Positions 1 through 52,508 of a DNA stretch of 52,508 nucleotides are shown one piece after another. Within the stretch, counting starts at the first letter, position 1; every line of letters starts with the position of its first letter. The notes below the pieces were generated by a model, which was not told the DNA's origin, made no database searches, and was given only the letters and a program-made list of their open reading frames with translations. Origin of the DNA: a virus. Its lineage: Duplodnaviria > Caudoviricetes. Both the position numbers and the translations under genes were made by a program. The stretch spans positions 1-52,508 of IMG/VR virus record IMGVR_UViG_3300032342_000012. One strand, 5' to 3'.

Positions 1-2
1 AT

Positions 3-674
3 GATGAAGAACTTGATGTTGTTCCTCCAAGCGAACAAAGAGCATCGAGACAAAGAGCAGCATATATTCAGGCATTTGGTCCAAACTTTCAATTCGAACA
101 AATGCCACCACGTGAGCAGATTAGTATAACACCTGAACGTCCAGTCGGAGAAATTCCAACAGACTGTATGGACATATATGCACATGTTGGAATATTTCCC
201 GGAACGTTCCAGATATCACCTCACTTTAAACTTTCCCAGCTAACAACAAACACAGTTGTTAGTAACTATCTATTACAAGCACAAGGTGGATTATCGGAGG
301 CTGATATAGTTTGTAACCTAAGAAAATTATGCACTAACGTTCTTGAGGTTCTTCTCAATCGTTACGGTAATATTCAGATAAATTCTGGTTTTCGTCATGT
401 GGGTAATGGTGCATCAAATAGCCAACACTTCAAAGGACAAGCGGCTGATATTACGTTCACAGATATTACAACAGCAGACCAATTCAACCAACGTGCACAA
501 GAAGTGAAACAAATGGGAATATATGACCAGTTTATTTTTGAACAAAATAGACCAACAAAAGCATCTACATGGTTTCATCTATCTTATACAGAACCCAAAC
601 GTGTTGCCGTTCTAACTAAGAAGGCTTTTTCAAATACATATTTCCCTGGCCTTTATGCCTTAGTATTCTCATGA
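3..674 (+). CDS. Peptidase M15 family (Zn D-Ala-D-Ala/L-Ala-D-Glu peptidase-like) protein, 5'-truncated by the window edge
   Basis: The frame is open from nt 3. M15 motifs: SPHFKLSQL, INSGFR, SQHFKGQAADI, WFHLS. Confidence 0.8.
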   Translation, partial: DEELDVVPPSEQRASRQRAAYIQAFGPNFQFEQMPPREQISITPERPVGEIPTDCMDIYAHVGIFPGTFQISPHFKLSQLTTNTVVSNYLLQAQGGLSEADIVCNLRKLCTNVLEVLLNRYGNIQINSGFRHVGNGASNSQHFKGQAADITFTDITTADQFNQRAQEVKQMGIYDQFIFEQNRPTKASTWFHLSYTEPKRVAVLTKKAFSNTYFPGLYALVFS

Positions 675-1324
675 GCGGTTCACCAAATTACACATATCGT
701 CCTGTATTCACTGCTAGCAACGTCCCCTGTGCGTTGTTAGTTGTGAATGAGACAAAATCGAGGCTAATTGCTGGTGGGATGTTTTTTAGAAGTCGTGAGA
801 CTGGTGAAATAACAAACCACATCTATCTAACAGGACGTATTGAACTCGTTGGGGCACAATCACTGTATGTTCTCTCAATAGTCAAACGTAATCCAACAAA
901 TAACGATGTTCTTGCACGAGAAACCTTCACTGAGAGGTACATAGCTGGAACTCCACCAACACCGAATCCAATGCCACCTCCAGCAACCCTTCCTGGAATC
1001 CCATCACCAACGATTGATTTGTTGCGAAATAAGGTCAATGCATCAAGTCAACTTATAGAAATTCCAAAACCGAACAACGATATTATCTTTCAAGGACAAG
1101 AAGAGGGAATTACATTAGACCCATTTGGTCCAAATATACGTATGCGTGGAGCTACTGGTGCTCCAGTACCCCCAAGTTCAACGTTCATAGGTATTCGAAC
1201 GGGACCTGAGCGAACATTATCATTCATTAGCCTACGAGATATTGGTCACGCGTTCGTAGAGGTTAATCAGACAATTGAATGGAATGGAACGTTTTGGCAA
1301 AATTATCAAAGGTACAGTAATTGA
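671..1324 (+). CDS. Hypothetical protein (possibly virion-associated) with a proline-rich insert
   Basis: 217-aa ORF with ATGA overlap to the previous gene; contains PPTPNPMPPPATLPGIPSP. Confidence 0.6.
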   Translation: MSGSPNYTYRPVFTASNVPCALLVVNETKSRLIAGGMFFRSRETGEITNHIYLTGRIELVGAQSLYVLSIVKRNPTNNDVLARETFTERYIAGTPPTPNPMPPPATLPGIPSPTIDLLRNKVNASSQLIEIPKPNNDIIFQGQEEGITLDPFGPNIRMRGATGAPVPPSSTFIGIRTGPERTLSFISLRDIGHAFVEVNQTIEWNGTFWQNYQRYSN

Positions 1325-1379
1325 AAGGTATCTCGTTTTTTTAACCTAGTAAATAATCTCATGTTTAAGGAGATCTAAC

Positions 1380-1760
1380 ATGGCTGAACAAACAACTTCT
1401 GCTGAAGCAAAACAGCAAAAACTAGCGGCACGTAAACCACTTCAGGTCCGTCCAGGTAGCTTCCCACATATCTATTGGGTTGAATTTAGTGGAACACTTG
1501 TCGAATGTGCTATAATGAAGCGTTTCGATAATGGTGACTTACTGTACTTCCCAGTAACAGCACTTGATAATATCGATAAACAACGTCTTCTCAAAATTGT
1601 TGGTAACAGGAACGCACAACTTTATGAGTTGTGGGATCTTATGAGCCAAACAACTCTTGGAAATGGCATGAATGCTCTTTCTTACTTCCAACAGTTGACG
1701 AAAAGAATTAGTGCATTTGGTAGTGATATGCCAGTTTCCCAAGGACGTATGGGTCTTTAG
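1380..1760 (+). CDS. Hypothetical phage protein
   Basis: 126-aa ORF with AAGGAG RBS and an upstream TAAATA (1350-1355). Confidence 0.75.
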   Translation: MAEQTTSAEAKQQKLAARKPLQVRPGSFPHIYWVEFSGTLVECAIMKRFDNGDLLYFPVTALDNIDKQRLLKIVGNRNAQLYELWDLMSQTTLGNGMNALSYFQQLTKRISAFGSDMPVSQGRMGL

Positions 1761-1778
1761 TCGTAGAATTTTCCCAGA

Positions 1779-1823
1779 TAACACAACTATCATACAATAA
1801 AACTTTGCTTGATAGTTGTGTTA
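1779..1823. terminator. 14-bp perfect inverted repeat between convergent genes (probable bidirectional terminator or RNA hairpin)
   Basis: TAACACAACTATCA (1779-1792) pairs with TGATAGTTGTGTTA (1810-1823); 17-nt loop. Confidence 0.55.
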
Positions 1824-1850
1824 GCAAACTATTGTGAGATCTACTTCGTC

Positions 1851-2093
1851 TTAACTGGCTGAAGAGTTGACCCTTGCATCGTTGTAGAACTTGAAGATAA
1901 TTCCTGTTACAGCACCTTGAAACAACATCAGAGAACCATTAACAGCACCAACAATTAGTGCAATATCTGTACCTGTTCGTTGAGAAGATAAAGCCCACAT
2001 CAGTGTTTCGATGACAGCCCATGTCATTAGACCAAGCATCCATACTACTGCAAGCCTACGAAATAGGAAGTGTTTTTCAAATAAATTAAGCAT
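1851..2093 (-). CDS. Small two-TM membrane protein, holin-like
   Basis: 80 aa with two hydrophobic helices (LAVVWMLGLMTWAVIETLMWAL; IALIVGAVNGSLMLFQGAVTGIIF); TAATG overlap with the upstream gene. Confidence 0.45.
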   Translation of the reverse strand: MLNLFEKHFLFRRLAVVWMLGLMTWAVIETLMWALSSQRTGTDIALIVGAVNGSLMLFQGAVTGIIFKFYNDARVNSSAS

Positions 2094-3193
2094 TACGTGC
2101 TCCGTGCTACCGAAATTGTCAAAGTGTAAACAATTGTTAGTGTTCTATTTGCTGATTTAAGAACAGGAGAGAAGATTAGGTGTGTTAATAGTCTCTCTGC
2201 TTCAAGTGTAGGAGTTGTTGGAGAGTTTTGTACTCCAGCATCTTCACCTGGTATAGCAGACTGGATTCCACCAAACGCATTTAGAGCAACGAAAAGGTCG
2301 AATGTAAGACCTGATGAGAGAGCAATAGAACTCGTTGCACCTGTTGTGTTGCTTGTAAATCTTAAGAAACCGAATGTGTTGATTGTACTAACAGGTGCAC
2401 CATTAATACTTGCGCCGGCACCGACAAGTGTCGACCCAGCAATAAGAGTAATCACATCGCCGTATGTAATTGCACCAAGTGGACCAGTACCAGCTGCTGG
2501 TGTTGTAATAGAAACCGACTGTGGAGCACCACCATCAACAACAATATTAAAATCATATAATGTTGAAGGTAGAAGACCGCTATCATCCTGGGCATCACGA
2601 ACGCCGACGTTGACGTCTTGATACCCTGATTTTGCAGTTTGGGAAGCCCCAGCTGTCCATAGCGCAATTTCATCGAATGTGAATGTTGATTCTGTGTTCT
2701 CTGTTGGAGGATTCTGGTCGCTAATGAACTCGCTAAGTGGTTCATTTGGATTGAGAACACACTCAATGCGAACTTGTGATGTCAATCCAAGTTCGGTACT
2801 TCTAACACCAGGTCCTGAAACGTGTGGGACGGATGGTGGATCATCATCAGGAACAGCTCCTGGACCTTCTCCAATATTAACGTCCTGATCGTCAACGATT
2901 TCCCAGTATGTCATATTGTATAGTTGGGATTTCCAAGTTTCTGGATCAGGAGTAATACCATCGTGTGGTGGATTGTATGTAATCTGGAATGCTGCATCAA
3001 CAACGGTTCCACCATTACCAAATGCGATTTTGTAGATGTAGAAGTTACTCTCATGTGCTAGTGCACGAGCAATAACTCGGGCCATGTTCTGCGGGTGCAC
3101 CGCATTGTGTTTATCGACAAGGACGTTATTGAGGTCGTCTTTAATAAGAACGTGTCCGTCAACGTACAGTGGTAATAATTGTTTAAATGCCAT
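2093..3193 (-). CDS. Virion structural protein (tail/baseplate-associated) carrying one inserted GYQ...PGxD module
   Basis: Phage structural core (IAFGNGG, FDEIALW, THLIFSPVLKSANR) interrupted at ~2240-2635 by a module also present in the 2005-aa protein. Confidence 0.65.
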   Translation of the reverse strand: MAFKQLLPLYVDGHVLIKDDLNNVLVDKHNAVHPQNMARVIARALAHESNFYIYKIAFGNGGTVVDAAFQITYNPPHDGITPDPETWKSQLYNMTYWEIVDDQDVNIGEGPGAVPDDDPPSVPHVSGPGVRSTELGLTSQVRIECVLNPNEPLSEFISDQNPPTENTESTFTFDEIALWTAGASQTAKSGYQDVNVGVRDAQDDSGLLPSTLYDFNIVVDGGAPQSVSITTPAAGTGPLGAITYGDVITLIAGSTLVGAGASINGAPVSTINTFGFLRFTSNTTGATSSIALSSGLTFDLFVALNAFGGIQSAIPGEDAGVQNSPTTPTLEAERLLTHLIFSPVLKSANRTLTIVYTLTISVARST

Positions 3194-3228
3194 AGGTTTC
3201 TCCAGTTGCTTGATTTATATATGATCGA

Positions 3229-3480
3229 TTATCGTTGAAACATTCTGCGAACACTTGTCGTCAGTTGTTTAATTGTGTTGTTAAATGCAACAGGCTCAAC
3301 GAGGAGTTTTCCTAGGTCAAACCTATCAATAAATGATTGGTCAACATCATTGAAAACAAATATACCTTTGTTGTCATCACCCTTCTTAATTGTTTCTAGG
3401 TCATACCCTTCAAGTTTTAGACATGATGCTAGATTGATGTCTGACGTTTCGTATGTTACTAGGTTGTCGTCTTGTTTCAT
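3229..3480 (-). CDS. DUF5659-like small protein
   Basis: YETSDINLASCLKLEGY...KGIFVF pattern; AGGA RBS. Confidence 0.55.
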   Translation of the reverse strand: MKQDDNLVTYETSDINLASCLKLEGYDLETIKKGDDNKGIFVFNDVDQSFIDRFDLGKLLVEPVAFNNTIKQLTTSVRRMFQR

Positions 3481-3498
3481 TTGAGTATCCTTTTGTTA

Positions 3499-3506
3499 TA
3501 TTTATA
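3499..3506 (-). promoter_or_regulatory. T4-type late promoter TATAAATA
   Basis: Exact TATAAATA on the - strand, 18 nt upstream of the 3480 start. Confidence 0.6.
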
Positions 3507-3508
3507 GT

Positions 3509-5353
3509 TTATGCAGGGGGCCCGTGTCTAAATACTATTTGTGGTAACGTCTCATCCCACCCACCAACATCCCAGAAATTATAGTCCCAAGAGTCAATAA
3601 AACCGCCAGCATCAAGATTGTGTGATGGTACAATTGTTACTGTCTCTGTTAATGTTGTTAATGTGTCATACCCATATACATCCCATGGTGCAACTGCACT
3701 AAATGAGTACTCAAGAGAACCATCAAACACAGCACTTGGAATTGCTTCAATAACTGTTATCTCAGTCTCAAGAGTCATGCCGTTATAGACAATAGCAGAA
3801 ATATGATAGACACCATCGTTACCAGTTGACTCGGAAACAACTATAACGTTTCCAAGAGTTAGGTCTCCTGATATGTCCCCATTAACAAAGAATCGTTGTG
3901 TTCCTTGATTGCCGCCAATAATCGGAACTACGTCGTCACCACCCCACGGAACATCAATAGTTGCATATGGGTTTGGTACATGGATGAAATCAAAGAATGA
4001 AATTTCCGTACCAAGTTCAAATACTAGGTACTCTCCGATAAAAGCTTGTGTCGTTGTGGATGATGCTGTCTTGCATAGTTGTGGAAGATCCCAGTTTGAA
4101 AATTCTGTTACTTCAACACCACCATCAACGGGATCTGTAAGTGGTGTCATTTCATCAAACGTACCAAATACTCTTGTTACGTTGTTGATTCCATCAAATG
4201 TAACAGATGTAATTGTCCACCTACCGTCATTACCAGTTGACCCTTGAACATCGAAGAATGTCGATGCACCAAATATTACAGTCTCGTTCCCTGTGACAGT
4301 AAATCTATCTGTTACTACGGTGAGTGCAACAATTGGAAACTGAAGGAATGGATTAAATGATGGGATCATTACACCATCGGGTGTTGGATCTGTTACATGT
4401 TCTACCTGTACAATAAAGTAATTCGTTCGTAGCGTTCCATTGTTGGGATCAAGATTGGGATCGACAAGAATGTTCGTTGGATCACTAACTGTAATTACTG
4501 TATCGGGACCAGAGAGTGCAACCGTTATGACAACCCATGATAGAGATGCTTGTCCTGTTAGTAGTGTGTAGATAAAGTCACTACCTATATTAAAGTATGG
4601 TGAGTTAAAGTACGCTGTTTGATTGCCAGCGATAGTCAGTTCCTTTGTTACTGTATTAACGGCTGTAACAGTAAATGTTGGATTTGTCGATGTGAGAATT
4701 TGCCACGTTTGTCCATTGTATGGATTGACAGAATCTGTTACCGTAAAACTATTGCCTACACCATAATGAGCTTCAAGGTCACCAGCAATTGTAAATTCCA
4801 ATGTGATTGGATCGACATAGATAATCGGTAGTGTTTCGTGTAGTGGACTATCAAATGTTGCATGTATTTCTGTAATATCGATAATATCGACTGGTGGTGT
4901 AGGTTCGCCAGTGATATGTTGTGCTGAAACAACTTTCCAGTTTCCATTATTTTTTGGTGCTCCATGTATTGACATTATTGAGTCTACAGGAAACTCAGCC
5001 ACATGGTTACCGATAATGTAAAACCGATCAAAGAATGGGTTAATGTATACTATTGGATACGCTTGAGAGAATCCATCACCTGTTATGTAACCCGTTATTG
5101 TTGTATCATTAATTAATGATGGAACGGGACTTCCTTCACCCCAAGGAAGTGTACCATATCCTATATTACATGAAAACTGATCATGAGCATCATATACAAA
5201 CGTGCCAGCAATTTCGAAACTCTCTGCAATTGTGACGTCAACGAGATCGTTACCAAGAAAGTCAATCAGAATTTCGGCAATCTTTGAATGATATGGCTTA
5301 ATATCGAGGATGTAGTTTATTAGCCCAAGAATTGGGTCTTTAGATGTTGCCAT
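3509..5353 (-). CDS. Virion structural (baseplate-associated) protein with repeated GSxGNDG beta-domains
   Basis: 614 aa; N-terminal KPYHSKI; about five copies of a ~75-aa beta module; C-terminal W/F-D repeats. Confidence 0.65.
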   Translation of the reverse strand: MATSKDPILGLINYILDIKPYHSKIAEILIDFLGNDLVDVTIAESFEIAGTFVYDAHDQFSCNIGYGTLPWGEGSPVPSLINDTTITGYITGDGFSQAYPIVYINPFFDRFYIIGNHVAEFPVDSIMSIHGAPKNNGNWKVVSAQHITGEPTPPVDIIDITEIHATFDSPLHETLPIIYVDPITLEFTIAGDLEAHYGVGNSFTVTDSVNPYNGQTWQILTSTNPTFTVTAVNTVTKELTIAGNQTAYFNSPYFNIGSDFIYTLLTGQASLSWVVITVALSGPDTVITVSDPTNILVDPNLDPNNGTLRTNYFIVQVEHVTDPTPDGVMIPSFNPFLQFPIVALTVVTDRFTVTGNETVIFGASTFFDVQGSTGNDGRWTITSVTFDGINNVTRVFGTFDEMTPLTDPVDGGVEVTEFSNWDLPQLCKTASSTTTQAFIGEYLVFELGTEISFFDFIHVPNPYATIDVPWGGDDVVPIIGGNQGTQRFFVNGDISGDLTLGNVIVVSESTGNDGVYHISAIVYNGMTLETEITVIEAIPSAVFDGSLEYSFSAVAPWDVYGYDTLTTLTETVTIVPSHNLDAGGFIDSWDYNFWDVGGWDETLPQIVFRHGPPA

Positions 5354-5355
5354 GT

Positions 5356-8300
5356 TTAATCGTCCAAAGCGTTCTGTGGTGTTTCAAACAATCTAATTCC
5401 GTAAAGTGATAGATATGAAGTTTTGAAGATTCCACTATAGTCTGTTCTCAGTGTCATTGCATCCATAAGGACCGAGAAGAAAATGCGATTCGTTGTATCA
5501 GTTGGGAATGTTGTGTACACAGCATTCATTGCCTCGATAATATTCTCAGGTGTATCAAATGAGTATGTTCCAAAAAACACCTCCCTATCAACAGGGAACA
5601 CATTATACTTTTCATCCTCAATCTCTTTTATGACCGTATTTACAGCAAGATTAGGATCTACAAAAGCTTGCTCATCTCCTAGACCCCAACGTGTTCGAGT
5701 ATTGTATGTTTCATCGTACAATTGACGTTCAATTGATGGAACAGGAACGAGTGGATCGTTGAGCTTGTATCCGATAAGAGATTCTGTAATTTTGTCCCAC
5801 AAATCACGTCCGATTAGGAATGGTTGTTTTGCTCTAATCATTTGCCATTCTTCGTGCTTGTTTTTCTTACTGATTGAGTTCTCAAGCGTTTGACGCAACG
5901 AAAGGTCTTTTGTAAACTGAATTTTATAACGATCGTCTTCGTTAATCATTCCAGCAACACCGTTAATGATTACCTGTGAGTAGTAACCAGGAAGCGTATC
6001 AAGATAACTATCAGTGTAGTTTAGAGTGTTTGAAAATGGTGGAACACCAGTGTTGTAAATAAAGTTCTGTTGGAACATATATGGCTGTGGTGGTGTTTTC
6101 AGCTGTATAGCAACTTGATTAATTGGTATTGTGTTACCTTCTGGAAGGGTTGTCTTGTTGCGAACCCAGAAGAAATACGTTACAGAGGTAGTATTTCCTT
6201 GATTGTCGACTGTTGTGACGGTACTGTAAGGATAGTCCTTTGTATACTGCACAGAAGTAGATGTATTTAGTTCCTGTTCACCAAGTTGTGCATCTGTAAA
6301 TTCAGGTAGTGGATTAATAATACGAACAATATCGTTTCCATCAAGTGGTGTTGTGATGTTAACCACCTTTGTTATATCATCTGGCAATGGCGTAAGATTA
6401 ATCACTGCTTCAACTGTTGCTTGTTCAACAAAGAATCCATTAACGTAAACGTCAACAACATTGCCATCAACAACATCAAGGTCCGTAATTGTTAGTGTTT
6501 GTGTAACACCATAAAGTTCCATAACATATTCTTGGTATGGAGCACTATCAAGCTGTACCCATGGTCCCCACACGTTTGTTTCTTGATTCAAATAACGAAC
6601 GTACAAACGTGAGAATGCTTCACCAGTACGTTTTTCTTCTGATAATAATGTTGTATCGTTTTCATCACCACTAACAGCACTTGCCCATTGTGTTGGAGGA
6701 ACGTTCGACTGTGTCCATTCATAAAGGTCAATCGTACTCCAATCAGCAAGTCTGCCCCAATGGAATGATCTTTCGTTCAAGGTGAAGATGTTGTGATCCC
6801 AATATGGTACATAATCAAGATTTGATGTATCCCACCAAGTTGTACCAACTTGTAGACTATTCCACAGATAAGGTGGATTGTATGTAGGATGTTGCTGGTC
6901 GAGATTGTTTGTATACAATGCTGGATTTGTATCACTTGAAAGATCGACATTGACATAAGCATTTGCATAATGGTATCCGCGACCTGGATCCCAGACAGAA
7001 ATTTTCGCCAGTGTTGTTTGGGATTTGTAGTCAATCAATTTTATTGGATTGATTGCATTCTTGTACACATTGATTAGATAGATTGTGTAGTTTGTTAGTC
7101 CATTCCATTGTAGATTAGTTAAAAGAACCTTAATAAGTTTTGAGTTCCTCATTTCATAGTGGATGTCTTCGACAAGAATACCAGTCCTCTTTTGTACAGA
7201 GAATACCCCAACTAATGGTACAAGTAATTGAATTGTGTTTGGGCTTAGTTCGAGATAATCAATACCAGTCTTTAGTAACGTGTTGTCATTTCGTACTTCA
7301 ATATTGTTAGCACCTGGAATGTATGTAAATGGGATTGTCCAAATTGCTGATGGTGCTGTTTCTTCGTAGTAATCAGTACCATTGGTAAATGTAAACCTAA
7401 TTCCATCAGCGGGATTATCAAGCTGGATATATCTGAAGCTATTTGCCATAATAGGAAGTGGACGGACAATTCTTTCTGTCACCTTTGCGTCAAAGTATAG
7501 ATTACCATTGACACTAGTTTCGAGAATTGCCTTCCTTTGTTCTGGTTGTTTATACCATCTGTCTTTATCTGTTAGTTTAACATCTATGAATGACGCTTCA
7601 ACGGGATCGGCAGTGCTTGTGAAATGAAGTCTCATTTCATTTTTACGAACGTCGCCTGTGAATACTTTCAGTTCTGGATAGATCTTCTCTCTCGAGTCGC
7701 CATATTCTGCGATCTTATAAGCCCAAAATTCATCAACAAAAGCATCAACGAAAAGTCTAGAGTTAACGAAAGCCTTAACCGCTGTTACGGTTCCTTTATT
7801 TTGAATTAGTCCCTTCCAGAATAAGAACTTTGACTTCTCGGTTACAGATGATAGTTCGTCCAGATAATCAGGATCTTCATAACCAACTGTGTCGCGGGCG
7901 AACCCAACAAAGTTTGCTGTTTCATTAACAACATATGTATCATAGTACTTTTGCATATTATCGACACCAACTTCAATGTTCTCTATGAATTGGTTATCAA
8001 GTAGGAAGTATCCACCAATATTTGGTCGACGTGTATCACCTGGCGATCGGTAGAATGTTAATGTGAACTTCGCTGTATTTAGACCCAAGAATGGATCATA
8101 GATGAGATTTTCTTCTGTTGTGTAATCATTAAACAGAATAATGTGTTCGTATGTGTCAATGAATAATCTTGCACCACCCATGTAGTCAGCAGATCCTACT
8201 GCAACTCCAACACGCTCGTCCCTTGTCAGTACAGCATCTTCTCCATCTCTTCCTTCATAATTGCTACCAACAGGTTGTGGTGAATAAATGTGTGTTAGTT

Positions 8301-11300
8301 TATCTTCTCTAAGTGCAAATATTGAAGTTGGTGCAATAGGATTACTAATCTGGGTATAAACAGATGGAGTTGTTCTTATGTCACTGAATGGTCCACTAAT
8401 AATATTAGATACAATGCCATATGGAGGACGGAACCACAAATTGTTTTTGAATGGGTTAACGTCATATGAAGGTGTTGTTGGAGCTCCGAACGCTTGATCC
8501 AGGATTGCAACGGTTGCCTCTCCTAGACCTGTATAGATTGCATTTAACAATCCTTCTATTTGTACCTGCCAACTTTGTGGACGGTTGCTTGAAATATCAA
8601 CTTCAGTAATTGATGAATCACTGAACACAAATCCAAGATCCTGTTCAAAGGCAATATACCCATAAATGATATCAAGTAGGGTTTGTATTCCTGTGACGAG
8701 AAATGGTGGAATTACGTGTATTATAGTTCTCGTATCGACGTGATATTCTTTCCATACCTGTGTTGTGAATCCACCGACTGCGACAAATGATTTCTTTATA
8801 TCCGAAACGAAAATTGTACCAGAACCGACTGTTGTAATGTCAATGTATATTCCGAGGTTTGCATTAACCTGTGATGTTGCAAGTTTAAATGAACTATCTG
8901 TTACTTTGATCAGATAGTACGGCGTTGTTGATAAAATCGGAGCGGGGAAAGATTCTGTTGATTCTATGAATATCGCCTTTCCTGTAAACCATGTTAGATT
9001 TTTATCAGTTAGGTCAATATCAGACCATGGTAGTATACCAACATGCGTGAACGTATCGGTTGTTTGATCGACAGATACAGAGTACTTTTTAACACCGTAA
9101 TAGTCTATCGATCTGTTTAGTGGTGACGGTGTTGTTACACGGAATGTCCAGTCAGTACCATCAAGACGTGGAATCCTTGAATTGTGTCTAATGTTGTACG
9201 TTGTGAAACTATCTGTTGTAACTTGAAAACTTTCAACATTAAAGTTTTCGACACCTGGCGACTTTTTCAAAATGATCTGGTAGTCGTTTTTCGTAATATC
9301 AAAGAACTTGTTTGTTATGTCTAGAGACTTAACATCAACCATTGCATCGGTTAGGTATGTCAATTGTGGATGCCATTGTGTCCATAGTGGTTTAAAATCG
9401 GACGTATTAACATCATAGTTGCCATAACGAATGAAGTTAATATACCATTGGTTAATACCATCTGAAAAATATGTTGTATTATCAGGTAATAGGTCTCCAT
9501 GAAATATTGTATCGAGATGTGAGAATACCTTTGATGTACGCATATCAATCTGAAGTCCTGCAACAATCGTAAAGTCTGTTCCCCATGTATAGTGGAGAAA
9601 TCGTACTGGCTGCATTCTGTATGCTGTTCCTAACAAATCAGCATAAAATTGTGTCGAGTCTTGCCACTGTTGTTCTGTTGGTCCAACATCACCAAATTCG
9701 TATATGTCGTCTATCTCGTTAATATTGAGATAGGTGATGCTTCGCACCAACGCTTGTTGGGTTAATGTTGGGTCATTACTGTAGAACGGTGGAATCAGAT
9801 CATCAGGTGCATATCCATCAATTGTTGTAGCATAGATATTGACACTAAAGTGTGTGTACATTTCCACTTCACCAATACCACCAGTACTAACGGTTACTCC
9901 ATCAGGTAATAGTTCACCAACAGGAATGATTCCAAGGTTAAGATTTGACCACATTAATGGGTTCCATCGACGAGTGTTTGTAATGTCTTTGTACAACAAA
10001 TCCCACCATGTTGGTTTACCAGTATATCTTTGAATCTTCCATGGTTCAAGATGTGGATATGGTGTTCCAAATAGTGTTAGATTAATTTGTTCCCATCTTG
10101 CTCCCCAAGGCTTGTCGAGATTTGTCTGTGCAGTTGGATAGACGACAAACAATGTGTTTGCAGCTCTGTAGTTCCACGTAAATGCATCACTATTGTTAAA
10201 GTCTGTTGCAAATGGATCAAGTGCGTTTAGACGAACATATACATAGTATGCTTCTTTCATGTACTGTTGGAATGTTGTCTGATCAGCAAGATCAGTAAAC
10301 ATTTGTGTCTGAAAGTCAAACTTTAAAGTTGTTGTATCTGGTGCAATTTGATACAAACGTCTTTCGGCCTCAAGGATGATATTATTAAGAATGTCCTCAA
10401 GGTTTATCACACGCCAGGCTGCATCAACATCTCCAACAGTGCCTGTTACAGGTGACCATCCAAGAATGATGTTTAGAGGATCTCTAAACATCAACAAATT
10501 CGTTGCAGTATTAAACCAATATGTTCCTTCAGGATATGACAATGCAGGAACGCCTATACCAACAGAAACAGCAATGAATCTGTATAATACCTTTGTTACT
10601 GAATTTTGCCAATATAAACCAGGTGAAACAGCTGTGTATGGTGGAATCGTTGGTGTTGATGTACCACCAGTTATGTTGAGGATATTGACAATCAGTTGAC
10701 GTTCGACAAAATCATCAATTGTGTAAGTATCATAGTGACCATCGTGATGTAGGATCTTATTTAGACCGATCTCTGGATCAACAAGCCATGCTGGTTCTGT
10801 TTTAAACGTAAGATTAAGAATTGGAGATGTTGCTATCCATCCCTTAATTCCTTCGTTTGTTGTTGCATTGTATGCTGTTGTATCGCCAAATACGATGTCG
10901 TTTTGTTTGTTCTGTTCAAATGTGTCGATAGTAGCATTGGATACTTGTGTCTCAAGATCAATAAGAAACTCATCTTGGGTTGTTGTCAGATACGATGTGA
11001 GATTCTGTAGATAGATTTCACTGAGTGTTGTTAGATTGTTATCATATTGTGTTGCAGCAAACGTGAATATGCCTTGAGGCGTAGTTGTTGTACTATACGC
11101 AGAAGACAGAAATGTGTCGTAACTATCATTATATTCGCGTATCGTTCCACCAACACCGTAGTTATATGTCGAAAGTAGTCGCTGTGGAGCTTCAACAGGG
11201 AAATTAAACGGATCGGGAGCAACTTGTAAGTCCATAATCGACTTAAAGTGTGTAAACAGTTGTGTAAACCTAATCTGCTGTCTATTTTCGTGGTCGGCAT

Positions 11301-14058
11301 TGTAGAATAGTTGATTTGGAACTTCCCAAGCACCCTTTCCTGCAGGAACTAATGCTGTTTGTGTTTGATTATTCCAGTCTGTAAACGTATCACCATCTTC
11401 TAGTCTGTATTGATTGATGTAACGAGGGACATATTGTTCATTATCTGTTCCCTTTCTCCAAATGGTTTGTAGTCCTTCAAGATTATCTACCTCAATCGAA
11501 TCACCATCCTTGAAACAGTACATACCTCCATCTTCTGTTAATAGAAGCTGTTCAAACAAATAGTCGCGACCACCATCAAATGTGACGATTCTCTTACCAA
11601 TTGTAGTGTTAATGCCAAGATTTTGGTCTTCGACGTATCTAAAGATTTCGTTTGCTAGGTACGCTGTTGTACCATCGATGTTGAACAAGTCAAACAGTGG
11701 GTATTGATTTGTATACTGCTTAATTTGTTCAACCTGTCTATATTTTGCAAGGTTTTTATATTCAGGTATAAATGGGACATCTGTTGTTGTTCTGACAGGA
11801 ATACCATTGTGATCAATCCCATCGTACCCAATATCAAGATCAGCAGCAACACCAAGTTCCACACGAACAACAGTTGATACAACCGATGAAGGGTCTAAGA
11901 ATGCAATTGCGTTTGCATACAACGTTGTTGATATTGCTGGTGTGAATATAAATCCATCCCAGTTTCCTTCAACGTAGTTACCATACTGACGAATATCATC
12001 AACATACACTCTGATTGCATTCGTGTTTGCAAGGTAATGTGTTACTCCAAAGTCAAACACTGGTGTTAGTATTGATACAATAAACTCATGTGTATCTGTT
12101 GTTGTAGCTGGGACCTGATGATTTACAGGAACAGGATCTTCAATCTCTTGTAGTACCCATTGGTTTACGAATCCAAAATATGAGTCACCTTTACTCGATG
12201 TTACAAATGGCGCAACATAATCTGTGTGAATAAATGTACCATCAACAGGTAGGAAAGGTAGTGTCTCGATCGTTTGAATTTCAGTACGGTTGAATATAAT
12301 ATTGTAAAGGAATCCATTAACTGTATAAAGACCATCATTGCCTGATGATCCTTCAATTGTGATTTTGTCGCCGATTGTAAGATCAAGTGTTCTGTCGTCT
12401 GTAATATAGATTTCTGTTATTGTTCCACCAATAATTGGAGCGACAATGCCACTAATCGTTAGTGGTGGATTTGTTGTTTGTACAACAGTATTAATCCCAT
12501 TGAAGAAAGAACCAACAGTGTTCCAGTGAGTGACGTTGAAGAACTCATTTTCAATTGAGAACTCAAATCCTGGAACAAATAGTGCAGTCTTATTACCAGG
12601 AACGATAATCGTTCCAGCACCGATATCAACGAAGAGGATTTGGTATCTTTCTGTCATTTCTGACAGGGTAGGTTGTGTATCTGATTGTTCCCAATCTGAT
12701 ATAACATTGGCTCTATATAGCCAAATTTGATTTAGGTATACCCACTCATTTAATTGAAGTCTTGGGTGGTACTCAATTATTGGTGCTGCAGCTGGCGTTG
12801 CGTGGTTAATATCTGGAACGTCCTTACGATGATACCATTTGTTTGCTGCCGACCACGGATCGGTTTGTGCTTGACAACCAGTTATAAAGTCCCAGGGGTA
12901 TAATCCAGTTGCAGGAGGAGTGATGTAGTCAATCCAGTCGGTTAGAGCAGTTGACCAGATTTTCATTTCAAGAGTTTCGAGATTGAACCAGAAGAATGTA
13001 TCTTGTGGGAAACTTGCGCCGCGTGGTCCTGGTGGAGGGGTTGCTGTTGTCCAGCCACCACCTGGTATTGCCGCTCCATTGACGTTTAGTGTTCCATCAA
13101 CAATTAACGATCCATCACCAGTAGCAAGTGCAGGAATTGTCTCATTGACAACAACATCTGTATTGGGACCATTGTTGGTTGCAGAAACAATTGTATACGT
13201 TCCGTCTCCACTACCGCTATTTCCTTGAACAACAAACGCCTCTCCGATGACAAATTCGCTTGCATGATTTCCTGAAACAGTCCATGTACCTCCGACACCA
13301 ACTATTACGCCATTAATTGTGTATGTGTTAGAAATTGGAGGACCAACATTTCCAACATCGAACCACCAATTTTCAGGATTGTCATCCCACTGTCCAATAT
13401 CCCACCCAAGTGAACCTCCGTTACATGTACAATCTCTTTGTGCTTCAATCGATGACAGTGTGGCAAGAATTTGGGCTTCTTCAATTGGTGTTATTAGTGG
13501 ATCTGCTAGACGTTCAGTTGCGTAAGCATAGTATTCATTGTACTGTGCTTCGTAGACACGACATAAGTTCTTGATTGTGATATAATCTGGTGGTATACTT
13601 CCAGTTGGATCATACCAATAGTAGTTGCGGAAGTTGACAAGTTTGTCGGCATCAATAGGTGGAACCCAGTTAAACTGTAGTGCATTGCCCCACTTTGGTG
13701 AACGATCAATGTCTACACCAGTATTTTCTAGCTCGTTCTCAACGTCTTCCCACGACATTGCATGGTCAATAGTTGCAACTTTTGAATATAAAATAGGTTG
13801 AAGCTGCCACGCCTGACGAATTACAGTAGGCTCTTCAATTCGTGTGTCATGATAGATGTAGTCACCATTAGTGTCTACCTCGAGAAAACTTGTGTTTCTC
13901 TTACCAACGGAGCCATATGCAAATTCCATCTCATTTTTTGTGAGATACCTATTGAACGTGTTATGGGAAAGATGCTTATTGATTAGCGTCTTGAACACAT
14001 CCGGAAGGAGTTTGAATATGTTCGTATGTGGTTTTGTGTAGTCTGAATTATCTGCCAT
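5356..14058 (-). CDS. Giant virion structural protein (2900 aa), baseplate wedge/tail-associated
   Basis: Uninterrupted ORF between baseplate genes, with a late promoter upstream; shares beta modules with its neighbours. Confidence 0.7.
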   Translation of the reverse strand: MADNSDYTKPHTNIFKLLPDVFKTLINKHLSHNTFNRYLTKNEMEFAYGSVGKRNTSFLEVDTNGDYIYHDTRIEEPTVIRQAWQLQPILYSKVATIDHAMSWEDVENELENTGVDIDRSPKWGNALQFNWVPPIDADKLVNFRNYYWYDPTGSIPPDYITIKNLCRVYEAQYNEYYAYATERLADPLITPIEEAQILATLSSIEAQRDCTCNGGSLGWDIGQWDDNPENWWFDVGNVGPPISNTYTINGVIVGVGGTWTVSGNHASEFVIGEAFVVQGNSGSGDGTYTIVSATNNGPNTDVVVNETIPALATGDGSLIVDGTLNVNGAAIPGGGWTTATPPPGPRGASFPQDTFFWFNLETLEMKIWSTALTDWIDYITPPATGLYPWDFITGCQAQTDPWSAANKWYHRKDVPDINHATPAAAPIIEYHPRLQLNEWVYLNQIWLYRANVISDWEQSDTQPTLSEMTERYQILFVDIGAGTIIVPGNKTALFVPGFEFSIENEFFNVTHWNTVGSFFNGINTVVQTTNPPLTISGIVAPIIGGTITEIYITDDRTLDLTIGDKITIEGSSGNDGLYTVNGFLYNIIFNRTEIQTIETLPFLPVDGTFIHTDYVAPFVTSSKGDSYFGFVNQWVLQEIEDPVPVNHQVPATTTDTHEFIVSILTPVFDFGVTHYLANTNAIRVYVDDIRQYGNYVEGNWDGFIFTPAISTTLYANAIAFLDPSSVVSTVVRVELGVAADLDIGYDGIDHNGIPVRTTTDVPFIPEYKNLAKYRQVEQIKQYTNQYPLFDLFNIDGTTAYLANEIFRYVEDQNLGINTTIGKRIVTFDGGRDYLFEQLLLTEDGGMYCFKDGDSIEVDNLEGLQTIWRKGTDNEQYVPRYINQYRLEDGDTFTDWNNQTQTALVPAGKGAWEVPNQLFYNADHENRQQIRFTQLFTHFKSIMDLQVAPDPFNFPVEAPQRLLSTYNYGVGGTIREYNDSYDTFLSSAYSTTTTPQGIFTFAATQYDNNLTTLSEIYLQNLTSYLTTTQDEFLIDLETQVSNATIDTFEQNKQNDIVFGDTTAYNATTNEGIKGWIATSPILNLTFKTEPAWLVDPEIGLNKILHHDGHYDTYTIDDFVERQLIVNILNITGGTSTPTIPPYTAVSPGLYWQNSVTKVLYRFIAVSVGIGVPALSYPEGTYWFNTATNLLMFRDPLNIILGWSPVTGTVGDVDAAWRVINLEDILNNIILEAERRLYQIAPDTTTLKFDFQTQMFTDLADQTTFQQYMKEAYYVYVRLNALDPFATDFNNSDAFTWNYRAANTLFVVYPTAQTNLDKPWGARWEQINLTLFGTPYPHLEPWKIQRYTGKPTWWDLLYKDITNTRRWNPLMWSNLNLGIIPVGELLPDGVTVSTGGIGEVEMYTHFSVNIYATTIDGYAPDDLIPPFYSNDPTLTQQALVRSITYLNINEIDDIYEFGDVGPTEQQWQDSTQFYADLLGTAYRMQPVRFLHYTWGTDFTIVAGLQIDMRTSKVFSHLDTIFHGDLLPDNTTYFSDGINQWYINFIRYGNYDVNTSDFKPLWTQWHPQLTYLTDAMVDVKSLDITNKFFDITKNDYQIILKKSPGVENFNVESFQVTTDSFTTYNIRHNSRIPRLDGTDWTFRVTTPSPLNRSIDYYGVKKYSVSVDQTTDTFTHVGILPWSDIDLTDKNLTWFTGKAIFIESTESFPAPILSTTPYYLIKVTDSSFKLATSQVNANLGIYIDITTVGSGTIFVSDIKKSFVAVGGFTTQVWKEYHVDTRTIIHVIPPFLVTGIQTLLDIIYGYIAFEQDLGFVFSDSSITEVDISSNRPQSWQVQIEGLLNAIYTGLGEATVAILDQAFGAPTTPSYDVNPFKNNLWFRPPYGIVSNIISGPFSDIRTTPSVYTQISNPIAPTSIFALREDKLTHIYSPQPVGSNYEGRDGEDAVLTRDERVGVAVGSADYMGGARLFIDTYEHIILFNDYTTEENLIYDPFLGLNTAKFTLTFYRSPGDTRRPNIGGYFLLDNQFIENIEVGVDNMQKYYDTYVVNETANFVGFARDTVGYEDPDYLDELSSVTEKSKFLFWKGLIQNKGTVTAVKAFVNSRLFVDAFVDEFWAYKIAEYGDSREKIYPELKVFTGDVRKNEMRLHFTSTADPVEASFIDVKLTDKDRWYKQPEQRKAILETSVNGNLYFDAKVTERIVRPLPIMANSFRYIQLDNPADGIRFTFTNGTDYYEETAPSAIWTIPFTYIPGANNIEVRNDNTLLKTGIDYLELSPNTIQLLVPLVGVFSVQKRTGILVEDIHYEMRNSKLIKVLLTNLQWNGLTNYTIYLINVYKNAINPIKLIDYKSQTTLAKISVWDPGRGYHYANAYVNVDLSSDTNPALYTNNLDQQHPTYNPPYLWNSLQVGTTWWDTSNLDYVPYWDHNIFTLNERSFHWGRLADWSTIDLYEWTQSNVPPTQWASAVSGDENDTTLLSEEKRTGEAFSRLYVRYLNQETNVWGPWVQLDSAPYQEYVMELYGVTQTLTITDLDVVDGNVVDVYVNGFFVEQATVEAVINLTPLPDDITKVVNITTPLDGNDIVRIINPLPEFTDAQLGEQELNTSTSVQYTKDYPYSTVTTVDNQGNTTSVTYFFWVRNKTTLPEGNTIPINQVAIQLKTPPQPYMFQQNFIYNTGVPPFSNTLNYTDSYLDTLPGYYSQVIINGVAGMINEDDRYKIQFTKDLSLRQTLENSISKKNKHEEWQMIRAKQPFLIGRDLWDKITESLIGYKLNDPLVPVPSIERQLYDETYNTRTRWGLGDEQAFVDPNLAVNTVIKEIEDEKYNVFPVDREVFFGTYSFDTPENIIEAMNAVYTTFPTDTTNRIFFSVLMDAMTLRTDYSGIFKTSYLSLYGIRLFETPQNALDD

Positions 14059-14086
14059 AGATTCTATGGACTCCTCTTGTTGAAGT

Positions 14087-14094
14087 TATTTATA
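14087..14094 (-). promoter_or_regulatory. T4-type late promoter TATAAATA
   Basis: Exact motif upstream of the GAGGAG RBS of the 2900-aa gene. Confidence 0.65.
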
Positions 14095-14146
14095 AACTGC
14101 ATGTTACCAAGAAAATTGGTTGATAACAAACGGTTAATCAAGAGGG

Positions 14147-17100
14147 TTACGCTTGTCTGATTGTTACACGATCTAGTGCTTGAACTATTTGAATAATACT
14201 CACAGGTATATGTGGTAGGAAAATTTCATTATCTTCAGCAGGTACCTGGAACAAATCTCCAAACGTGTTTGATGGATATGTTGGTACAAGAACAACAGAA
14301 TCAATCTCTGACGGCAGTGCTGTATGAATTGCCGCTGCAAGTTCTGTAAAGAAGAATGTTTCACCAAACTCCCACTGGCTTATATCAAAATAATTGTTTA
14401 CAGTTGTCTGTATCGTTGCTTTGATCTGATTGTCTGTCAATGATGAGAACTGTGAACGAATCACCTTAAATGTTGCTTGTAACTGTTGATCAGCATAAGG
14501 ACCAAACAAATATTTAAATTGTCCTGATTGAAGGACGACAGTGTCTGATAGCATCCTATTATCAAGTAGGTATGCATACGAACTTCTAAGATCATATGGT
14601 GTTGGAGCAGCTGGTTTAATAACGATTTCTCCTGCAAGCCAATCTTTGATATTGAGGTAGTAGTCTCTCTGAATGATGAACATATCGATAATGTTTGTTG
14701 CTGCAGGATCGATAAGGTTCTTCAATCTTGTGTGATGTCTCCACATAAAGTTTAGTCCACTACGACCAAGTTGTCTTGAGTAGTTCGATCCAGTGTTTGT
14801 GTTTGTGCTTGATGTGTCGTTAATGAATGCCTGGATGTTATCGTCTGTGGGCTCAATTGGTACGGGTTGTACATTTGGATCGTCTTGATAAAAATACACA
14901 TAGTCATTAACTATAATAGTCAACTCGTCACTGTCCTGTAGATCAGTTATTTCAACAGTATCGTACATTTGGTTGAGTACATGTGAAACGTTGAAATGAA
15001 TTCCACTAACGAATAGAAGTGTACCGTTACCTATAATTGTTACATCCCCTCTTCCTTCAATGTAAACTAATGGGATAGGAACTATTAGTGGTGTCGCTAG
15101 CGTTACTGATGAGCCGCTACCAATTTGTGTAACGTCATTTGCCAAAATATGACCGAGATAGTTAACATCCCAGTTTACTGGAGCACCGAACGTTACGGTA
15201 AGTGTTGATGTATCGGAAGCGAGTAGTGTCTCAAATTTTAGATTGCCACCAACGATTGTGATATTAACCTGTGGAAATACGGGAAGATCAGCAATAACTG
15301 TATTAATAAATTGTGTCCACGTTAACCCTTGACTCATACGGAACACACTTGGTAATGATGCTGACCTTTCAATAATACCATCCACGATAGCACTAACAAC
15401 GGTACCCGTTATGGTGATTGTTGTGTTACCAAGTCCAAACACAGATGATGCAACAGTGTACGTACCATCATTTCCTGTCGATCCTGTAACATCAAACGTT
15501 GAACCGGGTGTAAATGCTGACGTGCGATCGTTGGGGACAACGAACGTTCCCCCTAAACCAGTCGTGACGGCAGTTATCACGTAAGTATCTTCTATAACAA
15601 CGGACATATTAACTTCAAAATCATCACCTTCGATGTCGCCACTATAGATAACATTTGGTACTGTTAAAAGAGCGGCCGCGATTGCTGTGATGATACTATC
15701 AATTGTGTCTATGTTGATAACATTAACCTTTGATCGATCGCCAGTTGTTAAACTCTTTAGCTGAATGTTTCCACCAACAAGTTCTGCTTTTGCTATATCA
15801 CCAAATCCTTGGTTGATTACATCAACCAAGGATCCATATGTTTGAATCTGGTCACCAGTGAACGTAATCTGTCTCGTTATAGCTGCACGACGGTAGTTAA
15901 TTTGTCCATCTGCTACTGCGCTAGGAATTAGTTCAAATGTAATGATTTCTGTACCAATTGCGTTTGTTCCTACTACTGGTGTACCAAAACTATTAAAAGT
16001 AGCAAGTAAACTGAACAACGAGTTTAGTCCGGGAACAGCAGTCAGAATTGCATCAAAATCTGTTAAGTCTGGATCGGCAAATAATGTACCTGGTGTTATA
16101 AGAACTGTTGATGATTGTCCTATCGACGCTGATGTTACTCTTATATTACCTGCTATAAGCAAAGCTGTAGCAGCACCAGCTAAGTCAGTATTAAGTTCTG
16201 CTAATAGTTGTGTATATGTTTGAGCATTTGTTGCATCAACAGAAATTGGATAGTTTGTACCGTCAATATTGATTGTAGCCGTATATGTTGTATCTGTACC
16301 TGGAACGGCAGCATTGAATGTATTAGCACCACCTGCTGCAACTGCAATAGCAGCAAAAATGTCACCACCAGTTGAACCAAACGTGCCTGCAGCTACAAGA
16401 ATTGACGACGTTGTACCCAGTGTAGTACTGGTAAAAACAAACTCGCCACCAACAAATGTTACAGTTGCAGCTGGTGTTACTTCTGCATCCATAAGAGCAG
16501 CGATTGTATTGTAATCTTCTACGCCTGTAAGTACAATTGATTCTTGTTGAAGTGGTCCACCATCGATTGTAATATCAAAGTCGTATGTGTCTGCAGGAAT
16601 TGCAGGAACAACCGTACCTAGTGGTAAACCAAAAACAGATACTTCTTGATACCCTGCTGTTGCAATAAGTCCTGTAGAATCTAAAAGAGTTTTGGCAACC
16701 GTAAAGTCGACTTCCTGATATCCAGATGTTCCTGCATCAACGATAGATACTGTTGATGAAGTCCCAACGCTGTTGCTTGATATTTGAATGTTTCCATTAA
16801 CAATTGAAGCGGTTCCAAATGCTCCAATCTGTGAGTTAAGACTGTCAAGTAGTCCACCATATATCTGAGCAATTCCACCAGCAACGGAGACAGGAATTAT
16901 ATTAACTGTATCAATCGTTATTGTTGCATAATATGGTGTTGTTATCGTATCAGTACCAGGTATTGTAATCCAAGATCCAGGTGCATTAACACTTGCAAGT
17001 GGAGCAACGAATAACGTACCAGCACTAACAGCAACATTTGATGTCGCACCAAATGTATCACTGGTTATTACAATATTGCCATTCAGTTGTTGTACTGTAG

Positions 17101-20100
17101 CAAAACCACCAAGTTGACTACTCAACTGCGACAATAGTGTTGAAAATGTTGTAGCTGTTGAACCAATGATCGATATTGGAATTATAACTGCACCATCTAC
17201 AGTTACTGTAGCAACGTACGTTGTAGTTGGTACAAGAGCGGTTGGATCGCTGCCTGTCTTAGCAACAGAGAATGTTATTGTTTGTGATCCTTGCGTTGCA
17301 CCAACGTCATTCGTAAGTCCTGTAATATCAGAAGATACACGACTTCCGCCAACGTTAACAATTTGTGTTCCAGATGTTCCTTGAACAAATCTGAACGAAT
17401 CAATTGTATACACTCCATTATTATCTACGACAAGGGAGCCATCAGCAGTTGCACCAATAGGGATAGTTTCGTTGACAACGATATTTGTGTTTGGTCCCAC
17501 ATCTGTTGCTGATGCAATTGTGTAGGTACCATTGCCTGTGCCAGTATTACCTGTTACAGTAAACGGATGACCTATAAAATTCGACAGCAGGAGTGCGGAA
17601 TTTCCAGAAATTGTCCACGTACCACCAGCACCAGTAATAACAGCAACGATTGTATATATTGTTCCCGTTGATCCTGTAACACTAAACAATCGATACTTTG
17701 ATATGTAAGGCGTAATGTCATTATCAACGTAGAACCGCTGTAGTGGTTGGTTTAAGCTATTAATTGGTGAGTTATCTTCGGTTGAACTTAGATCAACCTC
17801 AAGTAGTAGTCTGTATGCTACTTGATTATTAGCAACATCTGTTGGAGTATCTGGTAGTTTATTACTACCGACATTCCACAAACTAGTTCCGTTAGTTGGA
17901 GCTAATAGACCTGTTGTCCCATCATAAGATGCTGTATTGCCAAAATTGACAACATAGAATGCTGACAGAGAAGTACTGTCTGTGATGTCAATTGATGGAT
18001 TGAGAAGTTCTGACAGTCTAATGTTATCTGGTAAACCGTCACGGTTACTATCTGTTGGAACAACATCGAGTCTGTGAATATCTGGTAGTCCGCTATTTAG
18101 ATACTCATCATGACCAAGAACAACAAGATCAATATTGTCAACAAGTGTTCTTGCACGATCGTTGTCTGAATTTGCGTTAAGAACGGTTACAACATCATTA
18201 GATGGCGTTTGCGAATCAAAGTCTACAACGTCTCCATCTTGTGCAAACCAGAATCTCGTTGTCTGACTATCAGCAGTTAGAGTAGATGTGCTATATGAAA
18301 TGCTCCATGGTGTTACAGTTGGATTAGCATTGACGATCTTGATAAAGTATGGTTGGTCTGGATGAAGGACAAGCCATACATTAGTATAGTCATCCTGATT
18401 GTAAGCAATCCACGTATCAGTAGCCGTATCGTGCACCAAGTAGACAGGAAATCCAACACTTGGTAGAGGAATTGGATGTGTCGGTGTAACGTCACCAAGG
18501 GCATATGGGATCTCGTTTCGTTCTGCTGTTGTGAATAATCGACGACCAGGATTTGTATCACCCCTTAAAACCCTTGCCATATAGAAATTAGGATTAGAAA
18601 GAATTGGTTCAAGATAATTGTCTAGAATTGCCGTTCCAAGAACTTCAGCTCCAACATCAGGAAGAACAAATTCATTTGTTCCATAATATAATGCAAGGTC
18701 GTTTCCAAACAATTTAACATTGTCGTATGCTTCACTTGGATCGGTGAAATTCATCCATTTAGATTCACCAGCAAATGTTCTGTTGATTGCCTGGAGTTTG
18801 AGAATCGTTGGATCTTGAAGCATGAACGTATTATAGTCACGTCCATTAACCATACGATCTTGTGTATAGTATACAGCGCGAGCTGTTCTACGAATGTGTT
18901 CAATATCTTCTGATGGCGATGCGTTCTGAATGGTAGAAATTAGTGAGAACTTGAACGATAGTGTTTGATTGTTCCCTGCAACGTCTTGATATGTTAACGA
19001 ACCATTTGTTCCTTGAATTGAACTTTGTGGAACAATAACGTCATTGTTTGCTGAGATGCGGAACCAAATATCAAACGTTCCCGATGGGACATTTGCGAAT
19101 TCGCCATCACCAAAGATCAATCGAACGTCATCATTCTCAAGGGTTTCAACTTCATACTTGTTTCTTGCTGTATTTGTGTTAAAGATAATGTTTTGTGAAT
19201 TTGCCGTATCAACTTGAACCCAAGCACCAGAACGACCTGTGGAAGAAGAACCATCATCTACAATGCTTCCTGTTATTGTATTAATATTGTTCAGCCAAAT
19301 ATCTGTTTCGTTAATGTTCTGAGAATTGATTTGGAATGTTTGGTTTGGTGTTACACCATCAAACGTTTCTGTCAGTTTTTGCAAAGATCCTTGTTTTGTA
19401 ACAAACATGAAACCAGTACTATTGGAACCATCACCGAGACCATCAGATGCATACAGTAGTGTCATTGCTGAACTATTCTCTGGACGTCTTTCATATGGTC
19501 CATCACTATTAAGTGCTGCAGGAACAAGTTCGAATGTATATGTCTGATCTGACACACTAACACTATAACGAATTATACCATTTGGAAGCGATTGGTTGTC
19601 AAATGTATACAGCTCGAATAGAATATCTTGTACCTGAACACGCTCGCTTGGTGTTACAGTACCGAAATCATTCTGTAGTGCACGATTGAGAACAAGAATG
19701 AATTGTTCTTTCCAGTCTGGATTTGTTGGATCGTTCCAAACAATGTTTTTATTAGTTAGGTTAACACCTTTCGAGTCCGTAAGTCTTTCAGATGTTCTAA
19801 TAGACGTAATCTTTACGAGACCACGAGCGGGAATGTTTCTTGCTGCTGTGTACGAAATGAACTTTGCAAGTCGTAGGACACTTTGCTTTCTTTGTGCTAC
19901 TGGAAGAAAGTTTTCACGAGCGTTAAGATCCTGTCTATATGCAACAAGTTCACCAACATATGCAAATGTTTCAACGATTGCAATCAGCTCACTTGACTCA
20001 ATGAAATCATTGAACGATTCAGGGAAATATGTTCTAATGTAGTCAATCAAACTTTGTTTGATTGTGTTGTAGTCGTATGATGTGAAATTAATGTTCTGAA

Positions 20101-20164
20101 ATGCATCATATACCTGACGCCACGTTTCAGCACTAGACACTGTTGGAATTAATCTTCCGGCCAT
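14147..20164 (-). CDS. Baseplate wedge protein, T4 gp6-like N-terminus, with a large nested modular insert (2005 aa)
   Basis: FTSYDYNTIKQSLIDY..FNDFIESSE..NARENFL..A, LIFGDG, QDRMVNGRDY; directly downstream of gp25. Confidence 0.85.
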   Translation of the reverse strand: MAGRLIPTVSSAETWRQVYDAFQNINFTSYDYNTIKQSLIDYIRTYFPESFNDFIESSELIAIVETFAYVGELVAYRQDLNARENFLPVAQRKQSVLRLAKFISYTAARNIPARGLVKITSIRTSERLTDSKGVNLTNKNIVWNDPTNPDWKEQFILVLNRALQNDFGTVTPSERVQVQDILFELYTFDNQSLPNGIIRYSVSVSDQTYTFELVPAALNSDGPYERRPENSSAMTLLYASDGLGDGSNSTGFMFVTKQGSLQKLTETFDGVTPNQTFQINSQNINETDIWLNNINTITGSIVDDGSSSTGRSGAWVQVDTANSQNIIFNTNTARNKYEVETLENDDVRLIFGDGEFANVPSGTFDIWFRISANNDVIVPQSSIQGTNGSLTYQDVAGNNQTLSFKFSLISTIQNASPSEDIEHIRRTARAVYYTQDRMVNGRDYNTFMLQDPTILKLQAINRTFAGESKWMNFTDPSEAYDNVKLFGNDLALYYGTNEFVLPDVGAEVLGTAILDNYLEPILSNPNFYMARVLRGDTNPGRRLFTTAERNEIPYALGDVTPTHPIPLPSVGFPVYLVHDTATDTWIAYNQDDYTNVWLVLHPDQPYFIKIVNANPTVTPWSISYSTSTLTADSQTTRFWFAQDGDVVDFDSQTPSNDVVTVLNANSDNDRARTLVDNIDLVVLGHDEYLNSGLPDIHRLDVVPTDSNRDGLPDNIRLSELLNPSIDITDSTSLSAFYVVNFGNTASYDGTTGLLAPTNGTSLWNVGSNKLPDTPTDVANNQVAYRLLLEVDLSSTEDNSPINSLNQPLQRFYVDNDITPYISKYRLFSVTGSTGTIYTIVAVITGAGGTWTISGNSALLLSNFIGHPFTVTGNTGTGNGTYTIASATDVGPNTNIVVNETIPIGATADGSLVVDNNGVYTIDSFRFVQGTSGTQIVNVGGSRVSSDITGLTNDVGATQGSQTITFSVAKTGSDPTALVPTTTYVATVTVDGAVIIPISIIGSTATTFSTLLSQLSSQLGGFATVQQLNGNIVITSDTFGATSNVAVSAGTLFVAPLASVNAPGSWITIPGTDTITTPYYATITIDTVNIIPVSVAGGIAQIYGGLLDSLNSQIGAFGTASIVNGNIQISSNSVGTSSTVSIVDAGTSGYQEVDFTVAKTLLDSTGLIATAGYQEVSVFGLPLGTVVPAIPADTYDFDITIDGGPLQQESIVLTGVEDYNTIAALMDAEVTPAATVTFVGGEFVFTSTTLGTTSSILVAAGTFGSTGGDIFAAIAVAAGGANTFNAAVPGTDTTYTATINIDGTNYPISVDATNAQTYTQLLAELNTDLAGAATALLIAGNIRVTSASIGQSSTVLITPGTLFADPDLTDFDAILTAVPGLNSLFSLLATFNSFGTPVVGTNAIGTEIITFELIPSAVADGQINYRRAAITRQITFTGDQIQTYGSLVDVINQGFGDIAKAELVGGNIQLKSLTTGDRSKVNVINIDTIDSIITAIAAALLTVPNVIYSGDIEGDDFEVNMSVVIEDTYVITAVTTGLGGTFVVPNDRTSAFTPGSTFDVTGSTGNDGTYTVASSVFGLGNTTITITGTVVSAIVDGIIERSASLPSVFRMSQGLTWTQFINTVIADLPVFPQVNITIVGGNLKFETLLASDTSTLTVTFGAPVNWDVNYLGHILANDVTQIGSGSSVTLATPLIVPIPLVYIEGRGDVTIIGNGTLLFVSGIHFNVSHVLNQMYDTVEITDLQDSDELTIIVNDYVYFYQDDPNVQPVPIEPTDDNIQAFINDTSSTNTNTGSNYSRQLGRSGLNFMWRHHTRLKNLIDPAATNIIDMFIIQRDYYLNIKDWLAGEIVIKPAAPTPYDLRSSYAYLLDNRMLSDTVVLQSGQFKYLFGPYADQQLQATFKVIRSQFSSLTDNQIKATIQTTVNNYFDISQWEFGETFFFTELAAAIHTALPSEIDSVVLVPTYPSNTFGDLFQVPAEDNEIFLPHIPVSIIQIVQALDRVTIRQA

Positions 20165-20166
20165 GT

Positions 20167-20556
20167 TTATCCTTGTTCAAACACGATGTTAAGAGAGAAG
20201 TCATCTATGATATTTAGTTCAATGTAACGTAAACGAGCATCCGTTGTTATCGCGTAATTGTCATAGTCTGGTGTGACACTAAATTCAATCACTTCAACCC
20301 TCGGATCGAATTCAAGCACAGATAACACCTCATCGTGAACGAGTTGTATTGTTTCATCATCGAGAGGATCAAATATAAGATCAGGAATGATTGTACCAAA
20401 AGATGGCATCATTACCCTTTCTCCTTTCCTTGTAAAAATATGGTTTACTAGGTCTCGTTTGACGATTTCTACGTTTGTAACAACAAATTTCCTTGTCGAC
20501 AAGAAGTCCTTTGTCGAAAATCCAACATAGATTGGCTTAATTAGTTCTAGTGCCAT
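20167..20556 (-). CDS. Baseplate wedge subunit, gp25/GPW family
   Basis: DLVNHIFTRKGERVMMPSFGTII, DPRV motifs; TAAATA at 20583-20588. Confidence 0.9.
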   Translation of the reverse strand: MALELIKPIYVGFSTKDFLSTRKFVVTNVEIVKRDLVNHIFTRKGERVMMPSFGTIIPDLIFDPLDDETIQLVHDEVLSVLEFDPRVEVIEFSVTPDYDNYAITTDARLRYIELNIIDDFSLNIVFEQG

Positions 20557-20585
20557 AATAGTACTCTTAGTAGCATGATAACTAT

Positions 20586-22001
20586 TTATCTATGCCAGTA
20601 TTTCCCACGAACCTTGTCATCTTGGTCAATATTAGGATCGTTGTAGTTGTATTTTGGTGAGTGTGTAAAGTCACTTGCTGTAGGCGATCGACCCCACGGT
20701 TCATGTGATGGAACACGATTGGTCCAAAATGCTGGCTGTTCGGCCGGTGATGCAGCCGGCGCCGCATTGGGACCATTAAGGTGAATTTGTGCACCTGTTT
20801 CAACGATATTACCACTTGCAAAAAGATTCATCTGGCCGTCAGATGTTAGGTGTAGAGTTGATCCAGTTTTGACGTGTATTGCACCTTTTGCTTCTGTAAA
20901 GTTGCTACCATTACAAAATGTTCGAATGTTTCCAGCACTACGAATGTGGATATCATTGTTCGTTTGTATACGTAGTTCGCCTTGAGAAACCATGTGAATT
21001 CCTTCCTTAGCGAACATCCGTATCGTCTTACCAGACGTAAAGTTCATTTCGTTTGTTGAATGAACTGATAGTCTCTTACAGAAGACATCGACGTTTCCAT
21101 CCTGATCAATTTGAACCCAGTTCTCACCTTCAGCGGTGTTAATATAGATTCGTTCGTTTGTGTCGTCTAGGATAATTTGATGTCCAGCAGATGTGCGAAA
21201 TCTCATTCTACAGTTTTCGACCCGATCGTCCATAGAGATAGAATGAAACCCTGGTGTTGTCCACCCATGAGTTAAGGAATCATAGTTTTGACCAGTTACT
21301 TCAGATGGTGTATTTGGATCAATTCTACTTTTTGCATAACCACTCTTTGAATTGATTACGTTACCGTCATCTTCTGTAAACGGAAAGTTATAATCATCAG
21401 GAGATTTTGCAACAACTCCAGGATTAATCTGAAGAATAATCTGATCATTGCCACCAACGCTATGATCAGCACCACGCGTTCTCCATTCGTAGTTTCCTTG
21501 ACGACCACCAAATGCTTTTGACTGATTTTCGTATAATGGTTGGATTGGTTGTTCTTCGCCAGAAAGAGGTCCTTCGGGTTGTCCTTTGTTTGATACGGCT
21601 TGTGATGACGTGTCATAGAGGTAACGACCGTGAGGCATTGTATGGACGGCTGTTTCTGTTGGAAGACATCCAAGCCAAATTCTTTGCATTGGATCAGCAT
21701 TGATGCAAGCAACAAGTACGGAGGAACCAATTTTTGGAATGCTCCAGAACCCATATGCAACGGATCCTAGAGTCGGTTTTTCGTCCGAAGAACCACGAGA
21801 CGCGGTATCAGAACGAACTGTTCCTGCTACCGGCGAAACATATTGACACCAAGGAAGGTCTTCTGTCTTATGATATTGTCGATCGCCGAAAGCTGGAACA
21901 CGAGCTCTTACCCTACCCATTTCGAGAGGATCGTTTGTATCGATAACAACACCAATAGTGATCGTGTGATAGATTAAGTCAATCTTACTTGCTAAGTTCA
22001 T
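20586..22001 (-). CDS. Baseplate hub/spike protein, gp5/VgrG-like (OB fold plus beta-helix, no lysozyme domain visible)
   Basis: GVVIDTNDPLEMGRVRARVP, LPW, PKIGSSVLV, RTSAGHQIILDDT, C-terminal beta repeats, RVPSHEPW. Confidence 0.85.
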   Translation of the reverse strand: MNLASKIDLIYHTITIGVVIDTNDPLEMGRVRARVPAFGDRQYHKTEDLPWCQYVSPVAGTVRSDTASRGSSDEKPTLGSVAYGFWSIPKIGSSVLVACINADPMQRIWLGCLPTETAVHTMPHGRYLYDTSSQAVSNKGQPEGPLSGEEQPIQPLYENQSKAFGGRQGNYEWRTRGADHSVGGNDQIILQINPGVVAKSPDDYNFPFTEDDGNVINSKSGYAKSRIDPNTPSEVTGQNYDSLTHGWTTPGFHSISMDDRVENCRMRFRTSAGHQIILDDTNERIYINTAEGENWVQIDQDGNVDVFCKRLSVHSTNEMNFTSGKTIRMFAKEGIHMVSQGELRIQTNNDIHIRSAGNIRTFCNGSNFTEAKGAIHVKTGSTLHLTSDGQMNLFASGNIVETGAQIHLNGPNAAPAASPAEQPAFWTNRVPSHEPWGRSPTASDFTHSPKYNYNDPNIDQDDKVRGKYWHR

Positions 22002-22654
22002 GTAACCTCTCTAAACCACGTCCTGTAATCACCTGTAAATAGTCCAGGATTGTGCAGATATGGCATTTCGGTTGTCATCTGAAGACGTACCTGAAATAGG
22101 TCACCAGCAAGTATTTGCGTTGTCACATTGATAAAATGGGGAAGACTTGGGTAGATAATTAGTGTTCCTCGTTGAGGATTAAATCCAAAACCATATTGTG
22201 GGAACTCAAGTTTACCGCCAAACACTTCAAAATCTCCATCAAATGGAACTTGACTTTGATAGTCACAAAGGAATAGGACCATAGTGAAATCTCTATCTTT
22301 TGTTTTTACCCATTTCTTTCTAAGGTATGAAGAATTTTCACATACAAAGTTACTATTGTTACACCCTTCGGGGTACCACTCAATTTGTAGGTCATTTATT
22401 GAACGGTACTTGACGTTAAAGTGGTTTTCAATTTTAGGAACGATCTCGGTTTTGATTCGTTCGCAAATAAGGTCTTCAACAGCGTCATGCATTTTTTTCA
22501 TCATGATCGGCTTTCCGTCCTTATCTACGTTAGGATCGAATGTGTCATCGTACGTTAGTGCAATAATATGTTCACACAATAATGGTGAGATGAAATCCTG
22601 TACGATAAAAAATGGCGACTTGGGTGGTAATGGTGGTAACGGACTACCTTGCAT
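21998..22654 (-). CDS. 2OG-Fe(II) oxygenase-like (prolyl hydroxylase fold) protein with degenerate metal ligands
   Basis: RDFTMVLFL, FGGKLEFP, PQRGTLIIYPS motifs; the expected HxD site reads VCE. Confidence 0.7.
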   Translation of the reverse strand: MQGSPLPPLPPKSPFFIVQDFISPLLCEHIIALTYDDTFDPNVDKDGKPIMMKKMHDAVEDLICERIKTEIVPKIENHFNVKYRSINDLQIEWYPEGCNNSNFVCENSSYLRKKWVKTKDRDFTMVLFLCDYQSQVPFDGDFEVFGGKLEFPQYGFGFNPQRGTLIIYPSLPHFINVTTQILAGDLFQVRLQMTTEMPYLHNPGLFTGDYRTWFREVT

Positions 22655-22701
22655 CTTATATGTCCTCCTATTATAGAGGTATATATCACAGGGTTATCTG
22701 T

Positions 22702-23736
22702 TTACTTTTCCATCAATTTAAGGAGAAGGCGGACAACTTCTTCATTTGTGGTTTTAGGCTCTTCATATTCAATGGGTGTGAATTCAATCAATATATTGTT
22801 GAGTGATTGCCAGTCGAATGATTCCATTTTTGGATCAATGAGGAATTTTCCCTTCTTAAGAAGGTTCATTCCAATTAACAATGGATCTTCCATGTTTGAC
22901 CGATCGTTGAGATTGAACATAATATCCTCATGCAATTCGTCCTTGATTTTAACGTTGAACGTTATGACAGGTCGTTGGTTAACTCCACCATCAGCTGATG
23001 CTATTGCCTGATAGTCAACAACGGGAACTGTATAACGACGGTCGTTAAAAATGAATGATACGAGGTCAGCGTTTTCTGTTGATAGCGGATCTGGTCGAAT
23101 ACGTAGTTCTTCTGCATGGAGAGAACAGTATGTAGCACCTGTATCAACCTTCCCAACAATTGGCATGTTTTGGTTGAATCCGATTATAGTGACTTCAATT
23201 GTTGAGCCAATTGTACGTGCATCGTAATCGGTCTTAACCTTATTAACACGATCAGATTCTTTTTCGGTTTGTTGATTAAGTGGCTGTTCCTCATCTTGTT
23301 GTCCAAAGGGATTTGATGGATCGAAATTCATCGATGGAGTACCGTGTTGACCACTAGCATCGATGACACCATTTACAGACGTTTCTTTTCCTGTAGGTAC
23401 TCTCTGTGTTGGTTGTATCTGAGGACTATTGGGTGTACCATGAAGACTGTTACTATATGCCATAGATTGTGGCAAAGTAATAATTCCACTAGGTGCAATT
23501 TGTCCTTTCTTATTAAGGCCCCAGACAAATACGAGACTGTGGTCGGTTGGTGTCCTTTCGTCAGGACTATAAACGATAGTTGGTTTGAATTTATCGTTGT
23601 ACATCGATCGAACATTGTTTGTTCGATCGGCAAAGAAGTTGTATGTTATCTCACCAATTGATAGACGGTCAGGAAATGAAGAAACCTTACCTGAGAGGAA
23701 TGTTCGTTCTAGTGTTTTGACGTCATCAAATTTCAT
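22702..23736 (-). CDS. Retropepsin-like aspartic protease domain protein (RimK-associated 'ATP-dependent Zn protease' family) with an N-terminal extension
   Basis: GKVDTGATYCSLHA, RPVI, FNLNDRSNMEDPLLIGMNLL. Confidence 0.8.
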   Translation of the reverse strand: MKFDDVKTLERTFLSGKVSSFPDRLSIGEITYNFFADRTNNVRSMYNDKFKPTIVYSPDERTPTDHSLVFVWGLNKKGQIAPSGIITLPQSMAYSNSLHGTPNSPQIQPTQRVPTGKETSVNGVIDASGQHGTPSMNFDPSNPFGQQDEEQPLNQQTEKESDRVNKVKTDYDARTIGSTIEVTIIGFNQNMPIVGKVDTGATYCSLHAEELRIRPDPLSTENADLVSFIFNDRRYTVPVVDYQAIASADGGVNQRPVITFNVKIKDELHEDIMFNLNDRSNMEDPLLIGMNLLKKGKFLIDPKMESFDWQSLNNILIEFTPIEYEEPKTTNEEVVRLLLKLMEK

Positions 23737-23757
23737 ATCGAATGTCCTGTTTATTGT

Positions 23758-23765
23758 TATTTATA
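23758..23765 (-). promoter_or_regulatory. T4-type late promoter TATAAATA
   Basis: Exact motif overlapping the nuclease stop codon, upstream of the protease RBS. Confidence 0.6.
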
Positions 23766-24417
23766 CGAACTTTTGATAGAACTCTTTGATCCGTAATGTC
23801 AAAGGAACAATATATGGCTGAATTGACTTCTTAAACACCAACGGTAGTCCCTTTTCGACTGTAATCAGAGTGACAATTTGTGGTATTTCAATCTGGGTAC
23901 GTTCTGCAAATGCAAGACAGTAGAATGTTTCCTGTAAGTAATAGTCTTCAACCATCCAAGTGTGCTTCATGTTTGTTGATGATTTAAAATCAATGATTGA
24001 TGGGACACCAGCAAAATCAGCAATACAATCGACTCGCCCAGCCACTTGAAGAACGTCACTATATAGAGACTTTTCTTGGAGGTAGATATTATCAATCTTG
24101 TCGATGTATATCTTCAATTGATTGAATAGTTTGACAGTTGAATTGTCGTGGTCCCTTGTTGGATTTTCTTCGTTGTTAAGATACCGTTCAGCAACTTCGT
24201 GAACAGCTGTACCGCGCTTAGCAGCACGTTCCATCTCTTTGTCGGCCTTTTGATGACCAAGAGAGTTCCTCCATTCAACAAGGTACGGTTTTTCTTTTGC
24301 ACCAAGAACGGTTGTTATTGAAGGATAGTACTGACCATCAGGGGTTAGATACCACCTTTGTTTATTTGTCATTGTTGCCGGTAGGTTTGGAACACTAACG
24401 GGCTTGTGTGTAAACAT
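23761..24417 (-). CDS. PD-(D/E)XK exonuclease (phage exonuclease, Cas4-like superfamily)
   Basis: YPSITTVL, RGTAVH, AGRVDCIA, IIDFKSS, QxxxY. Confidence 0.85.
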   Translation of the reverse strand: MFTHKPVSVPNLPATMTNKQRWYLTPDGQYYPSITTVLGAKEKPYLVEWRNSLGHQKADKEMERAAKRGTAVHEVAERYLNNEENPTRDHDNSTVKLFNQLKIYIDKIDNIYLQEKSLYSDVLQVAGRVDCIADFAGVPSIIDFKSSTNMKHTWMVEDYYLQETFYCLAFAERTQIEIPQIVTLITVEKGLPLVFKKSIQPYIVPLTLRIKEFYQKFV

Positions 24418-24752
24418 TATGGGAAAGATGCTTTTCCTGGAGCTTGTTGTCCTTGAAAGCCTGTTTGAGCTGTCTGAGCTGGTTGTGTACCTGGTTTTTG
24501 ATTTGCTGCTTTGTCATTCTTGGCTTGCTCTGCATTGACTCTCTTTTGTTCAGCAGCTTGTTTCTGCGTTAGTGACATAACAGTACGTTGTAACTGAACG
24601 TTTTTGTCATCGTATTTCTTTGTATCACGAGCCTTTTGTGCAAGAGTAATAGCCTGTTGATTTTTTATCTGTGCAAGTTGTGTATCCAATTGACCAAGTT
24701 GATCTTGCTCCATCAGATCGAGATATTGTTTGAATGTTAGTTTATTGAACAT
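24417..24752 (-). CDS. Hypothetical Gln-rich coiled-coil protein, possible internal head protein
   Basis: N-terminal LTFKQYLDLME; 1-bp overlaps at both ends. Confidence 0.6.
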   Translation of the reverse strand: MFNKLTFKQYLDLMEQDQLGQLDTQLAQIKNQQAITLAQKARDTKKYDDKNVQLQRTVMSLTQKQAAEQKRVNAEQAKNDKAANQKPGTQPAQTAQTGFQGQQAPGKASFP

Positions 24753-26050
24753 TACCTATCCCAATTGTTTTCAACGCGACGTCTTTTGTCTTCTTCGTGC
24801 CATTCACTTTCTTGTTTGGCATAATCGAATGTCCCATTTGTTACACCTTGTGGAAGACGTTGGTTATGCTCACTGACAGTATCATTCAGCCAATCTTGAA
24901 GTTCTTCATAAGTCCTAACCATTGTAACAAAATCATCTTCTGAGTTCCTAAAAGCGCCGTTATTACGAATTGGATATACAATAATTATCTCACCTGGATT
25001 TGTATCAACCCAAACTGTATAATGTGGATTCGACCAAAGACCTATTCCGCCATTTTCTTCCCAACCATCGCCATCAAGTTGTCGATCAACACCACTATAC
25101 TGGCGATATCCTTCACCAAACATTCCCTGAACCATTCCATCTTCTGTTTCACGTGCTTGATCGTGACGGTACTTAGCCAACATTGTAAGTTTTCTTGCTT
25201 CTTTCTGGTCTTCCTTCTTCTGACGGTAGTACGCTTCAGCATCGAGAACTTCTTGTTCGGAACGAACTTTCTGTGTAGCAATCTGTGCGGTGTATTCAGC
25301 TTCTTTTGCGCGCGCCTCAGCAGCCTTAGCATCAGCTTCAGCCTTACGTGCTTCTGCATCGGACTTGAGCATGTCAATCACTTTATTAAGTGCAGACTTA
25401 ACACCTTCATCGGGACTTGGAGCCATTGCTCCCTCATCGCCAGGTGGAACTTCGTCCATGCCCTCTAAATCTGGTAGCTCTCCTTCATCACCACCCTCAA
25501 CATCTCCCTCACCCCCAGCTGGAAGTTCCTCTTCTTGATCTTCAGCAATATTTGGCCATTCAGTGTGAACAATGTCAAACCGGTTGTGAAGGTTAAACAG
25601 AAGTTCTGCAATCTCCGCAGAAGTGTTAACTGCGTCCTCTAATTGTGATGACACAGCTTGTTGAAAGTCATTAGCTTGTTCTGGACGAACGTAGACTTTT
25701 ACGATATTGCCCTGGTCATCTTGAAGACCGAAAGCAATTGTATTTTGTTGAAAGTCCATTTTCTTCTCAGCAGCCCGCATCTTTCCCTCTACATCAGCAG
25801 GAGAGAACATATTTTGTGCGTATTCGTTAAGAAGACCTGTAAGGAAACTTTGACGAAGCGATAGTTTGTTAAGAACGTCGTTTGCCTCGTTTTTGTATTT
25901 GATTACAGGAATACCAGCAACTTTCTGGCGACGACGGATTCCAGTGGACCCCTTGAGAAGACGAGAAGGAACAGCAGCGACAGCACCACCACCTACAGCA
26001 CCACCAGCACCACCAGCAGCACTCTCTTTAATTTTGTTTCGTTGTGTCAT
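24752..26050 (-). CDS. Hypothetical protein with acidic linker and coiled coil, possible internal head protein
   Basis: 432 aa; IKE followed by a Gly/Ala stretch; TAAATA at 26074-26079. Confidence 0.65.
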   Translation of the reverse strand: MTQRNKIKESAAGGAGGAVGGGAVAAVPSRLLKGSTGIRRRQKVAGIPVIKYKNEANDVLNKLSLRQSFLTGLLNEYAQNMFSPADVEGKMRAAEKKMDFQQNTIAFGLQDDQGNIVKVYVRPEQANDFQQAVSSQLEDAVNTSAEIAELLFNLHNRFDIVHTEWPNIAEDQEEELPAGGEGDVEGGDEGELPDLEGMDEVPPGDEGAMAPSPDEGVKSALNKVIDMLKSDAEARKAEADAKAAEARAKEAEYTAQIATQKVRSEQEVLDAEAYYRQKKEDQKEARKLTMLAKYRHDQARETEDGMVQGMFGEGYRQYSGVDRQLDGDGWEENGGIGLWSNPHYTVWVDTNPGEIIIVYPIRNNGAFRNSEDDFVTMVRTYEELQDWLNDTVSEHNQRLPQGVTNGTFDYAKQESEWHEEDKRRRVENNWDR

Positions 26051-26107
26051 AACAAACCTCAGTGTGTTTAGAGTATTTATTGTGACACAACGATTTATTG
26101 CACAAGA

Positions 26108-26578
26108 TTATTCTTTGTCCCAAGGCCAGGAAATTGACTCATCATCTTCGTCTTCGTCATCTTCGCCATCAGACCAATCTTCATCAGAATCTTCATCAGA
26201 ATCTTCATCAGAATCTTCATCATCTTCATCATCCATGAAAATGATGTCATCGACTTCCCAGATTCCGTAAATATTGAATGTTTTCCATTGAACTTCGATC
26301 GATTCGTTAAAGGTATGATCAACGAAATCTTCGAATGTGAACATTGAAGACATATGGTCCTTAACGTACTGAGCATACTCAGTAACATAATGTTCCATTT
26401 CTGCAACAGCGACTTCGTCATAGTCGTCACCAGAGACATCAATAGCTCTGATATATTCTTTAGGAATAGCAACAGGAACGATAAATCGTTCTACGATATC
26501 GCAATTCTTTTTTTCGTACTCAATCGCTACTGCGTGTCCTACCTCAAGTTTGACTTCATCGTCCTCATAATTAGCCAT
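26108..26578 (-). CDS. Hypothetical highly acidic protein with a (DEDS)n tail
   Basis: 156 aa; GGAAG RBS; 8-bp overlap with the upstream gene. Confidence 0.7.
   Translation of the reverse strand: MANYEDDEVKLEVGHAVAIEYEKKNCDIVERFIVPVAIPKEYIRAIDVSGDDYDEVAVAEMEHYVTEYAQYVKDHMSSMFTFEDFVDHTFNESIEVQWKTFNIYGIWEVDDIIFMDDEDDEDSDEDSDEDSDEDWSDGEDDEDEDDESISWPWDKE
26177..26222. repeat. 12-bp tandem repeat (ATCTTCATCAGA x3 plus a partial copy) encoding the DEDS tail
   Basis: Directly visible in the sequence. Confidence 0.9.
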
Positions 26579-26837
26579 TTGCAGCTTCCTTTTCAGTTGT
26601 TTGTGTTGCTGCGGTCTTTACGACCTCAGCAACGTGTTGACGAACAGCATTAATAATTGACTGTGCGAGTGTCTGCATTGCTGCGTCTGCAATGACGTGC
26701 TCATCTTGAGCATTTTGCTTTCGTTGAGTTGTTTCTTCGTACAGTTCAACTAGTTTTTTAACATTATCTGGAAGATTGACAATATCATGTTCAACATTAT
26801 CGACTCCAATTTTTGTTATTGGTTCTACCTTTTTCAT
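26571..26837 (-). CDS. Hypothetical coiled-coil protein
   Basis: 88 aa; AAGGAG RBS; ATGA overlap with the helicase stop. Confidence 0.75.
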   Translation of the reverse strand: MKKVEPITKIGVDNVEHDIVNLPDNVKKLVELYEETTQRKQNAQDEHVIADAAMQTLAQSIINAVRQHVAEVVKTAATQTTEKEAANG

Positions 26838-28165
26838 TTCTTCTCCTTATCTCCAAACATATCAAGTAGTTGTATTTGCTTTGTTGGAGTATTATCAGTT
26901 TTATTTACTTTTGGGTCTTTGTTTGATGGATTGGGTTTCGTGTTAAGTTTTAATCCTTGAGAACCGTCATTGCGGTTCTCAATTCGTAACGTTCTCAACC
27001 ACGTCAAATAGACAACCCTACCCGTTCCTTCACTGTTTCTTGTCTTACCAAACTGTAATGCTATTTCACCAGCTGCTCTCATTGATTCTGTTCTAAGAAT
27101 TGTCACAAGAACGTCTGTTGTGTTAATCTTACTAATACCACCAGCAATGTGACTGTGATCATGTGTCGTTGCCTTAACAGATTCTCTATTTAACTGTGAA
27201 GCTGTAATTCCAATCATATCATAGTCAACAAGAATCTCACGAAGTTCTTCTGATGAGTGTTTGTCCTTTGTAAAAAAATCACCAGCATTGACGTGTTCGT
27301 CTGGCGACATTAGGTCAAGATAGTCGACAATTAAAACATCAGGAATATAACCACGTTTAAGTTCAAACTCTTTAAGAAACGACCTAATATGTGATGGTTT
27401 TGTTGACGAAGGCATCTTCTCGATGACCAGCCGAAGAGAATCCTTCATCTGTCGTATCTTTTCCATTGCCTCCGTCATTCTTGTCATCATTTGGAATGAC
27501 GGTATTCCTGTTGCTATCGAGGTTGTCCTCTTATAAACCACGGGTACACCAAGTTCAAGAGTGATGTAAAGAACCTTCAATCCTTGTTCAGCATATCGAA
27601 CAGCAAGGTTTGTTAGAACAACAGATTTTCCAGCACCGGAATTACCTGCAACAATTAGAAGTTCTTGTCTGTTTAGACCTCCTTCAAGGATCTCATCAAA
27701 CTCTGTCCAAAGAGTTGGATATGGTTTGTACGATTCAAACGTCTTGGTTAGATAGCTTGCGTCTTCTGTAAAGTCGACACCAGCATTTCTATGTAAAGAT
27801 ACAAGTAACGCATCTGAAATTAGTGAACGGATCTTACCATAATCGCCCTTTTCTAGGTACGCTGGAGAAGCGAAGATTGCTTCTTCGATTGCACAATCAC
27901 GACAGAACGTTTCAATCTCTGTAGCACAATAATCAATTTGGTCACGAGTTAATATGTGCTTTGTTAACTTGACATCCGTTTCGGCAAAAATCTGTTCAAG
28001 TGATGGAACTGTACTGTAATCTTTATAGTACTTTTCTATAAACTTGACAATGTTGCGAAATTCAGGATTGAAGTATTGAGGTCTAACAATACCAAGACAT
28101 AGTGCATAAACATCTGGTGATGATATTAGATACTCTATAAGTAGTTTTTGCTTTTCTGACTGCAT
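26834..28165 (-). CDS. Replicative DnaB-like helicase (T4 gp41-like)
   Basis: Walker A GNSGAGKS, YITLE, VDYLDLM, TASQLNR, KTRNS. Confidence 0.93.
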   Translation of the reverse strand: MQSEKQKLLIEYLISSPDVYALCLGIVRPQYFNPEFRNIVKFIEKYYKDYSTVPSLEQIFAETDVKLTKHILTRDQIDYCATEIETFCRDCAIEEAIFASPAYLEKGDYGKIRSLISDALLVSLHRNAGVDFTEDASYLTKTFESYKPYPTLWTEFDEILEGGLNRQELLIVAGNSGAGKSVVLTNLAVRYAEQGLKVLYITLELGVPVVYKRTTSIATGIPSFQMMTRMTEAMEKIRQMKDSLRLVIEKMPSSTKPSHIRSFLKEFELKRGYIPDVLIVDYLDLMSPDEHVNAGDFFTKDKHSSEELREILVDYDMIGITASQLNRESVKATTHDHSHIAGGISKINTTDVLVTILRTESMRAAGEIALQFGKTRNSEGTGRVVYLTWLRTLRIENRNDGSQGLKLNTKPNPSNKDPKVNKTDNTPTKQIQLLDMFGDKEKK

Positions 28166-28187
28166 ATTACTCCTACCGTAATTAGAT

Positions 28188-28216
28188 ATTATACGATAGA
28201 ATCTTTTGGGTTACAA
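28188..28216 (-). promoter_or_regulatory. sigma70-type promoter for the helicase operon
   Basis: TTGTAA-17 bp-TATAAT. Confidence 0.7.
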
Positions 28217-29173
28217 CGTACCAAATCTGATTGGTGGGTAAATTTGCTTGATTAGTTCTGGTTGAACGAATAATTCAGCATCTTCTTGATATGTCAATAT
28301 CGCTGTTTGTGCAGTTGTGATTGTTGACATGGGCACAATATGGATAAAATCCTTATCTATTGTTGCATATGGAAACTTTCCAAGCAGGATATTAACCTGT
28401 TCAAGTGGATATGGAATAGGTCCAGGTAAGAATGCTCCAGTAAAATAGAACGGGGCATATTGTGCAATACTAAGAGAGTTAATAATTGACTCTATATTTG
28501 CTGTTCTAACTCGATATGATCTTCCGTTAATTAGAACTATTTCCGTATCGCCCCATGGTGATGCAAGTGACGATAGTGTTGAAAATGGGACATTAGTCGA
28601 TACAAGCGGAGAAGCATCGATGGGTGATAGGAACTGCATTGTTATGGTAACGTTTGCAAGTAGTTCTCGTGTTGCAATTGTTAGTTGACCTGTCGTTGAG
28701 ATTTGTTGTGCAACGACAGGTGATGCTACTGGAACGATTGCCGATCGTGGAGGTGCTGTAGATCTGGCAACACATTGTGCTAATCCTTCTTCAGAATCAT
28801 TGAATGTAAGTTCAACAGAATTTGGATCAATATACACAATCGATAATGGTTCAATTTCAATAAGATCGTCACCAACAAACTTATAAGCATACACAGCTGG
28901 GTTTACCCCAAGATTGTGTCGAATACTCCATGTGGTTGCGGGCCGTCCTTGTTCGTGAGTGAACAGAAGCTTTCTTGGACTCCAATCTTGTAAGCCAACT
29001 GCAAGTGGTGTTGGCTTTCCTGTCTGATATCCAAGCTTCCGTCCTGTCTTAATCAATGTCCCCTTACAACTTTGCGTAATGATACAATGAGTGAACACCT
29101 CGAACCCTGTTTTGTTTTCAGTTAGTTCAAGAGTCCGCTTGCATGTATCACACGTAAAGACTATAACGGCCAT
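28211..29173 (-). CDS. Structural/hypothetical protein with an N-terminal Zn-ribbon
   Basis: CDTC...C....C, plus the phage structural motif TWSIRHNLG..P. Confidence 0.6.
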   Translation of the reverse strand: MAVIVFTCDTCKRTLELTENKTGFEVFTHCIITQSCKGTLIKTGRKLGYQTGKPTPLAVGLQDWSPRKLLFTHEQGRPATTWSIRHNLGVNPAVYAYKFVGDDLIEIEPLSIVYIDPNSVELTFNDSEEGLAQCVARSTAPPRSAIVPVASPVVAQQISTTGQLTIATRELLANVTITMQFLSPIDASPLVSTNVPFSTLSSLASPWGDTEIVLINGRSYRVRTANIESIINSLSIAQYAPFYFTGAFLPGPIPYPLEQVNILLGKFPYATIDKDFIHIVPMSTITTAQTAILTYQEDAELFVQPELIKQIYPPIRFGTL

Positions 29174-29174
29174 G

Positions 29175-29486
29175 TTAACTCATTATGATTGATTTAGCAG
29201 AACCCGATGGGGGAAGTTGTAATCCTGAAACGTTCTCAAGATACATCATCTCTAGGTCCTTTGCGATTGATTGTGGTTCACAGGCTACAGCGTGTCTGTA
29301 AATATTATTCTTTCCTTCCATGTTGCTGACAATATATGGCATAAATCCAACTCCAAGCTTGTTTGGTCCTGCTGCTTGTGTGATAATTAGACGAACGCTC
29401 TCAAGAACCCATACGTCATTAATGACTGCATTAACTTTACCAATTATTTCCTCGCCACTGATCATTTTGAATGATTTGATCTCCAT
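29175..29486 (-). CDS. Small Sm/LSm-like beta protein of T4-like phages
   Basis: KMISGEEIIGKV, FMPY, Y..NVSGLQLP; AAGGAG RBS. Confidence 0.55.
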   Translation of the reverse strand: MEIKSFKMISGEEIIGKVNAVINDVWVLESVRLIITQAAGPNKLGVGFMPYIVSNMEGKNNIYRHAVACEPQSIAKDLEMMYLENVSGLQLPPSGSAKSIIMS

Positions 29487-30064
29487 TATGTTCTCCTTAT
29501 GGTGTTGTATAGTTTATAGTACTCAGGATATGTGTCCTGTCGTATTGCGTAAAATTTGTTAATTCCAAATATTAGTATCTCAGCACCACTCTGTATCCCT
29601 TCGTCAAGTGCTGTCGAGATATATGTATATGACACAAGCTCAGACAATAATTTCTGTATTGACACATCGTCAGTTTGTTCAATTAGGTGTTGAAATGTAT
29701 GACGATATTCTTGTGACGTACTCGTTACTGTTTCATTGTAAAGATATTTGTACCCATTCGTTGGGAACACGTAGTAGGATGCTTGATCACATTGTGAAAC
29801 GTATGATCCATTTGCAATAATTGCTCGTTGATAAATGTTTGAAATTCCATGTTGGTTAATAAAGGCACGATTGAATGATTCTATAAACGCATCGTTCTTA
29901 TTGCGGTGTCGTACTTTAACTTCGCGAAATATGGAACTATCAAAGGGAAGTCCTTTGAACAAAGGAAGCCCCTTTGACTCACAGATAAACTGTTGGCAAC
30001 ATTGTTGGACTGTAGAAAGAAACTTTGAAGTCTCTTGTTGTTCTAAAAGTTCAGTAAACCGCAT
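29486..30064 (-). CDS. Hypothetical protein, possible internal head protein
   Basis: MRFTELLE N-terminus; TAAATA at 30070-30075. Confidence 0.65.
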   Translation of the reverse strand: MRFTELLEQQETSKFLSTVQQCCQQFICESKGLPLFKGLPFDSSIFREVKVRHRNKNDAFIESFNRAFINQHGISNIYQRAIIANGSYVSQCDQASYYVFPTNGYKYLYNETVTSTSQEYRHTFQHLIEQTDDVSIQKLLSELVSYTYISTALDEGIQSGAEILIFGINKFYAIRQDTYPEYYKLYNTIRRT

Positions 30065-30121
30065 CGATATATTTATGTTATTGCGGACTAATCGTGGTGT
30101 TCTCCGTTTTGGGCTAACGTA

Positions 30122-30409
30122 TTAAGTTTCTTGCACCTTTACATTACGAGAGAGCTTTTCGATCGTCTCGTTAGCTTCTGCAACAAGTTTTGGAACAATA
30201 TATAACGGACTACGTTGTATATCATCAATCAGGTAACAGAAGTCAACCTGAAGTTGATACAATGCAGTCTTTGTTACAGTAAGATCCTTATGAACGGTTC
30301 GTGCTGCACGACCCATTCCTTGCGTTGCCTTCGCAAACGCATGGTTCAAGAATGTAACGATTTGTGGAATATCCAGTTCCTGCTTTTCCTGCTTTTGCCT
30401 TTCAGCCAT
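30122..30409 (-). CDS. Hypothetical protein
   Basis: Start moved to the ATG at 30409, which has a GAGGA RBS. Confidence 0.65.
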   Translation of the reverse strand: MAERQKQEKQELDIPQIVTFLNHAFAKATQGMGRAARTVHKDLTVTKTALYQLQVDFCYLIDDIQRSPLYIVPKLVAEANETIEKLSRNVKVQET

Positions 30410-30444
30410 TTTATCCTCTTTACAGAGTAGTTGAACAAAGTGCT

Positions 30445-30627
30445 TTATTTGGTAAAGCACGCTTCTACAGTTGACGGGTCTAACGTCTCCTCTAGATCAT
30501 CGAGGATATCATAGATGTCCTCGTAGATTACTGGTTCGTTAACAAACTTGTCGGCATGTTTCTCGAGAAATCGAAACAGTTGGATTTCTGTGTAGGCAAC
30601 AATAGCATGTTTTTGATCATCGGTCAT
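30445..30627 (-). CDS. Hypothetical acidic protein
   Basis: 60 aa; AAGGA RBS. Confidence 0.6.
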   Translation of the reverse strand: MTDDQKHAIVAYTEIQLFRFLEKHADKFVNEPVIYEDIYDILDDLEETLDPSTVEACFTK

Positions 30628-30656
30628 TTATTGTCCTTTTTATTAGACTTATATTA

Positions 30657-30923
30657 CTACTTGAAGATCACGTGTGTAACCTTATCATATACCATCTTAG
30701 GTATAGATGAGTACACAAGCTGGACAAATGTCACCCATTTTGTTTGTTTATCGTCATAGTTCTTTAGAGCAAGTTCAATTGTTTCGCGTTGTGGCTCAAG
30801 AATCGAGACGATCTCTTCATACTGTTTCTTAGATACAGAAGGTGTTGTAAGGAGAACGAATTCTTCCAGATGCTCAACTTTCTTTGTCTCGGGTGTTTCT
30901 GTCATTAGTGGTTCAATTTTCAT
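30657..30923 (-). CDS. Hypothetical protein
   Basis: Start moved to the ATG at 30923 (AAGGGA RBS), just after the previous stop. Confidence 0.6.
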   Translation of the reverse strand: MKIEPLMTETPETKKVEHLEEFVLLTTPSVSKKQYEEIVSILEPQRETIELALKNYDDKQTKWVTFVQLVYSSIPKMVYDKVTHVIFK

Positions 30924-30924
30924 G

Positions 30925-31215
30925 TTATCCCTTGACGCGTTTTTCAACATAATCAGCAATCTCTTCGAACGTACTACCACCATCGTTTAGTTCTGCTAGA
31001 AACTCCTGCCTTCTGGAATCAAGACCACATTTAGCGAGCTGTTTTGTCGAAAGTAGATCTCCACCTTTACTTTCTGATGCGTCACTTGGATCCATAATCT
31101 CTCTTAACACACCGAGACAGCAGTATCCTTGGAAGTTTTTAAGTTCGCCTGTTGTTTGTTCATATTGTCCTGACCGTAGTGCCTTAATCCATTTTTTCTT
31201 CCACGATGTAATCAT
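30925..31215 (-). CDS. Phage hypothetical protein (WxxALRSG..Q / CCLGV type)
   Basis: WIKALRSGQYEQ, YCCLGVL, LNDG..TFEEIADY. Confidence 0.75.
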   Translation of the reverse strand: MITSWKKKWIKALRSGQYEQTTGELKNFQGYCCLGVLREIMDPSDASESKGGDLLSTKQLAKCGLDSRRQEFLAELNDGGSTFEEIADYVEKRVKG

Positions 31216-32186
31216 TGTTCGAACTCCTCGTTCATTTTGTTAAAGTACCATTCTCTTGTTCGAGTATTAACAACCTTGACAACGTCTTTCCATTCAAACC
31301 CGTTGCCTTCAATTGTATCTGTCTCTTCCTTGAGAATATCGTTGGCAACCCACTTCATGAATTTACCCATGTTCTGTGGGATGTGTGGTGACTGATCTTC
31401 ATTAACCAGCCAATTTAGTCCCTGTCGAAGTCGACCCTCAGGGAGGATTACATCAACGCAGGCATTAATGTTGTTAACCTTTTCGATGTCAACACTTGCA
31501 ACTTTTGTGACTTTCGTCACACTATGTTTCTGACCTTTCGTCTTAAACCACAAGTGTGTATTTTCTGGTCGTTCAGCACAAATCCAAACGATTCCCTCAC
31601 CAATACCAGTGAATCCAAAGTGTTTTGTCCACGGACATTCTTGTTCAACGTCCAGAGTTAACTTTTCCAAAGTTGGCGATGCTTGTTCTGGATTCTTGAA
31701 GTCTATATCAATTGTAAATGGTTGCACTTCATAAATGTTGTAGATTGATGCACTATGATTGTGAACGTTTGTTTGAATTGGTGCATAAACACCATCGATA
31801 ACATATGCAAACAATACCCATTGCTTTGGTAAATTTGATAATCCAACCCCTTTCTGTATATTTCCACCAATCCATTCACCATACAATGTAATATCGTTCT
31901 CTTTGGTTCCAAGTAGGTCAAATAGCCCATGTAGAATCGATTCTGGTATTTGGAAAATAAATCTTGCAAATCCGTGATTGTCATTGTCAATATCAAGGAT
32001 TCGTTCCCTTGACTGAGGCTGAATTTTGTCGTGAAAACGACGAAGACCAGCATTGGTCCCATGTAGTTTTGGTGATCCAATGAACGTGAGTGTAGGAATT
32101 AAATGCGGTGATGAGATACGATTGAAGTCGTCACGAACACATTTAACAACTGTTCTATATTGCTCGATACTTGGGAACTTGTTCAT
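31212..32186 (-). CDS. RNA ligase, Rnl2-like nucleotidyltransferase
   Basis: Motif I KLHGTN, YGEW, GEGIVW, KTK. Confidence 0.8.
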   Translation of the reverse strand: MNKFPSIEQYRTVVKCVRDDFNRISSPHLIPTLTFIGSPKLHGTNAGLRRFHDKIQPQSRERILDIDNDNHGFARFIFQIPESILHGLFDLLGTKENDITLYGEWIGGNIQKGVGLSNLPKQWVLFAYVIDGVYAPIQTNVHNHSASIYNIYEVQPFTIDIDFKNPEQASPTLEKLTLDVEQECPWTKHFGFTGIGEGIVWICAERPENTHLWFKTKGQKHSVTKVTKVASVDIEKVNNINACVDVILPEGRLRQGLNWLVNEDQSPHIPQNMGKFMKWVANDILKEETDTIEGNGFEWKDVVKVVNTRTREWYFNKMNEEFEQ

Positions 32187-32252
32187 TTTACTATTATCTC
32201 TTGTTGGACTTAGTTTGCATTGTTAAGACTCGTAATCTTTTCATCATCTTCT

Positions 32253-32281
32253 ATTATACGTTGGTCTTATAAAAATTTCAA
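32253..32281 (-). promoter_or_regulatory. sigma70-type promoter (leftward, RNA ligase operon)
   Basis: TTGAAA-17 bp-TATAAT. Confidence 0.75.
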
Positions 32282-32283
32282 CG

Positions 32284-32312
32284 TTGACTACCCTTCAGAA
32301 GAAAAGTATAAT
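32284..32312 (+). promoter_or_regulatory. sigma70-type promoter (rightward, dCMP deaminase/RNR)
   Basis: TTGACT-17 bp-TATAAT. Confidence 0.8.
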
Positions 32313-32369
32313 AATCAAAGAGTAAGAAAACTAAAAAACCAAAAACGACCAGGAATAAATATCTCAACT

Positions 32370-32786
32370 ATGAAATACAGACAGAAAAAAGTCCACATGA
32401 AAGTGGCATACGAATATTCAAAACTTTCGTACTGTGAAGATAAAAAGGTTGGCTGCGTGATTGTAAAGAATGACAACATTATCAGTATCGGCTATAATGG
32501 TACTTCTCCTGGAGAACCTAATTGCTGTGAAGATAAACATGGAAACACTCTTCCTGACGTTATTCACGCTGAAGAAAATGCCATTATAAAACTAGCAAAG
32601 ACTACTGGTGGAGCCCTTGACGCTTCATTATTCACAACATATGCTCCTTGCTTGGCGTGCTCACGTCTAATTGCAAATTCAGGAATTACCTCTGTTTACT
32701 ATTTCGAGTATAACTCAAAACATCCAGAAGGCAGCGAATACCTTGAAAAACGAGGTCTCTGGGTTGAACAAATTCTAATCGACTAA
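32370..32786 (+). CDS. dCMP deaminase
   Basis: KVGCVIV, GYNG, HAEENA, APCLACS. Start set at ATG 32370 because the track's start at 32220 lies upstream of the promoter. Confidence 0.92.
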   Translation: MKYRQKKVHMKVAYEYSKLSYCEDKKVGCVIVKNDNIISIGYNGTSPGEPNCCEDKHGNTLPDVIHAEENAIIKLAKTTGGALDASLFTTYAPCLACSRLIANSGITSVYYFEYNSKHPEGSEYLEKRGLWVEQILID

Positions 32787-32806
32787 CAATAACAAAAGGA
32801 ATTAGT

Positions 32807-35461
32807 ATGGTCATGGCTGACAACGGGGATTCTTTGACTTCTAACGTGTACGAATCCAAAGACAGGCAAGTAACAGTATTTAAAGATCCATTTTCACAGG
32901 AAGTTTGGTCATCAACGTATCGTGATCATAATGATATAACAGTTGATGATACGACGTATCGAGTAGCGAAAGCAGCAGCAAGTATGGAAACCACTCAAGA
33001 ACTTCAGGAAGAGTGGACAGAAAAGTTCTATGATATGCTGTCCGAATTCAAGTGTACCGCTGGTGGACGAATTTATGCTAATGCCGGTACGGAATGGAAG
33101 GGGACCACGTTAATGAACTGTTATGTTGGCCCTCGTGTCTCAGAAGATCCTGATTCTCTCGATGGTATTCTAACACATCTTCGTCATCAAGCACAAACTT
33201 TAAAGTCAGAAGGTGGATGGGGTGAAAACTTTAGCTATATTCGTCCAAGAGGTTCTTTTATTCATGGCATTGGCGTTGAGACGCCAGGTGCTGTGAAATA
33301 TATGGAACTATTCGATAAGTCATCAGATGTAATAACATCCGGCTCAGGAAGAAAGAGTGCGAATAAGAAAGCTAAAGGAAAAATCCGCAAAGGTGCAATG
33401 ATGGGTGTTCTTGATGTGTGGCACCCAGATGTGGTTGAGTTTATCACAGCAAAACAACAACCTGGTCGTCTAACAAAGTTTAACCTTTCTGTAAATTGTA
33501 CAGACGAGTTTATGGATCGTGTTTCGAACATCCAAAAACTACAAGCATTTGCAGATCGAAACGTTCCTGGATATAATCAATACGGAAAACAAGAAGTTGA
33601 AGAGAAGATTGCTGAACTAGATGAATGGGATCTTATTTTTCCCGATACGAACCATCCAGCTCATAAAACAGATTGGGATGGTAATATCAAGAAATGGACA
33701 GATCAAGGACATCCTATTGTCGTTCATAATACAGTGTCTGTAATGTGGTTGTGGAATCTCATTATGGAAAGTACATACAATAGAGCTGAACCAGGTGTGT
33801 TATTTCTCGATCGTGCAAACCACTTTCTTCCTCTTTCTTATGCTGAGACAGTATCCGCGACCAACCCTTGTGGCGAACAGGTCCTAGCTCCTGCAGGGGT
33901 GTGTAACCTCGCGTCGATCAACCTTACCCAATTCGTTAACGCAGATCTTATGGATTTTGATTATGCCAAGATTGCAAAATATACAACATATCTAGTTCGC
34001 TTTCTTGATAACATTAATGATCTCACTGATGCTCCACTACCTCAGTATGAACATTCGATTCGTAATAAAAGACGAATTGGTGTTGGTATTCTTGGTTGGG
34101 GATCTGCATTATACATGTTGAAGACAAGATTCGCAAGCTCCAAAGCAAATGAATTTCGCGATCGTGCTATGGAAACAATTGCTAGAACGGCATATATGAC
34201 ATCAATAGATCTAGCGCAAGAAAAAGGAATGTTCTCATATTGTGATCCAATAAAACATTCACAAGGTCGATTCATAAAGAGTCTTAGTCTTCCAGATGAA
34301 TACCTTGATAAACTTCTTAAGTATGGAATACGAAATAGCTCACTTTTGTCAATCCAACCAACAGGAAACACGTCAATTTTTGCCAACGTTGTCTCAGGTG
34401 GATTGGAACCAGTGTTTCTCCATGAATATGTTCGCACTGTAATTGTTGGAGACATGCCTGCCGAAATTGCACCTCAGACACCTCGTTGGTTTGAGGGGGC
34501 ATGGCATGAAACGGAAATGTTCAAATTCACAACTGAAGGTGATGAAGAAATTCTCCGTGGTGTTGCTGATAATGGTACAGTTTACAAAATCGACAAGAAT
34601 CGTGGTCTGACAAAAGAGGTTCTTTGTGAAGATTATGGTGTTCGTTTTATGAAGCATTGTGGTCAATGGGATCCAAATGCTGATTGGGCTGCAACAGCAA
34701 TGAGTATGACCGTCAATGATCATGTTAATGACTTAATTGGTTTCGCTCGTTGGGTTGATAGTTCAATATCAAAGACGACAAACGTTCCCTATGACTATCC
34801 ATTCGAACAATTTCAGAACATCTATATTGAGGCATATAAGTCTGGATACGTTAAGGGCGTAACAACATATCGTGCTGGTACAATGACAAATGTTCTTGCT
34901 GCAAAAGATGAAAAGGAAGCAACAAATGATGATGAAGAGATCATCCTACAGGATGTTAAAATGGGAGACTCGTCTGAAGCTTCAATGAAAGTTATGCGTG
35001 TTGAGGGCAAGAAATGGTACCTTACTGTTGTGTGGAATGAGACACGAACGCGTCCGTTTGCACTATTCATTCACACAAATCATCCGGAAAAGTCTACTAC
35101 AACAAACGATGCTGTCGAAAGACTTCTTGAACTTGCTGAAAGAAAGGGAATACCACAACGACATATTGAGACTGTTTACGAAAAGATAGAAATTGACAAC
35201 AATACAACGAAGATCACAAGAATGATTAGTTTGTGTCTTCGTCACGGTGTACTAATTAAGAATATTGTTGCAACACTCGATAAGGTTGAGAATGTATATG
35301 CTGGCTCGTTTTTGTTCCAGGTAACAAAATACCTAGCGACGTTCATTAGAGATGGGGAGAAAGTCGAAGGTGAGTTGTGTTTAGAGTGTGGTAGTGACAA
35401 AGTGATTTACACCGAAGGGTGCAAAAAATGTTTAAATTGTTCTAGTTCAAAGTGTGGTTAA
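32807..35461 (+). CDS. nrdJ: Ribonucleotide reductase, class II (adenosylcobalamin-dependent), with C-terminal TSCPD-like domain and Zn-ribbon
   Basis: MNCY, TNPCGEQ, CNLAS, SIQPTG, ISKT, KGVTTYR; C-terminal CxxC...CxxCxxC; no beta subunit adjacent. Confidence 0.85.
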   Translation: MVMADNGDSLTSNVYESKDRQVTVFKDPFSQEVWSSTYRDHNDITVDDTTYRVAKAAASMETTQELQEEWTEKFYDMLSEFKCTAGGRIYANAGTEWKGTTLMNCYVGPRVSEDPDSLDGILTHLRHQAQTLKSEGGWGENFSYIRPRGSFIHGIGVETPGAVKYMELFDKSSDVITSGSGRKSANKKAKGKIRKGAMMGVLDVWHPDVVEFITAKQQPGRLTKFNLSVNCTDEFMDRVSNIQKLQAFADRNVPGYNQYGKQEVEEKIAELDEWDLIFPDTNHPAHKTDWDGNIKKWTDQGHPIVVHNTVSVMWLWNLIMESTYNRAEPGVLFLDRANHFLPLSYAETVSATNPCGEQVLAPAGVCNLASINLTQFVNADLMDFDYAKIAKYTTYLVRFLDNINDLTDAPLPQYEHSIRNKRRIGVGILGWGSALYMLKTRFASSKANEFRDRAMETIARTAYMTSIDLAQEKGMFSYCDPIKHSQGRFIKSLSLPDEYLDKLLKYGIRNSSLLSIQPTGNTSIFANVVSGGLEPVFLHEYVRTVIVGDMPAEIAPQTPRWFEGAWHETEMFKFTTEGDEEILRGVADNGTVYKIDKNRGLTKEVLCEDYGVRFMKHCGQWDPNADWAATAMSMTVNDHVNDLIGFARWVDSSISKTTNVPYDYPFEQFQNIYIEAYKSGYVKGVTTYRAGTMTNVLAAKDEKEATNDDEEIILQDVKMGDSSEASMKVMRVEGKKWYLTVVWNETRTRPFALFIHTNHPEKSTTTNDAVERLLELAERKGIPQRHIETVYEKIEIDNNTTKITRMISLCLRHGVLIKNIVATLDKVENVYAGSFLFQVTKYLATFIRDGEKVEGELCLECGSDKVIYTEGCKKCLNCSSSKCG

Positions 35462-35472
35462 ATTCAGAATAT

Positions 35473-35480
35473 TATAAATA
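35473..35480 (+). promoter_or_regulatory. T4-type late promoter TATAAATA
   Basis: Exact motif 17 nt upstream of the 35498 start. Confidence 0.55.
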
Positions 35481-35497
35481 TTCCAAATGGGGGCTAT

Positions 35498-35920
35498 ATG
35501 AAAAAATTACTGATTGGTTTGTGTTTAATGATCGCGAGTTCAGTAGGATTGACTGCAACATGGGAGTATCTAGGAGTCGTTGGACCCATACAGGTGTATA
35601 TCGACCGTGATAGTGTGACTATGCAAAACGACGGAACGTATCTTGCAGCAAAGATGGTTTTTGATAGACCACAAATAGTTAGTGGTTACTATGACACATC
35701 TCAAGATCGTGTTATTCCCTTTCCACCAAATACAGCAGTTGCTTATGTTATCTCACGTGTGTTTATTGCGTGCAACGAGAAGGGGTTCTACATAAACGAC
35801 GAGACGCTTTATGGTGTTGACGGGAGAGAGATCTTCACCTACGTACCATCTAGATCAATCTTAACGGAAATTGCACCAAAGGCACCATCGGGGATGGTTT
35901 TTAACGTGGCGTGTGATTAA
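35498..35920 (+). CDS. Secreted/periplasmic protein, surface-adhesin-E-like beta fold
   Basis: Signal peptide MKKLLIGLCLMIASSVGLTA; W...YIDRDSV; paired Cys (IAC...VAC). Confidence 0.6.
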   Translation: MKKLLIGLCLMIASSVGLTATWEYLGVVGPIQVYIDRDSVTMQNDGTYLAAKMVFDRPQIVSGYYDTSQDRVIPFPPNTAVAYVISRVFIACNEKGFYINDETLYGVDGREIFTYVPSRSILTEIAPKAPSGMVFNVACD

Positions 35921-35930
35921 ACTTTAAATA

Positions 35931-36191
35931 TTAGTCTGGTCGAATAAAAAATGAACAATCACAATATTTGCATCCTACTGGATACATGCGATCATATGCA
36001 TCAAAGTGCCTATAATAAGGATGTCCGCAAATACAAATGATACTGTCCCCATATTTGGGATTATAACTTAACCCTTCATAGGTCCTTCTGATAATTGACC
36101 GTATATAAGGTGGATTACCATCTTCGACAACATCTTCAATTGTCTGAAATGTTTCACGTTCATATTCAGGATATCTTCTAGTAGTCGTCAT
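35931..36191 (-). CDS. Small Cys/His-rich (Zn-binding) phage protein
   Basis: CICGHPYYRHFD...CKYCDC; start placed at MTTTRR (AAGGA RBS). Confidence 0.65.
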   Translation of the reverse strand: MTTTRRYPEYERETFQTIEDVVEDGNPPYIRSIIRRTYEGLSYNPKYGDSIICICGHPYYRHFDAYDRMYPVGCKYCDCSFFIRPD

Positions 36192-36435
36192 CGTCAAATC
36201 GTCCTTTTGTGTACGAGTCATCATATTCGAGGTCCTGTTCATCCTCGTTGACTGTTACTTGAGCCCATTCATAAACGGAACTAAAGATCCGATCGGACAA
36301 TTCATCATAAATTGTCCCATCTTCTTGTTGTTCAATTCCAAAAACAACAATCCATTCCTCAACCTCTGTTTCGCTAACTTGTCTAACAAGTTCACTAATT
36401 CTGTAACTTGTTGTGCTGTGATGATGCTTACTCAT
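36178..36435 (-). CDS. Hypothetical acidic protein
   Basis: 85 aa within a tightly packed operon. Confidence 0.6.
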   Translation of the reverse strand: MSKHHHSTTSYRISELVRQVSETEVEEWIVVFGIEQQEDGTIYDELSDRIFSSVYEWAQVTVNEDEQDLEYDDSYTKGRFDDDDY

Positions 36436-36436
36436 T

Positions 36437-36673
36437 TTACTTTTTATTTAACTCCTGTGTTAATATTGTTCTAATAGATTCAGCAATCTCAATGCTGATA
36501 TCCGATGTAGGATTATTGGACATCATCATAAGATCATGAACCGCTTCTACATCGTATGAGACCTTAATGTTCAATTCTTGTAATGGTATAAGCAATTGAG
36601 GATGAATTGAAATTGTTCCCAATGTAACCGATACTTCGTGAATAAGTCTGTCTAGAATATCATCTTTTGTCAT
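36437..36673 (-). CDS. Hypothetical protein
   Basis: 78 aa; ATGA overlap. Confidence 0.55.
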   Translation of the reverse strand: MTKDDILDRLIHEVSVTLGTISIHPQLLIPLQELNIKVSYDVEAVHDLMMMSNNPTSDISIEIAESIRTILTQELNKK

Positions 36674-36861
36674 AGTAGTGGTAACTTTGTAGTTTCTGAA
36701 CCTAGTTTAACAATCAGATAATCTTTGTAGAGTTTGTCGAAAATATCAGCTGCATCAGCTAACTGTTCATATGGATTCAGTACTATTTCATTATCAGGTT
36801 CTAGATCGTCATAATACCCATCGAGCCAGTGTTTGATTTTTTGTATCATATTAGTCTCCAT
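36670..36861 (-). CDS. Hypothetical protein
   Basis: 63 aa, overlapping the topoisomerase stop. Confidence 0.5.
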   Translation of the reverse strand: METNMIQKIKHWLDGYYDDLEPDNEIVLNPYEQLADAADIFDKLYKDYLIVKLGSETTKLPLL

Positions 36862-38170
36862 ATTTTTTAAGGACTTCCTTGAGTTCTTTAATGTAGATCT
36901 TTCGTCTCTTGTCAGGATTGTTTAATAGATCAGCGTATTCAGCCTGACGTTTTTGTGCTTCGACAAGTTGCTGTTGCGTCTTTGCTTTTTCTTCCTGTGT
37001 AAATCTGTATATAGGGAGTTGGGCGATATAATCAAGATTGACAATGTTATGTTCACGTAAAAATGCAACAAGTTCATTCTTGTTCTTAATTATGCTTGCA
37101 ACCTGTGCAACACCACTATCTATTGCTGTGATAATATCAACATACCTTTGGATCTCTTCGGCAACAAGATCGTACAATCTTTGATAGCGTGTGTGGTACC
37201 ACTGAAGTCTCCAGTCACAAAATTTTTGAACGACTTCTGGAAACGATGTTAGCATGATTGCTTTATGGTCGAAATCAAGAACGTTCATGATTTCCGTTTC
37301 GGCATTGTATAGACCAAGAATACCAATAATCTGTATGTGTTGTTTTGCTGTTAGGAATCCTTTCGAGAATGTGATAACAATGTCTATCTTGTCCTTTGAT
37401 TGATCCTCGTAATCAACAATACCAAACGCTTCTTTAAGGTTTAGTAGCTTTTCGTCAAACCTACTATGTGTCAACCCATAAGGAAGTTTCGTTACACGAA
37501 GCTGATTGTGTGAGAGAATAGTGTACTCACCCTCAAAAGTCCAACGAACGTTTGTTTCCTCTTCGCGTTTAATAGCACGGTTTTTTGTTGGTGTGAACTC
37601 TGGATATACGTCGTCAACAAACGGTGATCCTTCTAGATACGCAATTTGTGATGTGACGATGTCGGATAGTTTTCTTGGTAGAATGTCACACTTAAACCCA
37701 ACAGCAATACCAGATGTTGGATTAAGAAGAACAACCGGAATTAGTGGAAGAAAGTGTTTTGGTTCTTCAAGAGTGTCATCATAGTTTGCAACCATTGGAA
37801 CAATCTCAACGTCAACAAACACAACATCCTTCGTGAACGATGATAGTTTGACACTTGTGTAACGAGCTGCCCCAAACGAACCTGGTTCTAAGAGAGTGCC
37901 GAATGCTCCAATTCCATCAAGAATAGGTATATTGTTTACATATGGACCGGCAAGAGTGTTGACAGCATCTTCTGGACTCGCATGTGGGTGTATTGGCATT
38001 GTTGCACCCGCCAGGGTTGCGCTCTTTACCTTCTGACCATCACGAGCGGTCCACAGCACCCTTCTGTGACTAGGTTTAAACCCATCACAGATAGAAGGGA
38101 TTGCTCGACTTGTTAGAACATACAAAGAAAACTCACGACGTTCGTCGTTAATATACTGGGAAGACGTCAT
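36851..38170 (-). CDS. Type IIA topoisomerase, breakage-reunion subunit (GyrA/ParC/T4 gp52-like)
   Basis: RAIPSICDGFKPSHRR, HPH, GAFG, catalytic AARYT, GIAVG. Confidence 0.93.
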   Translation of the reverse strand: MTSSQYINDERREFSLYVLTSRAIPSICDGFKPSHRRVLWTARDGQKVKSATLAGATMPIHPHASPEDAVNTLAGPYVNNIPILDGIGAFGTLLEPGSFGAARYTSVKLSSFTKDVVFVDVEIVPMVANYDDTLEEPKHFLPLIPVVLLNPTSGIAVGFKCDILPRKLSDIVTSQIAYLEGSPFVDDVYPEFTPTKNRAIKREEETNVRWTFEGEYTILSHNQLRVTKLPYGLTHSRFDEKLLNLKEAFGIVDYEDQSKDKIDIVITFSKGFLTAKQHIQIIGILGLYNAETEIMNVLDFDHKAIMLTSFPEVVQKFCDWRLQWYHTRYQRLYDLVAEEIQRYVDIITAIDSGVAQVASIIKNKNELVAFLREHNIVNLDYIAQLPIYRFTQEEKAKTQQQLVEAQKRQAEYADLLNNPDKRRKIYIKELKEVLKKYGD

Positions 38171-38222
38171 TTATAGCTCTTTAACCTTCCGTATGGGTCT
38201 TGTAAGAGTAGGAACTTTGGTT

Positions 38223-38522
38223 TTATTGGCTTGTCCATACAGATCTCTCTATTAATTCCTCAATGGGATCATTTTCAGTGTTAAACCGACAGTCATGTTC
38301 TCGTAAAACGTACAACCTTTCGCCAATCGTATCAGCTACGATTTGTAATTTGGCTCCATCACGAGTTAGATCTAGGTCTCCAAACCAAACTTTGCCTTGA
38401 CTTTTTGTGATAATATTTGCATTCCATACACAAACGTGACTTTTGGGTCCACTTTTACTTGCAGAGATCATTCGTCCAATGTGGAGGTTTTGTTCTTTTA
38501 GTAGTTCAGTTACATTGCTCAT
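38223..38522 (-). CDS. Hypothetical phage protein
   Basis: GRMISASKS...WNANI...VWFGDLDL...LYVLRE; start placed at MSNVT. Confidence 0.7.
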   Translation of the reverse strand: MSNVTELLKEQNLHIGRMISASKSGPKSHVCVWNANIITKSQGKVWFGDLDLTRDGAKLQIVADTIGERLYVLREHDCRFNTENDPIEELIERSVWTSQ

Positions 38523-39273
38523 AATGTTTTCCGCAAAATTGTGCCTCAAGTAAATTAAAAAAAGCAGTTGCAGTTGCCTCTTCGTATATTTTCAAAGCAG
38601 ATGCTATTGTCTCTTTGTATATTTTCAAAGCAGATGCTATTGTCTCTTTGTATATTTTCAAAGCAGTTGCAGTTGCCTCATTGTATATTTTCAAAGCAGG
38701 TGCAGTTGCTTCATTGTACATTTTCAAAGCAGGTGCAGTTGCCTCCTTGTATATTTTCAAAGCAGTTGTAATTGCCTCATTGTATATTTTCAAAGCAGGT
38801 GCTATTGCCTCATTGTATATTTTCAAAGCAGGTGCCTTATTGTATATTTCCAAAGCAGGTGCCTCATTGTATATTTTCAAAGCAGTTGTAATTGCCTCAT
38901 TGTATATTTTCAAAGCAGATGTTCTTGCCTCATTGTATATTTTCAAAGCAGGTGCAGTTGCCTCTTCGTATATTTTCAAAGCAGGTGCCTCGTCGTGTAT
39001 TTTCAAAGCAGGTGCTATTGCCTCATTGTATATTTTCAAAGCAGGTGCAGTTGCCTCCTTGTATATTGTTTTATACTTCGCAACTGCCTCTTCGTATATT
39101 TTCAAAGTAGCTGAATCTAAAAACCTTTTCATCCAGTGAACTTGCAATCCTGCGGCTAATGCTAAATCCCAATTGGTCTTATTAAATTTAGCACCGGCAG
39201 GAAAGGTTTTATTAAATAGGTCGATTTGATCCTGGCAAGCATCTTTAAGGTGTTCAGAGGAGGTAATTAACAT
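38506..39273 (-). CDS. Helical tandem-repeat protein, (P/T/S)ALKIYNEA(TA)n
   Basis: 255 aa; unique ~55-aa N-terminus followed by ~17 units of 11 or 9 aa. Confidence 0.75.
   Translation of the reverse strand: MLITSSEHLKDACQDQIDLFNKTFPAGAKFNKTNWDLALAAGLQVHWMKRFLDSATLKIYEEAVAKYKTIYKEATAPALKIYNEAIAPALKIHDEAPALKIYEEATAPALKIYNEARTSALKIYNEAITTALKIYNEAPALEIYNKAPALKIYNEAIAPALKIYNEAITTALKIYKEATAPALKMYNEATAPALKIYNEATATALKIYKETIASALKIYKETIASALKIYEEATATAFFNLLEAQFCGKHYEQCN
38565..39110. repeat. 33/27-bp coding tandem repeat with near-invariant core TATATTTTCAAAGCAG
   Basis: About 17 copies directly visible. Confidence 0.9.
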
Positions 39274-39285
39274 TTGTTTTCACCA

Positions 39286-40083
39286 TTACGATTCGGAACG
39301 TTTTCTTTGTTCCCCATAAATGTAAACTAGTTCGGCAATACTTTCTGGTTTTAATCCTTTTGTCTTTGCCACAAAATCTTGTACGAATGTATCAAGATCG
39401 TTATCAAATTCAAGTATGGGTGGTTCTTGAACTACCATTGTCATGTTGTGCTTTTTAATTAGATCAACAAGACTAATCGGAGTGTAATTAAGTTGTTCCA
39501 CACTCACATTGACAACACGATCGAGACCGGTATTAATAGTGTGTGTATGTCCGTGAATGCTGTAGAACCCATCAGGCAAATATGCACGACAAGGATAGTG
39601 CATAAGAATCCAGTTATTAAATAAGTAGATGCTGTGGATCTCATCGAATTCCATGTTCTTTAGTTTGCCCTTACGATCAAGATCGTGGTTACCAAAGACA
39701 AGAATCTTATATCCATTCAGTCTACCTAGCACCTCATTTGTCTTTTCTGTTCCCGTAAACGATACGTCACCAAGCCAAAATATGACATCATCTACACCAA
39801 CAACACTGTTGTAGTTAGCAATCATCTTTTCGGTCATCTCGGTAACATCTGCAAATGGACGATTGCTGTACTTGATGATGTTGTTATGATAAAAGTGTTG
39901 ATCAGACCAAAACCAAATCTTTGATGGTTCTGTATACTCTATAACACGCTTATCCGTCTTGTAGATTGGTGTATGATTATACCAAACTTTTGCATCTGAT
40001 GAACGAATTTGTGGGCGACCGCTGGGATCGTTTGCAGAGAAATTTCTCTGTTGTATTTCTTGTAAGTCAATATCAATGTACAT
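39286..40083 (-). CDS. Calcineurin-like metallophosphoesterase
   Basis: SDQHFYH, LGDV, GNHD, MHYP, HGHTH, NVSVE; start placed at ATG 40083. Confidence 0.9.
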   Translation of the reverse strand: MYIDIDLQEIQQRNFSANDPSGRPQIRSSDAKVWYNHTPIYKTDKRVIEYTEPSKIWFWSDQHFYHNNIIKYSNRPFADVTEMTEKMIANYNSVVGVDDVIFWLGDVSFTGTEKTNEVLGRLNGYKILVFGNHDLDRKGKLKNMEFDEIHSIYLFNNWILMHYPCRAYLPDGFYSIHGHTHTINTGLDRVVNVSVEQLNYTPISLVDLIKKHNMTMVVQEPPILEFDNDLDTFVQDFVAKTKGLKPESIAELVYIYGEQRKRSES

Positions 40084-40093
40084 ATTTTTCTTC

Positions 40094-40447
40094 TTATATT
40101 TCTCTTGTTTCAAATGATTTGTCCCACTCACGATAATCTTCTGTAAGTTCTTCACCGTATGCAATGTTTGTTAATACAATACCATTCTTTATGTTTGGTG
40201 TTACACTATGGTTTATGAATCTGTCATTATCAAGTGGGAGATGCCAACAATCATCTTCTACGTTATAGTAAGCGTGATGGCGCAAAAACTTTTGGATCCT
40301 TAGATCTAACGTATCCAACGTATCTGATCGATAAATTGACTCAAACCCAGGGACCCAAACAGTTTCACCTTCTTTAATTGGTTCATCAGCAAATACACCA
40401 ATTCCATGAATTGTACTAACACCTAGAAATGTTTTTTTGACTAACAT
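40094..40447 (-). CDS. SET-domain protein (putative protein-lysine methyltransferase)
   Basis: IHGIGVFA..I..GE, RFINHS..PN, GEELTEDY. Confidence 0.88.
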   Translation of the reverse strand: MLVKKTFLGVSTIHGIGVFADEPIKEGETVWVPGFESIYRSDTLDTLDLRIQKFLRHHAYYNVEDDCWHLPLDNDRFINHSVTPNIKNGIVLTNIAYGEELTEDYREWDKSFETREI

Positions 40448-40854
40448 TTTTCGATGACTTTCGTTTTTGGTTTATGGCCGTACTTAAGAAGATTGTTAAA
40501 TGTCTTTGTTAGACTGTTGAGAACCCAATCGGTATCTGGTTCCCAGAACGAATGCCCATCAAGCCAAAAAGGCCAGTACCAATACTTAACACAAAATTGA
40601 AATCTGATGCCTAGATCGTCCAAACGTTTAATTAGTCTATATTTAACCCCATTGTCACCAGTACCTTCAAGTAAAATTCTACTATTATCACTGTGGAGTT
40701 TTTTTAGTCTTGTAGCCTCACACATATCTTTAACGAACTTTCGTGCTTCCTTTTCTGTCGAAACGAAGCCAATACGAGTAAACTGTCCTTTACCTATAAA
40801 GTAACTTTTCCTTTGGATTGCTTCATTGTTACTTTCTTCTGCATAATATGTCAT
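40441..40854 (-). CDS. Hypothetical protein
   Basis: 137 aa; ATGA overlap with the topoisomerase stop; GGAG RBS. Confidence 0.6.
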   Translation of the reverse strand: MTYYAEESNNEAIQRKSYFIGKGQFTRIGFVSTEKEARKFVKDMCEATRLKKLHSDNSRILLEGTGDNGVKYRLIKRLDDLGIRFQFCVKYWYWPFWLDGHSFWEPDTDWVLNSLTKTFNNLLKYGHKPKTKVIEKC

Positions 40855-42743
40855 TGATTATTCTCCATTAACCATAGTTTTCGTGCATCAGCACTTGGTC
40901 CAAATAATAATTCCAATACTCCTTCTATTTTACTATCATCCAAAATAGAGATCAACGTATCAGAATTCTGGTCGTTGAGAATGATTTCCCAATCAACCCT
41001 CTGCATCGAACCGAGTCCCTTTAAATATTCAATAGACCAATTCTTATACTTTTCCTTTTGTTGTTCGTATTTTGTTCTTGATGCAAAGTGAATTCGTTGT
41101 TTGTTTTTTGATGCAACAACATTTGGAGCAAGAAGTCTATGAACAAATGCAGGCTTCTTTGGATCGAACAACTCGGGCCAGAAACAATAGAATAAACAAA
41201 CAAGAGTCGTGAATATATCAGCACCATCATAATCTGCGTCAGTTGCAATAATGACCTTTCCAAATCTCAACTGTTCACGAATTGCTGGTTGTCCTGGTGT
41301 AAGTCCGATTGATGCGAGTAGATCTGTAAGTTTGCCCATCTTTAAAACTTGAGCTACTGTTGACCCATAGACGTTGTTAATTTTCCCACCAAGTGGGAAT
41401 GAAGCATCAGTATTTGGATTTCGTACCTCAACAAGAGAACTAGATGCTGATAAACCTTCTGTAACAAATAGTCTACATTGTGATCTTGGAATTCCTCTTC
41501 CAACTGCATCAAGAAGACCAATGGCCTTCTTCCTCATTTGTTTCTTGTGTTTGTTTATTGCTTCGCTGTTTTTATTAGTGTGATGACGAACTGCTGCTTC
41601 TTGAATTACAGCATCAATCCATGGTTTGAACTTCTTTGCAAAGTCCTTCCACTTGGTGTCAATCATCTCATCAAAATCCTTACGAAGTGTTGGACCTGTG
41701 AGTCTTGTCTTTGCTTGTGAGTCATATTGCGGATTTGAGATCTTTAGGATGCCAAACACTAAGAGACCTTTTCGAATGTCGTTCTTATTAACCTCACAAC
41801 CAAGCTTCTTTGCTTGAGGTTGAATTGCTGTTAGTGCTTTATCGCAGAACGCATTAACGAATTGTGTGTTACAGATACCACCGTCAAATAGATACGAACT
41901 ATTAACCCAAGTGAACACTCGTTCATCTAGAGACTCATGAGCTACTGGGACAACATACCACTCTATGCCTTTTGTTTCAAATTTGTAATAGTTTCCAAGA
42001 TCCAGAGATGAGATGATGTCATCAAATCCTCTTCTAAACCTATATTCCTGTCCAGCATTGTAGCATACTGTAACAGTTGGATTATTGAACGCAATCTCTT
42101 TTGCCCTAGCATCGAGCATCGATTCGGGTAATGTAATATCTTTGAAAACTGTTGGATCAAGAACAAATTCTACTTTTGTTCCTGTTGAATTGTCTGGATT
42201 TGATTTCGTGACTGGTTTGCTGACACTTTCGCCACCATTTGAAAACACTTGATGATACTGTTGACCGTCTCTTTTGATATCAACCTTAAACTCAAGGCTA
42301 CAAAAATTAGTACATGCTGCTCCAACTCCATTCATTCCAATAACACCAGCCTCTCGATCATTTGAGAAGTTTCTACCAGACCGAAGATGACCAAAAACAA
42401 TCTCTGGTGTTGGTACTCCTGTTTCATGTTTTCCTATTGGAACACCACGACCAGTGTCGGATATCATATAGAACCCATTTTGAGGATTTGCAAAGATTTC
42501 CAGTCTTTTTATTGGATTTATAGTCTGTGCAAACTCGTCTATTGAGTTGTCGATAATCTCACCAATAGCCTTATAAACTGCAGGAATGAAACGAACGCGT
42601 TCAGTTTTGAACCCTTCGTTTGTGAATCTTGGGACGAGATAGTCTGTTGGTTCAGTACTACCGAGATAAACCGCTGTCCTTAGACGAACGTGTTCTCGGT
42701 CTGATAATGCCTTAATGTCCTTTTCTGTGTACGCTTTTTCCAT
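40851..42743 (-). CDS. Type IIA topoisomerase, ATPase/TOPRIM subunit (GyrB/ParE; T4 gp39+gp60 equivalent)
   Basis: EIIDNSIDE, DTGRGVP, GMNGVG, TEGLSA, PLGGK, TDADYDG, KGLGS; start placed at MEKAY. Confidence 0.93.
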   Translation of the reverse strand: MEKAYTEKDIKALSDREHVRLRTAVYLGSTEPTDYLVPRFTNEGFKTERVRFIPAVYKAIGEIIDNSIDEFAQTINPIKRLEIFANPQNGFYMISDTGRGVPIGKHETGVPTPEIVFGHLRSGRNFSNDREAGVIGMNGVGAACTNFCSLEFKVDIKRDGQQYHQVFSNGGESVSKPVTKSNPDNSTGTKVEFVLDPTVFKDITLPESMLDARAKEIAFNNPTVTVCYNAGQEYRFRRGFDDIISSLDLGNYYKFETKGIEWYVVPVAHESLDERVFTWVNSSYLFDGGICNTQFVNAFCDKALTAIQPQAKKLGCEVNKNDIRKGLLVFGILKISNPQYDSQAKTRLTGPTLRKDFDEMIDTKWKDFAKKFKPWIDAVIQEAAVRHHTNKNSEAINKHKKQMRKKAIGLLDAVGRGIPRSQCRLFVTEGLSASSSLVEVRNPNTDASFPLGGKINNVYGSTVAQVLKMGKLTDLLASIGLTPGQPAIREQLRFGKVIIATDADYDGADIFTTLVCLFYCFWPELFDPKKPAFVHRLLAPNVVASKNKQRIHFASRTKYEQQKEKYKNWSIEYLKGLGSMQRVDWEIILNDQNSDTLISILDDSKIEGVLELLFGPSADARKLWLMENNQ

Positions 42744-43743
42744 TGTTGTTTCCCTTACTTTTTTCACAGTACAATTCTATAGCAATACGTGCCTCAAACC
42801 CAGTCATGGTTCTCTCGACAATTGATTGCAAAACATATATTGTTCCATACTTCGCAATTGCGTCACTTATATCCTTGCAACCACCAACGTCAGCGATTGA
42901 TACAGACCATCCATTATCGAGTCCTTGATAGGCCATCTTATGACCATCACCACGACGATCAGGAATAACCACCTTTGGACGTTTTGATCTTGCTAAGACC
43001 TGTATCTGTTCTTTTGTGAGAACATTACTAAGTGTCGCAATTCCTCTGATGTGAAACGCATCAAAGAACCCTTCCACTATATAGAGTGGTTCGTCGGTGT
43101 TGCGTTCAATCTCATCGTAACCATAGAAGATCTTTTGTCTTCCGACAACATCTGTGTTCTTGTACTTGATTCTTTTTGGATCACCAGTTAGATCTCGACC
43201 CTGATAGAAGATCAGTCTTTGGTGATGATAAAATGGAATTATTAATCTATCGAGCCATCCCTTACAACCATCAGATTGATCATTATGTGCAACATAGAAA
43301 GGATAGTCTGATAATTTAATCTGCCGTCGGTCTAGTTCGTCGATAATTCTTCGATCATCTGTGTGGTCAAGTGGAACGAAGAAAGATGGTAGAGGTATCT
43401 CTTTTGGTACAAGGAGATTCTCTGTTTTTGTTTTTGGTTTCTTTGGTTGTTGTTTATTCTTATGAGCCTCAAAAACAATTCGATTATAGTCCTGTTCTGG
43501 AACACTAAACGCATTGAGGACAGCCTTCATCTTATCTGATAATCCCTGACCATCAAATACAGCCCGAGTATTACAGTTAAAGCAGTTATATGCTACACTG
43601 TTGTGATCAAATAAAAATCCACCTCTTCGTTTATGTTCATGGTCGTTACATACTAAACAACGAACAGTATGCCACCCTGATGGTGTTGGATTTCCTAAAA
43701 CGACATGTTCTCTAATAATGTCTTCAAGAGTCATCGTCGACAA
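42712..43743 (-). CDS. DNA primase (Zn-finger plus TOPRIM, T4 gp61-like)
   Basis: CLVC...CFNC, YQGR, VEGFFDA, PDRRGDG, KDISDA. Confidence 0.88.
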   Translation of the reverse strand: MSTMTLEDIIREHVVLGNPTPSGWHTVRCLVCNDHEHKRRGGFLFDHNSVAYNCFNCNTRAVFDGQGLSDKMKAVLNAFSVPEQDYNRIVFEAHKNKQQPKKPKTKTENLLVPKEIPLPSFFVPLDHTDDRRIIDELDRRQIKLSDYPFYVAHNDQSDGCKGWLDRLIIPFYHHQRLIFYQGRDLTGDPKRIKYKNTDVVGRQKIFYGYDEIERNTDEPLYIVEGFFDAFHIRGIATLSNVLTKEQIQVLARSKRPKVVIPDRRGDGHKMAYQGLDNGWSVSIADVGGCKDISDAIAKYGTIYVLQSIVERTMTGFEARIAIELYCEKSKGNNNGKSVHRKGH

Positions 43744-44366
43744 TCAAACCACTCGAAGAATTGTTGACGGTTACTTTCGGTGGGATTAATATATGAAAAT
43801 CCACATTTCGGATGCAATGACTCTTCAATTGAAAGAATTGGATCTGAGATAATTGTGAGAACTGTTTTGCAGGCACCAACATTACCATCAATGACGAAGA
43901 ATGGTTGTTCGAGATTGAAGAATAGTTCTAGGTTCTTCCGATCAATTTCTTTTGCTTCTTCTTCGTTTTCGACACGTCCCTTTTGGGTATATTGTTTTAC
44001 ACGACGGATGAAAATGTTAATGTTTGTGTATGAGTTAAACACTTCGTTTATGAAAGGTAGAAAAGAAGGAAAGTAATCGTGTGGTGCATAAAGATGTGCG
44101 AACAATAGTGGACTATCCGTGATACAATATTTGACACCATATTGGACAAGACGTCTCAGACGATGGTGTTGTTTTGCAGAGATATAGTCCTGCTCTGTAA
44201 ACATATGTGTTCGCTTTTGATACACTAGGTCTTTAGCAAACTCAGTGACAAGTTCAACATCATATAGTTTCATTTTCATTAGATGAAAGGTACCCGCTGC
44301 GGTTGTAGATTTACCGCTACCAGGACCTCCATAGAGATTGATGACAGTGAGGTCTTTATTGTCCAT
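43731..44366 (-). CDS. P-loop NTPase/kinase (AAA_28/NadR-like)
   Basis: VINLYGGPGSGKST, ELVTEFAK, ITDSPL, GR. Confidence 0.75.
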   Translation of the reverse strand: MDNKDLTVINLYGGPGSGKSTTAAGTFHLMKMKLYDVELVTEFAKDLVYQKRTHMFTEQDYISAKQHHRLRRLVQYGVKYCITDSPLLFAHLYAPHDYFPSFLPFINEVFNSYTNINIFIRRVKQYTQKGRVENEEEAKEIDRKNLELFFNLEQPFFVIDGNVGACKTVLTIISDPILSIEESLHPKCGFSYINPTESNRQQFFEWFDCRR

Positions 44367-44398
44367 ATTTCCCTCCGTGTTATTGTTAATGTAAGCAT

Positions 44399-44427
44399 AT
44401 CTTACACGAAGTAAATAGGGAAATCAA
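44399..44427 (-). promoter_or_regulatory. sigma70-type promoter for the kinase-primase-topoisomerase operon
   Basis: TTGATT-17 bp-TAAGAT. Confidence 0.55.
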
Positions 44428-44431
44428 CGAG

Positions 44432-45091
44432 TTACTTAATCTTTCCTGTCTTCTTTGCTGCCTTTGCCTTCTCTTCCTGAACTTCTGGATTCGAGAACAT
44501 CTTTTTTAGACGCTTACGAACTTCATCAGAATCCATCCAAATATCCGTGCCACGAAGGACCGCATCTACTTCCTCCTGTGCAAGGAACGGCATTGCAATC
44601 TTCTTCATCAACTTTGCGAACCATTTATTCGTTGCATCAAGTTCAGCCTGTTGTTCATGTCCCTTTCCAACTACACCACCAGTATAGTGATGAAACATCA
44701 TTAGGCAGTTTTCGTGAACTTGTAGTTCGTCACCAGAAAGAAAGATTAAAGTACCAAGAGAATAGGCTTTCGCTTCAAGAATCGTTACGACGTGAGCGTT
44801 TGTGGCTCTCATTGCGTTTATGATGTGCATTCCTGTATCGAGCCGTCCACCTGAGGTATTGAGGTGAATATACACTACATCGTTTTCTGTTGCTGTTAGA
44901 ATTTTTGAGATCATTTCGACGTAGTCGCTAGGATCTCCAATCTCATCCATAACGAAGAAATGGTACTGCTTTAATATTGTTGACCTTTCTAATGTTTTAT
45001 AGGCTGTAGTAGAGTGTTCTTCTTCTTCTTTTCTTTTGTTCTTGGTTGATTTTGCGTTATAGGACACTACTGTTTGTTTTTGTTCGTCCAT
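44432..45091 (-). CDS. clpP: ClpP-like serine protease proteolytic subunit
   Basis: HLNTSGG, AYSLG (catalytic Ser), MFHH (His), TDIWMD (Asp); AAGGA RBS. Confidence 0.85.
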   Translation of the reverse strand: MDEQKQTVVSYNAKSTKNKRKEEEEHSTTAYKTLERSTILKQYHFFVMDEIGDPSDYVEMISKILTATENDVVYIHLNTSGGRLDTGMHIINAMRATNAHVVTILEAKAYSLGTLIFLSGDELQVHENCLMMFHHYTGGVVGKGHEQQAELDATNKWFAKLMKKIAMPFLAQEEVDAVLRGTDIWMDSDEVRKRLKKMFSNPEVQEEKAKAAKKTGKIK

Positions 45092-45120
45092 TATACGTCC
45101 TTTTATTATTATTGAAGAAC

Positions 45121-45400
45121 TGTGCAGCGGAATTGGGTAACAAGGCTCCGCTGCAAACCCCGTTGAGGCTTAGGCCGCTAGGCCAAGTTCCTCAAAATAG
45201 AATGCGTCATTTGCATTTACTCGTTTTATGCTGTTTACGACAGTCATCTCTCGGGTTGCGTAATAGCCTATTTACCGTCAATCGATACCATTGCAGGCCC
45301 ATCAGAAACACTCTCACAGAAAGAGCTGTTGGTGGACCTGTCCGGAGTCGAACCGGAGTCTTGCTCGGCCTTACTACTACAACGTTTACAACCATTCTTA
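45121..45400 (-). ncRNA. ssrA: tmRNA, circularly permuted (two-piece) gene
   Basis: On the - strand the acceptor piece ends in T-arm TCCGG-TTCGACT-CCGGA plus CAGGTCC-A-CCA (3' end at 45330). A 29-nt intervening segment follows, then the coding piece starting GGGCCTG at 45300 (7-bp acceptor stem with G3.U70), the tag frame and a terminal hairpin (45123-45155). Outer boundaries are approximate. Confidence 0.93.
45170..45214 (-). other. tmRNA tag reading frame ANDAFYFEELGLAA*
   Basis: GCA AAT GAC GCA TTC TAT TTT GAG GAA CTT GGC CTA GCG GCC TAA, preceded by GAGTAAAT; the stop lies in a TTGAGG/CCTCAA-closed hairpin. Confidence 0.9.
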
Positions 45401-45403
45401 ATG

Positions 45404-45438
45404 TATTTATTTTACTTCAAACTTTTACAGAAAGTCAA
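45404..45438 (-). promoter_or_regulatory. Overlapping sigma70-type and late-type promoter for the tmRNA (and possibly clpP)
   Basis: TTGACT-18 bp-TAAAAT (45438-45409), continuing into TAAATA (45409-45404). Confidence 0.6.
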
Positions 45439-45499
45439 CAACTAAAAGGTTACTAGTAATAGTCACGTAACGCTCAGGTTACATAAACACAAACAAATT

Positions 45500-45515
45500 G
45501 GGCACTTTGGTGCCC
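45500..45515 (-). terminator. Intrinsic terminator-like hairpin after DHFR
   Basis: GGGCAC-CAAA-GTGCCC followed by AATTTGTTTG on the - strand. Confidence 0.6.
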
Positions 45516-45516
45516 T

Positions 45517-46083
45517 TTACTTCCTCACATAATGTACGAAGTACAACTCGTCAGTTTCTTTACCATCCTTAATCGCGAAGTGCCGTGTAAGAATTTGGGT
45601 TGGGAAGATCTTATCGCAATTAAAATAGTGTTTTACTATAGTTAAATAGACGTTTTTAACTCTCGAAAAACTTTCAATAAACAGCTTTTGGCCCCCGAGA
45701 ATGAACACAGTCTTTCCCTGTACTTGTTCATCTTGTAGAACCTTAATTAGTTCGTCTTTCTTTATTGCTCCAATTGGTTCAAATTCTGGATTTCTCGATA
45801 GGACATAACTTGTCCTGTTTGAAAGAAGTGGTTCATTACTAGTAATGGCCATCACAGGACTATTTTCAACCGTTCTGGTCCTCTGGTGCTTCATTACTAG
45901 TATTTCTTCATATGTGTGCCTACCCATAACAACAACGTGACCTTTCGTGAGCTGTTGGAACTGTTTCAGGTCTTCTTTGGCATAAGGTTCCCCCTTCCAA
46001 GGAATTTGGTAGTCCTTAGCAAACCCTCCTGCAAGATCGACTGCAACTATAATTGATACATCATCGTTTGTTAAGTTATTCAT
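45517..46083 (-). CDS. folA: Dihydrofolate reductase
   Basis: IIVAVD, IPW, EDLKQF, VVMGRHTYE, LSNR, ILGG, CDKIFP. Confidence 0.9.
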   Translation of the reverse strand: MNNLTNDDVSIIVAVDLAGGFAKDYQIPWKGEPYAKEDLKQFQQLTKGHVVVMGRHTYEEILVMKHQRTRTVENSPVMAITSNEPLLSNRTSYVLSRNPEFEPIGAIKKDELIKVLQDEQVQGKTVFILGGQKLFIESFSRVKNVYLTIVKHYFNCDKIFPTQILTRHFAIKDGKETDELYFVHYVRK

Positions 46084-46159
46084 CAATAAGTTCTTTTTCT
46101 AGTTGTTGTATTAGTTCTTCCGTTAACCCCTCTGGTATAGTTTCTATTTCAAGTTTCAT
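46076..46159 (-). CDS. 27-aa acidic micro-ORF (MKLEIETIPEGLTEELIQQLEKELIDE), absent from the ORF track
   Basis: Exactly fills the gap, overlapping the Acb1-like stop (11 bp) and the DHFR start (8 bp). Confidence 0.5.
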   Translation of the reverse strand: MKLEIETIPEGLTEELIQQLEKELIDE

Positions 46160-46649
46160 TATTGACCCAGTTAATTTTTAAGTCATTGTGATATTCACAA
46201 TCAAACACAAGTTCAAAGTCGATTATCTGTAATTGAGACGAATTGAGCTCACCAACATCATACGACAAAGTTACATGTGGAATGTATATGTCGTGTTCAT
46301 TAGTCGCCCTGTGCTCACTGAGCAGGAATTGATGGCGAGCAACAATTTTAGGACTTTGGAGTCTAACGACTAGACAATTGGTCTGAGGACCAGTTTGGTT
46401 TGTGGTAGAGGTTTTCCATATAGTGAATCGTTCGGGTATACATAGGTATGGCTCCTCTAATTGACCTGCTGGTACATAATCGGGAAGATATTTCCGACTG
46501 CATAGCAGTGTTACGTGAAAGGTTTCCTGTTTGGTGGGATTAGGAATTTCATTCTTAATACACCACTGTACAAGTTGTCGTGCTGTGTCCTTTGCTGCCC
46601 GTAGTCCTACAAACGTTCCTTTTTCTTGTTTTGGATCTTTTTGCTCCAT
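46149..46649 (-). CDS. acb1: 2H phosphodiesterase, Acb1/T4 gp57B-like (putative anti-CBASS nuclease)
   Basis: KGTFVG, IPNP, FHVTLLCSR, YIPHVTLSYD, C-terminal DLKINW. Confidence 0.8.
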   Translation of the reverse strand: MEQKDPKQEKGTFVGLRAAKDTARQLVQWCIKNEIPNPTKQETFHVTLLCSRKYLPDYVPAGQLEEPYLCIPERFTIWKTSTTNQTGPQTNCLVVRLQSPKIVARHQFLLSEHRATNEHDIYIPHVTLSYDVGELNSSQLQIIDFELVFDCEYHNDLKINWVNNET

Positions 46650-46668
46650 TATTGTTGTTTCGTTTTCC

Positions 46669-47013
46669 TCATATTAGTTCTACTGCATCTATGTTATATG
46701 CAATATCTTTTGAGTACATACGACGAAACTGATTGGCATCAACTTTAAGTTCGAGAGTTTCTACGAAGGCAGATTCGTCGTTATTCTTCTTTGTGACGAA
46801 CTCTTCGTAAATGGCCGGAGTTGGAAATGGATTTTTTTTAATCCATTGGATTCGGAACTCATGGAGTAATTCCATTAATCGATTGTGTTCCTCATTTGCT
46901 TCCTCAAGTTCTACAATCCTTTGTTCTAATTTTTCTGGGTCTGTTGATGCAAGTATGGGAACCTCACGATAATCGTCAAAGTCACCAGAACATTCCATTA
47001 GTAGGTAGATCAT
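46669..47013 (-). CDS. Hypothetical protein
   Basis: 114 aa; GGAG RBS. Confidence 0.65.
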   Translation of the reverse strand: MIYLLMECSGDFDDYREVPILASTDPEKLEQRIVELEEANEEHNRLMELLHEFRIQWIKKNPFPTPAIYEEFVTKKNNDESAFVETLELKVDANQFRRMYSKDIAYNIDAVELI

Positions 47014-47015
47014 TG

Positions 47016-48989
47016 TTATTCTCCAATTTGTTGGCGCAGATCATCAACGCCAACTACAGTGATTCCTTTTGCTCGTGCTTTGTCGAGCTTGCCGCTTCTC
47101 TCGTTTGGGTTCTTCGCAACAACACATGTTGTTTTGCTTGTGACACCATCGCCAACAACACCACCGAGGCTTTCGATTGCAGCCTGAAGATCTTTATCAC
47201 GGAACCCAGTGAACACATATACTTGTCCAGTTAGCGGACCACCAACACCACCAACTTTGTATTCTGACAGGGTAACAAACCCATTAATCTCTTCTAGGAA
47301 TAGTTTATATTGAGGATATCCATCAACAATTTTTTCGGCTGTTGCTTCTTCAAACCCATCAATGCGAACAATTCTATACTCATCGCAGAAGATTGTTTCA
47401 TCCCCTTGTACTGTTTCCCACAATTTCAACAATTTTCGTGTTCCAACTCCACGTCCGAACAATCCCGTGGCTGCCATTAGCACTGTTGGTTGAATGTGAT
47501 TCAATTTAGCACGAATACTAGTATAGATCTTTTTACCGTTCTCACCAACGATATTCGTAAGTTGTCTCTCACTTGCCTTAATAATTGATACAGGACCTTT
47601 AACTCCAGCATCGAACAGTTTACGAATGTTTCCTTCTTTGAGGCCGTCAACACCAATCGTTGTGAAGAAACTTAGTGTTTTCTGGACGGCAATCTCGGGA
47701 TGGTCCGATACAAGATATGCATCAACCATTGTATCTGTCCATTCCCATTCCCCGAGTTTCCAGAACTCTTTGTTCAGCCAATCGGGATAATCGTCCACTG
47801 GCATTGGCGCGACAACATCTGTAATGAAAGGAATCACATCACCAGATCTTGTGATCTTTATTCGTGCTCCAGGACCGATCTCATTGTCTCGAATAAATCC
47901 AGCATTGAATCCAGTTGCTCGAGAGATTGTCACACCGACAAGATCGACAGGATCCATGACAACTGTTGGTTTTAGGTAACCAGTCTTTGACACATTCCAC
48001 TCAACTGCACGTACGGTTGTGATAGCAAGGTTTGACTCATCAGCAACTTTGTACTTCCGAGCATACTCAGGATCAAGTGTATCGGCTGTTTGTTTCAAAT
48101 TCTCTCGTCCACGATTGAGATCAATTACAATCCCATCAAGTTCATACGGGCTAGTATTTTTGAGGATCTCAAGGTTTTTTGTTAGAACCTCATCAGTTAG
48201 ACTTTCGCCTTCAGCCTTGAAGTGATTAGGAATCTTAAACCCGTTGCTTATCAAGATATTGAGTTGTTCATCTTTAGGCATAGTTGGACTATCAATTAGA
48301 TCGTAGGCAACTATGTCAAGAAATGGAAGAGCTGGACTACTGTCTGATGCGTTCATCAAACCAGATACCATATTCCTCGGATTTTTATACTCTCTTTTTG
48401 CAGCCTTACACGCTGAATCGAACATACTCTTCTTAACAATCACCTCGCCTCGAACAGCACGAATTTTTCCTGGATTGACTGACTTAGGAAAGTCGATATA
48501 CTTCATGTGTCGAGTGTTATCAGCACCCTCTGTACCGGATCTACCTTTGGAAAATGCTGCTGTAAACTGACCACTTTCATTGTAGATTAGGAGAATGCTG
48601 TTACCATCAAGCTTTTCAGTGATGATAAACTCTTCATTGACTAGATCGTGTTTGGAGACCCAATATTGTGCCTCACCTTCATAGATTTGAATTAATCCAC
48701 CCATTGCATATGGGAGATCAACCTTACCACCACGTGTCTCACTTCCAATGATTGAGACGTCTTGTTTTATTGCGGTGAGATATCGCTCAAGAGCATCAAA
48801 CTCTTCATCGATAATCAGTGATTCTTGTTCGCTGTTATAGTAAATCTCTTTGGCGACAAGATATAAATTCTTTAGTTCATCTTCAGTACAGTCAGTAAAT
48901 GATGTTACTTTAAGTATGAACAATTCTCGTGCTAGTTTACCAGCTTCATCGGTACTGTTTATCATCTTTTTCTCGTCTAGATGCAACAT
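47016..48989 (-). CDS. ligA: NAD-dependent DNA ligase with BRCT domain, no Zn finger
   Basis: YY..D..FD (domain Ia), EKLDG, RGE, NPRN, DGIVI, RATGFN, RSGDVIP, HhH repeats, BRCT VFTG. Confidence 0.93.
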   Translation of the reverse strand: MLHLDEKKMINSTDEAGKLARELFILKVTSFTDCTEDELKNLYLVAKEIYYNSEQESLIIDEEFDALERYLTAIKQDVSIIGSETRGGKVDLPYAMGGLIQIYEGEAQYWVSKHDLVNEEFIITEKLDGNSILLIYNESGQFTAAFSKGRSGTEGADNTRHMKYIDFPKSVNPGKIRAVRGEVIVKKSMFDSACKAAKREYKNPRNMVSGLMNASDSSPALPFLDIVAYDLIDSPTMPKDEQLNILISNGFKIPNHFKAEGESLTDEVLTKNLEILKNTSPYELDGIVIDLNRGRENLKQTADTLDPEYARKYKVADESNLAITTVRAVEWNVSKTGYLKPTVVMDPVDLVGVTISRATGFNAGFIRDNEIGPGARIKITRSGDVIPFITDVVAPMPVDDYPDWLNKEFWKLGEWEWTDTMVDAYLVSDHPEIAVQKTLSFFTTIGVDGLKEGNIRKLFDAGVKGPVSIIKASERQLTNIVGENGKKIYTSIRAKLNHIQPTVLMAATGLFGRGVGTRKLLKLWETVQGDETIFCDEYRIVRIDGFEEATAEKIVDGYPQYKLFLEEINGFVTLSEYKVGGVGGPLTGQVYVFTGFRDKDLQAAIESLGGVVGDGVTSKTTCVVAKNPNERSGKLDKARAKGITVVGVDDLRQQIGE

Positions 48990-49027
48990 GATATTCTCTT
49001 TTAAATTAAATCTCCACTTGAAAGAGT

Positions 49028-49056
49028 ATTATACATCAATTCTTAACAAACGTCAA
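49028..49056 (-). promoter_or_regulatory. sigma70-type promoter for the ligase operon
   Basis: TTGACG-17 bp-TATAAT. Confidence 0.8.
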
Positions 49057-49061
49057 CAGTT

Positions 49062-49418
49062 TTAGCGGATCAACCAAGATTCAGAGTCGTTGTCAATCTT
49101 GTTCCAACCATCAAAGACAAGTTTTAACGTAATTTCTTTATCATCACGGTCGACCTTCTGCAACCAACATCCAATCAGACTGTCCACATGTAACGTTCGT
49201 TTAATTGTAACATCGAACTTACACGTTGCATTCCACAGGCTTTGATTATAATCATTGTATACGTCTTCGATATATTGTTCAAATAGTTTGTACGTCTCTT
49301 CGTCACATAACGAAACGGTAATAACAACTGAACTGTAAGATATAGATGAAACATAACCACCAAAGGCAATAGTAGTTTTGGTACGTCCAAAGTCTTTAAA
49401 CTCGATTAGATCAGTCAT
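49062..49418 (-). CDS. Hypothetical protein
   Basis: 118-aa ORF in an operon. Confidence 0.6.
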   Translation of the reverse strand: MTDLIEFKDFGRTKTTIAFGGYVSSISYSSVVITVSLCDEETYKLFEQYIEDVYNDYNQSLWNATCKFDVTIKRTLHVDSLIGCWLQKVDRDDKEITLKLVFDGWNKIDNDSESWLIR

Positions 49419-49420
49419 TG

Positions 49421-50002
49421 TTATGAACCGGTAGAAAACCCAATTGAGGTAATACCATCTCTTACCTGTAGTTCTACGAACGATTCGAGGAAAACGTGAT
49501 GGAAATCACCAGTGTGTTTGATAGCCTTATCAAATTCCTTCCATGCATCAAGGTAAGTTGGATTTTCATAAGTGTTACTGGAGAATGCTTCTGTACCACA
49601 CATGTCGTAAACAAAACGAACTTTCTTACCAAATCTCTCTGTACCAATTAACACAGATGTGATATTAGAAACAGACCAAATTGCTTTAGTAATGCCATGC
49701 TCTTTCCCGAGCTTGTGCAAAGCAATATATTCATCTGCATCTTTTTTTACTTCCTCATCATAATATTCGTTTGATTTTGTTTGTTCTACAGAATTTAGTT
49801 CTAGTTTGGTATCCCTACAGACTACAGCCGTAAGATCAATTGAATATTGTGGAAGTGTCATCTGAAATGCATCTTCAACCATGCGTCGTATTGTATCATC
49901 GTTGTTATGAATCCATTCATAATTATAATTGACTGGATCGAAGTTATTCATTTCTGGTCCTTCAATTTCCATATGAATCTCGACAAAATATTTGCGTTTC
50001 AT
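49421..50002 (-). CDS. Hypothetical phage protein (C-terminal GDxHHxFxE..GS)
   Basis: Start moved to ATG 50002 with a GAGGAG RBS. Confidence 0.7.
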   Translation of the reverse strand: MKRKYFVEIHMEIEGPEMNNFDPVNYNYEWIHNNDDTIRRMVEDAFQMTLPQYSIDLTAVVCRDTKLELNSVEQTKSNEYYDEEVKKDADEYIALHKLGKEHGITKAIWSVSNITSVLIGTERFGKKVRFVYDMCGTEAFSSNTYENPTYLDAWKEFDKAIKHTGDFHHVFLESFVELQVRDGITSIGFSTGS

Positions 50003-50012
50003 GTTTGACTCC

Positions 50013-50264
50013 TCAGTTATTTGATTGGTCAGCATCAATGACCGCTTTGACTGCACGCCGTATCTGCTCGACTGTGAAGTGCTTTGGTTCGATTGATGAT
50101 TCGTACACCACAAAGCTATCCTCAACGCCCCACCTAAGAATAGCCTTTCTAGCAGAGACTTTCTTTACTCGTCGACGTAGCGCCTTTCGAAGGCGATGCC
50201 TAGCTGGTCTTCCACTATTACCACTACCTAGCCACATTTTTCTATCGAAGTACTTCACTGTCAA
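50013..50264 (-). CDS. Small Arg/Lys-rich protein
   Basis: GTG start with AGGAG RBS; RHRLRKALRRRVKK. Confidence 0.55.
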   Translation of the reverse strand: MTVKYFDRKMWLGSGNSGRPARHRLRKALRRRVKKVSARKAILRWGVEDSFVVYESSIEPKHFTVEQIRRAVKAVIDADQSNN

Positions 50265-50282
50265 TTCTCCTATACACCTTGT

Positions 50283-51107
50283 TTATACTGCTACGTCCAA
50301 TTTGATTGCTGGATGTGACAAATAATTTTCAACAACAAAGTCTTCATACTTAAAATCGTCAATGTCTATCACGCTACGGTTGAATTTGAAGTGTGGTGAT
50401 GGATTTGGTATTCTTGTAATCTGTTCTTTAAGTTGCTCAATATGGTTCTCATAGATGTGGACATCACCACCATTCCAGGTTAGTTCACCAGGTAGCAAAC
50501 CTGTTACATGAGCAACCATTCTCAGGAGGAAACTATACTGAACAATGTTAAATGGCACACCAAGCCCAACGTCACATGATCGTTGGTTGACTAGAAGTGA
50601 TAGTTTTCCATTACCAACCCAAAATTGAAACGAGTAATGACATGGTGGTAGTTTTTGTTGTGGTAGTAACTCGGGGTGCCATGCTGTGACTAATAATCTT
50701 CGGTCATTTGGATTATTTTTCAATCGTTCAATTATTGTACCTAGCTGATCAATAGGACCATTTTTAGATGGCCACTTGCGCCACAACACACCATATACTG
50801 GACCAAGATCGCCCGTTTCGGGGTCGGCCCATTCTTGCCAAATTGTTGTTCCTGTTTTTCTGAGATCCCACTCATTCCCACTACCAGAAATCATCCACAA
50901 AAGTTCGTGAATGATACTTTTTGTGTGGACCTTTTTAGTTGTTAGTAAAGGAATTGTTCCATCACTAAGATCGAATTTCATTTGGTATCCAAATACACTA
51001 TACGCACCGACTCCGGTACGATTTGGTTTTAGAATGCCGTTAGCGATAATGTGACTAACGAGATAACGATACTGATCGTCGTGATAATTGTAAGTGACTT
51101 TATCCAT
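50283..51107 (-). CDS. thyA: Thymidylate synthase
   Basis: NRTG, PLLTTKK, ELLW, LGPVYG, PPCH, QRSCD, FN, HIYENH. Confidence 0.96.
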   Translation of the reverse strand: MDKVTYNYHDDQYRYLVSHIIANGILKPNRTGVGAYSVFGYQMKFDLSDGTIPLLTTKKVHTKSIIHELLWMISGSGNEWDLRKTGTTIWQEWADPETGDLGPVYGVLWRKWPSKNGPIDQLGTIIERLKNNPNDRRLLVTAWHPELLPQQKLPPCHYSFQFWVGNGKLSLLVNQRSCDVGLGVPFNIVQYSFLLRMVAHVTGLLPGELTWNGGDVHIYENHIEQLKEQITRIPNPSPHFKFNRSVIDIDDFKYEDFVVENYLSHPAIKLDVAV

Positions 51108-51502
51108 TTGTGATGTTCCTTTATGTTTTGATTTAGTCTATTGATATTTTCGGTTGTATAGTTTGACCAGCTTTCAATATACGCTGTCTGAGCTAATACG
51201 TCTCTATCGACATACACAGAAAGATCGCGCAACAATTCAATTAGGTCGTAATACTTTCCATCCTCAGCACGGAATGAGACACCTTTTGATGGACTAACTG
51301 TTCCAGGAGTTCCGACTTTGACTGCAAGTTCTCCAATATATGGAACAAATGCTCGTTGCATTACTTCTTTCTTAAACTTTCCACCAGTTGGATCTCGTTC
51401 CCATTCATCAACCGGAACCGGCTCAAGTCGTTCACCGCTTTGTTCCATCATATGAGCAATGGATTTTAATGTGGATTCAGGTAATTGTTGTTCTTCTGCC
51501 AT
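51029..51502 (-). CDS. Hypothetical protein with a C-terminal TM anchor
   Basis: Start MAEEQ (AAGGGA RBS); the TM tail overlaps the thyA 5' end by 79 nt. Confidence 0.6.
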   Translation of the reverse strand: MAEEQQLPESTLKSIAHMMEQSGERLEPVPVDEWERDPTGGKFKKEVMQRAFVPYIGELAVKVGTPGTVSPSKGVSFRAEDGKYYDLIELLRDLSVYVDRDVLAQTAYIESWSNYTTENINRLNQNIKEHHKWIKSLTIITTISIVISLVTLSLTAF

Positions 51503-51534
51503 AGTTATTCCCTTTAAACAGATCAATCTTATAG

Positions 51535-51563
51535 ATCTTACTACATATTAAAAAGGTTATCAA
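51535..51563 (-). promoter_or_regulatory. sigma70-type promoter
   Basis: TTGATA-17 bp-TAAGAT. Confidence 0.55.
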
Positions 51564-51575
51564 CGTGGACTTTAA

Positions 51576-51758
51576 TTAAAGGACTTCGAAAAGATCCGAC
51601 TCACTAACCCATTTCAAAGGGGTTGATGCGTGAACTGGTTTGATTTCAATGAGTGTTTTGATTACTTCTTTTCCAGAAGCTGAATGTGATGTCTTTTGAG
51701 CAATACGGCCTGTCTTAACGACCTCCACATTTTCATATATATAACTCTTTTCCAACAT
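51576..51758 (-). CDS. Hypothetical phage protein
   Basis: 60 aa (EVVKTGRIA...EIKP...KWV); GAGG RBS. Confidence 0.65.
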   Translation of the reverse strand: MLEKSYIYENVEVVKTGRIAQKTSHSASGKEVIKTLIEIKPVHASTPLKWVSESDLFEVL

Positions 51759-51793
51759 TGTTGACCTCATAAATACATGTGTTAGGAGACAAT

Positions 51794-52508
51794 ATGACTA
51801 CTAGAAAAACAACCGAGCAGTTTATAATAGAATCTCGTACAATACATGGAAATATTTATGAATACAACCACGTGAAATACGTAACAGCACACAAAAAGGT
51901 TAAAATCAATTGTCCTATTCATGGTATATTCGAACAAATGCCAAATTGTCATCTTCATTATAAACAAGGATGTCCTAAATGTGGTGTTAAAAAGTCGCAC
52001 TCCAAGACAACATTAACAAAGGACAAGTTCATTGTTAGAGCGTGTAATATACATGGCAACAAGTATGATTATAGTCAGATAGTTTATATTGATTACAATA
52101 CACCTATTGAGATAATCTGTGATTGTCATGGATCGTTTCTTCAAACACCCAGCGTTCACCTTCGAGGCTCGGGTTGTTCTGTGTGTGGTTATGCTTCTAA
52201 TAAGATAGGGACGGACGAGTTTATAAGAAGAGCAACACAAATTCATGGCACTAAGTACAATTATGATTTAGTTGAATTCGAACGAATTGACAGAAAAATT
52301 AAGATAGTCTGTCCAAATCATGGATTATTTTTACAACAACCACAATCACACTTGATAACAAAAGGTTGTCCACAATGTTCTAATGAAAAGAAAAGCGGTG
52401 GATTCTCCAATCAATATTTTGTGTTGTACCCCGAAGATAAGACACTAGATGCAATTGTCTACGTTGTTGAGTTATTATGTGACAATGAAAAATTTCTCAA
52501 GGTTGGTA
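51794..52508 (+). CDS. Homing-endonuclease-like protein with three DUF723/CapR-type Zn-ribbon repeats, 3'-truncated; absent from the ORF track
   Basis: AGGAG RBS; MTTRKTTEQFI..HGNIYEY..Y......V.I.CPIHG.F.Q....H...GCPKC pattern x3, followed by IVYVVEL..FLKVG (start of a GIY-YIG-like domain). Confidence 0.8.
   Translation, partial: MTTRKTTEQFIIESRTIHGNIYEYNHVKYVTAHKKVKINCPIHGIFEQMPNCHLHYKQGCPKCGVKKSHSKTTLTKDKFIVRACNIHGNKYDYSQIVYIDYNTPIEIICDCHGSFLQTPSVHLRGSGCSVCGYASNKIGTDEFIRRATQIHGTKYNYDLVEFERIDRKIKIVCPNHGLFLQQPQSHLITKGCPQCSNEKKSGGFSNQYFVLYPEDKTLDAIVYVVELLCDNEKFLKVG

Follow-up and report, generated by a model that had tools for sequence, protein, structure and literature searches.

A permuted tmRNA gene next to a ClpP-family peptidase gene in two distant phage lineages

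Does a phage that carries its own tmRNA also bring along the peptidase that disposes of what the tmRNA tags? The question is raised by a stretch of minus strand in viral DNA of 52,508 nucleotides (IMG/VR record IMGVR_UViG_3300032342_000012; Caudoviricetes), referred to here as the window, in which a tmRNA gene runs up to the start of a gene for a ClpP-like protease. tmRNA tags that end in LAA send proteins to ClpXP and ClpAP, and the first-pass annotation of this DNA took the two genes to be a two-gene transcription unit with which the phage would tag proteins and degrade them, using host SmpB and ClpX. We know of no bacterial ssrA-clpP operon. The literature yielded no paper that names a phage tmRNA-ClpP pairing; supplementary tables, for example Table S1 of PMC9004378, may list neighbour genes. 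Roles suggested for phage tmRNA in the accessible text of PMC9004378 and PMC7162821 are ribosome maintenance, amino-acid recycling and the sensing of host state.

Both genes are genuine. The RNA gene occupies 45393-45124 of the minus strand, where Rfam and ARAGORN both identify a permuted, two-piece tmRNA. It scores 128.8 bits against Rfam tmRNA_permuted (RF04321; 45170-45393, model positions 1-213), for which the gathering threshold is 47 bits, and 112.2 bits against beta_tmRNA (RF01850; 45113-45443, model positions 1-331), for which it is 84 bits. In the Rfam alignment to this bacterial model, the terminal hairpin (model positions about 310-328) is left unmatched by the window tmRNA. ARAGORN reports a permuted tmRNA (marked tmRNA*) at 45079-45423 on the same strand, with the tag given as ANDAFYFEELGLAA*.

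The gene order is permuted, with the acceptor piece first and the coding piece second. The acceptor piece (45330..45393, minus strand, placed by Rfam alignment and sequence) is the 3' half of the tRNA-like domain, with the T arm GGUUCGACUCC and an encoded CCA that ends at 45330. An intervening segment of 29 bases (45301..45329, minus strand, delimited in the same way) separates it from the coding piece and, by analogy with the two-piece tmRNA family, we infer that it is cut out of the precursor. The coding piece (45124..45300, minus strand; ARAGORN, Rfam, sequence and folding) begins at 45300 with the 5' acceptor strand GGGCCUG, contains the tag frame and closes with a 3' hairpin at 45154-45124. 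Read from the sequence, GGGCCUG pairs with CAGGUCC in the acceptor stem, and the third pair is G-U (G3-U70), the mark of alanine identity. The tag reading frame (45170..45214, minus strand; ARAGORN and sequence) runs from a GCA resume codon, encoding alanine, to the stop codon UAA and specifies ANDAFYFEELGLAA, which has a hydrophobic end of the xLAA type. At the level of its sequence, the window RNA carries all the hallmarks of a working two-piece tmRNA.

Among the sampled phage loci the tmRNA tags are ordinary, and the tmRNAs that adjoin a protease have no distinctive ones. No riboswitch of the kind found in phage Melnitz reaches the Rfam gathering scores in the 3' part of the window tmRNA. 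With two complete pieces and a complete tag frame, the tmRNA was judged not to be the attachment-site remnant of a temperate phage, and an ORF of 136 aa that overlaps the tmRNA on the plus strand (45046-45456) was taken as spurious. A DNA-level search of cultured phages with 44300-45600 gave no match.

The second gene (44432..45091, minus strand, stop codon within these coordinates) encodes a ClpP-family serine peptidase of 219 aa, identified through Pfam, PHROG and a fold model. It scores 51.8 bits against Pfam CLP_protease (cut-off 20.2), with a match that begins at profile position 11. Its best PHROG is phrog_1827 (E 1.7e-57, 195 bits), matched near full length, with residues 25-213 on profile positions 7-195 of 202; the name of this PHROG, 'ATP-dependent protease', is an annotation label for the family. 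An AlphaFold2 model (mean pLDDT 79.4) has a long (handle) helix at residues 144-166, and its best Foldseek matches are all ClpP structures (E 4e-10, target-normalised TM 0.67-0.74, rmsd 2.1-2.6). The catalytic residues seen in the first reading of the sequence hold up: S111, H134 and D183 align with S97, H122 and D171 of mature E. coli ClpP (S111, H136 and D185 of the precursor), and the Ser-His-Asp triad is invariant in both alignments of relatives (A1 and A2). As modelled, the peptidase has a ClpP fold with an intact triad.

The genes are as close as was originally described (about 30 nt): 32 bases lie between the last tmRNA hairpin (45154-45124) and the protease ATG (45091) on the same strand, and a Shine-Dalgarno-like AAGGA (45098..45102, minus strand, read from the sequence) stands 6 bases 5' of that ATG. 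Our consensus scan of 43500-46300 lists neither a terminator nor a promoter on the minus strand from 45409 to 45091, and thus no such site between the stop codon of the tag and the protease ATG. The sigma70-like promoter said to precede the pair is there as a consensus match only, TTGACT-18-TAAAAT (45409..45438, minus strand, 10/12), about 16 bases before the start of the tmRNA model; promoter-like matches in 43500-46300 are not above chance (10 found vs 7.1 +/- 2.3 in shuffles). The upstream hairpin was also recovered. Terminator-like, and composed of GGGCACCAAAGUGCCC followed by AAUUUGUUUG (45500..45515, minus strand; scan and folding, -12.5 kcal/mol, z -2.4), it comes directly after the stop codon of the neighbouring dihydrofolate reductase (DHFR) gene (45517..46086, minus strand; Pfam, PHROG and gene-order comparison) and marks the upstream edge of the unit.

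At the other end, the idea of a closed two-gene unit is unsupported, because neither a terminator nor a scan-level promoter follows the protease gene. The scan of 43500-46300 lists no terminator-like site 3' of the gene, and the 65-base spacer that follows it folds no better than shuffles (z -0.75). The new promoter that had been placed at 44399-44427 is an 8/12 match by reading, below the scan threshold of 9/12 consensus matches, and is unlisted. The next gene downstream encodes a P-loop kinase-like protein (43731..44366, minus strand; AAA_28 in Pfam, 'thymidylate kinase' in PHROG); lying 65 bases past the protease with no terminator between, it probably shares the transcript. The sequencing runs listed for 43700-46100 are of sediment DNA, and none is of RNA.

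The window reads as a fragment of an XacN1-like jumbo phage. The closest cultured relatives by baseplate protein are phages of this type, which match a third of the query at 45-53% identity. XacN1-like phages (Xanthomonas phages XacN1 and Xoo-sp13, Stenotrophomonas phages RAS14 and CM1, and Ralstonia phage RsoM2USA) share with the window the gene order ligase / ClpP-like / primase, and the DHFR gene of the window is part of a conserved block, ligase / Acb1-like / DHFR / (tmRNA) / ClpP-like / primase. As the first-pass annotation had stated for SmpB and ClpX, the families of SmpB, ClpX, SspB and ClpS type have no member among the ORFs of the window, and ClpA is likewise not encoded there. SmpB and ClpX are absent from 5/5 large relatives too, so host factors would be needed.

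In two distantly related phage lineages the tmRNA and protease genes have stayed neighbours. In a first sample, the tmRNA adjoins the protease on the same strand at 6/17 loci. Two scans of IMG/VR found 542 and 395 relatives of the protease, and in the 80 best of each a tmRNA was counted when it lay within 3 kb of the protease gene. A permuted tmRNA is next to the ClpP-like gene, on its strand, at 20 of the best 80 of the 542, including 13/14 of the closest. The 395 belong to a second, distant clade, with only about 31-36% protease identity to the window, and at 56 of their best 80 loci the tmRNA again adjoins the protease gene on the same strand. Mapped on a tree of 73 distinct proteases, adjacency requires a minimum of 4 changes, vs 18.5 in shuffles. 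The adjacency is therefore present in several clades, and its strong clustering on the tree shows that much of it goes back to common ancestry. The surroundings of the pair differ, since one lineage has it in a replication block and the other in tRNA arrays, and at two loci (L006 and L054) the tmRNA lies just downstream of the protease instead of upstream. In Ralstonia phage RsoM2USA the tmRNA is followed at about 1 kb by a protease that is more ClpP-like (106.5 bits), with two ORFs without a family inserted between; a search of IMG/VR for relatives of that protease gave 14 pattern matches, of which 0 were confirmed.

Our preferred reading is that a phage tmRNA is read through into a gene for a ClpP-family peptidase, and that both products serve rescue and clean-up. 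We consider such functional coupling plausible and give it a probability of roughly 45%. The tmRNA would be transcribed from its own promoter and straight through into the peptidase gene, and the transcript would probably continue into the kinase and primase genes. Host alanyl-tRNA synthetase would charge the tmRNA, and host SmpB and EF-Tu would deliver it to ribosomes stalled on mRNAs broken in infection, which it would release, appending ANDAFYFEELGLAA. The LAA end of this tag would be the usual signal to host proteases, Clp among them. The phage enzyme may do the same clean-up, acting on unfolded tagged fragments or on peptides freed from them.

The strongest alternative, which we regard as quite possible, is that the genes are neighbours by descent or layout only. 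The peptidase would then belong to a replication and nucleotide-metabolism block and have a target of its own, and the tmRNA, a small mobile RNA gene, would have inserted next to it, or into the tRNA region they share, and been passed on there, relying wholly on host proteases. Gene order gives this explanation much of its weight. In the lineage of the window, the protease sits in the conserved ligase-to-primase block, ligase / (Acb1-like, DHFR) / ClpP-like / primase, with or without a tmRNA. The protease gene of Erwinia phage KEY (T5-like) adjoins a dNMP kinase gene and that of ICP1 is two genes from a DNA ligase gene. Each of these two phages encodes a protease of the family but no tmRNA above threshold, as do Stenotrophomonas phage RAS14 and Vibrio phage 2.275.O. 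Proteases of the second clade are encoded within a tRNA array, so an adjoining tmRNA needs no special reason.

The synteny survey suggested in the first-pass annotation gives a mixed picture, positive in two deep lineages and broken elsewhere. Both genes are present and unlinked in three cases: XacN1 has its protease gene at 86 kb and tmRNA at 37 and 356 kb, the corresponding positions in Xoo-sp13 are 93 kb and 39 kb, and in the 292-kb contig of locus L002 they are about 95 kb and 8.7 kb. Permuted tmRNA occurs in 3/5 XacN1-like phages tested, of which only RsoM2USA has it near a Clp gene, the tmRNAs of XacN1 and Xoo-sp13 being about 50 kb off. There is no adjoining tmRNA at 60 of the best 80 of the 542 relatives or at 24 of the best 80 of the 395, and in an arbitrary sample of phage tmRNA loci a Clp protease lies within 2 kb at 1/17. 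Even where the genes are neighbours, in 8/11 rows of the window's own clade the tmRNA is parted from the protease gene by a strong terminator, a GC hairpin of 9-11 bp with a T run. A conserved adaptor gene between the two was considered and rejected, as the inserts differ by locus: in L001 it encodes a GIY-YIG domain protein (28.2 bits) and in L019 it is an unrelated ORF of 323 aa, and this variability also favours descent alone. Coupling of tmRNA and protease is not obligatory.

Several observations are harder to explain by descent alone. The pair occurs in at least three arrangements, with the tmRNA directly upstream, downstream or inside tRNA arrays; a different Clp subfamily is found in a similar pairing in RsoM2USA; and the pairing has outlasted a divergence of the proteases down to about a third identity. 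The frequency of a tmRNA within 3 kb, at 20 and 56 of the best 80 relatives (of 542 and 395), is far above random expectation, given that about 2.3% of phage genomes have any tmRNA according to the accessible text of PMC9004378.

Whichever of these explanations applies, the peptidase appears to have departed from the enzyme that partners host unfoldases. The part of bioRxiv 10.1101/820209 available to us lists the residues of the E. coli ClpP pocket that takes the loops of ClpX and ClpA. The listed positions L48, F49, A52, F82, Y60, Y62, I90, M92, F112, L114 and L189 correspond to S, K, T, A, Y, H, I, E, Q, H and F in the window protein, so that 3/11 aligned positions of this pocket for IGF/IGL loops are hydrophobic (Y, I and F) in an alignment at 18-23% identity. 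The position equivalent to M92 is Glu or Asp in 11/11 family members. Both termini are charged, as had been noted at the outset, and poorly modelled, with pLDDT below 50 at residues 1-29, 31-35 and 216-219; residues 1-35 are modelled as disordered and are unconserved among 11 relatives, and the C-terminal tail is likewise disordered. As aligned, the protease is not a canonical ClpP, most of its docking-pocket residues being polar, and the family looks ClpP-like but without the traits that couple ClpP to ATPases. Apparently devoid of a hydrophobic docking pocket and of an N-terminal gate of the true ClpP kind, the enzyme would be expected to act as an ungated peptidase, free of an unfoldase, and not as a plug-in for host ClpX. 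A protease predicted to lack the docking pocket also speaks for neighbourhood by descent alone.

Functional coupling could be taken a step further. A ClpP derivative without a gate, independent of any unfoldase and co-produced with the phage tmRNA, might form with it a private disposal line, in which the tmRNA frees and tags unfinished host and phage chains and the peptidase shreds them without an ATPase, so that ribosomes and amino acids would be recovered independently of host ClpXP. Drug-opened ClpP offers a comparison for the shredding of unfolded products without an ATPase. We think it unlikely that the coupling goes this far.

The literal form of the first-pass proposal, in which the phage enzyme would be a genuine ClpP, docking with host ClpX or ClpA to degrade the phage-tagged proteins, is likewise unlikely. 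The ClpP fold and catalytic triad, the score above the Pfam CLP_protease cut-off and the LAA end of the tag would all suit such an enzyme, and, no phage unfoldase having been found, a host one would be needed. Against this, the window protease reaches 32.6 bits with the NCBIfam clpP equivalog TIGR00493, far below the cut-off of 308.6, the ClpP subfamily models of NCBIfam are all far under their own cut-offs, and its best NCBIfam match is instead a ClpP-related head maturation model. The mostly non-hydrophobic pocket (by the list in the available part of bioRxiv 10.1101/820209), the acidic residue at the M92 position and the unconserved, disordered N-terminal 35 residues further weaken the earlier suggestion that the protease uses host ClpX.

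A head-maturation or virion protease, for which the position beside a tmRNA would be irrelevant and which the first-pass annotation had named among the outcomes that would undo its proposal, is very improbable: the top NCBIfam match is indeed NF045542, 'head maturation protease, ClpP-related' (65.9 bits), and E values of 1e-17 to 1e-26 are reached with several head maturation protease families in PHROG, but NF045542 is under its cut-off of 120, the best PHROG is phrog_1827, of category 'other', the gene sits between DHFR or ligase and kinase/primase, away from head genes, and a separate T4 gp21-type prohead protease (Peptidase_S77) is encoded in 5/5 relatives, 60-90 kb from the ClpP-like gene. 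What the window protein probably does share with the NF045542 proteases is a ClpP fold that works without an unfoldase; it differs from them in its score, in the lack of a head cluster around it and in the separate gp21-type protease of its lineage.

Set beside known systems, the locus combines familiar parts in an unfamiliar way. Like bacterial trans-translation with ClpXP and ClpAP, it has a G3-U pair, a GCA resume codon, a tag ending in LAA and a serine peptidase of Clp fold whose triad is Ser-His-Asp; unlike the bacterial system, the window encodes no SmpB, ClpX, ClpA or SspB, and its peptidase, by alignment and model, would lack the unfoldase pocket residues and the conserved N-terminal gate of bacterial ClpP. 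Two-piece (permuted) tmRNA genes are described in the accessible text of PMC9004378 for myophages of aquatic habitats, among them Methylophilales phage Melnitz and the pelagimyophages. These resemble the window in having a complete permuted ssrA in a phage of lytic type without its own SmpB, and the Melnitz-type genes also in a tag that begins with AND and ends with AA and in an early-type promoter ahead of the gene. In Melnitz, however, ssrA is upstream of a late-transcription coactivator gene and has a glutamine riboswitch, whereas in the window the ClpP-like gene follows directly; the terms ClpP, Clp protease and protease have 0 occurrences in the accessible text of PMC9004378. The PHROG 1827 proteases of Erwinia phage KEY, Pantoea phage AAS21 and Vibrio phage ICP1 (gp211) are of the same family as that of the window, with 31-36% identity, and are similarly set among genes for DNA and nucleotide metabolism, but KEY and ICP1 differ in having no tmRNA gene. 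We found no functional study of PHROG 1827 proteins in the literature.

With the recurrent link to a Clp-fold protease, the question of why some phages carry a tmRNA becomes concrete and testable. The pairing also points to a large, unstudied family of phage proteases, with 542 and 395 relatives in the two IMG/VR scans. If the link proves not to be functional, it will serve as a useful caution on inferring function from neighbourhood in jumbo phages. The presence of the pairing in two lineages hints, however, at a tag-and-clean-up pathway owned by the phage and, if the link is functional, this would be the first phage-encoded pathway of rescue and degradation.

The tmRNA reported in the first-pass annotation is genuine: ARAGORN calls it as permuted, with the acceptor piece before the coding piece and the tag ANDAFYFEELGLAA, and it scores 128.8 bits against the Rfam permuted model (threshold 47) and 112.2 bits against the betaproteobacterial two-piece model (threshold 84). 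On the minus strand, the acceptor piece (45393-45330), with its T arm and encoded CCA, is followed by a 29-base intervening segment and by the coding piece, which opens at 45300 with GGGCCUG, paired to CAGGUCC with a G-U third pair. The tag frame occupies 45214-45170 and a 3' hairpin 45154-45124. In the model alignment, the terminal hairpin of the bacterial tmRNA model has no counterpart in the window tmRNA, which agrees with read-through into the protease gene.

The ATG of the protease gene is at 45091, 32 bases past the tmRNA 3' hairpin, with AAGGA 6 bases before it. As first proposed, the product is ClpP-like: it passes Pfam CLP_protease (51.8 bits, cut-off 20.2), has PHROG 1827 'ATP-dependent protease' as its best PHROG (E 1.7e-57) and is 31-36% identical to annotated Clp protease genes of T5-like phages and ICP1. 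The AlphaFold2 model, with a mean pLDDT of 79 and disorder at residues 1-35, matches only ClpP structures, with a best E of 4e-10 and target-normalised TM of 0.67-0.74. The suggested catalytic triad also stands, as S111, H134 and D183 align to E. coli ClpP S97, H122 and D171 and are invariant in family alignments. The protein reaches 32.6 bits against the ClpP equivalog TIGR00493 (cut-off 308.6), and its top NCBIfam match, a ClpP-related head maturation protease model, is under its cut-off (65.9 versus 120). We regard it as a non-canonical ClpP.

Passages of a bioRxiv report (10.1101/820209) name L48, F49, A52, F82, Y60, Y62, I90, M92, F112, L114 and L189 as E. coli ClpP residues holding the ClpA IGL loop; their counterparts in the window protein are S, K, T, A, Y, H, I, E, Q, H and F, in an alignment of ~20% identity. 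All 11 aligned family members have Glu or Asp where E. coli has M92, and the first 35 residues are charged and unconserved. Judged from this ~20% identity alignment, the pocket substitutions, together with the equivalog score and the unconserved N-terminus, make canonical docking to ClpX or ClpA unlikely.

The two genes had been described as a closed cassette. The upstream hairpin claimed at 45500-45515 was detected (45515-45500). The promoter placed ahead of the pair has a TTGACT-18-TAAAAT match at 45438-45409, but such matches are no commoner across the region than in shuffles (10 versus 7.1 +/- 2.3). The closed unit itself had to be abandoned: scanning and folding of the region found nothing terminator-like 3' of the protease gene, and the 'new promoter' at 44399-44427 is absent from the promoter scan. 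Together these results point to a transcription unit that probably extends into the kinase-like and primase genes.

Querying IMG/VR with the window protein gave 17 loci, 6 of which have a permuted tmRNA at most 1 kb away on the protease strand. When the family alignment was the query, 20 of the best 80 of 542 relatives had a same-strand tmRNA no more than 3 kb from the protease gene; ARAGORN called 17 of these and an nhmmer profile added 3. Of the 14 loci whose protease shares 44% identity or more with that of the window, 13 have an adjacent tmRNA, the exception being the 292-kb contig of L002, where it lies ~86 kb away; in L006 and L054 it is just downstream of the protease gene. A distant second clade of ClpP-like phage proteases, on contigs of roughly 40-100 kb, has the gene within a tRNA array. 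Here a permuted tmRNA lies upstream on the same strand in 56 of the best 80 of 395 relatives, usually with a gap of 0-130 bases to the protease match, and the other 24 are without one. The ssrA-clpP synteny suggested from the window thus recurs among the closest loci and in both sets of relatives, but the rest of the loci have no adjacent tmRNA.

Several loci deserve individual mention. In L299, L301, L305 and L307-L313, of the second clade, the ClpP-like gene is in a tRNA array (6-9 tRNA genes within 2.5 kb) with no tmRNA there, which may be clean loss of the tmRNA alone. L322 and L323 have a good permuted tmRNA profile match at 1609-1926 (E about 1e-51); the ARAGORN tag is long and basic (DDRKSSKISKRKRLTVRISSLN.A), so that either the frame was called wrongly or the tag is divergent. 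In the closest relative, L001 (a 379-kb contig), a 230-aa ORF at 3269-3961 (+) between tmRNA and protease gene has a GIY-YIG domain (28.2 bits, cut-off 27) and looks like a homing-endonuclease insertion.

The conserved order in the window's lineage is ligase / Acb1-like / DHFR / (tmRNA) / ClpP-like / (kinase) / primase; XacN1, Xoo-sp13 and RAS14 have ligase / ClpP-like / primase without a tmRNA there, and the second clade has no neighbour in common with this block. A tree was built from 73 distinct proteases, with duplicates collapsed and one weak Vibrio-phage row omitted; 21 of its rows are tmRNA-adjacent. The adjacency label needs 4 changes, of which starred branches force 3, against a mean of 18.5 in shuffles (0 of 500 as low), so adjacency is grouped in a few clades, much of it by shared descent. 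Terminator-like sites occur in 31 of 64 distinct tmRNA-to-protease intervals. Strong terminators (9-11 bp stems, then a T run) directly follow the tmRNA in 8 of 11 rows of the window's clade, the window, L018 and L020 having none between tmRNA and protease gene; at tight junctions of the second clade such sites are mostly absent, or amount to no more than a 5-bp stem, which is the conserved hairpin of the tmRNA itself. This distribution makes co-transcription plausible in the window and the second clade, but it is not conserved within the window's own clade.

A ClpP-like protease of the same kind is present in 5/5 cultured relatives tested. Permuted tmRNAs lie ~50 kb from it in XacN1 and Xoo-sp13, and genome scans of RAS14 and Vibrio phage 2.275.O found no tmRNA. 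The XacN1 record holds two permuted copies (37231-37530 and 356026-356325, 123.2 bits each), ~319 kb apart and near both record ends, which fits a location inside long terminal repeats. In Ralstonia phage RsoM2USA the tmRNA precedes a more ClpP-like protease gene by ~1 kb, and the interval holds two small ORFs that match no known family. In its record (L259, 330082-331923) a permuted tmRNA at 331728-331923 (96.7 bits) is unannotated, and gp465 is labelled 'hypothetical protein' yet scores 106.5 bits against Pfam CLP_protease. Scans of the T5-like Erwinia phage KEY and of ICP1 found no tmRNA; their own protease genes come after a dNMP kinase gene and two genes from a DNA ligase gene, respectively.

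From the tmRNA side, an IMG/VR motif scan (80 loci examined of 124 stretches) gave at least 11 permuted and at least 6 one-piece tmRNAs. Among the matches listed for these 17 tmRNAs, only L116 has a Clp protease gene no more than 2 kb away, and the others adjoin unrelated genes, e.g. clamp loader, PhoH and porin. The L120 locus ends at a contig edge. In Stenotrophomonas Menderavirus phages the tmRNA is in a tRNA array beside ribonucleotide reductase genes. Alcaligenes phage vB_Af_QDWS595 (L099; N4-like, Schitoviridae) has a stretch like the L005 tmRNA in an unannotated gap at ~3500-3650, with no Clp gene near it.

The window is an entire 52.5-kb record (G+C ~39%) from sediment metagenomes, with nearly every gene on the minus strand. 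Baseplate genes and two giant structural genes occupy 5-22 kb, and genes for replication and nucleotide metabolism fill 23-51 kb (DnaB-like helicase, RNA ligase, dCMP deaminase, ribonucleotide reductase, topoisomerase II, primase, NAD-dependent ligase, thymidylate synthase). We take it to be a piece of an XacN1-like jumbo phage, because the best cultured matches of a baseplate protein are the jumbo phages XacN1, Xoo-sp13, Stenotrophomonas CM1 and RAS14, and Ralstonia RsoM2USA, and the nearest protease relatives are on IMG/VR contigs of 379, 350 and 292 kb. The giant ORF at 5356-14058 (-; 2900 aa) matches a PHROG virion structural protein; that at 14147-20164 (-; 2005 aa) matches a baseplate wedge family (E 7e-267), its last third being 45-53% identical to XacN1-like jumbo phage proteins. 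ORF 22702-23736 (-; 344 aa), situated between baseplate genes and an exonuclease gene, scores 44 bits against Pfam Zn_protease ('putative ATP-dependent zinc protease') and matches no PHROG. An RNA ligase (31212-32186, -; Pfam RNA_ligase, PHROG 548) and a metallophosphoesterase (39286-40164, -) suggest, with the tmRNA, an RNA-repair/translation-rescue gene set. Two genes upstream of the tmRNA, 46149-46649 (-; 166 aa) matches Pfam Acb1, an anti-CBASS 2H phosphodiesterase (E 7.6e-24), and PHROG 755; homologues are similarly placed upstream of the protease gene in L001, L002, L006, L024, L025, L028 and L054.

Phage two-piece tmRNAs are already described in parts of PMC9004378, and tmRNAs of mycobacteriophages, phage G and huge phages in passages of PMC4131195, PMC12484599 and PMC7162821. 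Phage G differs in that its ClpP and ClpX are, by the gene numbering in sections of PMC12484599, far from its own tmRNA. No paper on phage tmRNA-ClpP pairing was found in the literature searched, supplements excepted.

Genes that are neighbours without functional coupling are a reading to which we give considerable weight: the pairing is dispensable in both directions, much of the adjacency is inherited synteny, and the protease has no features linking it to host unfoldases that read the tag. A literal ClpX-dependent model is improbable, since the window protease lacks most of the canonical ClpX/ClpA docking residues (at ~20% alignment identity). Family searches of the window's ORFs upheld the earlier statement that neither SmpB nor ClpX is encoded there, and the search beyond the window found neither in five large related contigs (two at least 94% complete), each with exactly one permuted tmRNA. 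A virion role is very improbable, and the protease was rejected as head protease, because a separate Peptidase_S77 (T4 gp21-type) gene lies far from the single CLP_protease gene in 5/5 related genomes (G001-G003, XacN1, RsoM2USA) and the window's gene is between DHFR and kinase/primase genes.

Counting for a functional link, tmRNA tags are classically tied to Clp proteolysis, and the two genes have stayed or come together in three or more arrangements and two neighbourhoods, even though identity among the proteases has fallen to about a third. According to passages of PMC9004378, a tmRNA of any kind is present in only ~2.3% of phage genomes, which we also counted in its favour. Our tentative preference, at a probability of roughly 45%, is that tmRNA and protease share a 'rescue and clean-up' role, a common task in which the protease would act without an unfoldase.
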